Below, piece after piece: positions 1 through 64,000 of a DNA stretch of 64,000 bases (position 1 is its first letter; every line of letters starts with the position of its first letter). This DNA is from Penicillus capitatus (Eukaryota; Plantae; Chlorophyta). The stretch covers positions 1,283,081 through 1,347,080 of the forward strand of contig OZ287695.1 of the NCBI GenBank assembly GCA_965649825.1, in the 5' to 3' direction. The notes under the pieces were generated by a model, which made no database searches, was not told the DNA's origin, and worked only from the letters and a program-made list of their open reading frames with translations. The translations under genes and the position numbers were made by a program.

Positions 1-2181
1 TAGTTCTGCCTTTTTCTTTGCTTCTGCTTCGGCCTTGGCTTTAGCCGCTGCCTTGATTCTTCCTTCCTGTTCGGCCTTCTTTTTCGCTTCGGCTTCGGCC
101 TTTACTCTGGCTTCTTCTGCCGCCTTTTTCTTTCTCTCCGCTTCCGCAGCTGCCTTTATTTTGGCTTCTTCTTGTTTTTTTGCAGCTTGTTCTGCAGCCT
201 TGGCTTTAGCTGCTTCCAGTTTGGCCTTCTTTTTCTCTTCCTACAAACACAGAATGTTTTTTTTCTGTCTACTGTCTGACAGGGTACTCCAGCACCTCTT
301 CGCGCTTCTTAGCTTCAGCAGCAAGTCTGGCCTCTTCCTCTTGAGCTGCTCTGGCTGCTTCTGCCTCTTCTCTCCTTCTTCGTGCCTCTTCCTCCTCTCG
401 CCGCTTCACGATCTCTGGATTGAGTACGGCAAATTCAATTTCTTTTTCCTCTTCTTTCGATAAGACACGGATTTCTTTTGACGCCTTTTGAGCTGCTGCA
501 CACAGAGCTTTCGCAATTAATTCCTCTTTTTCCTATCAACAGAACCTCGACATCCAAAAAGCACTGCGCGAAACTGGACCTGATTTTCTAGATTCTGCCT
601 TAGCGTATCCAACTGCTTCTCGATCTGCGAGGTACTTCTGAGCATTGAAGATGCTTCCGTGCGTTTTGTTTTCTGTACCGCCTGCACCTCTTTGATCCTG
701 TCCTTTAGAGCAACTAGTCGTTCTTTGGCATCTTCTTCTTGCGCTTCAAGATCTTCCACTCTCGCAGCCATTGCCTCTACGGTATTTTTCAGTTCTTGCT
801 TCTCCGCCTGTCTGGCAAGTTGTTCTTCCTAGTGTCACAGACTGTCGGCCAGCAGTCGATCATGGGAACGCCACTTTTGAGATGACAGCTTCTGTCTGGC
901 TCAATAGATCTTCAAAAGGTTTGTATTCAGCCGACGCATCTGCACTTACGGAAAGCACTTTGTTCTCCGCTAGTCCACCATTGAAAAAACAACTGGCGAC
1001 CAACTCTGCCACTTGAAGCTTCGAGATCTGTCCACTCTTTCCCACAACGACGTTCATGGAACTGCCTTCTTCATCCGAGACCCTCATGTCTCCTGCATCG
1101 CGTTATTGTTATGGGAATACCGATGCTGTCTCTCTATAGATACCTGGCTGAATGACGGTAAAGGATAGAGTGCTGTTTTCTAAAAAGGTCTGCACTTGCT
1201 GCGTATTAGCTGACGGGCCAGAGAATCCACCGAACAGTGATTTAGAAGATCCAGATTTTGCACCGGTCCCGGAATTCACCAGGACAAACTGACTGACTCC
1301 TAATTCTTCACACGCCTCTACCAGTGCTATACAGGCACTGGGTGGTCCGCCTTCTGCCGTAAATACCACCTGCGTTGACAAAGCAGGATCGATAAGGCGA
1401 TGCTTTGCCCGCTGAGAAGTCAGACTTTGTCAGAGTTGCCGACAGATGCGAGCACTCCATCTTCTTCATTCCAATTCGCTTCGACAAAGGAGACATTTCT
1501 CGACTGATCTGCAGCCACGATGCCGTATCTGATGAGAACTCTCAGATCGTTCTCCGCCTCTTCGATGTCTGCACATCCGGCGCGTACTTTGAATCCAGCC
1601 GCCAGCAATTCTCTATCCATACACACCATTGCCAGTTGCACGCATCTATTTCACAGTGTCTTACCGCACAATACGTGATCCGAGCATACCAGTACCTCCG
1701 GCCACAAAAATCTATACCAGTAATGTCTCTGCATAGGGCAGTCGAGGTAAGCATTTGGAAGTGATACTGTTTTTGGATCTCTCTGTCTAGAACGCCCTCT
1801 CATGGAAGCTATTCCCTTCAACTGCACAGTTCCCTGTTTCTTCTGCATAGTTCCAAATGGTCCAAATCCAGCAAAGGGGCCTTCGGATAAATCTGGTGAC
1901 TTAAATTTCACCGTTCCTCCACCTAGATCCGTCAATCATCGTTTTTCTCGACTCTCACTCTAATCGACCTGCTAAGGATGACTTCTTCTGAGCCAAAACT
2001 GGAGAACAGGCTGCTCTCCTGTCGAAGATCCACGTCTACCCGTTAGCATTCGGCTAGACGGGTAGGCGAACCTGATGCCATGCCGCAGAGGGGGAGGTTG
2101 CAATGGTGTAACATCAGCATAGCTGTCTCGCGCTGCCAGTCCACATCGACTCCTTGCACTTCGCACCCTCGCGAGATCCAT
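1..2181 (-). CDS. Plastid-targeted NAD(P)-binding Rossmann protein, Tic62/PTAC16-like, with coiled-coil and long E/K/A/R-rich tail; multi-exon, 3' end runs off the window
   Basis: Spliced translation gives DPKT|IFVAGGTGMLGSRIVR|ELLAAGFKVRAG (GxxGxxG dinucleotide-binding motif typical of Tic62/PTAC16). A transit-like RAACSPVLAQKK precedes it. GT-AG introns join the track fragments 1651-1935, 1420-1641, 1109-1381, 860-1087, 517-771 and the KAEAEAKKKAE tail. Start codon approximate. Confidence 0.72.
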
Positions 2182-2356
2182 GAACGGCAGAGCAATCGAT
2201 CAAGCGACAATCGGCGACGCAGACGTAACGCGTCTCTCAGTGCAGGTTCACAGATCCGCCCGTTCGTTCGTTAGATCTCACGAGAGCGGTACGCGCACCG
2301 TTCTCATCTCCGTCAGCATTATCCTTATCCCGCCTGTCTACGTGCTCCCTTGCAAA

Positions 2357-5300
2357 ATGGACGGACAATACACCACTTCTGGATTTCAGCTCTACGGGCA
2401 GCCTCTACAGGTAACCGACGCCAACCGGACAAACGCCTCTCTGTCGAATAGCGAGCGTCGACTCCGCATTCGAGCCGCCATCTGAGAGGGTTTTATATCT
2501 GACACCACGTATCATAGGCGCCGACGGTGCAGCAAAGTGGACAGGCGTTGAACCAACCTGCCCCGGCGCAACAGGTTGGCGGATTCACCTTGATTCCTGC
2601 GCCAACGGGCCCCGGTCAGCCTGCATTAACAAACCTGAGAAACCAGCCCGTACAAATCCTTCAGCAACCGACTCCAGCTGCACAGAATAAACCTCAGCAA
2701 CAAGTAAATCGAAGCAGAAGACAATGCGGATCTGGTAAAGGGATGGTTAGGGTGGCCTAGGAGCGATGGCCTTTCAGGCGCAGACAGCCCAGACGCAGCC
2801 GACACAACAATCTCAGCAGCAACGCCTCCCTGCTGCCCAAGTACGAGCGTTGTCTTCTATAGTGCTTGTGGGTTTGAGTGCCTATCTTTGGTGGACAGTT
2901 GCAGGGTTTGACTACTCAGCAATTGCAGTACCTTCAAGCAGCTCAGCAGAGTGGACAGTTAACGGCCCAAGGATTCCAGTCGTATTCTCAGCCGCCACCT
3001 CAGTTAGGAGCCATTCAGATTCTCCAGCCCAAAACGCAGCCGCAGCAAGGAGCAGTGGGCCGTGGATTTCAGCAAGGACAGCCGACACTGCAGGGAATGC
3101 AAGTGCTTCCACAGCAGACGCCACAGGCACCGCAGGCATTGCAGCCGGGGCAGAATCTTCAAGGCTTGCAGCAAGGACTGCAACAAGTTCCTGGATTGCA
3201 GACCATTCCTGGTGTCCAAATTCTGCAGCAGTATCCTGGATACAGCCAACAGCAGCAACAGCAGCAACTGAATGCCCCGATTCCTCCCAAACAGCCAACC
3301 GTTGCTGCAACCGGTTTCTCCTCAAGCTCTCAACAGCCAATCCATTCTGCTCCGGGAACGGCAAGTGGTCATCATACCGGCAGTCTTTTCAGCAACAGCA
3401 ATCAGAGGGGCAGTTATGGACAAGGACGCTATGCATGGAACGATCGAGAAAGGAACGAACGTACGGACTTCCGTGGACGACCTCGGGAACGGGGAAGGCG
3501 CGATGACAGAGGTAACAATGACCCACATCCATAACCTCTAATCTCACTCTTCATTCCTATCCATGACTTCTTCATCTCCACCCATCCATCTCTTCGACTT
3601 GACTTGGTCCTTCATCATCATCTCCTGTCTAATCTATGGTTTCCGTCCTGACAAGGTTCGTTTGGAACGCGGCCACCGGCTCGAGAAGCTCCTTCACGTT
3701 TCTCTCGTGAAAGGGAGCCCTTTCGTCACGACAGAGGCAGCAAAGAGCGTTATGATCGTGGTTTTAGAGACTACAATCGCCGAGATCGCGACCGAAAGCC
3801 ATCTCCGGTGCATCATCACTACGACTTCAAGGTCTGTCTACGCTCAGATTCTTTGCAACATGTCGCAGCGTTGGATTGTGTGAAAAGAAAGATGATGCTC
3901 GGAAAGAGCCACATCGAGAGGTCTTGCATAAGCCTGTTCATCCTCCTGTCAACCAGGAATTCAAGACAGCGCTTCCATTGCCATTGCCTGCAAAACCTCC
4001 ACCCGTGGCAGACTACGTCGTCAAAGTGCCTCAAGTGCCATTTGCTACACACGAACGTGACTACTCTGACATTACACGGCGATACACACATCTCTACATC
4101 TCCCCCGATTTCACCAAACTCGTCTGCTGTTGGGCTAAGGTATGGAAGTGCAAAGCAATTGTATGGCTGGTTCATGTACTGTCATTCTATCCTAATGAAT
4201 GATCATTCATCTGGGATCGAGGCTGATAGAAGGTGTGGTGCTCTAGACGCCGACGGCGATACGGTATCCTTATGGATGTTCCCTGTGTCCACTGAACAAG
4301 CCCGTGAAGTTTGAAATGGTACAAGGACCCTACGAGGCAGAACAGGAGATTATCTTGCCGGCTGCTCACAACGACGTGCCTCAGGCTGTCCGATGGAATG
4401 CAAAGGTATGGGACATATCCGCCGTCTGAATGGAAAAACTGATGAATTGGCTTGTTGGCAGTGCACGTTCATTTGTGGATTGGATGACAAAGCACATGAA
4501 GACATTTTGAGAGGGAAGTTCGATGGCGGGACGCATGTGATGAACGCTCTAAAATTCGTGACCGTGCGAGAAGAGAAGGATAAGAAAAAGACAGGAATCA
4601 TGTGCCTTGGTGGTCCATACGATCCAGAATTGGATGGAGGCGATCCTGCCGAGTAAGCCATTCCTTCTTGACCGCTTCTTTCTCAAAAGAGCGTGTTTTT
4701 GTTCAGAGATGTGGAAGGATTGAAGCGTGCCTGCATACGTCATGTGAAAGCCCAGACGCTATTGGATTTGACGCCCTGTCGTTCGTGGATTCGTTTTTGT
4801 GATGTGCATTATCGCAGACTGGATGATGACGGGCACGAATGCGAAGAAGTCACTGTCATTTTCTTGATCGATGTCTCCGAGCTGATTCCTTCCGCCGAAG
4901 AGTGGCCAGCAATCTGGAAAGAACAGAATGAATGGAAGAAGAGAGCAGCGCAGGCTGATATCCTTCCAGTGAGCATCCTCCACCAAACAAAGCTGTGTGA
5001 CATGTGTCTGTTGTCCAGGCGTCCACCACACAGAACGATGCCCCGGCGGCGCAGGAGAATGGAAAGGACTTGGAAAAAGAGACAGAAACGGAAGAAACCA
5101 AGAAAGATGCCGACGTTGTTCAGACAATGCATGCAGAGGACGAGAAGGTAGGGTGCATTCCTGGACGATCGCCACGAATGGAGAGTGGTGTTTGAAGATG
5201 GAGGATGTTCCTAAGGAAGTGAGTCTGTTGATGAAGTGTCGTGCTGCCAAGAATGGCAGAGTGAAGACAATGAGCATCAGCTTGGATGGTTTGTTGGACT

Positions 5301-6052
5301 ACGACGAGAATGATAAAGATGAAGCGACATTTGAATTGTCTCTCATGGCTGAGAGCTTCAATGAGATGTTGATGCGAGACTATGGACTCCTGATTCTGAA
5401 TGCATTGATGGAAAACAAGAGCATGACAGCAACGACAACACAGCTCGACGACAAGAAGCGTCCCGGCAGCCTATTGCCGCAGGAAACACCAGAACCCCTT
5501 GGAAAGAAACAAAAACAAACAGAATCGAAAACAGAACCTGAGACAACGATGGATCATCTGCCTGAGAAGGCAGAAGAGGCGGCGGCGGCCCATGAGGGAG
5601 CAGCTGAAGAGATGGAGGTGCAGTATCCAGATTCGCCTGGAGATATCGTCCATGTTGGTGACATCGAAGCACAGCCTGAGTCCGCTGCGAAGGAGGTTCC
5701 ACCCGAATCGACCACCTTTTCCTCGACACAGCAGACATCCGATGCGAAACAGGAGACAGCGACGGTCGATGTGGTGATGGAGGAGGACACAGATGCCAAG
5801 AATGGCGAGCAGCCTGCTGTGAATGAAGAATTGCTTTTTGCATTTAGATACTTTGATCGAGCAGGTTGTGGATACCTTAAGTGTGATGATTTGCGTCGCC
5901 TGTTGCATAACTTAGGCTGCTGCCTCGCTCCAAGAGTGGTTCGAGAACTGGTTCATGGAGCAGCTGCCATGAATAAAGAGAAGCTCGACAGAGTCTGCTA
6001 CCGTTCCTTGACAGACAAAGGAACGACGGCGCCGCCTCCTATCAACGACTAA
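2357..6052 (+). CDS. CCAR1: Cell division cycle and apoptosis regulator 1 (CCAR1/DBC1 family), multi-exon
   Basis: Q-rich N-terminus, R/E/D-rich segment, DBC1-type GIMCLGGPYDPELDGGDP, conserved SLDGLLDYDENDKDEATFELSLMAESFNEML and C-terminal EF-hand-like FAFRYFDRAGCGYLKCDDLRRLLHNLG. Confidence 0.85.
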
Positions 6053-6107
6053 GATGATTGGTTCTGCATGGCTTGGCTGCTGCATGTCCATCTGTCAATC
6101 ATCCAAT

Positions 6108-6127
6108 CTGCCTGCCTGCCTGCCTGC
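6108..6127. repeat. (CTGC)5 microsatellite downstream of the CCAR1 stop
   Basis: ctgcctgcctgcctgcctgc read directly. Confidence 0.8.
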
Positions 6128-6426
6128 ATCTCAGATGGTCTGTGGCTCTCTTCGTCGATCGTGTGATGAGTTTTGAACGACACCTGACGCATTCTCTGAG
6201 CAGCATCGTGCATTCGCCTTCCCTGCTGTTGGACAAGATTGCACGCTTCAATCTGCGATTTGTGTTTGTTAATGCCGTATCGCCGCCTCTGCTCGACACA
6301 ACCGTATGCAAGTACCGTATTTCGATCCGTAGTTGTAGACAGGACGTTTAGATGCCAGCACGCATTCATTCTCCATTCCTCCGACCTCGAGCGATTTCTG
6401 TCGTAATAGGCAAACAGAAAGACACA

Positions 6427-7362
6427 ATGTTTGGCGGAACGGCCTTTGAACGTGACGTCGATGAAGAGGAATTTACCAATATTCTCTTTGTCCCATCGAA
6501 CTTCCGAGCGCAGCGAGGTACCACACATCCGACACCTTCGTCGCCTTCGCGTGCTTGGCGTGGGACTCCTGGACGAACGACAAGTCTAACCCCGCCACCA
6601 CCTCCCCTCAATCTCATCAACGAAGCGCCCGCCGATCGAAGTCAGCATCTTTCTCATTCGATCTCCTCCTTAAACATTGACTGGCCGGCCTCTTCAGATG
6701 GCCTTGGGTTTCTGAAATTCACCGAACAGCGTAGTTCAGGGCATTCTGCTGAATGGATGACGCTCGGCGATTTGTCTCCGTTCCCTGAGAAACGTGGGGA
6801 GATGCAGAGGGGATCGATGGGACAAAGTAGACGAGGAAATTGGATCAAAGTATGTGGGATCACGAAAGATGATATGTCCGATGTGATCCGGCATTTTCGT
6901 CGCTACGGCGATATTCAGAGCATCCGGCAGCCAGAAGGTCCGACCGGAAAGAACTGGATCTTCCTCAAGTTTCATGTTCAGTATCACACTTCTGGGTTTT
7001 TTGATGTGACTGATGGGACTGTGGTGTGAGAACAGACCGACCAAGCCGTGTCGATGGCTCTGCACTCCAACGGAAAAATGATCGGCAATGGAAAGTGCTT
7101 CGGTGTCGTGGAGCCTTTGGCAACAGAACGCGCCATGCTTGAAGCGCCCAGTCATGTTCCGTCTGTCCCGCCTTCTTCGATCGGATCTCTGGGAGACTCT
7201 TCTACTGAATTCTCACCGACAGGAGGCGAGAGCAGTTCAGGGGCTGTTCTTCCTGTAGTGCCTGCTCTTCAAGTGCCAATACAAGAGGGTCCTTTGCAGC
7301 CGACGACGGGAAACGACACTGATTCGCGACTTAAGTACTATCTAAAATTCCTGTTTGGTTAA
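6427..7362 (+). CDS. NUP35: Nucleoporin Nup35/Nup53 (RRM-like domain), one intron
   Basis: WIKVCGI...VIRHFRRYGDIQSI...NWIFLKF...ALHSNGKMIGNGKCFGV matches the Nup35 RRM pattern (WVTVFGF..ILxxFxxYG..NWMHIxY..ALxKDG.I), with disordered S/P-rich flanks. Confidence 0.75.
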
Positions 7363-7607
7363 TAACGTCGAGCGCAAACGGTTACCCATAAAACCTTTAT
7401 TTCAGCAAACACGGCATTTCATTTAGTTTCCAGAGAAGCGGTGTCGTTTTGCGCTAAAGTGTGCATTTATCTGACCGCCGCGTTGTCAACGAAAATCACG
7501 TGCAAAAAGATTCTTATCTTTCGTTCGCCAACCAATAAAAAATCTTTGCACGGTCGCTGACTCCACGAGGCGGAATTGACGTTTGGCTGTTTTCAAGTTT
7601 GTTACAA

Positions 7608-8522
7608 ATGGACGGTCAACTGAGGACACATAGCCGCTCCATCCCTCTCGCCGAGCCTCCGTCGATGGATTTGGAAACGCGTGCCGCCATGCTATGTCGA
7701 GTTTATGGAGCCGGGTCCGCTGAGTACTCGGCTTTTCTCGAGGACGTGCGTTCGACTACCCTCGGAGCGATGCTCGACTTGCCGAAATTTGTGCCTGGCG
7801 ATGTCAAGAATGGAGGCGCATCGTCGAAGCAGCGAAAAAAGAAGAAGCATTCGAAACGCAGAAGTCAAGAGACCGATGTCTTTCGGACAACAGAGCTGTC
7901 GAACGCCGCCTTTGTGGCTCCACCGACAGCCAATGAAGGACCCAGTCTAAAACCCGTCATCGCACAACCCTTAGCAAGCGTAGAGGAAGAGGAAGACATG
8001 GAGAAACGACCTTGCGGTAAGGAATCAGAAGGCTGGGTTCGAAATGAACGCAAAGGGCGCTCCATGGTACGAAGCTACACCCAAGAACCAAGCAGAGACA
8101 GAAGCGCGCGTACAGATATACGTCGTTTGCGTCGTTCGCAATCGAGTCTGGACGCATCGGAGCAGATCACGATGGATCAACAAGTGGCCCTGCAACTGCA
8201 GACACTTGTGCGGGAGAAGGCGGAACTGATCAAGGAGAATTCGAGACTCAAGAATGAGAACGAAGGGCTCAAGACATTGCTCGAGTATGCAACGTGTGAA
8301 GCAACGGCAGATGATGGTGATGAGTCCGACTATGAGACGTCGAAAGAAGTGCCAAGACGTCTAGGCATCCAGGCATGGCATCCCCCTGAACTACAATCGC
8401 CGACGTCGTTTAGCTCTTATGGCATGCTGGGTTCCACTTCTTCGTCAAACGACGACAAAGACGTGCCTGTAACGTCTCAGGCATCCGAAGATACCTATTC
8501 CCTCTCGAACATTCGATCTTAA
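7608..8522 (+). CDS. Uncharacterised protein with C-terminal coiled coil (intronless, ~305 aa)
   Basis: Long open frame. LQTLVREKAELIKENSRLKNENEGLKTLLEY resembles a conserved green-lineage motif (KARLAxENxxLxRENxxLxELxEY) recalled from uncharacterised plant/algal proteins. Confidence 0.65.
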   Translation: MDGQLRTHSRSIPLAEPPSMDLETRAAMLCRVYGAGSAEYSAFLEDVRSTTLGAMLDLPKFVPGDVKNGGASSKQRKKKKHSKRRSQETDVFRTTELSNAAFVAPPTANEGPSLKPVIAQPLASVEEEEDMEKRPCGKESEGWVRNERKGRSMVRSYTQEPSRDRSARTDIRRLRRSQSSLDASEQITMDQQVALQLQTLVREKAELIKENSRLKNENEGLKTLLEYATCEATADDGDESDYETSKEVPRRLGIQAWHPPELQSPTSFSSYGMLGSTSSSNDDKDVPVTSQASEDTYSLSNIRS

Positions 8523-8553
8523 GTGCGATCTGTGTCGTTCCCTTCCCCCGTGT

Positions 8554-9399
8554 CTATAAATATTGCTTAGTCAAAAAAGCATGATCTGCACTGTGAAGAA
8601 AGATGTTTTGTTTGGTGGTTGGTTGGTTGATTGACGATGGGGGGCGTGGAATGGAGTAGAGGTCTCGTTCGTCATTGGTGAGGTTTTGATTTTGATGCCA
8701 ACGTGTCCATGTATTGAAAATCCGTCGCAAACAAGCGAAACTGTCCTTGGGTCTGCTATGCATCTGTATCGAGGAGCGTTTGTTAGCGTTGCGTGCAATT
8801 CTTCCCATACATTACGTTGCTTACGTTGCTCTTTTCTCTCCATAGCGACCTACCTGCTTGTTGTGGCGAACGCATTAATTTCCACCGTGAAATATTAGAT
8901 TTGAAGAAGTGTGATATGCATTCATCTCGCTCATTTCCATTGTGTTGCATGAACATCACATCTTCTAGGGCTATGATGCTCTTCGCCGTTAGTGCATGGC
9001 TTGGAATGGACGGCACTGTCTCGATCAGAACTAAAAAAATCACATTCAGTGAACAGCTATTTGCGGCGATGTCGTAGACTGAGAAGATCCCTTGGGCGAC
9101 ATCACTCCCAGATACGATATGACATAAGATGCGTCTTCTGATGGCGCCATTTCTGATGATCAATAATGTAATAGATTTGAGAGTGCTCATCACGTCAAAG
9201 GACCTACGTCATTTGTTTGGTCAATGGGAGACGGGGTGGGCCAACCAAAGATCAATTCAGCGATCTGGAGTGTGTGTCCAAGGACATTGTCATTCGCGAC
9301 ATGAGCTGCTGTGTCATGATACCTTGTAACGACCAGGCGTCTTTCATTTATAATGGACGGATGGCGGCATCTATGATGGAACGGACACCTGTCCGACAT
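8554..9399 (-). CDS. Probable small spliced gene of unknown function, divergent from the E1 gene; model unresolved
   Basis: One strong intron (donor gtaagc, gctaac branch point, acceptor cgatacag) joins ...RSLWREKSN to MHSRPKDSFACLRRIFNTWTRWHQ... The 5' exons could not be fixed. Confidence 0.35.
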
Positions 9400-9422
9400 T
9401 CACCGCCGTTCGTTCGCGAACA

Positions 9423-12400
9423 ATGCTTGCTAAGAATGCACGCATTCAGCCTCTCGTCTCACTTCTTTACACATCCTTGAGGTGACAGGCGCGCCAGTCA
9501 GCGATATTGTGCCCAAGAGATATGGGTGACAGGTCTGAAGTGGCGTTATGGCGGTCGATGCCTATCTCATCATCGATACGGACACTTTATGGAGGCCCTC
9601 AGATAGATAGGGTGCTGCGAGAAGATACCCAGTTGGAGGTCGAAGATGCCATGAAGATAGCATCGCTTATTGAACGGTTTCGTCACCGAGGACATCTCTG
9701 TGCCAATTTGGATCCTCTCGGACGGGTCCAAAGAGGCCCCTGGATGTCCGAGCAGCCTAATAACCGTCACCGGTATGTTCTGAGTCGGAAACGGGCACAC
9801 AGCACGGCTCTTTAGTGGCTCTGAGCGATGTCTCGTGGATTTGTTGGACAGCTATCCGTATGAAAGAAGTCTGGAGGAACGCGCACGATACATTGCTGCC
9901 AAACTCAATCTGCAAAACGGCAAAGATCCTTTGCGGAAGTACTACATTGGCAGTATTCTTCCAGGTATGCCTGCCTCCTGCATTGACGCTGCGGAATGGA
10001 TGCATAGAATGATGTGACAGGAGATGTACCACAGTACTGGAATCTGGCGGAGATCGTCGAAAAAATGACCAAGTGCTACTGCGATACACTGTCCATTGAA
10101 ACGGGACATCTTTCGACGCAAGAACAGATGGATTGGATCTCCGATAGATTCGAGAACAGAAAAGCGCTCAGTCCCATGGACAAGCGGCGAATTCTCCATT
10201 CCCTTATCGAAGCCGATCAGTTTGAACGATTTCTCGCCGAGAAATTTCCGGCTACCAAACGGTCCGTGTCCAAAGTTGCTGGTGATGATCTCTGGCATTG
10301 TTGGCGTTGAGCAGATTTGGCTTGGAGGGCTGCGAAGCTGTGCTGCCAGCGCTGAGACATGTGATCCATCAGTGCAGCCTAAACGGTGTTGACAAAGTCG
10401 AGATCGGCGTTGCCCATCGAGGTCGTCTCAACATCCTCTGTAATCTTCTCGGAAAACCGTTTGGGGCACTCTGCAATGAACTCGCCGGATTCCGCAGTGA
10501 ATTTGAAGTTCTCGCTTCCGACTGCTGAGAATGTGCGTGACCTGTCGATCTGCAGGTTGGCGATGTGCTCTACCATCTGGGGCAGTCCGGCGAACTTCCC
10601 TGTATGGGTAAAGATGGATCGGTAAAGTCTGTTCGTTTGTTCGTAGCCCCCAACCCCAGTCACTTAGAATTCATCAATCCCGTGATTCTGGGAATGGTAC
10701 GTGCAGAACAGAAACTCCTGAACGATATCGAGCGAATGCGTGTCATGGGATTGCTCATTCACGGAGATGCTTCCTTCAGTGGCCTAGGCATCGTGGCCGA
10801 AACGCTGCAACTATCAGATCTCGAAGGCTTCGGCACTGGGGGTGCCATTCACATCGTCATTAACAACCAGGCACGGCATTCATCAGAAGCTCCTCCCCTT
10901 GATAGCTGTCTGCCCTGTGGACAGATTGGATTCACAACGATTCCGGCATCTGGGCGATCGGGTCTGCATGCGACAGACGTTGTGAAGATGATAGGCGCTC
11001 CTATTCTCCACGCCAATGCAGATGATCCAGAATCGGTCCATCAGGCATGTCTCATTGCAGCGGAATGGAGAAGTGTGTTTAAACAAGACATCGTGATCGA
11101 TATCGTCGGATACAGACGACACGGACACAACGAACGTGACAATCCAGAATCTTTCCTTCCGCTGACTTACGAAAGCGTCAAGAAGCATCCCCGTGTTGAA
11201 TCCATCTACGCAGCCAAACTCATTGTCCGTCTTGAGCATCTCACAGAGAGAGAATCGTGCTGGAATGTAGAAAGAAGGCGTTGCATCCACAGAAGAGGTG
11301 GAGCAATGGATGTCGAAAAAGAGAAGAGATTATGAGCAGGAATGGAAATGGTTCAAGGAAGGAAAGTACCAAGAGTCGGCAGAGCAGTTTCTTTCGTCGA
11401 ATTGGCAGGGCGCTGCTCTGCAGGTGTGCCACAAGATTGTCCTCGCAGCCACGTGAGTGATGTGACAGGAATTGTACAAGCAAGAGAGGGGATCTGTTGA
11501 GATGTTTCATCAGGAACCGACGGGTCTGCCTATTGAAACTCTGAAGCTGGTTGGAGAGAAGATCTGCCAAGTTCCGGCGGGTTTCGTTGTCCATGAGCAC
11601 TTTCGTCAGATCTTTCAGGATCGTTTGCAAATGATTGAAGGTCCTCAGGGCCGTGTGAACTGGGCAATGGCTGAGGCCTTGGCCTTCGGCACGCTCGTTT
11701 TGCACAGGTATGCACATGGGGTGTCCATAAACTGCTCTAAGTCTTTTCTGCAGAGGGGACAAAAAATGTAAGGATACGAAGACAAGTGCATCAGATCCTT
11801 CGCTGGGCTTGAACAAGGGCCATTACCATGTGCGTCTTTCAGGCCAAGATGTGGAAAGAGGCACATTCAACCACAGACATGCTGTTCTCTATGATCAACA
11901 GACAGGCGCACGTTGCGTTAAGCTAAATGAAATTGTGCAAGGGAGACAAGACACCGTGGAGATATGGAACTCGCCACTTTCGGAAGCAGCCGTGCTCGGA
12001 TTTGAATACGGCTTCTCTCTGGGCTCCAAGGACAGGGCTCTTGTCATCTGGGAGAGTCAGTTTGGCGATTTTGCCAATAATGCTCAAGTGAGATCCGCCG
12101 TCATCGACGAAGAGAGGCATCGCATTGACTGTCCAAGTAGGTCTTGATCGATCAGTTCTTGGCTTCTGGGCACCAGAAATGGGGACAGCAGTCAGGTCTG
12201 GTCTTGCTTCTGCCGCACGGCTATGATGGGGAAGGACCAGATCATAGCAGTGCTCGACTGGAACGTTTTCTGAGTCTCTGCAATGACGATCCGGATCATC
12301 TTCCAGGTCACTCTCCAGAATTTCAAAGACAAATCACGCAAACCTTCGAGGCCATTACCAAAGACTACGGCCGGAAGATTAACCGTCAACAAGCTTCTGA

Positions 12401-13383
12401 TCTCCTGAAGTCACATCAAAGCACAATTCTCCAGACAATCGACCTTCGTGTTATGTTAGGTCTATTGGCATTCTTATGGATGGAAGGGGCAGAAGTCCAG
12501 CAAATGGAAAAGGTGAGATGCTGGATCTGCTGTGGAATGAAATGGGTCTCAGAGAGAACGCGCCCATTACAGAATCGGACTGGAACAATTTCATGGTCCA
12601 ATACAGTCGACGAAACGCTGAACGTCACGCAAACCTCTTTGTTGTCAATGCCACCACGCCTGCTCAATTCTTCCATGCCCTTAGAAGACAGGTCACTCTC
12701 CTGGCAAGTCCATCACACAGTACATGTTCTGTTGCAGTGCAATCTGCCTTATAAGAAGCCATTGGTGATCATGAGTCCTAAGTACTTGCACCACCATCGT
12801 CCCTGTACCTCTGCCCTGGTGGATTTCTCCACGGGTACGTTTTTCAATCGCGTCATCGATGACGGGAAGTCCTCTGATAACATCCGTCATCGTACCGTGG
12901 ATACCTCGACAGGAAAGTCGTTTCTAAAATTGCCCGAAGAGATTCGCCGAGTGATTCTGTGCTCGGGTCAGATCTATTACCATCTCTCAGCCGCTCGACG
13001 ATCCAGAGGCATTCGTGACATCGTTCTGGTCCGATTGGAGCAGATTTCGCCTTTTCCACATGACTTGATCACACGAATCGTCTCGCAGTACTTAGATGCA
13101 GAAATCGTATGGTGTCAGGTACACATCCACAGTCATTGTCCACGAGAGCTCGATTCCGGAGAGCGATGTGACGTAGGAAGAGCCGAAGAATATGGGAGCG
13201 TGGCTCTACGTGCGACCGAGAATGGAGACAGCCATGCGCGAACTGTGTGGCAAGATGAAACGGACACCACGCACACTGCACTACATTGGCCGTCCTGTCT
13301 CAGCCTCGACTGCCACGGCATCCTTTCACATTCATCGCAAAGAAAGCCAAGAGATTCTGCATGCTGCATTGACAGTCGGATAG
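9423..13383 (+). CDS. OGDH: 2-oxoacid dehydrogenase E1 (OGDH/DHTKD1 family), mitochondrial, divergent; about 10 short introns
   Basis: Transit peptide [67 protein letters not shown] (ThDP motif), [71 protein letters not shown]. Substrate (2-oxoglutarate vs 2-oxoadipate) uncertain. Confidence 0.9.
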
Positions 13384-13409
13384 GAATGCATTCATTGTCT
13401 GTTGTGACA

Positions 13410-15489
13410 CTATGGCATTTTTCTTTGTACCACTTCAACCACACGCGTCTTGACAGTCTCACTGATCTTGGAGACCGCACGTTCTGTCTCGGCACGGCGA
13501 AAGAAACCAAGATAGCAGCCCGAGATCAGTATGGATAGAATGAGTACCCAACGCCATGCCTTGGACTGTGCACGAAAAACGCTAAACCCATTGTCGTCCA
13601 AAGCGTACTGCGGGAGTGGAGGATTGAGCAGGACCACATCTTTACCATTCTGCAAGATAAAATCTCCAATCTCTCTCAGCTGACGTATCATGACAGATGT
13701 CAGTCGTTTCTGATAAACGACGTCGCCGATGGCCAGTTCCAGATGTGTTTCCTCGGGATGCCAACTTATTCTAGGATGGCTGTCCGCTGGATAGAGAATG
13801 GGATCGCGATTGTGCTTATCCATAGATTTGAGTCCAAAATCGTCACAGAGGTACTCACTCAAACCCAAAATGAGAGCTTCCAGCTGATCAAAGGAGATCT
13901 CTTCGCAGATCCACGTGGTATCCTCTTCCGTTTGCTGACGATTCAGCACTTTGGATGTGAACCCTTTGATCTTTTTGTGCTTCTCTGACGGTCGATGCTG
14001 GAAATGCGATGGAAGAGGTGGATCTTCATTGCTCAGGATGCCAATCCACACGGTATCTGCTCTTGGGATCTTCATGACTTGCTCATAGACTTTGGCAGCA
14101 TGTGTAAAAATACTGCTCTCTTGGATTCCTTCGAATGGATCCTGTATACCGAGCAGGAATCGTGTGAGGTCCCTCTTTCTCCGCATCCGTTCTCTCAGCT
14201 TCTCCACTCCTCTGCCACGCACACGCAGAGCGTAATGTACATCATGGTACCCACTCTGCAGTCCACGTATGAACGCCTGAGTTGTGACCATAGACGAGAG
14301 CTACAGAACACGGTGTCACGTGTCGCTTTTCCACGAGACATGCATCGAACAATGGGATTCGAGATTTGCGGATCTTCATCTGCATAGTCCGTGGCGGCGT
14401 CAACTGCCGCTGCAAGACAGGCGGTGTGTATGCTCTCTCTCAGTCGGAGACTGATATTGGTCTCTCTATCCATCACGTCCTCTAGGCAACAGATATAAGG
14501 CGTGATTACTATTTTTTAGGTATGCTGCCCGGACTTTGCTCTTGTGTCGACTGAATGTCGCTTCCATTGTTCTCTGTCGCATCTCTTTGCTTTTCAATCA
14601 GCGCAATTCTGGACCAAAGTTCGTCGATGCATACAGATCTGGTTGTCTGCATTCTCTCTGTCTCGTATCCTGACATCTTGTGAAAACGTGAGTGCGGATC
14701 AGAGTTTAGACCGTACAAAGGAGCAGAGATACCATGCTCATAGCACGTTGATGCTCTTGATCGATCGAATGTGCCATTACGCGACGCGTTTCTTCTGATC
14801 CAAAGGCATAGACACAGACCGTCAGCCAATCTCCCAAGTGGGACAAGACCTGCAGCACTGGATTCTCCACTCCCTTTTCATTCAACTCTTCTATCTAGCT
14901 TTGCCAAAAATCGATACAGCACACATCCGGCATCTCAGAGTGCACCTTCTCGAGTTTCTCCTCTTCGAAAGGCAGTTCAGATTTTAACTTCTTAATCAAA
15001 GCGTACTGAAGTTTTGCTCGATATCGATGGTACTCCTGTCGCACCAATCAAGACGAGGCTTCGAAAATGTGACATTGGTGGTCCGTCATGTATACTTGGT
15101 GAATGGCAAGTCGTGCAGCAATGTCTGCATCTTTCCCAGTCAAGGTCCCGAAGAGCTCGACCTCGAACCACGAGCACGAAATGCTCGTCTGGACATCCAC
15201 TTCCACGTCGTTTCTCTCTGTCACGAATCCAGTCACGGTCTTCACACACGCATTCACACCTGTTAGTCATCTCAATGATTTCATGTACTATGTCACACTT
15301 CTGTCGTATCTCGTTGTGCGGCGGAGAATGTCCACGAGAGACGGCGTTGAAGGGACCTTTCTTTCTGTTCGAGAAAACGAGCAGCGCGCGGGCGTTGACG
15401 GATCGAAAGAGTCTCTCCATGGATGCTGCTATAAATTCGGCACCTTCCGCGGCAGGCGTCGCGTATCCGTGAGCGAACCGTACATGCAT
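13410..15489 (-). CDS. Uncharacterised multi-exon protein (~570 aa) with a C-terminal transmembrane helix, possibly organelle-targeted
   Basis: Six short GT-AG introns join the track fragments into one frame: ...HNEIRQK|VNACVKTV...SWFEVELF...IHQ|[10 protein letters not shown]...|IEELNEKG...RAMSM|MSGYETE...|...PI|[13 protein letters not shown]...[19 protein letters not shown]. Confidence 0.65.
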
Positions 15490-15770
15490 CACGTGGCATC
15501 TAGGCAAATGGCTATGTCAGCTCTCTCTTGCGATTACAAAATTTCCAATTCGATTAGCCACTCTTCACGCAGCCGAACCTGTTTAGTTGATTATCTCGTG
15601 TTTTTCATAAACAGTCTTCAGCTCGTTTTTCTGAACCAAGCGGTAGCATTTCTGGGCTATTGCGAATCGGAATTGCATAGGTGGCCTCATAGCCACACTC
15701 TAGCTGCAGAAGTCCCCTCGCTTCGCACGCACTCCACGTCTTCCCTTTCGAATAAGACGGGCTTTTCAAC

Positions 15771-18700
15771 ATGGCGCAGCAGTTATCGCAAAGACGCACT
15801 TTTGAAATACAGCCGGGGTCGATGCACGCGCTAACTGAGGGTATAAACGATAACGAGGACGACCACGGTGAACGGGCCCCTCAAGAGCCTCCTGGTCTTT
15901 CGAGACTCGTCACTTCTGAAATCAAGAAAGTTGTGAAGTTCAGAACCAATCGCGAATATTGGGATTCGTTACCCGTGGTCTCGAAGCTCTTCATGTTCAT
16001 GTCACTCATCGATGTTTGCATGGTTATCGGCTATGTCATCTGGCAAGTCCTCGAAGTATGTGCCCCTTCACTCTGCTTATGGCCACATTTCTCATGTGTC
16101 CTTCTAGATGGCAGATTTCTTCGAAAGCGAAACGAATGATGCCAAGAGAGAAGAGCATTTGCATGTTGTCCTGGGGATGCTCGTCACAGCCGTGTTTCTT
16201 ATTATTTTTGTGTTGGATGCGATATCCCAGGAAAATGATTTCGAGCTGCTTGCGTGTATCCTGCTCATTGTTGTCGTTGCCGGTCGTGTGATTTACTTCA
16301 CGGTGAGTGAGCATTGCTCCCCTGCTGATGTGACAGCACTGAATGTCGCCAAATGCTGTGTAGATTGCGGCGGGATTTAGCACCTGGTCACAGATTCTGG
16401 GAATCGCCATTGTATCGGTCGCTGCGATTATCACAACCCTGCTTGCTTGTTTGACCTATAACAGATTTGGATGGAGAGTCTACAGTCATTTGGCATCCGA
16501 TCTCCGAGTAAAGCATGCAACTGAACGGACAATTCTCTACTTTGCACAAAACCGATTTGCCACTCTGGTGAAGCTGGATCTACAGGTCAGCTGTACTGGC
16601 CCTTGCTTGCATCTGTAGGATCGTTCTGTTTGGTAGTTTCTTGTTTTGACGGCGATTATGGGATTCGTTATGTCTTTTCAAAACTACGATGGGTCTGTGG
16701 GAAAACATACGACAACCCTTATCATGCTCATTTCTACATCCGCTGGTTTTTTGATTGGATTTGCCTGGCTGGGAGCTTCATATTACGGAGTTCGTCACGA
16801 AAAGCAAAAACTGGTACAGGTGCTCGGATTTGCATGCATTTTTACATTCATCCTCCCAATTGGAGCCGTCGTTGCAGGTATCGACCTCTCTTTACCCCCA
16901 TACCCACATCTAATGGTCCTTCTGTGTCTCGCTTACAGCCTATATGGGTGAGACTGCCCACGAGAGGGCTGCCTCGGAGTCTCTCCTCATTTCTACCATC
17001 TTGCTAGTCCTAATCCGTCTCCTTGTGTGTGATGCTTGTTGCGTATGTGACCCGCGTGGACGGAGTGCGTGTGTATTTACAGGTTTGGCATTACATGGCA
17101 AAACTGATGACTTTGTCTGCCGCTAAACACGATAAGAGTGAAAAATCTGATCACGCTCTCAAATTCCGAATGTCGAATAAACACCCTGATCTCCTCCCCC
17201 TGCTCAAAGGAGCTTGGCTGGTCAGACATTCCTCCATTGAAACGTGTGTCTCATGCACACGCTGTGTTTTAGATAAAGCAATCGCCAACTTCTCCGAACA
17301 AACGCCGTTTCTTTCAATTATCTCAAGATCACACGACACTTCGATGGGCATGGAAGAGTTATGTGTTGCTGTACTACGTCGACGAAATGGAAACGGACGA
17401 CAAGGCGAACAAAATAACACTTCACTTTTCAATCGGGCCAAATTTGACTGTCAGTTTTGACACGGCCAACGAGTACGAGACATGGAAACGTGGACTGAGT
17501 GTACTCTTGGCACTGCTGATGGCACCAGACGACAATCTTGAACAGCACAGCCATGTCAATTTGTCCGCGCGTAGACCAAAGCGCAAAATCGAAGGAAGAG
17601 AAGCCAGTTAAGCCGTGCTGTCTCGTACACAGACATAAATCATGTGGTTGCTTTTGAACAGGTTCCACATTTGATGCATTTCTCGAGAGGTTGGGCGTCA
17701 GCACTGCTCGGAATCAGGCCCTCCGTGCATCGCAGCATGGGCATGTCACTCAGCATCCTCTCAAAGATGCACAGAAGGAATGGAAAATGAAGTTGGAGTC
17801 CAAGCACCATCCATCTGGGACAGAATCGAATAATCTGAAAATGCAGCTGAACACCCAGACGAGCGATATCCCTGCCCAGCGTCAGTCTTCACGGATTCCT
17901 TCGTGTAAAGAGGGCCCAAATGCAGGCATCTATCCACAGCAGTCTCTCGATTCTCAAGGTACCCCTCTTCACCATGCCTGTCTTCTGAACCGTGGGTCGG
18001 TGTTCTTGTGAAACAGGTGAGTCGTCGGGTGATTCTGCAACTCCTTCTCAGGGGTCCGATCGGCAAAATACCGAAGGAGAACGTGGAATCCTCGGCCGTA
18101 TTCCTTCATTCGTTGAAACCATTGAATTTACCGATCTGGAACAAGGAAAATTTTTGGGATCTGGCGCTGAAGGTGCTGTCTATGCTGCTTGGTATCTGGA
18201 CACACCTGTCGCCATGAAGAAAACCAATTCTGTTCACGAGCTGGAAATGACGCTTTGTGCGGGTCAACACGATAATGTGGTGGGTCTGAGGGGTATTGCC
18301 AAAGAGGGATCATCAACATACATTGTTCTGGAGTATTGTCCGAGGGGAACACTCGATGTCTTGCTGCATCACACGATGACGTGTCGCTGGGAACCTGCTA
18401 AAGTACTGCAGATGGTGCGGAGCATCGCGCGTGGCGTTCTGCATCTTCATTCACGCAAACCTGCCATGTTGCACCGAGATTTGAAACCGGCGAACGTTTT
18501 TGTGAGCCACGGTCTGTTGCTGAAGATTGGAGATTTTGGAATGAGCCGTCAGCTCAAGGCCTCGCCAGAAACGGAACAGAAGGCGACGAGAGGAAGGATC
18601 CGGCGCACACTGACCCCAGGTGTGATCGGAACGGCCAACTACACAGCGCCTGAACTTCTCGACGAAAGATTGCAGTCTCAGGAATACAATGTTGAGCGTA

Positions 18701-19069
18701 TTCTGAAAGCAGATGTTTATTCCTTTGGGGTGACCATGTGGGAAATTGTTCAAAGAGAGCGTCCATTTGAGGGAATGGAATTCTATCAGATTGTGACATC
18801 GTGGTCCAGTGACCCAGATTCCATGAAACTAGAGCCGTTTTCAATACCTAGAGGCCGTAAACCGGAAGAGATCGCTCTCATGAGATCGTTGCAAGAGCTG
18901 ACAGTCGAATGCACGGATGTCGATCCGGACAGGTATGTCTCTCTGCATGTTGATCATATAGATGCTGAGAGATTGATGTGACAGGCGACCGAGTATGAGG
19001 AATGTAGTGAACAGGCTCAAAGACATGCACGTGGAACTTCGACGGGTCGCCGGAGACGGAGCTGTGTAG
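15771..19069 (+). CDS. Multi-pass membrane (~8 TM, UPF0658-like) + PLC-delta-type PH domain + TKL/Raf-like Ser/Thr kinase fusion; nine introns
   Basis: All junctions are GT-AG and keep frame from ATG 15771 to TAG 19069. TM part has QENDFELL, FGWRVYSHLASD, LVKLDLQ, GVRHEK. PH part is DLLPLLKGAWL|IKQSPTSPNKRRFFQLSQDHTTLRW...EYETWKRGL. Kinase has GSGAEG, VAMKK, HRDLKPAN, DFG, APE, DVYSFG. Confidence 0.8.
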
Positions 19070-19122
19070 AATCTGATGTGCGGTTTGACTGACACCATTC
19101 CCGATGACATTTAGCACCCACC

Positions 19123-19127
19123 TGTAA
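19123..19127 (+). promoter_or_regulatory. TGTAA polyadenylation signal (chlorophyte type), representative example
   Basis: TGTAA lies 54 nt after the kinase stop. Also seen after ABCG (23072), RPL6 (26397), SDH3 (29616), the 29706 orphan (30723), SNX (51584), MCM4 (55623), and on the minus strand after RPS25, GCN2, ZNF830-like and UFD1-UBX. Confidence 0.65.
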
Positions 19128-19267
19128 GGCAAACGGCTTTTTAGCTTGGGGAATGCCGCCCTTCATCATCTCAGCATGATGCGACGTTCAGTGTCGCGTC
19201 ATCGCTGAACAGTACTTACCTTCCGTCTCATATGAGCATGACGGATTCTGTCCGTTCTGTAAGAACA

Positions 19268-22200
19268 ATGTGGTCGTGCAAAATCCTCAACTTCGTCTGC
19301 TTTCTATGTTTGTATGTGCACTTCTCTGGCAGGGCTTTTGCATTAGAGTGTGACTTGGCCTTGCATATCGACGGCGCAGCGTCGGAATTTAATGTTACGG
19401 GACGTGCCAATTCAGCAGTGCTGCCGAATATCGAGCTCGAACCGGCGTACCCTGACCAACGCGTGGGTCTAACTGGGACGCTGTACTTCCGCTCTGCTGG
19501 AGGATGTCCTTCCAATTCCCGACAGCTGCAGCGCGTCCTGTCATCTGGGAACTTCACCATTGCGGCAGCCAATGATCTTCGCCTCTACCCATCCAATGCG
19601 ACGCTCTTGGCATCTGTCTTCGCTCGATTGGAATTCCTGGACCTACAGTTTGTCTACCGTTGGCGCAAAGTTCGATCTGACGGCGATGAGAATCGCATCG
19701 TGGGCAACACCACTCTAAGAGTCGTGCAAGGAAATGTTCAGTACACAGTGAATGAGACACTGGGATTCGATGTTGAGCCAGGAGAGGCTTCCTTAACGAA
19801 CAACACGTCAAATCAACTGCAAGAAGCAGAACTCGCACTCAATGGCTCCAGAATGCGATTGGACATACCTGAAGCGGCGTTTTCCTTTCAGACTGACGTG
19901 GAAACGGGTGTCGATCTGATCCCTGTCTTGGAAGCTACATTGAATCTCACTGGTCGCATCGTGGCTGAAGCTTTTGTCGAATGTTCGGACAAGAGCTGTG
20001 GTGAAAATGGAAGATGTTTGGCATTAGAGAACGGGGAAAATGTTTGCGAGTGCGCCTGTGGTTGGGCAGGAACGGACTGTGACATTCCAAGTGGCTTCTG
20101 TGATTCTTACGGTGAACAGGAATCCACCATTCAACTCCTGCAACAAACCCTTGCTCAGAATGCAGCGCCGCCGTCGCCGCCGGAGACAACCACACGACCG
20201 TCTTCCAGACAAAACCTCATCCAACAGTGCGAAGAGCTCTTCACTTCTCGGCAGTGTCCAGATGCCAGATCGCAGTACAGTTTTGCCAATCAAGAATGCG
20301 TCTGTACAGAAGGATGGGTCGGAAGAGACTGCGATATTTGTACGGCTGGAGGAGCGTGTCCCGATTTCTATGAAGACGGTGCTGCCTGTTTAACGGACGG
20401 TGTCTACAATTCCCGTTCAGGAAAGAAGATCTACGAATGTGATCTGCGGGATACGGGTTTGAATGTCTTCGTTGGGAATTTCATTAAGTTTGTGTGTAAC
20501 ACGACTGGACCGCGATTCCATGATGCCGAATTCCAAGAATCTCAACAGAATGCTCTGACGACCGACCCTGTGAACAACACCCCGTTCTGTACTGTCGATT
20601 TTACCTATCAGGAAGACACCCCTGTCAACTGCACAGCATGGGGATGCACATATGCACCCGCCTCTACGAGAGTGGAATGCAGTACGATGCTGTGCGACTG
20701 CAAAGACTGTGACGCGATCGAAGGACTTGTGAACAATATCAACAGCATCTCGCTGGAGTGTGATGACGATCGTCAATGTGTGGTGGACTTTGGCGGACTC
20801 TCCATTGCCGTGGAAGCTCCCTGCAATATCGGCGAATGTCTGCTTCCAAGCAATCCCGATTTCAGAGTGTTTCGAAGAGGAAAGGACGGAATAAACGTGC
20901 GTCTCTCTCCTTGTTCAGTTCCAATTTCATCGCGTGTTCCTTTAGATCAATTGGGATATCTTTATCATCTCTATGCCACTGACGTTTCTGGGAGTGTTGC
21001 TGGTGTTGTTTGGCATTCCTTCTGCGGTTCTGAGCATCAGGATGACGACACCTGTTGCCGAAAGGACAGACAAAGCGACCAAGACACCTACTGAAGGACA
21101 CAGTGGCGCCGAGATCTCTTTCAAAGCTGTTAGTTGTATGGTGCCCACCAGACTTGATTCCGGTACCATCATGAAGCAGTGGAATTCCTTCCTGAAGAGA
21201 ACGGAAGAGAACAATCATCTAGTACAACCACGTGCAGATTCTCCCATCCACCAGCACATTCTGCACACGCCTCCTGGATACAAGTCTGTCCTGCACGGGA
21301 TCAGTGGGACAGTCCGAAAAGGCACACTGACTGGGGTGTTGGGCCCATCGGGTAGCGGCAAAACGACGTTTCTCAGTATCATTTGTGGCATCTCGGCGGA
21401 TCGTACATCGGCCAGAAGGATCGACGGAGAGATACTGATCAATGGCAGACGAGCCGGACAATGGGCCAAGCGTCTGCTCGCTTTCGTCCCTCAGGATGAC
21501 AAACTCCTTTCCACATTGACTGTTCGCGAGTCCCTGATGTACTCTGCCGTTCTGCGTCTGCCTGGAAGCGCAATGCGTGTGATTAAGCAGAAAGTCGATG
21601 AAACGATGATCGAGCTCGGTCTCAAGTCTGTCGAACATTCGCAAGTGGGAGGGGTTATCAACAAGCGAGGCATCAGTGGAGGGGAACGACGGCGAGTGAC
21701 GATCGGTATGGAGTTAGTGATCGATCCGAATCTAATGATCTTAGACGAGCCCACTTCTGGATTAGACAGCTTTACGGCCACAAGTCTGTTGCGCACCCTC
21801 AAGAACATCTGCAACGGAGGCCGGACAGTAATCCTGTCGATGCATCAACCCACCCCAGCCATGTTAGACATGTTGGATCAATTGCTGTTGTTAGCTAAAG
21901 GATTTCAAGTCTATCTGGGACCGCCAGCAGAGGCAGCCGGTTTTTTCAAACGCCATGGATTCCAGCAAGAAGACAAGACCACACACATTGCGGAACACAT
22001 GTTGGAAGTCGTTAGCAGTCAGGAAAATCTGATTCCTTTGCTCGAGTCCATTTACCATGGAAATAACGGCGGCGTTGCTGGAGAAGGAACGGAGACGGAG
22101 TGGCAAGAATCGACGATCTCTCACAATGCCACAACGCGGAGTTTGCCGAAGGCCATGACTGAGCACATGCAGAAATTCCTTGTTTCTATCTCCGTCCTGC

Positions 22201-23039
22201 TCTGGAGAGGTTTCTTGGACATTCTTCGAAACCCTGCTCTGCTCCTGGCCCATGTGATCGTTGCTATCGCCATCGGCGTCTTCTGTGGTGGCATCTTTTA
22301 CGATGCGGATCTGACCATCGACGGTGCTCAGAACCGTCTGGGGGCTGCTTTCTTTGTGTTGGCTTTCTTGGGATTCTGGTCACTGACAACGATCGATCTC
22401 CTCCACGTGGAACGGGAGATCGTTGCTCGGGAGACATCCAGTGGATACTATAACCCATACGTCTATCTCGTTTCCAAGATCCTATTGGATGCAGTGCTGC
22501 TGCGTGTATTGCCAGCCACTCTGATGACGTTGCCGCTCTATTTTATGATGGGACTTCAGAACACCGTGGAAAAGTTTGTGATCTTTCTCTTCACCGTTGC
22601 AACATTCAACATCACCGTTGGGCTGATCGCCATGACCATCACTCTTTTGGCGCACACAGCGGGAACGGCATCACTCTTAATCAATACCGTCCTGCTTGTG
22701 GGTTTGCTGTTCGCTGGGCATTTGGTCAATATCCCATCCATGCCAAAGGGTCTCCAATGGTTACATCATCTATCCCCTTTTCATTACGGATTCCAAATTC
22801 TGGCGGTGAACGAAATGCTTGGACTCCGATTGAATTTTGTCGTGCCTGGCTATGCCGATGTTGACGGCATTGGAGGTGATGTCTTTCTCAGGACAGTTGG
22901 CATCGAAGATCACGACATCACTTATGATCTCAAGGCATTTATCATCTTCTATGCCGTTGCACTTGTCTTGACGTACATGGCCATGTGGATCCATCTGCAT
23001 TTCAGATCGCTTCATCGCCGATTGACAGCACTCTTTTGA
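19268..23039 (+). CDS. ABCG half-transporter with signal peptide and large EGF/Cys-rich ectodomain (yeast Adp1-like architecture); one intron
   Basis: Signal peptide MWSCKILNFVCFLCLYVHFSGRAFA, EGF repeats (CGENGRC...CECACGWAGTDC; CVCTEGWVGRDC), TM, Walker A GPSGSGKT, signature ISGGERRR, Walker B ILDEPTSGLD, ABC2 membrane domain. Intron gtgcgt...ctttag joins GIN|INWDIFII. Alternative ATG at 19232. Confidence 0.9.
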
Positions 23040-23224
23040 ATCTATCTTGTCTCGATGAACAGACATTCTTATGTAATGGATCAACTTATTCAGCGTGATA
23101 GTGACGTCCCACGGCACGTATTCGCGCAAGACATGTAAATGAGGAATGAATGACAGGATCGTGACGTACTCGATCATTGTCCAGTTCATTTGCCGTAGAG
23201 CAAGCGATCCAATAGACGAGCAGG

Positions 23225-24908
23225 ATGGGAACGCCAGACGAACGCGTAGGAAGTTTGTTCGTTCGTCTAGTTCCATGCACGCGTATCTGTCCTTCCATCA
23301 GGTCAAGCGCGCCGAAAAGGAGACAAAATTGGGACTTTCCGCCAAGAAAGAAGAGAACTTTGGCGATTGGTACTCAGAAGTTGTGGTGAAATCCGAATTC
23401 ATCAGCTACTATGACATTTCTGGCTGCTATGTACTGCGTCCGGATGCTTTCGATATCTGGTCCAAGGTCCAGGACTACTTTGATGGAGAGATCAAGAAAC
23501 TGGGTGTACGAAATGCCTATTTCCCTCTCTTTATCCCAGAAGAGAACCTTAACAAGGAGGAGGATCATGTCGAGGGATTTGCCCCCGAGGTGGCATGGGT
23601 CACCAAATCGGGCAAGTCTGAACTCGATAAACCCATTGCCATTCGCCCCACCAGCGAAACGGTCTGGTCTTGAAGCTATGGCACCAAGGCAACTGTGTCC
23701 TTAGGTCATGTATCCGTACTATGCCCAGTGGATTCGGAGTCATAGAGATCTGCCGTTGAGGTTGAATCAATGGACGAATATTGTGCGATGGGAATTCAAA
23801 CACCCGACGCCGTTCATCCGCAGTCGGGAGTTTCTGTGGCAAGAGGGGCACACGGCATTCGCGACGGAAGAAGAGGCCGTTGAGGAAGTCTATGTCATTC
23901 TGGACCTCTATCGACAAGTCTACGAAGAACTGTTGGCTGTTCCGGTGATCAAGGGATTCAAATCAGAGGCAGAAAAATTCGCAGGGGCTAAATTCACGAC
24001 ATCTGTCGAGGCCTTCATTCCTTCGACAGGACGCGGCATCCAAGGGGCAACCTCTCATTGCCTCGGGCAGAATTTCAGCAAGATATTCGACATCACGTAT
24101 GCCTTACGGCCTTGGTGATCATGCCAAGTTGCATGGATGATGATGATGCAGGTACTCTGCAGATGACAAAGAGGCACAGTTCGTGTGGCAGAATTCGTGG
24201 GGGATAACAACAAGGACGATTGGTGTGATGATCATGATTCACGGAGATGACAAAGGAGTGATCGTCCCTCCCCGAGTGTCTTCCTGGCAGATCGTTGTGA
24301 TCCCGATCATCAACGCCAAAATGAATCTCGAAGGGAAAGAGTCTCTCCTCAAACAAGCAGAACTGCTCTATCAAGATCTCAAAACTGCCGGCATTCGTGC
24401 CGAGAAAGATTTTCGCGAAAATTACACGCCTGGATGGAAATACAATCATTGGGAGCTGAAAGGCGTTCCCCTGCGACTGGAACTTGGACCACGCGATATG
24501 CAGAAGGAAGCGTGTGTTCTGGTCCGTAGAGATACATCACAGAAGACGTTTGATGTGCCATGGACGGATGTGCCAGTGACTGTGACAACGATGCTCGAGA
24601 CGATGCAGTCGGACATGTTTCAGAAAGCAAAGGCCAAAATGGATGCGTGCATTGATGTGGCACGAACGTGGAAGGAATTCATGGATGCACTGAATCGCAA
24701 ACACATGGTTCTGGCTCCATGGTGCAACGAGACAGAAGTGGAGGAGAAGGTGAAGAAAGACAGCGCTGTGGGTGACCAGATGGGCGCCAAGACACTCTGC
24801 ACACCTTTTGAAGGCACGCCTGGTGTGCCACCCCTGGAAGACGGCACCGTCTGCTTCGTCACGGGCAAGCCAGCAGTGCAGTGGACACTCTGGGGACGAT
24901 CCTACTAG
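23225..24908 (+). CDS. ProRS: Prolyl-tRNA synthetase, cytosolic (eukaryote/archaea type); three introns
   Basis: [29 protein letters not shown]|[59 protein letters not shown]-terminal WTLWGRSY. Confidence 0.95.
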
Positions 24909-25288
24909 TCTTTTGACGTCCTTGTCTGGTCGGGTCGCCTCGACACAGACATGATGTCCGAGAACTGACGACTATCGGTAGTCTGAGCGTTGGATGGTGT
25001 GAAAGAGACGTGCATACACAAATTCGTGCAAGGGACACAGGGGGTGGTTGGTTCTACATACAGTGTGCCAAGTGGATTCGTAGAGACACCAGCTGAGGGA
25101 TAACAACACATGAAACGCACAAGATATTCGTCTCGTTTCTATGCGATCATGAGGAATGCTTAAGGCATTGTCAGAAGATTAACAAATCAATAAATGTCCA
25201 CGAATGTTCCGTACACAGGGACAGGACGCATCGTCGCATGCCATTGCTCGACATGTTGTCATCGCGCAGCGCTGTCCTTTCGCTTCTC

Positions 25289-25723
25289 TTAACGCCGCAC
25301 CGTCAATTCTGTCACTGGAATGTAGTCATACGCTTTGTATCCTCTCTCGGGAAAGTTTGATCTCGAGTCCATCGAAGGATACAGCTCAGGTGGGTTGATG
25401 CGACTGGTGGGCCCATCGGCTCGACAGCAGAGACAGACAGAGAAGAACACAATAATGCCCAGTCCGATTAACACAAAACCGTAAAGCAGTCTCATGGCGC
25501 GTCGCTGATGCGTTGTGAGTGTTGGCTTCCGTGGCTGACATATCTCCGGAGCATCAGGACAGTAGCACTGTCGATGACCACATCCAGTCCCCGAATACTG
25601 ACTCACTAAGCGACAGTCCGTTGGACAACGGTTCTCCTTCACGCCGTAATGAATGATGCCCATCATCGCCAGACTGGCAGAGAAGACAAACGCCCCGACG
25701 ATCAGACCCGCGGAGTTCTGCAT
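25289..25723 (-). CDS. Small orphan membrane protein (144 aa): N-terminal hydrophobic helix, 6-Cys ectodomain, TM, cytosolic tail
   Basis: Intronless ORF with two hydrophobic segments flanking CPTDC...C...CYC...C, and a juxtamembrane CLCC. Confidence 0.6.
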   Translation of the reverse strand: MQNSAGLIVGAFVFSASLAMMGIIHYGVKENRCPTDCRLVSQYSGTGCGHRQCYCPDAPEICQPRKPTLTTHQRRAMRLLYGFVLIGLGIIVFFSVCLCCRADGPTSRINPPELYPSMDSRSNFPERGYKAYDYIPVTELTVRR

Positions 25724-25813
25724 TGTGCCGAAGAAGGACGCGAATGCAAATGATGATGACGTTGATGCGTGTCACGTTTTTTCAGGCGCCGCCCTGTAGA
25801 GATTGAAGCAAAC

Positions 25814-26371
25814 ATGAGTGCCATGGAGGTCGATAAAAAGATCGCCGAAGCAGAGGATTGGTATCCGACGATCGATGCGCCGAAAAAGAAACCGGCGCCG
25901 ATCGGGAAACCGGCTCGAACAGAGAAGCTGCGCACTGGACTGACACCGGGGACGGTAGTGATCGTCTTGGCCGGGCGTTTCAAAGGAAAACGCATGCTTT
26001 ACCTCAAAGAACTCGCACCCGGGATTCTGTTGCTCAATGGCCCATACAGTGTCAACAAAGCACCTCTGGTGAAGATGCGACAGTCCTTTGTCATCGTTAC
26101 CAGCACGAAGATTCCGATTCCGAATGTGGACCTCTCGAATGTGACTCTGAAGTACTTTGAGAAACCGAGAAAGGCGAAGAAAGACCAAACGGTTACTGAG
26201 TTCTTTCAGCTGGCAGACGATGAGAAACCAAAACTCTCTGATGAAGTGATCGCGACACAGAAGAAGATCGACACGGCGTTGCAGCCGGCGCTGAACGAAG
26301 AGATGGTGCAGTACTTAAGAACGCCATTCACACTCAAAGCGGGTGATCGTCCGCATCTGATGAAATTCTGA
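25814..26371 (+). CDS. RPL6: 60S ribosomal protein eL6, intronless and sequence-divergent
   Basis: KLRTGLTPGTVVIVLAGRFKGKR (KOW) and C-terminal GDRPHLMKF. TGTAA at 26397. Confidence 0.9.
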   Translation: MSAMEVDKKIAEAEDWYPTIDAPKKKPAPIGKPARTEKLRTGLTPGTVVIVLAGRFKGKRMLYLKELAPGILLLNGPYSVNKAPLVKMRQSFVIVTSTKIPIPNVDLSNVTLKYFEKPRKAKKDQTVTEFFQLADDEKPKLSDEVIATQKKIDTALQPALNEEMVQYLRTPFTLKAGDRPHLMKF

Positions 26372-26419
26372 GAACGCCCTGTGTGACATTCGTCCGTGTA
26401 AGCCTATGTGCATACATGA

Positions 26420-26843
26420 TCAGAGTTTCCACAAAAGCACCGCGGTTGTCCCTCCGATGAGAATGTTCAGAATGTGATGCATCTGCAGCGACGGTTGTAA
26501 ATGAGTGATGCCATCGTTTTGAGGAGACGGACTTCGTAGGTGATATCGTAAGAGAAGCCCTTGCCCACGATGACATGCCACGTATGGCCGAATTTCTTAT
26601 CCATTGTATCCTTGATCATCTGACATCGACCGAGATGTGACACGTCGATAAGGGAAGGGGTCAAGAGATTCGGACATGGGTGCATTTCTCCATCTCGGAT
26701 GCGTATTTTTCGACGGCGGTGATGCAGACGTCCGTCGCCTCTTCTTTCATCTCAGCTGTCATGTCACAGTGCTTTACGAGCGGATACTTGGCGACGCGCA
26801 GAAAGGCCTCCATATCTTCATACAATGCCGTTTCGTGCGTCAT
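26420..26843 (-). CDS. DNAL4: Axonemal dynein light chain 4 (LC10 type); two introns
   Basis: YPLVKHCDMTAEMKEEATDVCITAVEKY...CTH|MIKDTMDKKFGHTWHVIVGKGFSYDITYE|MHHILNILIGGTTAVLLWKL matches DNAL4 (FPLVRHSDMPEEM...MIKETMDKKFGSSWHVVIG) rather than LC8. Confidence 0.85.
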
Positions 26844-26892
26844 GACTTGTTCGCGAGAGATGGCGCGTCAATGACGGCGTTGCAGGTGTTGA

Positions 26893-27911
26893 CTATGCGT
26901 TATCGTCACCCTTACTCATGATCGCACTTAGTGCCTGCGCGATTTGACATCCGATTCTCGCGTTGTTCTTTACGAGACGTATGTTCGATTCTAGAGACGC
27001 CCCGCCCGTCAATTCGGTAATGCGCTTCAGAAGGAAGGGCGTGACTTCTGGTCCTTCGATTTCGGACGCTGTGCATTCGTCGAGTGCGATGCGAATGCAT
27101 TCTTCGACCTTTTCGCCTTCGACAGCGTCTTCCTCTGCAATTGGCACGCCTAGGGAGGACGATAAAGGTAGACCAGTCAACATCCATTCATGCAAGCGAC
27201 AAGACGAAGCGTACCCAGGACAACGCCTCTCTGCAGCTGCAGCGCCAAAGATGCATGAATCAAACGGGCTGCCTCTTCTGCTGTGTCGATACGAAAAGGA
27301 GCTCTAGATCCACTTCTCGGTGTAAAGAAGGCCGGAAATTCGTCGGTCTGATAGGCAGCGACGCAGACACCTTGGGTCTCGAGGACTTCGAGCGTGCGCG
27401 GGATATCCAAAACGGATTTCGCTCCTGCACAGACGACAAGAACAGGAATGCGTCCCGCCGTTGTTAAATCGGCTGAGATGTCCAGACTGTTCTGCCCTTC
27501 GCGATGCACGCCGCCAATGCCGCCGGTGACGAACACCCGAATACCAGCCAAGTGTGCGATGTGCATGGTCGTCGCTACTGTCGTTGCACCGTCGAGTTTT
27601 TTCGCCACTACGTAAGGCAGATCGCGGATGGAACATTTTCGCACGTCACGGCCTTTCTTGGCCAAAAACTCGAGCTGTTCTGCCGTCAGTCCAGCACGGA
27701 GAGAACCTTCCAGAACAGCAATCGTCGCTGGAACGACGCCGTACGATCGAATCAGTTGTTCGACGCTCTGTGCCGTGGCGAGGTTCTGTGGATAAGGCAT
27801 GCCATGCGTGATGATCGTGCTCTCCAATGCCACCACTGGTCGACCTTTGTCTAAGGCGTCGCGCACTTCATCACTGAGAACGACGGGACACTTGGGCAAC
27901 GTTGTCGACAT
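26893..27911 (-). CDS. psuG: Pseudouridine-5'-phosphate glycosidase (PsuG/IndA/PUMY family); one intron
   Basis: PVVALESTIITHGMPYPQN, ATTVATTM, FVTGGIGGVHR, DISADL, CAGAKSVLDIPRTLEVLETQGV, TPFLLKRI. Possible upstream ATG at 28019 would add a presequence. Confidence 0.92.
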
Positions 27912-28098
27912 TGTTTGACGCCGAAAGCAACGCCGCCGCAGGTTGTCAAATGGCGACGCGTCGTTTCGTCGAATCTCGCGGCGATAAAACGTACGACATG
28001 TACTCGACGCATGCATCATCACCCTCCAAAAATGGCCTCGGAGGAATGGGGATTTACACACCGACGTCTGTCGCGCTCGACATCTGTCCTCCTTCAAA

Positions 28099-28645
28099 TC
28101 ACTTATTGGTTGCACGGGTGTAAATCAACTGCTTTGCGTGCTTTGTCACTTCCCGAATCACCCCTTTGTCCATCAGTTCCTTAATGGCTGCCCTCGCAAG
28201 ACTGCCATTGATCTGAGAAAGCATTCACGTTTTGTCGGGCTGTCTTTTCAGGACAAAGAGGCATCTTCACTTTCAGTCGGTCAGCCAAAACAGACGGCGT
28301 GATCATACGATACGTTGGCACTTCGGCAAGGAGCTTTTCGTACGTCGCCTATGTACCGTGGTCTCAGATGAGGCATGAACGATACCCTGTGATCGACAGA
28401 CCGCGTCAAAAGTGACGGCGTTGTTCACTTTTTCCTTCAGTTTTCCCTTCGACCATTTCTGCAGCCGCACGCACCAACATCGCTTTCTTGGCCATAAGTG
28501 AAGCGACGCACCTTCTTTTTTCCTTTTCCGGCGTTCGCTGCAGCAGCTGCCTTGGCACTCTTCGATTTCTGCTCTCCTTTCGGCGGCTAGAACACAGAAG
28601 AAGCGCTTCGCAGATGGATGGGCAAACGGACGCACATCTCACCAT
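28099..28645 (-). CDS. RPS25: 40S ribosomal protein eS25; four introns
   Basis: Spliced M|PPKGEQKSK...GKGKKK|[19 protein letters not shown]|[26 protein letters not shown]|[14 protein letters not shown]...IYTRATNK. Confidence 0.92.
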
Positions 28646-28754
28646 TGTTCACCAAGCGAGACGGCGAGAAGCAGAAATGATCGATGACGGTGTTTAATGC
28701 CTGCCATTCCGTCGCGTAGCGCATTTTCCCATTCCGCAACGCGTTTCTATCGAC

Positions 28755-29523
28755 ATGGCTTTCGTTGTCGGACGACGTCTTCTCTCCGCTGCTCCTACGT
28801 CGACACTTGCGGCACGCCTTCTCGAAAACGTCGGCCTTCCTGCCATCGGAACTCTCGGACAGCAAAAGTGCGACGCTCTCTTCTCCGATAGCGCCACCGG
28901 AACGGTCCTCTTCTCTCTAGACTCCTATCGAGTGTTCCCGACGCGTGGGGCAGACCGACAGAGTATACAGAAGGGACGGATTTTCTAGGAACACCGAAAG
29001 ATCACTTGGCGGTACATATTCAGTAGAAGCCGCTTTACTTTACATACGTCTTGGCAGTTGGCAGAAAAGCGTCCCAAAGCACCGGATGTTTTTGAAGTGG
29101 GATTCAAAGGTTTGCACTACAAATTCCCTATCGCTGCCATCTCGTCCGTGACCAACCGTGTGACGGGCGCCGTCATGTGGGGAGGTCAGACACCGCCATG
29201 ACTTTGGCGATCTATGTATGGTGGTGAACATAGGGGTGACGGGTATTGGATGTTTGGGTATCATTACAGATGTGGGCAGTTTAGTTGACTGGGCACACGC
29301 TTCCTATCCCTTGATTCTCTATCCTGCGAAATTTGGCGTGTCTTTCTGTCTGATCTATCACTACCTTGGAGGAATCAGGCACTTTTGGTTTGATTACGGA
29401 AATCATGGTCCGACGCAAGCGGACAAGAAAACGAGTCCGCTAGAAATGTCGACGGTGCATCAATCGTCATTGATACTGATCGGCAGCAGTGCTTTACTCG
29501 GGCTCGCTTTTATGATCGCCTGA
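28755..29523 (+). CDS. SDH3: Succinate dehydrogenase cytochrome b560 subunit (SDHC/SDH3), mitochondrial; three introns
   Basis: Transit peptide, TDFLGTPKDHL, RPKAPDV, YKFPIAAISSVTNRVTG, YHYLGGIRHFWFD (haem His), three TM helices. Confidence 0.88.
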
Positions 29524-29705
29524 GCACGAACCCGAACAGCTTCTGTCTGTTGAAATGTCTTCAAGAATCGCATGTGTGAGAACATTGCCCAGTGGGATGT
29601 TTTCTGGGTGTTGCCTGTAACGGATCGGCCTGTCTGAACAACAAGATGACAATGCGGCACAGCAACGCGACGACATGTCACATCACGTCTCTTCGTACTA
29701 GCTAA

Positions 29706-30578
29706 ATGCACAGCACCATTTCGCGCTTTTTATCCATGGAGCAGCTGCGGAACTTGTGCATTTCCGACCGTTCGCGTCCAGAGGAACGCGTCGTCGTCGC
29801 TGCCACGATGGAGCAGTTGCCTCAAGCTGTCAAGGGCGAAACGTCGAAGGACGCTGGCGGTGTTGGCAACGGCGAAAGAAGAACTCCACCTCGACGTCCT
29901 CTTGACCCCGAGTCGCTGACGAACGCAGATTCCGATCCCGTCCCAATGGGTCTGTTCGGTCCACTACCGCATCCACCTGCCGATATCGATACAACCGAAT
30001 CGACGGATTGTCCAGCAACGGAAGACGAGATCGCGAAACGCTTCGGCAGGAGAGAGACACCTACCTGTCAGAAGAAGAAGAAGGCACATGTTCACCACTA
30101 TGAGGCAGACGAGGATGGAACGGTGTTTGGTCTCCCCTGGGGCTATTCCGACAGCGTTATTCGCGGAAGTCCGTCCAACGCCAGACGTCGTGTCGATCCG
30201 TTTACGATGAACCGCCTGGAACTCGAAGGATTTGCACCCGTGCCACTTAAAGGAGACGACACACCGTCGACGGTCGAATCAGAACCAAAGCCGACGAACA
30301 TTCTTTTTAGTACGAAATCGCCAAACGACGTGAAGACGGAGGCCGGTGACGATACCGTCGATCCACAGGATGAGTGGTATCTGCATGTCGATCCTGAGGT
30401 CTACGAGCAATGCTGGACGGTCTATTCCACGGAGTTTCTCGAAGAAGAGGAAAAGACAGATGAGGGAGAAGAGGAGAGAGCTAAACGACGCCGAATGAGT
30501 GGAAGCAGCACAGAGAACAAAGGCATTGTGGCTTCAGCATTGCAGGGTGGAAAATCTCTGCTTGCCAAATGGCGATAG
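29706..30578 (+). CDS. Uncharacterised acidic, largely disordered protein (290 aa, intronless)
   Basis: 873-nt ORF with biased acidic/Pro composition and a basic KRRR cluster. TGTAA at 30723. Confidence 0.65.
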   Translation: MHSTISRFLSMEQLRNLCISDRSRPEERVVVAATMEQLPQAVKGETSKDAGGVGNGERRTPPRRPLDPESLTNADSDPVPMGLFGPLPHPPADIDTTESTDCPATEDEIAKRFGRRETPTCQKKKKAHVHHYEADEDGTVFGLPWGYSDSVIRGSPSNARRRVDPFTMNRLELEGFAPVPLKGDDTPSTVESEPKPTNILFSTKSPNDVKTEAGDDTVDPQDEWYLHVDPEVYEQCWTVYSTEFLEEEEKTDEGEEERAKRRRMSGSSTENKGIVASALQGGKSLLAKWR

Positions 30579-31007
30579 AGAATGATGACGCATCTTGTGT
30601 GCATACTATCTCTGGCTTCTTTCTGTATCACGTGACGGATCAACACATCCTTAGCGGTGACATGAACAAAGGGCAAGACGTAATGGACCGCTTGCGGTTC
30701 CATGGAGCAAGAACTGAAAATGTGTAATGCATATGGGCGTCAGGTTTGAGCGCATCGGGTCCTCGTGGCTGAGATTCCATGCCGGGCGGGATCGATTCTT
30801 GGCATAGCACGGTCGAAAACGGAGTGCGTGATGTCGGATGGGCAACGAAAGCATGTGTTGTCGTTTAGTGCTATCGAAAGGCGGTAACTGGACGCTGTTA
30901 TCGATCGTGCATGGACGGATCGCGATCGGTACAGACACGGCGCGAACGATCTCGATATTACGTGGAGACTGACGGTTTTATCGAATCGACGATTTCGCAT
31001 TCACGAG

Positions 31008-31466
31008 ATGGGTATCGGTGGCGTCTTCATGTTACTCGGCGTCGCGCTCTTCTGTTTCGCCGCCTACTCGATCGATGCACGTTCGTGTCGCCCCTCCTTT
31101 GTCGCTGAACGACCTCTCCTCGATATCTAGATCGTCTGACACTTCAGCTAGCAGAAGAAGTGGAAGAGGGTATGCCGACGGACGTGCTGGCAATGACGGC
31201 CATGGCAACGCTTCTCTGTTTTATGGGTAAGCGTCAACGGATGGGTACACGTTCAAATCTCTGACTGTAGGAAGCTATTTCCTATCGGGCGAACTGAAAC
31301 CCATCACCATTGTCAAGGGCACACAGTAAGACAGTAGTCGGCAGTTTTCTTGTCTGACAGATCTTGATTCGGCAGTACGATGGAGCTCTACGCATTCCGA
31401 AGAGATTTCTTGAGTTTCAACACTCGAAGTTGTGCCATTCCCATCACGACCCCGAGCATCCATTAA
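31008..31466 (+). CDS. EMC5: ER membrane protein complex subunit 5 / membrane magnesium transporter (MMGT1); three introns; missed by the ORF track
   Basis: Spliced MGIGGVFMLLGVALFCFAAYSIDAH|RLTLQLAEE...MPTDVLAMTAMATLLCFMG|SYFLSGELKPI...H|TMELYAFRRDFLSFNTR matches the MMGT1/EMC5 pattern (2 TM, GxxKxI, DFxxFNxR). Confidence 0.8.
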
Positions 31467-31531
31467 AGCGAGGCGTCCTCGGAAGAGATCAGTGCTTACA
31501 GGGGTCGCGTCAACAAAACACACAATGGGCG

Positions 31532-36263
<4,732 letters not shown>

Positions 36264-36383
36264 GGTACAATGTCGTACGCCTCTGTGCGACGATACAAAC
36301 GCGAAGCTAAGCTGAAGTCACTGTACGACAAGACGACGGGTTTCTTGTAGGACGAGGGAGAGGCGTTGTACGTCTGGCGTCCG

Positions 36384-38184
36384 ATGTTCGGTTCAATTTT
36401 CAGTCTCAAGAAGTCTGACCTCCTTGACAAGACGCTCAGTGCGACAGCGTCTGAAGAGAGTGTCGAGGAGTTGCTTAAGGTGTCGTCCGACAGTCGTGTG
36501 GACGAGGGGAAACACGATGAGAGACGTGCTCTGACGTGTCATGTCTGCCGCGTCGGCGTCGCTGCACATGCAGAAAGGTTTGCAGACGTAGAGGAGCAAA
36601 GAGAGCATTTCAAGACAGACTGGCATCGGTACAATGTCCACCGTTCTGTTCAACAAAAGCCTTCTGTGACACGGACGCAATTCGAGCAACTCTTGGAAGC
36701 AGATGATGTCGGTTACACTTTTCTCACTCCTGTATGATATTATATCCTGTGCGGAGTGCGCGTTCAGGTGTCCAGCATCTCTGGATCGGATAGTGAGGAA
36801 GAAGATATATGTGACCAGCGCATCGACAATGAAGATCGAGGCATGGTCTGCTTTACTTTTGAGAGTGAGAATACTGAGCATCGAAGATTGGACTGAGCAA
36901 GAGAGTGAAATTGTGTGTCCAGATCGAACTGCATTTCGCGTGTGGCGTTGTCTCGTGACGCATCACAAAATGCAAACAATGGATGCGCCAAGTCTAGAGG
37001 AGGCGCTGTATACACTGGTCCATTTACAAAGCTGGGCAGTTGTTCTTGCAAGAGGCGGTCACTTTGCTGCTGCACGCTTCGAGAAGTCGAATCCATCTAA
37101 TCAAAAGACACGGGGGACCTTCTATACCGTGAAACAACACAAGACACTTCACCGATACGTCATTAGGTGTGACTGAGTACCGTAAAGAAGTGTGACTCTT
37201 TTTGGTGTGACCAGAGCAAAGTCTGGTGGCCGACAATCTGTCAAAGACGCTACCGGAAAGTATGCGAAATCCATGGGCGCCAGTCTTCGTCGACACAATG
37301 AAGTACGTTATCTATGCAGCCAGCAATGTGACTCCAATATGAATGCACAGGCAGCGCTAGAGAGGGACATCGTGGAGATTCTGACGTCTTGGAAGTCCGA
37401 TCTGGATAGCTGTGATTTGATCTTCACCTCAGTCTCAGCAAGCGATCACAAAGCAGTCTTTGGTGGAACGGCCCCTCCGTTGAACACAGCAGATGCAAGA
37501 GTACGTAAGATTCCATTCGCGACGCGACGTCCGACGTTCTCAGAGACCAAGCGAATCTCACATCTGCTTACATCTACGTACAAAGCCTCTTGTCAAATAG
37601 AAGCACCTCAGCCAAAAGACGGCATACAACAGGAACAATGCACAGAGTCCATCAGAGATCCAGCAGAGTCCCAGCCGAAACATGTGGAGGAAGAAAGATC
37701 GGTAAAGGTGGAGGAAGTCTCGGAGACGATACACAAACCGTCGAAGAAGGTATACCAAAGGGACAGATAGACGATGGAATGGACGACACTATTCTGTGTT
37801 TTCCAGAAAGCCAGAAAGAAGGCCAAGGGTAAAGATCAACGACGGCGAGCAGCTATGGATGCCGCAGCATCGAGAGAAGCAGAGCCCTCCACGCCGCAAA
37901 ATGGAGAGCCAGATGATGAAGTGGAACGTGCCCTTGCTGAAGCGGCACGCCATATCGAAGGGTATCTATCCCTCTTATCCTCATACATTATGCCGTTATA
38001 CAATCGGCGTTAACTGTTTAGACTGCAACGGACAAAGAAGAGCCAGTTCAAGACAAAGACATCCACAAATCCCGCAACTTCAGATCCAGGAAATCCCTTA
38101 GAAAGACGAGAGCTTCTCAGAAAGGCAGCAGAGAAAAGGATGGCGGCTCTTCAAGCGGCATCCAGATCTCAACAACTGTGGTGA
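36384..38184 (+). CDS. ANKZF1: Vms1/ANKZF1 ribosome-quality-control factor (C2H2 finger, VLRF1 domain, C-terminal VIM), no ankyrin repeats seen
   Basis: CHVC...QREHFKTDWHRYNV, LARGGHFAAARF, KTLHRYVI|RAKSGGRQS (catalytic Gln loop), SMGASLRRHNE, RKIPFATRRPTFSE, VIM RELLRKAAEKR. Confidence 0.9.
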
Positions 38185-39596
38185 TATGAAGACATGTTTG
38201 TGTTTTCGATTGTTGTTAATAAAACAGCGATTTGACTTACATCATCTGATCGTTGCCACACACAGAGGACTTATGGTCTCGCCCAGAGACACGTCCTTCC
38301 TGAACTTAACAAATCTCGAACTTGCCAGTCCTGCAACTTCTTGCATCGTCCATCCATTCGTTGGTACTCATCCCAACCTCATCACCGAGCACGGTCGTCA
38401 TAAACAACGTTCAGAAGTCAAGAATGAGAAAAATGTATAAGAATCTTGGGCTTTAGATATGACGAAAGTGTCTCCTATTTACAATTGCTACGTACGAAGC
38501 GCAGACATGTGCATTGTTTGCTGTTCTTATGAAGAAACAAACTATGCGTTATTGAGATGAATGGCTTAGGTGGCTTTTAGACGTGCTTTAAAAACTGACG
38601 ATTAAATACGCTTTCTAACAATCATGATAGAAGACATGTGAGGAGGATGACAACTGGTCAAGATGGTGGTGGCGTCCTGTCTGCTGCATCCTTGTTACCC
38701 GTGCCAAGCGGCGGTTGCTCGAGTCAGTAATCTGAGGATCAGCAGTTACGCTTCATCGCATATTCTTGGTTCACTGCTCAGTAGAGTGTAAGTAAGCACA
38801 AAAGAACTTAGGAAAGACTCTAAATGAACTACATAAAACGAGGCATCAGACACCAACCCCCCTCAGAACAAACAGTTAAAAAGATATGCAGTACAGCTAG
38901 CAGAATAAGAGGACTTTGTTGTTGCCCCCGTTTGTTCTCTCTCATCCTTATCTGCATGCTCTGCCCTTCGCATCATGGGACTGCCGGCGAAATGTGCGTT
39001 ACTCCAGGAGCAGCAGAAAGAATTACACACATAGGTGCCTGAGGCGCTTGCCATACAATCCAAAACTACCAACAGAACTCCCACGCTGTATCTTCTCAGG
39101 TAAAGTATAATGCACGAGGTGTGCGATGGTGATAGGTAGTTGATTCATCAGCCATTCTAATCAAACCAATAGATGGGGTCATGTTCGTCATGATTGAAGT
39201 ACAGAACATGTAGAATGTGATTAGACTTGTCGACAGATATGAGAATCATCAGGTTATATGCTGGAGCCACTACGATCAACACACCCACGTTAAGGCTTCA
39301 TCATCAAACAACAAATGAAAACGATACGTGTCAGTAAACCAACAGCAGCAAAGCAATCAAAGCTAAGAAATCGTCAGTATTGAAGTACGATACGAATAGG
39401 TTGAGGAACGCAAGAGCTGTCAAATGAACACTGTCGATGAAACTGCGATATCAAGACGAACAAGGAGAATGAAATGGTGCACATGATTGTCAGCAAGCAT
39501 GAGAGAAGACTGTGTGTGAGCGATTTAGACTGTTTAGATGCCCACTATGGATGACAGTTATGAAAAGACACCCACCCACCCACTCTATTCCCTCGC

Positions 39597-41693
39597 CTAG
39601 TAGTAAGAATACGAATCTTCTACAGAGCCAATCCAGTGAGATTCAGCCATTTGACGCAGAGCATCATCAACGTCATTGAAGGGAGAAACAGGAAGGGAGA
39701 CTGCATCCTCTTCATCGTCTTCCTCCTCCTCTTCTTCGTCATCGTAGTCCTCTTCGTCCTCATTGCCATCAGAATCAAATTCTGTTTCCAAGTCGTCCAC
39801 TATGAAGACAGCATCCCTTATGCGACTGTTCCAGTCCACATCCTCTTCATCCTCTTCATCTGAGAGCTGAAAGCAGCTTCTGTAAGTTTGGGGGGTAGGT
39901 GGCGGTTGAGAATTTTCTACGCGACGGGACCAGCCAGGTTGCAAGGATAATCGCTCGATATCATTCATGGCAGCTTCAATCTGAGAGGAGATGTCATACA
40001 ATCTCTCAAACCCAGCAAAACTTGCAGCGGCAGATTCATTGCTTTCATGTTGCGCTGCAGCAGCAGCAGTTGATAGTGGAGAAGTGGGAACCTCGTCGCG
40101 GAACCTAAATGAGTTGACTCGGCCGCCTGGATTCGGCACTGCAGTGCTTGAGGTGAAACTGGAGTCGCGATCACTGACAATGTCCGATGATGCTGTTCCA
40201 AAATCATCTTCATCAAATTCTGGGGTCTCTGTCAGTTCAACAGTAGCCCTTTCACCAGCTGAAACGCTTTCTAAGTCGCCCAGCTCTTGATTTAATCTGT
40301 ATGGATGCGAATTTCTGTCTCGATTGTAAGCTTCGAAACGGAACACTCCACGTCGTCGATGCAGTGGGACTTGATCCACTCTCTGTACTCTTTGCACGCT
40401 TACATACTCCACATCATTCTGAAGATCTCCATGACTGGCACTTCTGTTCATCGAAGTCGCAATGCCAAACCCGTGTCCACCGCGACTTCTCGAAACTCTT
40501 CTACTTTCTCCAGTCAATGTCTGAATCCATGGAATCTCAGAAGAATTTGGCGTTTCTTGCATGTTGTTGTTGTCTTCACGATGGTTTCTTGTTTCATTTC
40601 TTGTGTATCTGTTGGATGATGTGGATGCATTGAGAGAAGTACTTGATACTAATGCAGCACGATGGTTATCGATCAGATGCGACCGTAACTCTACGAAGCC
40701 ATAAGGATGGTGTCTAGTCCTGGAAGCTGGATACAGTTCTGGACCTGGTGATAATCTTGAAGAAAAGGAGCCACCAACGGAATCATCCGAAGGACGAGCA
40801 CGGCTCAAGGATGAAGCGACAGAGGACTCCCTCACTGCTTCGACCGGCACAGCTGCAATGCCATCACGATCTGCAACCAACCACACACAGCGACGCCATC
40901 ACACCAAGAGTAGGCCATCGATGCAGATGCATGCCTTGAACCGTTGCGCTCATTCTTCGCCGTCGGCGATTGCTCTGGGCTTCCCACCCAGCATTCATTC
41001 TTATGTGCGAGTTCGGGTAACTTTCTCGTGAAGCTCTAGCAATGGCAGATGTGTCATACCAGTGAGCATGCGTGGTGGGCTCAAAGACAGACCTGTCCGT
41101 TTCCATTCTTCTTAACAGTTCTGCCTCTGCGGTGAGGAGTTGACGTAATTGTCTGTCCGTTGCCCGACGGATGGGTGAAGGGGTCGGAGGTGAAGCCGGA
41201 GCTTCATTTGTTTTGGGAAACAGCATTCGGATCGTGTTCCACAGAACCGTGTTCACATTCAAACAAAATCCTACAGTCACATCATCCATCCATCCTTCGA
41301 TCGATCTGCTCTTCCTCTCTCACCAGGGGCAAGTATGCTTCTGCATTTCGGACATTTCGGACTGTACCTCAACGCATCTCTTAAACATCGACGACAGAAG
41401 CTGTGTCCTACAACGCCACAGCCAGATCGCTGTTGGATCGTGTACGATGTGTGATGTGACGGGACCGCAGGGAGTAGAACAGGGCCTGATGCAAATCTCC
41501 AGACAGATTGAACAGGTAAGTTCATCTTTTAACTGTTTGAGGTCCACTCCAGCCCTGAACGCACGTCAAACATGTCAGTGTCATGGCGGCGGGTAATCCA
41601 TCCGGACTCGTTTGGCTCCGATGACAGACGTGGCGACGTAGAGGCCGGTTGCGGCGACGGAGCGCCACTCTTGGTGTTGACGCGTTTGGCCAT
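39597..41693 (-). CDS. C3HC4 RING E3 ligase with long disordered acidic C-terminus; multi-exon
   Basis: ELTCSICLEICIRPCSTPCG|HSFCRRCL...CPKCR followed by LNVNTVLWNTIRMLFP, then a >400-aa S/R/E/D-rich tail. Confidence 0.85.
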
Positions 41694-41969
41694 TCTTGAA
41701 CGTTGCTCAAACGAAAAACAGCAGCGACGAACGCTGTCTTGGCAGATTTCTAGGCGAAGCGACAACGACGACGGCGACGACTGTCAAACGCACGTGCACG
41801 TCACGCACTCTGACGTGATTCCTTGGTCTCGAAGCGCAAATTAAAGGCCTCTGGAAAGAAATGACTTCCTGTCCGTCTTAACGTCGCACGTACGTCTCTC
41901 AATCCGCGGGCATGGACTGGTGGATGTTTGTTGTACGACAAAAACGGTTTATCGCTGCTTCCATCGCCC

Positions 41970-44930
41970 ATGCAGCAAAGCCACCCACCGACGCGGCAAG
42001 ACTGCCAGCATTCCGTCTCAACCACCAAGGAGAGAGAGGAGACGCTCGATCCCACGACCCATGGGACAAAAGAGGCGCCGCAGTACAATGGCCCGCGAGC
42101 GCACGAATTCGCGTTTGCGCTCGATCCATTTCAGGAACTTGCGATCGCCTGTGTCGAACGACGCGAGTCGGTATTAGTGGCGGCGCATACATCAGCTGGC
42201 AAAACCGTCGTGGCAGAGTACGCATGTGCCGCCGCCCTTCGCGATAAGCAGAAGGTCGTCTACACGTCACCCATCAAGGCATTGAGCAATCAGAAGTATC
42301 GAGAGTTCGATGCGAGGTTCCGTGATCGAGGAGAGGGATGTGTGGGACTCATGACCGGTGATGTGACCATTCATCCACACGCTCCCATCATCGTTATGAC
42401 GACGGAGATTCTGCGAAGCATGTTGTACCGTGCGTCAGACATGTTGGCCGATATCGCCTGGGTCATTTTCGATGAGGTGCATTACATGCAAGACAGAGAA
42501 CGCGGTGTGGTGTGGGAAGAGACCATCATCATCCTCCCACACGAGATTCGGATGATCTTTCTCTCGGCGACGTTGCCAAACGCCAACGAATTTGCCGATT
42601 GGATCGCACATTTGCATCATCAGCCATGTCATGTGGTGTACACGGAGTACAGACCGACGCCTTTGAAACACTACGGTTATGCACAAGGTGGCGATCTAAT
42701 GTTGACATTGGTGGACAGCAAGACAGGCGCTTTCAAACCGGAAGCCTTTGATGATTTGATGGCAAAACTGAAGGAATCCAAAGATCAGATGCGCCGATCG
42801 CATGGCATTGAGGAGGATGAGAACGGGAGGTGGAAGAAGACAGCGGAGTCAAATCTGCCAACCCCTTCGAAATTCGATGACCTACGGAAGCTCGTCAACC
42901 TGTTCAAAACCAACGATTTTCTGCCTGTCATTGTCTTCTGCTTCGGAAAGCGTTCAGCAGAGCAGAATGCCACGTCGATTGTGGAGGTGATGGATCTGAC
43001 GACAGATGATGAGAAAGAACAGGTGGATTTCATTTTCGAGAAAGCCATCTGCAATCTTTCAGACGCAGACAGATCTCTTCCTGTGATAGAGAACGTCCGG
43101 GGCATCGTACGCCAAGGCGTCGGAATTCATCACTCTGGAATGTTGCCTCTGTTGAAGGAGATCACAGAGATTCTCTTTCAAGAATCGCTCGTCAAAGTCC
43201 TCTGCGCGACAGAGACGTTTGCCATGGGACTTAACATGCCAGCACGGACTGTGCTCTTCACGAGTACAAAGAAATTTGACGGAGTGCAGAACAGAACTAT
43301 GTCGTCTGGAGAGTACATCCAAATGAGCGGCCGAGCCGGAAGACGGGGGAAAGATAAGAAAGGCTTCGTTGTGGTCATGCTCGATGAATATGCCAACAAG
43401 GATGAATGCAAAGAGCTCATGATGGGAAAGCCATATCCACTGAAGAGTTCTTTTCGATTGAGCTACTATACACTCCTCAATCTCCTGCAGAAAGTGGAAG
43501 GTCTGAAAAGAGAGGGTCAAGGAAGACATGTGCGTGACTTCTGCTTGTTTCTAGGCACACAGCAATCTATTGACGATATCATTCGCAAGTCTTTCAATCA
43601 GTTTCAGCACGACCGTTCCATTCCTCATTTGCAGGAGAAGCTCAATGTGCTCGAGAAGAAGGCGGCGGAGCTCACCGTGGACAAGGCCGTTCTGAAAAGG
43701 CTGCGTCGAGCAAAAGAGCTGCGAAAAGAGATGAATGTGTTGAGGAAGGATCTCAACAGTCAAAAGCTTCAGCATGTGCATTCGTTGCTTCTGTGGACAC
43801 CGGGGAGATTGATTCAGGTGAAGGATTGGGGCGTCGGAATTGTCATGGGGCCGCTTTCTCCAGCATTCTCCGATCCCTATTTTCTCGATGTTGCCCTTCC
43901 CTGCATCGAAACACCAAATCTGGAAAAGCCCTATCAGCCAGCAGATGTCCGCACAACATTCTCCTGCTTTCTCGGCATCTTTCCAGTCTTCCTGAATCAA
44001 GTGGAAGAGGTGTTTCGGATCTCCATCGATGTCCCACTCGATTTGACAAAAGACGCCGAAAAGACGGCGCTACTCGAACAGTTCAGGGGTCTCATGAAGG
44101 GATTCGATGGACAGCTGCCTGTCGCGAGATGGATCGAAGATATCGACGTGGACGATGCATCCATCCTGACGAAAATTGAAAACATGGAGCAGCTCGAGCA
44201 GGAGCTGTACGAGATATCATCATCTTCGGACGTCGAGATGACAGACGATATGGGACCGCAAGTCGAAGAGAAGATTGCAGTGATGATGCAGATCGAGCAA
44301 TTGAAGAAGGATATGGAGAATACAATGATGGCATCATTTCAGGAAGAGTACAAAGCACGTGTCGCCGTTCTCAGAAAACTGGGTCACATCAATACCGACG
44401 GCGTGCTGACGTTGAAAGGAAAAGCTGCTTGCGAAATCGATGCAGGGGATGAGTTAGTGTGTGCAGAATTGCTGTTCGATGGGACACTCAAGAAGCTAGA
44501 CAGAAGCTACATGATTTCTTTCCTCAGTTGCCTGGTGCCCTTCACCGATCACGTCGAAGAGAGCGGCGCTGAACAAGAGAATCTACAGGAGCCTTTTGAA
44601 AACCTCAAGACCATTGCCAGACGTGTTGGCGATGTCTCTGTGGAGTGCAAGGTAGAGATCGATGTGGAAGAGTACGTGGAGTCTTTTCATCTCTGCTTTG
44701 TCGATGTCATGCATGCGTGGGAAACGGGATCCGCTTTCATCGATGTCTGCAAGATGTCTGAAATCTACGAAGGTGTCATCATCCGTTCCGCACGGCGTCT
44801 TGCCGAACTTATTCAACAAATGTCCTCGGCAGCGCGTGTGATGGGAGACATGGAATTGGTTCAGCAGCTGGAAGAAAGCAACGTAACACTGAAACGAGAC
44901 ATTATGTTTGCTGCGTCATTGTATGTCTAA
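41970..44930 (+). CDS. MTR4: MTR4/Ski2-family DExH RNA helicase (MTR4/HEN2-like)
   Basis: LDPFQ, AHTSAGKT, YTSPIKALSNQKY, GLMTGD, IFDEVHYM, FLSATLPNA, YTEYRPTPL, GIHHSGMLP, ATETFAMGLNMPARTV, YIQMSGRAGRRG, arch region, C-terminal RDIMFAASLYV. One probable 54-nt in-frame intron at 43501-43554. Confidence 0.93.
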   Translation: MQQSHPPTRQDCQHSVSTTKEREETLDPTTHGTKEAPQYNGPRAHEFAFALDPFQELAIACVERRESVLVAAHTSAGKTVVAEYACAAALRDKQKVVYTSPIKALSNQKYREFDARFRDRGEGCVGLMTGDVTIHPHAPIIVMTTEILRSMLYRASDMLADIAWVIFDEVHYMQDRERGVVWEETIIILPHEIRMIFLSATLPNANEFADWIAHLHHQPCHVVYTEYRPTPLKHYGYAQGGDLMLTLVDSKTGAFKPEAFDDLMAKLKESKDQMRRSHGIEEDENGRWKKTAESNLPTPSKFDDLRKLVNLFKTNDFLPVIVFCFGKRSAEQNATSIVEVMDLTTDDEKEQVDFIFEKAICNLSDADRSLPVIENVRGIVRQGVGIHHSGMLPLLKEITEILFQESLVKVLCATETFAMGLNMPARTVLFTSTKKFDGVQNRTMSSGEYIQMSGRAGRRGKDKKGFVVVMLDEYANKDECKELMMGKPYPLKSSFRLSYYTLLNLLQKVEGLKREGQGRHVRDFCLFLGTQQSIDDIIRKSFNQFQHDRSIPHLQEKLNVLEKKAAELTVDKAVLKRLRRAKELRKEMNVLRKDLNSQKLQHVHSLLLWTPGRLIQVKDWGVGIVMGPLSPAFSDPYFLDVALPCIETPNLEKPYQPADVRTTFSCFLGIFPVFLNQVEEVFRISIDVPLDLTKDAEKTALLEQFRGLMKGFDGQLPVARWIEDIDVDDASILTKIENMEQLEQELYEISSSSDVEMTDDMGPQVEEKIAVMMQIEQLKKDMENTMMASFQEEYKARVAVLRKLGHINTDGVLTLKGKAACEIDAGDELVCAELLFDGTLKKLDRSYMISFLSCLVPFTDHVEESGAEQENLQEPFENLKTIARRVGDVSVECKVEIDVEEYVESFHLCFVDVMHAWETGSAFIDVCKMSEIYEGVIIRSARRLAELIQQMSSAARVMGDMELVQQLEESNVTLKRDIMFAASLYV

Positions 44931-45164
44931 ATGAACAGCCATCCACATCCATCTTGAACCTAGAATGCCAATAATCCGCAAATGAATGCACCGCTTTGTT
45001 CAAAAATGCGTAATGAATGTGCAACGGACGCCCAGTCGCGAGAACAATGCATTCTGTTCAATGAATTCTCGAAATCTATTAATCGCGCAGCTGCTCTACG
45101 TCTCAGGTCTTCTGATCGATGGATTGAACCTACAAGAGAACTGGTGGAAGGTTTATGGCGATGA

Positions 45165-46262
45165 TCAAAATGCCTGTTCTCTAAGATGGCGATTCTCTTT
45201 AGCAAGTTCATAATTCTCTTGTTTTTCATCATCTAATGCGTCGTTCAGGAGCTTCAGATGGTCTTCCAAATTGGCGATTTCGCGTTCTAAAGACACCACT
45301 TTATCACTCATCTGCATATCCACATGTCTTCCTTCCAACACAGATTTACTGGAATCCTAAATCCCAACCAAAGCCATGTATGTTTAGGATATCTGAGACA
45401 TGGGAGGTACATGAATAGATGTCAGACGTCGTTGGCTCGTTAACTGGGCTTCCGTCTGAGACATGGACTGGACTTTGGATCTCTGTCCTTTGCTCTTCAG
45501 GAGCATCGTTCGGAGAATCTCTGCAACCTGAGCCTTGAATGCAAGCTCATTCTCTACACGTTCCATCTCTTTCTGAATTCTTTCCCGACTCAGATGTGCA
45601 GCGATTCTCTCTCCTGATGAGCTCATTGTTTCTTGGGCGTTTTGTAATGTCCCGTACAGATCGTTGCGTTGCTTTATGAGATCCTGCAGTTCAGAGACGA
45701 GACCTTCCCTTCGAGTAGCATTCTCTGCATGAAGCTTCTGCAGTTCATCTTTTAAGGACATCACTTCAACGGTGAGATCCTAACCGTCGCACAAATTGCA
45801 TCACATGCCACATGCCACACTAAGGGCATAGTACTTACGATTTTAGACTCTTGTTTCTTAGGCGTCTTCTGTGCTTCGGCTAACAAATCCTTTTCGGACT
45901 GTGATTGCCATGTCTGGCTCGTCCACCCACTTGGCGAACGAACGCACAACAATCCTCCTAGGCTCCTAGACGGAAACGCTTCGTCGTCTGGTTTTAGACA
46001 TGTTTTCTAGGAACTCGTGCGAGGAGCACTCGACGGTGATAGGACTTGTCTGCTGTTCCCATTCGGCAACCCAATCTTTTCGTGCTTGGTGTCGCGGACG
46101 GCTCCGATTTTTTTCGGCATCCGGCTTCGGCGACAACGACGCCTTGGGACGTCGTCTTTTATCGTCAGCGACGTCAACATCAAGGCGGGGCCGGAAAGTG
46201 GCTGGCGGGGTCGAACTCTTTTGACTGCGGCTCTGTCGGAGAGACCTGCCTCGGTCCTTCAT
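45165..46262 (-). CDS. Uncharacterised coiled-coil protein; multi-exon, ends approximate
   Basis: Basic disordered N-terminus (MKDRGRSLRQ...), strong intron gtaagt...ttag before DLTVEVMSLKDELQKLHAEN, heptad segments to ...ENYELAKENRHLREQAF. Confidence 0.55.
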
Positions 46263-46736
46263 CCTCCGCTCACAGTCACTGTCGTTCGTCTTCGATAAAA
46301 CCATCAAGATAAGACGTTTGCGACACAAGTACGTCTCGCCATAGCAACATTCAAAACCCGATGCGTTCAGGAAACGTCGACGTTCATCCAAACAAGCATT
46401 GCCAAAAGAATGACCCTTCGCGTCACCGAAAATGAATCGCTGTAGAAAAGCAGAACACAGTGGAGGGTTTGGTAAGGACGAAAGAACCAAATCGATGATG
46501 ACGTGTTGTCTGTCTCTGGTGCTCTTCACCAAAGATGTCACTCTTATAGTGGTCATACCGCCTTCGAGCTGCATTGTTGGTCGTCGTTTTTTTAAAAAGG
46601 GATCATCTGGCGAACGGGGGTCGTTTTAGTAAGAAACCGGACAAAAGGGGAAAACGTTCGATAAGTTCACAAGGGTAAGCATGTGCCAGAAGCCTTAGGG
46701 GTTGTCCCTGTTCACGTGATGAAACGATCCAGCTGA

Positions 46737-47090
46737 ATGTGTTTCGCATTTCATCGTGATGGAATCAACTGGAGATTTCTGATGGACATTCTAGTCATTC
46801 GATGCAGTGTATTGTTCATCGATATGCTGACATCTAGATGACCGAGGATAGCTGAAGCGAGAAAACGAAATCTGATTGAGGAAGACGACGCTGAAAGCTC
46901 CATTGTGTTAAAAGAGCACGGTGACATTGACATTGGTGCAACGGCGTCGGATGTCGTTTCATATTCAGCGAACACCGAACGGCCGATGGGCAGTCCTCCG
47001 TCAGAGATGTCCCGTCAGGATTTTTCTGCACCTTCCCACAAGAGATCGGATTCATGCGAAGACCACCGCGATGAAAGAGAATCCACATAA
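46737..47090 (+). CDS. Possible small spliced ORF, uncharacterised
   Basis: An upstream intron with gtaagc donor (~46675-46732) and a 45-nt intron could give MCFAFHRD...IRCT|EARKRNLIEEDDAESSIV...REST. TGTAA at 47318. No family recognised. Confidence 0.25.
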
Positions 47091-47480
47091 TGCTGATCTG
47101 TACTTCGTCGATGAGTGTGTGCATTCATTAAGTTTTTTTGCAATAGATAAGGTCCGTTTTTGTCAAACGCATCGTTTGGTGCAGCATATCACTGATGTGC
47201 ACCTTGCCATCATACCGTACTGATCACACACGTCTCATCCCGCATATGATCTTAGTGACCGTTAAAGGCGTTAAAGCGAGACCTTGTGTATGTTCGCAAT
47301 GGAGAATGCGCAGAGAGTGTAAAGAGATGACAATCGGAAAAGAGTAGGAGGTGAAGAGCCATGATGGCAGCTGTCACATCAGGACGTTGAACAGGACAGA
47401 CCAAAAATATACAGACTCTTGACAGACCGGCATCGTTCGGATTTTTCCATCGACACGTCCCGATCGTCCACTGCCTAGAT

Positions 47481-48434
47481 ATGTCAACCATCTCCACCTT
47501 CTCGCGTCTGTCTTCTCATCTTCCCAAAAACGCATCGAGAGAAACCACGTTCTTCGGGAACAGCCTGCTCTTACCAGCGTCGCATCGAAGTGCGACATAC
47601 AGACCACTGCGCTCGCTAAACAATGCACACAGCATCTTCGCGAGCGCCGTCGAAGAATCGGAAAATCCAGAAAGCATTTCCGACAAAGCATAACACCGCC
47701 TGCACCAAAAGGGGCTATGGTTGTAAAATTCCTTTCTCTGTAGGCATGGTCGGATCGTGTCTACGTGCATGAGATCATGACACCCTCTCCCATCAGCGTC
47801 ACTCCCGACACTCCCATCTTCACGGCGATTGAAATCCTCAGCGATCACGACATCTCTGGCCTTCCTGTCGTCGGTGCGCATGGACAGTATTTTTGGAATG
47901 GCTCGTTCTATACGTTAGATCTGTATGGCAGAGAAGACGGGAGAAGTGGTCGGTGTCGTGTCTGCCTACGATATCTTAGCATTGGATTCGACGCCTGGGC
48001 AGTTGGACAGATCGGACGGGTTCTTTCCGAGGCTCGGCAAATGCGATGCCGATTTTGGAGGCGACGTGAAAGCCATGTGGCGTTCGTTCTTCAGTCTGCG
48101 AAACGGCATCATGAAGGCAGAAGCGTCGAAAGCGAGTCCCCTGTCGTTCCCTGCTGATCGGATGCTAAGCGACTGCGACATAGGTGGGGGACAGCATGCA
48201 CGATACCTACTGTGTCTCGAAGATGGATTCGCTATCAGCCGTCGCTGATGTCATGGTGCGACAGAACACACAACGCACGTTCGTTTTGAACGAAGAAGGA
48301 CAACTTTGCGGTGTCGTTTCAAGAGGAGACATTCTCAGAATCACCATGAAGAAGTACAGGTATCATCTCCATTCGGGCGACAGGCGCGTCCCTGTTTCGC
48401 GTTTTCTAGAGAGATTCGAAAAGAAGAGGACTGA
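47481..48434 (+). CDS. CBSX: Chloroplast CBS-pair protein (CBSX1/CBSX2-like); four introns, two probably GC-AG
   Basis: Transit peptide, VHEIMTPSPISVTPDTPIFTAIEIL...ISGLPVV, VGVVSAYDILALDS, VGDSM..., GQLCGVVSRGDILR. Confidence 0.82.
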
Positions 48435-48478
48435 TGCCATGGTGCCAATCCTTTCTTCTTTGTTTGCATTGCGGTGGG

Positions 48479-48709
48479 CTATTGGTCAGCTCCCGGCTGT
48501 AAAGTTCCTTGGGGCGATTGTTTCGACTCGAGAAATCGGATCATGAATGGAATCGGCGCGTCGGGTCGCGCGATCAGCAGTTCCGTCAACATCTCTTGCA
48601 ATACGCTCTGCACGTCGACGCCATGTACATAGTCTTGAAGCTCTTGATAGAGTGGCGTCTGTGGACCGTCGGCGAAACGCGGACGCGATCGATCGTAGAC
48701 GTGCGCCAT
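48479..48709 (-). CDS. Small protein with an RIIa/Dpy-30-type dimerisation-docking motif (76 aa)
   Basis: ELQDYVHGVDVQSVLQEMLTELLIARPDAPIPFMIRFL fits the D/D pattern (YxxxxxVxxxLxxxLxxLLxxRPxxPxxFxxxFL). Confidence 0.65.
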   Translation of the reverse strand: MAHVYDRSRPRFADGPQTPLYQELQDYVHGVDVQSVLQEMLTELLIARPDAPIPFMIRFLESKQSPQGTLQPGADQ

Positions 48710-48755
48710 CGAATCGAGAATCCTCGTTAAGGCATCATAACACATCGAAGTCCAT

Positions 48756-49570
48756 TCAACTGCGATCGATTTGCGCATCGGATGCATTGGCTACCAAAGG
48801 TAAACGCGCTGTCTGGCCGGCAATGCACGAAACCTAAAGACATGTATGGCACTAGATCGGGCGCCTCATATCGAGCTGATGGTGCTCACGATGCCAATCG
48901 CTGTGCAACAGAAGACGTAGAGCCACGTCACATTATAAATAGGCACGCGCAATTCTGACGACAGTTTGAGCACCTGGACCGTGAGATTCGGAAATCTACA
49001 TCCACAGAATATGTCCGATCGCGTCACGTGCGTATCGATTGTCGCACATGAGCAGAATGTCGATCAGCAACGCTTGCATCGCATTGAAACGCACGAATCG
49101 ATTTAGACGGCGATTCCTCACCACACCAAAGAGCAAGCCAAAGAAGCACAGCAACCTAAACACGAAAGTTGTCGATACGCGCACAGCTGATGATCGATGA
49201 GCCTACGATGAAAAGGGCAGCGAGGTGAAGAGGTCGTACAGTGGAAACACTGGAGTCAGTAGTCGAGCAAAGACAGGATAGGCATCGAAGAGATATGTCC
49301 CTATCCATACCTCTCGTGCCTCAGGTGGGACGATCGATGGACGAATCTACCGTATTTGATCCCATCAAGAAGAGGCAGAAGATAAGGCGCCGATGCCAAT
49401 GCTCGGTCGGCGAGATCTACTCCTGCCCGCACAACAACAGGACTTCTTTTCTCCGGTAGCTTCTTCGGCATCACAAGGATGCCTCGCCGATGAACACCGG
49501 AGCGTCGGCGCACGACATGCGTTCGAGGGGTCTTCGCCAAAAAGTTGTTACGCCACAGCGTGGTCTGCAT
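48756..49570 (-). CDS. TIC20: Chloroplast inner-envelope Tic20/Ycf60-family protein; multi-exon
   Basis: Transit peptide, DRALASAPYLLPLLDGIKYG, VVRNRRLNRFVRFNAMQALLIDILL, C-terminal CIAGQTARLPLVANASDAQI. Confidence 0.88.
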
Positions 49571-49645
49571 CCTGTCCGTATGATCGTTGCAAATGCACAC
49601 GTTGCTCTTAATGCGCGTTCTTGCACTTTGACAGGCGCATTGTCC

Positions 49646-51499
49646 ATGATGTCGGCGTTAGAAGATGTTCCTCTGAGCGACAACGTCGTCCCGGCGCAGG
49701 CGACACACGGAGTCCCCTCTGCAAACGGGGAGACAAACAATGAGGGGTTTGAGACGGTCGCCCTGGAAGCTTGCGCTTCTCGAACGGAGGACGTCGCTGA
49801 GGGGGAAGAGGACGGAGACAATGCGAGAAAGGAGTCGTGGACAACCTATGAGCTCTCTAAAGGCGATGGAGTGACGACATCCACTGTCCCTCAGTCTCCT
49901 GCCGTTTCAGAAATCACACCCGTCGAGGAGGATACACAACCGGAGTTCCTCGACTCTGCAGGACCGGTTCAGATTTCTGTATCGAATCCCAAAAAAGCAG
50001 AGGAGATATCCAAGCTCGGTATCCGCAGCACTTTTACAAGTTACTACGTCCAAAGTGAAACGTCCCTTGCTGACTACCCATTCACGAAACGCGCTGTTTG
50101 GCGCCGTTTTAAAGACTTTGATGTGAGTACCCTGATAGGGAAAAGGGTCGGTGATGAAGTGTTTTTCATCCTAGACGCTACATCGTCTGCTAAGAGAGAA
50201 TCATCGTGGTTACATTATCCCACCATTGCCATCGAAGAACTTTTTTGAATCGAAGAGAGGGAAGGATACGTTCATCAAGGAACGACAGATCGAGCTGAAT
50301 CAGTTCCTCTGTCAAGTGGCATTGCATCCCAATCTCTACAACACCGACGAGATGAAGGTCTTTTTGGGATGTCCGGAGGAACTGTCGGCCAGTCACGAGT
50401 GGTATCGCCTCATGGAAAGCGCCAAACAACTCGCAGGTCTTCGGATACCTGTCAATGCTGGATGCGCGAACATACATTTCTGTAGAAACGACCGATCCGA
50501 CGCCAACGGATTTGGACAAGCCTGTGGAGAACATGAAACGTGATGTCACGAATATTCTGAAGAAAGTGGGAAGCACGATCAAACGTGATGTCCTGCATCG
50601 ATCCTATTCCGTTTCAGAAACGGAGAGGACACTACAAGACGTATGTCATCATCATTAAAATTGCAGCTCTCGATGTTGATAAATGACATGTAGACGGTGC
50701 CGAAGCTGAAACAATTGGAATTGCAATTGAATTCCACTGTCGAACTGACGCAGAAATTCACAAACCTGTTTGAAGGGGTTGGAAATGAACTGGGATTGCT
50801 TGGACGCATTTGGCTGACCATTGCCCGTTTTGAGGAAGGATTTATCGAGAGCACTGGACAGTACACGGATGCTGGTCGCGCTCTAATCGATGCTGTGGCT
50901 GTGCTGCACAAGTCTGGCTACGCTGCTGTCCGTGTTCAACAGATCTGCAACAAGTCCACGGCGCTTTTGAGAGGTTCTCTCGTTCCTTGTTGTCCATCCT
51001 GATGCAAAAACGTCTCTTATACAGCTCGATCGAAAGTGCTCTCTCATCACTCCAGTATTTTGCCAGCTGTATTGTTGAGCTTGCACGATCGAACGTTGGT
51101 TCTGCGTCACCTTTGCGATGCACAGAGTCGTCTTGAGTCTTCTCGAAAATCACTGGATATGCTGACAAGAGATTCGAGCAAAGTGAGATGATGATGTCTA
51201 GTGCGCCCACGAGCAAAGTGTGTGTACAGAAGTTAGGTGGAACGGCGAATTTCTCCAACAAATCTGCCGTGCTGAGTCAAGAGATTCGATCGTGTGTCGA
51301 TGAAGTCAGCAAACGCACTGAGATGTACGACGTTGTGACTCAGAGAAATCTGACAGAACTGGAACGCCAAAGACAACAACGAGAGACAGATCTGGTCGAT
51401 ATGTCTCTTTCTATTGCCAAGATGCAACAAGAGTACTACGAGACCGTCTCGTTGGTATGGGTGAACTTGGCAGAAGAGATTTCTCGAATGCTCCCGTGA
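49646..51499 (+). CDS. Sorting nexin (PX-BAR, SNX1/SNX2-like); multi-exon
   Basis: QISVSNPKK...FTSYYV...VWRRFKDFD|TLHRLL...GYIIPPLPSK...FIKERQIELNQFL...HPNL (PX), followed by helical BAR-like C-terminus ending VWVNLAEEI. Confidence 0.88.
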
Positions 51500-51609
51500 A
51501 CATCTCAGAAGAAAGAACGACAGACATTGTGCACAACGGACATTTACAATTGCTGTTGTATCGGAAACTTTCTACTGCATTACTGTAACATTGTCGTCGA
51601 TATCATCTG

Positions 51610-52420
51610 TTAGAAACTCTTTCCTCTCCACAGTTTCTCAACATCTTCATCGTCATCTGATGGAGAGAGATCATCATCCATGGATGCCTCTCCGGATGTT
51701 GATGGAGTTGGTGCCCGAGGGCCTGGCTTTGGAATTACGGGATGGAGTCGTTTCTGTCTGAATACGTTCACCAGTTCAAGACGCTGTTGTTGCTCATAGT
51801 CGTCCATCTCTTGACGATGGCGTTCTCTTTCTTCCTCTTCTGCAGTCTCCTTCTCTGTGATAGATGTCATAGACGCATTTAGTTCTTGTTGAAATCGCAA
51901 ATACTCTGCATCGTCTCGCTCGGCAGTGCGTTCCCTTTCTAACTGTTTTTTCGATTTCTGCCCAATTGTTTCGAAAAAATCATCCGGAACGCCATCCTGC
52001 GTTTTGTATTCTTCTGGCGCATTCGATGCGACATCTCCTCCGGAATCATCTACTGTTTCATGACGATGCGTGGTGATCGTTTTTTCAGCATCGTCTTTGA
52101 TCATTGGCCGAGAAGCTTTTTTCAGAGGCCCAGGGGGTGGCATCAGAATTCGATCCTGCTCTTCTTTAGTCAGAGTATGCGTTTCCATCGTATTCATTGT
52201 TGTCTGCTTTGCTGCCGCCGATGTAGCTTCGACAAAAGACAGTTCACTAGATGTCTGCTTTGGTCTTTTTACGCATCCCTGAACACGATGTGTCCAAAGA
52301 AGTAGTGACTCCAGAAAACAGAAACGTATTCTTTACCTCAGATACCGTGGAACCGCGCTCTTGAGCTCGTTTCTGACGCGCTTGTCGAAAACGCTCTCTG
52401 AGGTTGGTGGCATCCGACAT
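51610..52420 (-). CDS. ZNF830/CCDC16-like spliceosome-associated protein, zinc finger not apparent; one intron
   Basis: N-terminal LRERFRQARQKR, VPDDFFE (cf. LPEGFFD), EYLRFQQEL, acidic tail ending LWRGKSF (cf. DWRAK). Confidence 0.62.
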
Positions 52421-52677
52421 CTCTGTCGTGTTCACTGGAGTCGCTCTTTCTTCCTGTTATTCTGATAACGATCGAACGGGAGATCGTTGTGGGACGCGTC
52501 TTCACACACTCAAATACTTCGGCAATACTTTGTGACTCTCGACGATCGCCTTGGCGTGCGCAGGTCCGACGGCACTCATTAAATATATCTAATCGTTTTC
52601 ACGACAACGCTTACCCATCCATCTAGTGACGTCTGTGTGCGACGTTCTTTGCGATTTGAAAGTGTTTCGAGCTCGAC

Positions 52678-55603
<2,926 letters not shown>

Positions 55604-55800
55604 TCCATGCGAGGAAGGCCATTGTAAACAGTGGGCTCTTTTCTCTTGTTTTGTACATTGATGCAAGCTGATAGTAGACCTTGACCGGATGACAGCCCTC
55701 TGTAAAATCTCCGTGGCCAATATGGGAAATGGATTTAGAAAAATGCTCATAAATTTTTAATGTCATCGTGATGTGCCGTGAGAGTACAGAAAGTCTCTGA

Positions 55801-56400
55801 AAGCTATCGATAAGCAACGAAAGCGACACAAGAATTATCGACAGACGAACCTGACGATCGATTTGTTGAAAATCGAGCGACCGACTCCTGATTGTCGTCC
55901 ATCGAGCTTCAGTAATAGCTCAAAACCGGCATCCGATCAATCGATTATGAAAAACACAGGAGATCAATTCATGATTGAAGATCGACGATCACACATCGAT
56001 CGAAACGTGATCATCATCGAGTCTGATTAGTGGCGTATTCGAGCAAAAGAACGAGTTCGATCGTGCAGCGGAATATCGATCGAAGCGATCTACAACCAAA
56101 TGTTTTGTTTTGACCCCCTTTTGATCGATCGCGACAGCAGATCGTGACGCGCGTGATTTCGTTTAGAAAATACGTTACGTTTCGTGCGTGCCAATCTGTT
56201 ATGCAAAAGATCTAGGCTCATTGATCCCTGAACGGCGACATCGATGATCGACGCGATGCGATCAAATACTTATAGATCGATTTTCAAGCTGTTCATATCA
56301 CGCACGAGGTTCGCTGAAATTCGTCACGTGCACCTGAAGAATCGACAGTTTCTTTTTCGGTTGTTGATCGATCGACAGAAAAAGATTCGCAACATATCTC
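55801..56400. other. GATC/CGAT-dense non-coding island between convergent MCM4 and ThDP-enzyme genes
   Basis: Hand count of 20 GATC in 600 bp (about 2-3 expected at uniform composition) versus 1 in the next 600 bp. Also contains CACGTG and ACGT cores. Confidence 0.7.
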
Positions 56401-57191
56401 TAAGAAATGCAAACGACAAAAATTGTCCTTGCTAGTCCAGTTTCTCCTTGACCATTAAGGATCCCAAGTCTTCTCCCACTGCATCTGTGTACGAGTTTCT
56501 CCAAACTAACTTCTCTAACAAGCTTTAATTGAAATTCTCAATGACACGTCGGAGTGTCGACAAGTGCAATTTCTTCGTGAAAGATATCGACCACTTATAC
56601 ACAATCCTGAGGACCCCATACCAGCATCTCCACCGCGAAAAGACCTACTATACTATTATTACGACTCTTCTGTCGGACTTGGCTAGGCTGTGGAATTAAG
56701 CTGAAGCTCTGTCTGAAACAGAATCACTCGAACTGATAGCGGCATAACGACTGGAAAAGAGCATGTTTGTTTTTCTCTTGGGCCGTATCTTGTTACAGCT
56801 CGTATTTAATAGAACTCTCTCTTCAACGAACCCTCTATCCTAAGTAATAGCATGCGCTCTGAGCACATGTTGCATCTTATCCGTACACTCCACGGGCGAA
56901 AGGCTTTAAATTATACTCTACGTATTACCGCGTAAAATCGATAAAGGATGTGGTGTTTTCGTGTCACGCACGTGTGGCATGAGGCGACGACGTCATGCAG
57001 AAAAACAGCCTGATATTACAATTGCCCTCGTACAGCTTGCTTGCGTTGACCATGTTTCAACGTATAAAGACAAAGGTCTGAATTCGTCGTCTCCTTAACG
57101 ACAGACAGACCTCCGAATGTTTTCGACTTGAGACAAAAACAACAGTATTAAGGACTCAGAGTAAAACGACAGCATAAAAGCCGTGTGACCG

Positions 57192-58997
57192 TTAATGTAA
57201 AACAGCTTCGATCACGAATGGACCTTTAGTTGACTCTAAAGCGATTTGGAGATAACGCGCCAACTCCTGCGTGTTCTGAGCTTTCGCGGCACGAACGCCC
57301 ATCGACGCCACGAGTTGGACCCAATCGATAGTCGGTTTCGAGAGATCGGTCATCTGTGACAGTGCCGAGCTTTTAAGATGCTGAATGCTCTGTCTCGCTG
57401 TTTCATTCTTGAGTACAGCGTAGCTCCTGTTGGAGCAAATAATAGTGACAATGTGAAGGTTCTCCTTTGCTTGTGTCCAGAAGGCCTGTCGTCATCAAGT
57501 GGTTTATGGAAAAGCAGAGAGGTGGTGAACAGACCTGTGGTGAAAACATGGCACTGCCGTCGGCTTGAAGGTTGATGACGATCCGTTCTGGGCAGGCAAT
57601 GGCTGCGCCGATCGACATGGTAGGCCCACTACCGATGGCGCCTCCTGTTAGAGACAGATGTGTAAATGGCGGACATCCCTTTGAGGATTCCCAGTAAGTC
57701 ACTCCGCTTGTCATAGATTCATCGACAATAATGGCGTTGGCTGGCTGGTGCTTGGCAACGATCACACAGACTTGTTGAGCAGTCAGCCCACTCCTCGAAG
57801 CCACCATGTCTGGATGAGAGGGCGGTGCGAACATACCCAAGCAGTTATGCTCGGGAACAATCGATTGCGCATTCGTCTGCTTGAAAAGGTAACGGATAAC
57901 AGCCTTCGTTGATTTGCCAGCTTCAATTCTCCAAATGCAGTCGTCTCCCAGCGAAATAACTTTGCCGGGTCCATCCTCATATCCAAAGATGGGAACGGGT
58001 ACACAACAGTCCAGGGTCACGATGAGCTCAAATGCAGATAGTTCTTCTTTAGCTTCTTTGGGATATAGCGGAAGTCGACGCATGTGTGGACGACCATTGC
58101 CGCGATCGATTCGAGAAAACCAATTGTGGCAGTACAACACAGCTCTGAGCTTTGCAGCGATCTTGCCAACCATGACAACAGTGTCATCGTCTGCCAGGGT
58201 TGCCTGGCCGCCCACCAGGATGGCCACCTTTCCCTGCTCTTTCTCCCTTATCTTCTGAATGCAGTTGTCAAGAAGGGGCCTCATCTCGTCATTGATGCTC
58301 TCTTCTGCTTCTGGCAACTGCGAAGGATGACCTTCGAACGACGCACTGTTACTGACTTCTTCCCATGACAGATCGTGGGGCACGACGAGTGCAGCGATGC
58401 GACTTTGCGAAGTATTCTCTGGGTAGAAGGCGGCGTCGCGGTAACTTTCATAGGCGGCGAGCTTCAGTTCGTGAATTGTGCGAGGAATGCGGACGGAGTG
58501 TGCTACTGTTCTGGCCAAACCTAAAGACACTCCTCGCTTGTCGGACTTAGCGCAGATCGCACCCCACCTTCGATGTCCATGCTCAGAGGCGCATCAACCT
58601 CGGAGTGCCACGTTGCAACGTTTCCAATGATAGCGACGATCGGACTGCGCGCTTTCTTGGCATTGTGAAAGTTCGCAATACCATTGGCGAATCCCGGTCC
58701 CATGTGCAGGAGACACGCAGCCGGTTTTCCGCGCATCCTCGCATACCCGTCGCATGCGCCGGAGCAGATGGTTTCGTGAAGAGCGAGCACGGATCGAACA
58801 CGTGGCTCCGCGGCTAAAGACTTAACAAGCCACATTTCGGTGGTCCCAGGGTTAACAAAACAAACGTCGACCCCTGCCTTCGCCAGTATTTCGATGACGA
58901 TGTCCGACCCAGTCTTTGCCTTTTGCACGCCAAAGCAATTCTTAAAAGCGGCATAGGGTTTTGAACTGCGGCCGTCCGCCGAGCCAAAACGATTCAT
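57192..58997 (-). CDS. ThDP-dependent enzyme of a bacterial acetolactate-synthase-large-subunit-like / benzoylformate-decarboxylase-like family; two introns
   Basis: GVDVCFVNPGTTEM, LALHETICSGACDGYARMRGKPAACLLHMGPGFANGIANFHNA, DAPLSMDIE, LTGGAIGSG, QADGSAMFSPQ|GFWTQAKENL...NRSYAVL, ending GPFVIEAVLH. Confidence 0.88.
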
Positions 58998-59456
58998 CGC
59001 AAAGACACAATGGAGTCACAATTGTATGGGGCGCAATAGGTTGAGCGACAAACCTAAGCAGCGCTCGGAGGAAATAATAAAGAAAGAATATTTCACGCAC
59101 GAACACACACGAACTGTACTGACGCGGAATTGTTCTTCCAATAGCAACTGTCTGACACAGTAACGAATGGTAAGTGATCATAATGATCTCACAGTCTTTC
59201 GATCACAAGGCGGTCCGTTTGGTGATCTCACTTAATCTCCTTCACAGGATTCCATAAATAACAACTGCAATCTGCACTTCTTTTAAAGACAGGACACCCG
59301 GTGATGTAGCAGCCGAATCATCTGATCAGCTTTATCTGCGAACCACCCGTCGTGTCATACGGCTTGTACGGCAGCCTTGGGGTGAATTGCCCGTTTCCTA
59401 TTCTTACAGAACGTTTTGAACCTAACAGAAGCGATTCCCCTAAAGCAATCCTCTAA

Positions 59457-61052
59457 ATGAAAGAAACTGAAGAAGGAATTGTTTATCAGAAAGTGGAGAT
59501 TCGGCGGTTTCCTACAGAAGTCGGCCGATCACAGAGCGATGGAAGCTACTGGAAGCGATTTCGGATTCAGTCCACGCGGCAAACGGGAACCGTGTCGTTT
59601 CTCAGTTTTTCTCCAGCGTTCCCTCATCGACTAGCAGCGACAAGCGGCACACGTGTCGTGTTGTACGACACCGATCCGCTCAAACCCGCTCAGGCCTTAA
59701 GCAAGTTCTCAGATCTAGCTCACGGCGGGTCTTTTCGGCAAGACGGTCGTCTTCTTGTCGCCGGATCCGAAGAAGGTCACATCAAGGTTCGTCACTGCCT
59801 GACTCCAAAGCGGATGATGGGAGACTCAGGTCTTCAACGTGGGCGATCGTTCACTGCTACGTCAATTTGAAGGACATAAGCGCCCCGTCCGTGTCACTCG
59901 ATTCTGTCGCAGTCAGCTGCAAGTGCTGTCTGGCTCAGATGACACTACTGTTCGTCTGTGGGATCTTTCCGAAGCCAAACAGATCTGCCGACTGGACGGA
60001 CATCTTGATTATGTACGCGCTGGGGTTCAAAGTCCCCGAGCAATGGATCTCTGGGCCACAGGTGGCTACGATCATATATGCCGCTTGTGGGATGTCCGAC
60101 AGCGCCGTAGCGTCATAGAGGTGGATCATGGAGCACCGATCGAATCGGCCGTCTTTCTTCCTTCTGGGACATTGTTAGTGACGGCTGGAGGTCCTTTCTT
60201 ATGTGTCTGGGATGCTTTGACGACCGGCCGACTTTTGCGGAAACTTGAGACGCATCACAAGACCATCACTGTTGTTGATACTCTGCAAATGCCTGAGAAT
60301 TCCTCGGCAGAAGCTCGACTGGTGTCGACATCGTTGGATCAACATGCTAAGATCTATGATCTGAATGAGTTCAGAGTTCTGCACGACACGCGTTACAAAA
60401 GTCCGATCCAGAGCTTCGCATCGACGCCGGATGGTCACAGTTATGCCGTTGGTATGTCAAATGGCACCATTGTCCTAAGAGACAGCCGAAACATGACACT
60501 GACAGAACCTGCGAAAGAAGAGTTGTTGCCGCCTAACACCATCCGACAGAAGAAACCGAGATTGTCGGGATTCAATAAGCTCCTTAGGAAATTTAGGCAT
60601 CGAGTCGACTCAAAAAGGCCGTTCCTTAATGATGTGTGTTGCAGGTATAGAGATGCACTGGACCTGGTTCTTAAGGAGGCAGACATCTGTGTCGTGACAG
60701 CTGTGGTGGAGGAACTGGCAGCAAGAGATGGTCTGGTGGGAGCTTTGTCTGGTCGCTCAGCTGATGACTTGATGCCAATCTTGGCTTTCATAGACAATCA
60801 TGTCGGAAATCCTCAGTTTGCAGAGTTTGTCACTCCATTGCTCGAGATTTTGCTTAACCTGTATGAGGCAGAGGTGAGAATGAGTTTCTGCTTAACGGTG
60901 TCCAATGTGTGATGTTGTAGTTGACCGTCAAACCTTTAGATAAGAAACTGAATTGCATTCTGCGGTCTCTTCAGAGGGAACTCTCGCTTCTGGTCGAAAT
61001 GAAAGGACTGAAGGGCCATCTGGAAGCTGTGCGCTTTAGCAAATTTAACTGA
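59457..61052 (+). CDS. UTP15: U3 snoRNA-associated protein 15 (WD40 + UTP15 C-terminal domain); three introns
   Basis: YQKVEIRRFP...YWKRF, FRQDGRLLVAG, LRQFEGHKRPV, GHLDYVR, TGGYDH, DHGAPIE, HHKTIT, C-terminal VVEELAARDGLVGALSGR. Confidence 0.9.
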
Positions 61053-61568
61053 CATCTTTACGGTACACGCTGTTGTTTTCGCAAAAAAGAGGTCTCGTTA
61101 TTGAAAAGGACTACGCCCTTTGCTCGTCACTTGAACTATAAGGTTTCTTGCGCATCTGACTAAACATGTATACAGGAAAGAAAATGCAATAGAGGGCAAA
61201 GCGCTGACTGGAGTGATATGGATTCATAAGAGGATGCATAAAACAACTTAGAATTCTAGTTCCCACAAGATTCGACGGCGACAGATGCAAAGATACCTGC
61301 AAGGTTTTCTTTCATGCGCATAGATAAACACTAGATGGAAAGCAGATTTTGGAATCGAAACTCCATCATCTTAGATTCCCATCATCACACACACTTGCTG
61401 GCTTTCTGCAAAAGTCGACATCCTGTTGGATGCGAATACACAGGTTGGCTGCCCCAACATTAAGACAACGTTGTAACTGCGAATTGGCGATACTGATAAT
61501 TGCCGTACCGTGCATGATCGAAAAACGTAAGACAACTAAACAACTGACGAAGTCAAATTCAATCAAAA

Positions 61569-61653
61569 AAGGCAATCGTCGAAGGATCGGAGCCGATCGA
61601 AGGCAATCGTCGAAGGATCGGAGCCGATCGAAGGCAATCGTCGAAGGATCGGA
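61569..61653. repeat. Perfect 31-bp tandem repeat, 2.7 copies (aaggcaatcgtcgaaggatcggagccgatcg)
   Basis: Units at 61569-61599 and 61600-61630 plus a partial copy at 61631-61653. Each full unit holds the inverted repeat gatcgg-ag-ccgatc. Confidence 0.9.
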
Positions 61654-61982
61654 CTGGTCTGAACTGACGGATTTGAGCACAGTCGAATCGATTCCGATTG
61701 ATTCTGACTCAGAGCAATGATTTATCAAACGAGTCAGGGCATCAATTTGATTTTGAGAAACAGCCCTCGATTCGATTTGAAGTTAGACGAAAATCACTCG
61801 CAGCCTTTTGCGTCGACAAATGCATTGGCCGTTCGCCATGAGATACGTACGATGACAGACAACATCAACGTTTATCGACAATAAGTTGTTGGTGAAGCTT
61901 TTGTGAGTTCAAAGACATCATATTAGAGGAACTCAGTAGTTTACATTAGTATCTTTATGGCAAACAATCCGTCAGATGACAC

Positions 61983-63539
61983 CTAGTCGGTCTTAATGTA
62001 AAACAATTGGCGCTTTCCGAAATCGTTTTCTCGGAAGGTGCTATTTCCGTGTATTTCTGGAGAATAGACATGGTGTGGATATTGCGTCATTAGCCGATAG
62101 TCTTTTTCCGACGCCTGACGCATTCCCTAGATGCCACAGATTCAATGTCGTGTCTCATGTCTGGCAATATTTGTTTACTTTGATGCGTAAGAAAACAAAA
62201 AGACTGGAAAGGGTATCATCCATGTGGAATCTCCGCTGAACGGAAAGGCCATCCGGAAAGCGTATCGAACACGTAATGACATCTTCTGCATCATCGGCAA
62301 CTTCAGGACCTAGTTCTTGCTCCACTGTTCGATCGATGAATTCCTCAGAGGGGAGCAAGGGGAGCACCTCGTTCTGCGAGGACCCGTGAAAAAAAGCGAG
62401 GATGATCCTGTGCTTACCTGCTGGCCGTCGATGGTGGATATCTCTTCTTGCTTCCGTCTGGCAATTTTGAACGAACTTTGTCTTTTCGACGGGCCAAAGG
62501 ACATTCGATTTGTTTCTTCCAGTCGACTCTTCAGCGTCTCTTGCAGTTCAGCAGAAGGCAAAACATCAACCTCCAAATCTGTCTGGAGTATGGATACCGC
62601 GCCTGCAGGTTCTAATTCAACAACCTACACATCAACGCAGTGGATATCACTATGCACTCCTCTTCCCTCTTACCTTGAGATCATGTTTCTGAAGCGTATC
62701 AATAAGTAATGATATTTCGATGACGTCTCCTTCCGTCAAAGTACTGTAGCGTGAGAGCGTCTCTTCAAGAATCTCTTTTGTGTTGTCGCCCACTGCCTCA
62801 TGAAATCCTTGTTTGATAGGTTGTAAACGGGCAAAGGTGCCATCGAGCAATCTCTTGTAGCATACCTTAACATCTCCCTGGCACTCTCCCTGAAAACCAC
62901 CCCTAAACTCGAGATGTCCATGGACAACAAAGATGCTCACATCTTGACCCCAGAGACAACGTCGTACGTGAGGAGGCAACAAAATGGTTCCTTCTGCTGC
63001 CGAGAAGTGCAGCACACCGACGTGAGTACGATTGCCATTCTCTGTTGTCAATTCGAACAACAACGCTCCATTCCGGTACGCCTCTTGTCGCATCAGTTCT
63101 TGACTCATAGACGCCGGGAGAACAACCTGAAACATTAGTAGAGACTGAGGATTTCATGGCTGCTCCGTCCTTCACTCTACCTTATCCATCCATCTCTTAA
63201 TGCCGTAGCTCTTGGCCATGTCTTCCGACAAGACAGCAGGCGACAGAGTGGCTTCAAGCAACACACCCCTATTGTTCTCTCTTAACTGGTCGCGCCGTTC
63301 CTCTTCCTGAGACGACTTCTGTCTCAAAGAGCAGCAGTGGATAAGGTAACGACCTGTTGGCGACGCTGTTCTTCGAGCAAATGCTTCTCCCTTGCTCGTT
63401 GCTCGATTTCTGCTCTTCGTTTTTTAGCTTCAAGACGTTCCCGTTCGAGTTTCTGGAGCTTTTGCTTTTCTTTGAATTTTCGCTCGACAGATTCTTTTTC
63501 GAATTTGCGTTGACGCGATTCGATTTCTTTGGCAAACAT
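61983..63539 (-). CDS. Cdc48/p97 cofactor-like protein: N-terminal charged helix + UFD1-type domain + C-terminal UBX; multi-exon
   Basis: MDK|VVLPASM...LLFELTTENGNRTHVGVLHFSAAEGTILLP, FARLQP, LEETLSRYSTLTEGDVI (UFD1 fold), EVDVLPS, and IRFPDGLSVQRRFHMDDTLSSLFVF...LMTQYP (UBX). Confidence 0.85.
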
Positions 63540-63604
63540 CTTCCTCTCGATATTCTCAACGATCGGTCGTTTTATATGGACAATCACGTCATGATAACAA
63601 AACA

Positions 63605-64000
63605 TTAGTTGACAGTCGTGCAATCGCTGGAAACGTCTCGATCATTCTCTGTGTTGATTTTTCCCTCAAGCTCGACGATTCTAAGCTGACTCTTTCGCAA
63701 ATCGCGCTCTCTCGCATGTAGCAAACCCTATGATCGACAGCGATCCGATAAGACCGATATATCGAAGGGCATGCACCTGAAGGCGTCGCATCGACGCGAT
63801 GACAGGTGATGTTGAATCGCAACTCTCTTCGCTCTGCATCGATTCGCTGAGGCGTCTCTCCAGTTCCTCGATCTGTTGCTGCAATGCAAAACGTTCGCGT
63901 TCCAGTGTAGCAACAGAACATCTGCCACATGATGGTCGCTGTAAAGAGAACGATTTGCTTATCGATTTACTTGAGAATGTCGTTCTCTCGGATGTTCTCT
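63605..64000 (-). CDS. 3' exons of a coiled-coil protein, truncated by the window end
   Basis: ENIRENDILK|CSVATLERERFALQQQIEELERRL...RRLQ|GLLHARERDLRKSQLRIVELEGKIN...TVN*, with two GT-AG introns. Confidence 0.65.

What the first reader, a model, noticed from the sequence alone, without database searches (positions are those of the whole stretch)
15771..19069. Candidate new receptor-kinase class: ~8-TM UPF0658-like domain fused to a PLC-delta-type PH domain and an active TKL kinase
Seen: one continuous spliced frame with about 8 hydrophobic helices, arranged like a duplicated 4-TM unit. It carries ENxFEL, FGWRVY..LASD, LVKLDLQ and GVRHEK, motifs I recall from the functionally uncharacterised UPF0658 Golgi membrane family. 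Next comes DLLPLLKGAWLIK...KRRFFQLSQDHTTLRW...EYETWKRGL, closely paralleling PLC-delta1 PH (DLQALLKGSQLLK...RERFYKLQEDCKTIW...AQHWVQGL), then a kinase with all catalytic motifs intact. Established: PLC-delta PH binds PI(4,5)P2/IP3, and typical plant receptor kinases are single-pass. Inference: a self-contained multi-pass sensor whose kinase output is gated by phosphoinositides, which would also give UPF0658 domains a sensory role. This is the best novel-system candidate in the window.
Basis: partly seen in the sequence, partly recalled or inferred. Interest (0 to 1): 0.76.

Follow-up and report, generated by a model that had tools for sequence, protein, structure and literature searches.

The report
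Eight-helix membrane kinase of green algae
This is a real, single green-algal gene that joins an eight-helix membrane domain of unknown function to a lipid-binding-type PH domain and an intact protein kinase; the combination is conserved across chlorophyte algae, I found no study of it, and it looks like a kinase built into the membrane, not a receptor for outside signals.

Summary
Window 15771-19069 (+) is a 10-exon gene with nine GT..AG introns of 51-61 nt. It encodes 932 aa:
- an 8-helix membrane domain made of two DUF7789 units;
- a juxtamembrane PH domain;
- a variable linker of about 160 aa;
- a TKL Ser/Thr kinase of the MLK/Raf-like MAP3K type, with every catalytic motif intact.

The fusion is real. 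The model aligns collinearly with full-length homologues. These include a 3176-nt contig with one unbroken 931-aa ORF (65% identity) and annotated genes of Caulerpa, Bryopsis, Myrmecia, Symbiochloris, Chlorella and Auxenochlorella.

The membrane domain is homologous (hhalign 99.8%) to stand-alone DUF7789 proteins of fungi, amoebae and a malawimonad. One of these carries the name UPF0658. Its confident model (pLDDT 90.6) has no solved structural relative.

The PH fold is confirmed. PLC-delta1 PH (1MAI) is the top match by sequence profile and by Foldseek. The basic pocket K391/K399/R401/R413 is nearly invariant, but lipid specificity is unknown.

All fused membrane domains lie on one side of a strongly supported tree branch, so a single origin of the fusion is the simplest reading.

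The conserved loops face the cytosol and the outer loops are short and variable. The "receptor" reading is therefore weak.

Verdict: a new variant of multi-pass membrane kinases. Interest is moderate.

The parts
15771..19069 (+). Whole coding region. Ten exons (15771-16055, 16108-16302, 16364-16585, 16637-16877, 16939-17024, 17083-17220, 17273-17606, 17662-17958, 18017-18932, 18985-19069), 932 aa.
   Evidence: Frame tracing and an enumeration of splice sites. The model aligns collinearly with ten full-length homologues, with no gaps at the junctions.
15771..15953 (+). N-terminal cytosolic tail (aa 1-61). It is variable apart from an ERAPQ motif.
   Evidence: Alignment A1. The cytosolic placement is inferred from the even number of helices and the positive-inside pattern.
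15954..16456 (+). First DUF7789 unit, helices 1-4 (aa 62-191), with the invariant ENxFEL turn at 16231-16248 and R155 inside helix 3. Introns 1 and 2 lie within this span.
   Evidence: Pfam PF25044 scores 26.9 bits against a cut-off of 25, E 5e-6. AlphaFold2 helices. Invariant columns.
16463..16582 (+). Long cytosolic loop 4 (aa 194-233) carrying FGWRVYS...D.R.K...LVKLD. It is the best conserved stretch of the membrane domain.
   Evidence: Mean top-residue frequency is 0.75 among the fused proteins and 0.51 with stand-alone relatives included. G196 and W197 are invariant in all 41 sequences.
16583..17103 (+). Second 4-helix unit, helices 5-8 (aa 234-350), with the VRHE turn at 16787-16804. Introns 3, 4 and 5 lie within this span.
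   Evidence: AlphaFold2 model, pLDDT 90.6. It aligns with the second DUF7789 match of the stand-alone homologues. Profile comparison of the N half against the C half gives E 2e-5.
17185..17533 (+). PH domain (aa 378-476) of the PLC type, with an N-terminal helix. It is split by intron 6 (17221-17272). The basic pocket is K391 (17276-17278), K399-R401 (17300-17308) and R413. The helix Trp is W460 (17483-17485).
   Evidence: Pfam PH_12 scores 24.3 bits, below the cut-off of 27. A profile search of the PDB puts 1MAI first at E 0.004. The AlphaFold2 model has pLDDT 86. Foldseek puts 1mai first, TM-score 0.74. Pocket residues are kept in 28-31 of 31 family PH domains.
17534..18123 (+). Variable linker (aa 477-635). 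Its length ranges from about 150 to about 630 residues across homologues. It holds short conserved motifs: FLxxLG(I/V) near aa 506-513 and RQSxRIP near aa 573-579. Introns 7 and 8 lie within this span.
   Evidence: Alignment A1. Domain coordinates in the homologues. Pfam finds no match (protein 3).
18139..19018 (+). Protein kinase domain (aa 641-916) of the TKL group, with all catalytic motifs intact and a long activation segment. Intron 9 (18933-18984) lies within this span.
   Evidence: Pkinase E 4.7e-39 and PK_Tyr_Ser-Thr E 2.1e-37. The best solved relatives are ZAK/MLT, CTR1 and DLK. Motifs checked.

Best explanation
Shown:
- One gene encodes a kinase that is permanently embedded in a membrane.
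- The N-terminal 8-helix domain consists of two DUF7789 units. It is an ancient eukaryotic module that also exists alone in fungi, amoebozoans and a malawimonad. Its polar signature residues are conserved, so it is more than a greasy anchor.

Inferred:
- With eight helices and a C-terminal PH domain and kinase, both termini should be cytosolic.
- The conserved motifs (ENxFEL, FGWRxY...LVKLD, VRxE) then all lie on the cytosolic face. The outer loops are short and variable.
- The PH domain follows helix 8 after about 27 basic residues. It is therefore held against the same membrane leaflet.
- Its canonical K-Xn-K-X-R pocket plus a beta3 arginine is nearly invariant. It most likely binds an anionic phosphoinositide head group in cis.
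- A long flexible linker then carries an active MLK/Raf-like Ser/Thr kinase.

Most likely working. The state of the cytosolic leaflet (phosphoinositide content) and/or of the 8-helix domain sets the PH-membrane engagement. That engagement sets the activity or reach of the tethered kinase. The kinase then phosphorylates nearby or downstream targets, possibly a MAPK-type cascade. On this reading it is a membrane-state or endomembrane-identity kinase and not a receptor for an extracellular ligand.
For: Single gene:
- The largest non-coding gap inside the gene is 61 nt.
- The model aligns collinearly with 918-956 aa homologues.
- Locus L001 is a 3176-nt contig with one unbroken 931-aa ORF that holds all three domains.
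- At least 15 other cluster representatives carry the membrane domain, the PH domain and the kinase together.

Family of the membrane domain:
- Pfam DUF7789 matches above its cut-off.
- hhalign against stand-alone DUF7789 proteins gives 99.8%, E 2.6e-28 over 270 columns.
- The representative search found 457 relatives.

The membrane domain has a function of its own:
- E137, N138, G196, W197, K230, D232 and R155 are shared with the stand-alone proteins.
- The model is confident, pLDDT 90.6 and pTM 0.89.

Conserved face. Inner loops score 0.73, helices 0.56 and outer loops 0.33.

PH domain:
- Foldseek puts 1mai first at TM-score 0.74, followed by many lipid-binding PH domains.
- The pocket residues are kept in 28-31 of 31 sequences.

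Kinase. All motifs are intact and nearly invariant. The nearest solved relatives are ZAK, CTR1 and DLK.

Single origin. The fused membrane domains lie on one side of a branch with SH-aLRT 100.
Against: - No experiment bears on any functional step.
- Topology is inferred from helix count and charge distribution, not measured. Loop 2 (ENxFEL) is acidic, which does not itself fit the positive-inside rule.
- Lipid binding by the PH domain is unproven. Many PH domains bind proteins or nothing. Pfam PH_12 scores below its cut-off, and most PLC-delta1 ligand contacts are not conserved.
- No full-length model was made, so any contact between the PH domain or the kinase and the membrane domain is unknown.
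- The biochemical activity of DUF7789 is unknown, so 'sensing' cannot be told apart from 'acting'.
- Several family members lack a detectable kinase. They are probably truncated models, but this was not proven.
Confidence: 0.5

Rival explanations
1. Transporter-kinase or channel-kinase ('chanzyme'-like). The 2xDUF7789 domain is itself the effector, for example a transporter, scramblase, channel or membrane enzyme. The attached PH domain and kinase then regulate it or report on it. The membrane domain does not gate the kinase.
For: The membrane domain works alone in other eukaryotes. It carries conserved charged residues in or near the bilayer, such as R155, D132, E137 and R341. It has internal two-fold repeat architecture, which is typical of transporters. 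It folds as a compact 8-helix bundle.
Against: Foldseek finds no similarity to any solved transporter or channel; the best TM-score is 0.25. The profile search also finds nothing real. No transport motif is recognised. The direction of the regulatory arrow cannot be read from sequence.
Confidence: 0.25
2. Pure address tag. The 8-helix domain and the PH domain only place a MAP3K-like kinase on a particular organelle, for instance the Golgi or trans-Golgi where the fission-yeast UPF0658 proteins are reported to sit. They carry no sensing role.
For: The family name 'UPF0658 Golgi apparatus membrane protein' is attached to a homologue. That the fission-yeast proteins localise to the Golgi is my own recollection, not a tool result. 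PH domains commonly act as organelle-identity readers. The linker between the PH domain and the kinase is long and unconserved.
Against: A simple anchor would not need eight helices with invariant polar motifs kept from fungi to algae. The membrane domain is about as conserved as the kinase within the family.
Confidence: 0.15
3. Classical receptor kinase. The membrane domain binds an extracellular or luminal ligand and passes the signal across the membrane to the kinase.
For: The arrangement of a membrane domain upstream of a cytosolic kinase resembles the 7TM-kinase fusions of Dictyostelium, oomycetes and ciliates (PMC1420674, PMC10463195).
Against: The outer loops are 5-16 residues long, gappy, and the least conserved part, 0.33 against 0.73 for the inner loops. 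There is no extracellular domain. The domain does not have a GPCR fold; TM-scores against GPCRs are 0.25 or lower. A signal peptide was not tested.
Confidence: 0.08
4. Gene-model artefact. Two adjacent genes (membrane domain plus PH domain, and kinase) were wrongly joined.
For: The genome is very compact. The next gene's ATG lies only 163 nt after this stop. Some homologues are annotated without a kinase, such as the 594-aa Ostreobium protein.
Against: Contig L001 carries an unbroken ORF across all three domains. More than 15 independent assemblies show the full architecture. The linker exon 17662-17958 is open, in frame, and carries motifs conserved in homologues. No non-coding gap inside the gene exceeds 61 nt.
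Confidence: 0.02

Closest known systems
Stand-alone DUF7789 (Pfam PF25044) / 'UPF0658 Golgi apparatus membrane protein' family of fungi and protists
   Same: Homologous over all eight helices: hhalign 99.8%, E 2.6e-28. The same signature motifs are present (EN-x-F, FGW-x-x-Y, K-x-D, V-R-x-E), and so is the same two-unit build.
   Different: Those proteins are 300-400 aa long and carry no PH domain or kinase. The algal domains form their own branch, SH-aLRT 100. No function is known for either group. I did not compare directly with the fission-yeast proteins that gave the name.
PH domain of phospholipase C delta-1 (PDB 1MAI) and PLC-type PH domains (Pfam PH_12)
   Same: It is the best sequence-profile hit (E 0.004) and the best Foldseek hit (TM-score 0.74). 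It shares the N-terminal helix motif PDL--LLKG, the beta1 Lys (K30 equivalent = K391), the beta2 Arg (R40 equivalent = R401) and the Trp of the C-terminal helix.
   Different: Sequence identity is only about 18%. Pfam PH_12 scores 24.3 bits, below its cut-off of 27. The K32 and W36 equivalents are Ser/Thr and Pro, and the beta3-beta4 contact residues are not alignable. PI(4,5)P2/IP3 specificity therefore cannot be transferred. There is no PLC catalytic core.
MLK/Raf-like MAP3K kinases of the TKL group (human ZAK/MAP3K20, DLK/MAP3K12; Arabidopsis CTR1)
   Same: They are the nearest solved kinase domains, E 2.8e-25 to 4.4e-21. The subdomain motifs and the HRDLKxxN Ser/Thr-type catalytic loop are the same.
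   Different: Those kinases are soluble and are recruited through leucine zippers, SAM domains or the EDR1/CTR1 N-terminal domain. This one is covalently membrane-embedded and has a PH domain. Its activation segment is about 15 residues longer. MAP3K activity is untested.
Multi-pass membrane-kinase fusions: Dictyostelium 7TMK1, GPCR-TKL and other 'GPCR-bigrams' of oomycetes, ciliates, amoebae and choanoflagellates
   Same: The design principle is the same: an N-terminal multi-helix membrane domain joined to a C-terminal TKL-type kinase (PMC1420674, PMC10463195, PMC6033456).
   Different: The membrane domain here has eight helices, belongs to DUF7789 and does not have a GPCR fold. It carries an intervening PH domain. 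It is found in a different lineage (Chlorophyta) and arose independently.

Membership tests
DUF7789 / UPF0658 membrane protein family | Match to Pfam PF25044 above the curated cut-off | tested here: met
   26.9 bits against a cut-off of 25, E 5e-6, aa 62-191. The margin is narrow for this single sequence, but the family-level tests below back it up.
DUF7789 / UPF0658 membrane protein family | Homology to stand-alone family members over the whole 8-helix domain | tested here: met
   hhalign of A2 against A5 gives probability 99.8%, E 2.6e-28, over 270 columns. The profile search recovers stand-alone DUF7789 proteins.
DUF7789 / UPF0658 membrane protein family | Two tandem 4-helix units | tested here: met
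   The AlphaFold2 model has eight helices. Seven of the ten stand-alone homologues scanned match Pfam twice. The N half against the C half gives E 2e-5. In the window protein itself Pfam sees only the first unit.
DUF7789 / UPF0658 membrane protein family | Direct similarity to the fission-yeast proteins that carry the UPF0658 name | not tested
The link rests on a Lichtheimia homologue named 'upf0658 golgi apparatus membrane protein'.
DUF7789 / UPF0658 membrane protein family | Golgi localisation | not testable with these tools
   It needs microscopy or cell fractionation.
PH domain, PLC-delta type (Pfam PH_12) | PH fold: seven-strand sandwich capped by a C-terminal helix with a conserved Trp | tested here: met
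   The AlphaFold2 model has pLDDT 86, seven strands and helix 83-101. Foldseek puts 1mai first at TM-score 0.74, with 33 matches at E <= 1e-3; those listed are PH or PH-like domains. W460 is kept in 31 of 31 sequences.
PH domain, PLC-delta type (Pfam PH_12) | Pfam PH_12 match above the curated cut-off | tested here: not met
   24.3 bits against a cut-off of 27, covering only 33 residues. The profile search of the PDB still ranks 1MAI first, E 0.004.
PH domain, PLC-delta type (Pfam PH_12) | Conservation of the PLC-delta1 Ins(1,4,5)P3 contact residues (K30, K32, W36, R40, E54, S55, R56, K57; the list is from my own knowledge) | tested here: inconclusive
   The K30 and R40 equivalents are kept (K391 in 30/31, R401 in 28/31). 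The K32 and W36 equivalents are Ser/Thr and Pro. The beta3-beta4 residues could not be aligned. The generic K-Xn-(K/R)-X-R motif is present.
PH domain, PLC-delta type (Pfam PH_12) | Phosphoinositide or inositol-phosphate binding | not testable with these tools
   It needs liposome or lipid-overlay assays.
TKL-group protein kinase (MLK/Raf-like MAP3K type) | Eukaryotic protein kinase domain with all catalytic residues | tested here: met
   Pkinase E 4.7e-39. G-loop, K667, HRD, N759, DFG and APE are all present and nearly invariant in the family.
TKL-group protein kinase (MLK/Raf-like MAP3K type) | Nearest characterised relatives are TKL kinases | tested here: met
   All seven PDB sequences at E <= 1e-20 are ZAK/MLT, CTR1 or DLK. 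I built no formal kinome tree.
TKL-group protein kinase (MLK/Raf-like MAP3K type) | Phosphorylates a MAP2K (MAP3K function) | not testable with these tools
   It needs biochemistry.
Plant-type receptor-like kinase (RLK/Pelle) | Signal peptide, extracellular ligand-binding domain, single transmembrane helix | tested here: not met
   The protein has eight helices, no extracellular domain, and outer loops of 5-16 residues. A signal peptide was not tested.
GPCR-kinase fusions (7TMK / GPCR-TKL bigrams) | Seven-helix GPCR fold in the membrane part | tested here: not met
   The domain has eight helices. GPCRs appear only as chance Foldseek hits: E >= 0.075, TM-score <= 0.25, rmsd 16-23 A.

The most novel reading that the evidence does not exclude
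The 2xDUF7789 bundle is an intramembrane or cytosolic-leaflet sensor or handler of a lipid (or another small membrane solute). In chlorophyte algae it has been hard-wired, through a phosphoinositide-reading PH domain, to a MAP3K-type kinase. This would be a self-contained membrane-state signalling protein. It would give the eukaryote-wide UPF0658/DUF7789 family its first functional assignment. It would also point to one way in which green algae reported to have no receptor-like kinases, such as Ostreococcus (PMC4143559), could couple membrane events to kinase cascades.
Probability: 0.2. Interest if true: 0.75.

Novelty: new variant of a known kind. Interest (0 to 1): 0.55.

Why it matters
DUF7789/UPF0658 is a widespread eukaryotic 8-helix membrane family. 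It occurs in fungi, amoebozoans, a malawimonad and green algae. It has no known function and no solved structural relative. A conserved natural fusion to a PH domain and an active kinase is a 'guilt by fusion' clue. It points to the cytosolic face of the domain and to phosphoinositide-rich membranes. It also yields concrete mutants to test: K391/R401, ENxFEL, FGWR and kinase-dead.

For algal biology, it adds a lineage-wide, multi-paralogue membrane kinase to organisms whose signalling repertoire is poorly charted. If it turns out to be only a localisation device, the result is a modest annotation improvement.

Tried and rejected
1. Alternative splice sites for introns 5 and 7. Fifteen in-frame combinations exist. 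I kept donors 17024 and 17606 because only these give gap-free alignment with homologues and introns of the usual 55-58 nt.
2. Structural relatives of the membrane domain. Foldseek against the PDB gave only chance GPCR hits. The profile search against PDB sequences gave only de novo designed helical proteins at E >= 0.01. Both were rejected.
3. A search for other output domains in family members that lack a kinase. Pfam found nothing. They look like truncated models, not alternative architectures.
4. Literature searches. 'DUF7789' returned no papers. 'UPF0658' appears only in tables. Several combinations of PH domain, Raf-like or TKL kinase, and green algae or Caulerpa returned nothing relevant.
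5. The first profile search for named stand-alone relatives (A4) returned only 'hypothetical protein' names. A second search seeded with fungal members (A5) was needed to find the UPF0658 label.
6. Model coordinates are not exposed to scripts, so I could not analyse cavities, symmetry or electrostatics.
Full report
**What is in the sequence.** The window is eukaryotic nuclear DNA of about 50% G+C. Introns are very short and the next gene starts close behind this one. Three-frame translation of 15771-19100 shows coding frames that hop at GT..AG boundaries. Enumerating splice sites gives one consistent model of ten exons (15771-16055, 16108-16302, 16364-16585, 16637-16877, 16939-17024, 17083-17220, 17273-17606, 17662-17958, 18017-18932, 18985-19069).

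**Is the fusion real?**
- A search with residues 1-500 found full-length relatives of 918-956 aa that cover 91-98% of the query at 44-65% identity.
- The model aligns with them without gaps at any exon junction. This also settles the two ambiguous donors.
- The best hit, P0001, sits on a 3176-nt contig as one unbroken 2796-nt ORF. My local HMMs find the membrane domain, the PH domain and the kinase in it.
- Several other relatives lie on contigs barely longer than their ORFs (3016, 3752 and 4016 nt). That fits cDNA-derived assemblies, because the genomic copies here and in Bryopsis (5862 nt for 944 aa) are interrupted.
- Inside the window gene no non-coding gap exceeds 61 nt.
- I therefore reject a two-gene artefact, with a residual probability of about 2%.

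**Whose gene is it?** The named homologues come from several chlorophytes:
- Caulerpa lentillifera, two paralogues at 54% and 52% identity;
- Bryopsis, Ostreobium, Myrmecia, Symbiochloris and Chlorella;
- Auxenochlorella, Tetraselmis and an MMETSP marine transcript;
- Helicosporidium.

The window is thus from a bryopsidalean-type green alga related to, but distinct from, Caulerpa lentillifera. Every named fused homologue is a chlorophyte.

**The membrane domain.**
- Hydropathy gives eight segments.
- Pfam places aa 62-191 in DUF7789 at 26.9 bits against a cut-off of 25.
- A profile of the algal membrane regions, run against 1.8 billion representatives, found 457 relatives, 163 of them at E <= 1e-10. 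Among the 150 best listed, these fall into two kinds. The long proteins also carry the PH domain and usually the kinase. The 300-400 aa proteins are stand-alone.
- The stand-alone proteins named so far come from the amoebozoan Clastostelium, the malawimonad Gefionella, Mucoromycota, chytrids and aphelids.
- Seven of the ten stand-alone proteins scanned match DUF7789 twice.
- One stand-alone protein, from Lichtheimia, is deposited as 'upf0658 golgi apparatus membrane protein'.
- Profile-profile comparison of the algal and stand-alone sets gives 99.8% probability, E 2.6e-28, over 270 columns. It aligns ENxF(E/Q)L, FGWR(V/I)Y, LK(L/I)D and VRxE.
- The N half aligns to the C half at E 2e-5.

I could not compare directly with the fission-yeast proteins.

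An AlphaFold2 model from a 41-sequence alignment is confident (pLDDT 90.6, pTM 0.89) and shows eight long helices. Foldseek against the PDB finds nothing better than E 0.075 and TM-score 0.25, all chance GPCR hits. A profile search of PDB sequences finds only designed helical proteins. The fold therefore has no solved relative in the libraries available here.

**Which face matters?** The protein has eight helices and a cytosolic-type C-terminal PH domain and kinase. Lys/Arg are enriched in loop 4, loop 6 and the post-helix-8 segment. Both termini should therefore be cytosolic; this is an inference. On that topology the inner loops are the best conserved part. Mean top-residue frequency is 0.73 for the inner loops, 0.56 for the helices and 0.33 for the outer loops. 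The outer loops are 5-16 residues long and gappy. The same ranking holds when stand-alone relatives are included: 0.50, 0.36 and 0.14. This argues against an extracellular ligand site. It argues for a function at the cytosolic face or within the bilayer.

**The PH domain.**
- Pfam PH_12, the PLC-type model, scores 24.3 bits, below its cut-off of 27.
- A family profile searched against PDB sequences ranks PLC-delta1 PH (1MAI) first at E 0.004. It aligns PDL..LLKG...K...R..F..L.
- An AlphaFold2 model (pLDDT 86) shows an N-terminal helix, seven strands and a C-terminal helix.
- Foldseek ranks 1mai first (TM-score 0.74, E 2e-5). PLC-gamma, TAPP1, ARAP3, Akt and others follow.

The PH assignment holds, and the PLC-delta likeness is real but distant, at about 18% identity.

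Across 31 distinct family PH domains the canonical basic pocket is nearly invariant: K391 30/31, K399 28/31, R401 28/31, R413 31/31 and W460 31/31. The equivalents of PLC-delta1 K32 and W36 are Ser/Thr and Pro. Phosphoinositide binding is therefore likely. PI(4,5)P2/IP3 specificity is not established.

**The kinase.** Pkinase matches at E 4.7e-39, and every catalytic motif is intact. These motifs are nearly invariant among homologues. The nearest solved kinases are ZAK/MLT, CTR1 and DLK. All are TKL-group MAP3Ks.

**The linker.** Between the PH domain and the kinase lies a linker that varies from about 150 to about 630 residues. It has two short conserved motifs. Family members without a kinase carry no other Pfam domain.

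**Evolution.** In a maximum-likelihood tree of the membrane domain, all fused proteins lie on one side of a branch with SH-aLRT 100. With them sits P0022, which I suspect is a truncated fused protein. This fits a single origin of the fusion. Three subclades each contain trebouxiophytes, which suggests old paralogues.

**How it most likely works.** See the best explanation for the full statement. In short, it is a kinase permanently built into a membrane. Its conserved 8-helix module and tethered PH domain both address the cytosolic leaflet. PH-lipid engagement and/or the state of the bundle controls a flexible-linked MAP3K-type kinase. The shown parts are the gene structure, the domain identities, the conservation pattern, the family distribution and the single-branch grouping of the fused domains. 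The inferred parts are the topology, lipid binding, coupling to kinase activity and the downstream cascade.

The rivals are:
- a transporter or channel with an attached kinase (0.25);
- a pure organelle address tag (0.15);
- a classical receptor (0.08);
- a gene-model artefact (0.02).

**Comparison with what is known.** Each part belongs to a known family: DUF7789/UPF0658, PH and TKL kinase. The combination is not described in any paper I could find. Database names are 'hypothetical protein' or an automatic 'MAP3K dlk-1'. Multi-pass membrane domains fused to TKL kinases are known in Dictyostelium (7TMK1), oomycetes, ciliates and choanoflagellates (PMC1420674, PMC10463195, PMC6033456). Those use GPCR folds and have no PH domain.

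I therefore rate it a new variant of a known kind, with moderate interest (0.55). It is a good handle on an uncharacterised pan-eukaryotic membrane family.

Noticed in passing
window 19232-23039 (+): Directly downstream, with its ATG only 163 nt after the kinase gene's stop, lies a 620-aa Cys-rich ORF with a teneurin-like EGF match. It overlaps in another frame a 688-aa ORF encoding an ABCG-type half transporter (ABC_tran + ABC2_membrane). This may be one spliced gene, which would give an ABCG transporter an unusually large extracellular EGF-like N-terminus.
   Followed up: partly
window aa 506-513 (about 17677-17700) and aa 573-579 (about 17878-17898): Two short motifs, FLxxLG(I/V) and RQSxRIP, are conserved inside the otherwise variable PH-kinase linker. 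They could be docking, autoinhibitory or phosphorylation sites.
   Followed up: no
homologue set (P0003, P0004; tree): Caulerpa lentillifera has two paralogues. The family splits into three old subclades, each containing trebouxiophytes. Chlorophytes therefore seem to keep several copies of this membrane kinase.
   Followed up: partly
P0007 (Ostreobium, 594 aa), P0016, P0023 (Tetraselmis), P0058, P0061: These family members have the membrane and PH domains but no detectable kinase or any other Pfam domain. They are probably truncated gene models. A natural kinase-less form is not excluded.
   Followed up: partly
window 41928-44930 (+): An MTR4/SKI2-type exosome RNA helicase (DEAD, Helicase_C, MTR4 stalk and beta-barrel, DSHCT) is encoded in a single 1000-aa open frame. 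This is unusual in a window where the kinase gene has nine introns.
   Followed up: no
window 4997-6052 (+), 12144-13538 (+), 27177-28115 (-), 32086-33060 (-), 59839-60912 (+): The other large ORFs match a LAIKA-domain protein, the C-terminal part of 2-oxoglutarate dehydrogenase E1, a pseudouridine-5'-phosphate glycosidase (Indigoidine_A), a histidyl-tRNA synthetase-like protein, and a WD40/UTP15 protein. These are ordinary nuclear housekeeping genes, packed densely.
   Followed up: no
P0316 (Amoeboaphelidium protococcarum, 497 aa): This stand-alone-type DUF7789 protein is annotated with additional Mid1 (PF12929) and Frizzled Cys-rich (PF01392) Pfam domains. It is either another natural fusion of this membrane module or a merged gene model.
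   Followed up: no
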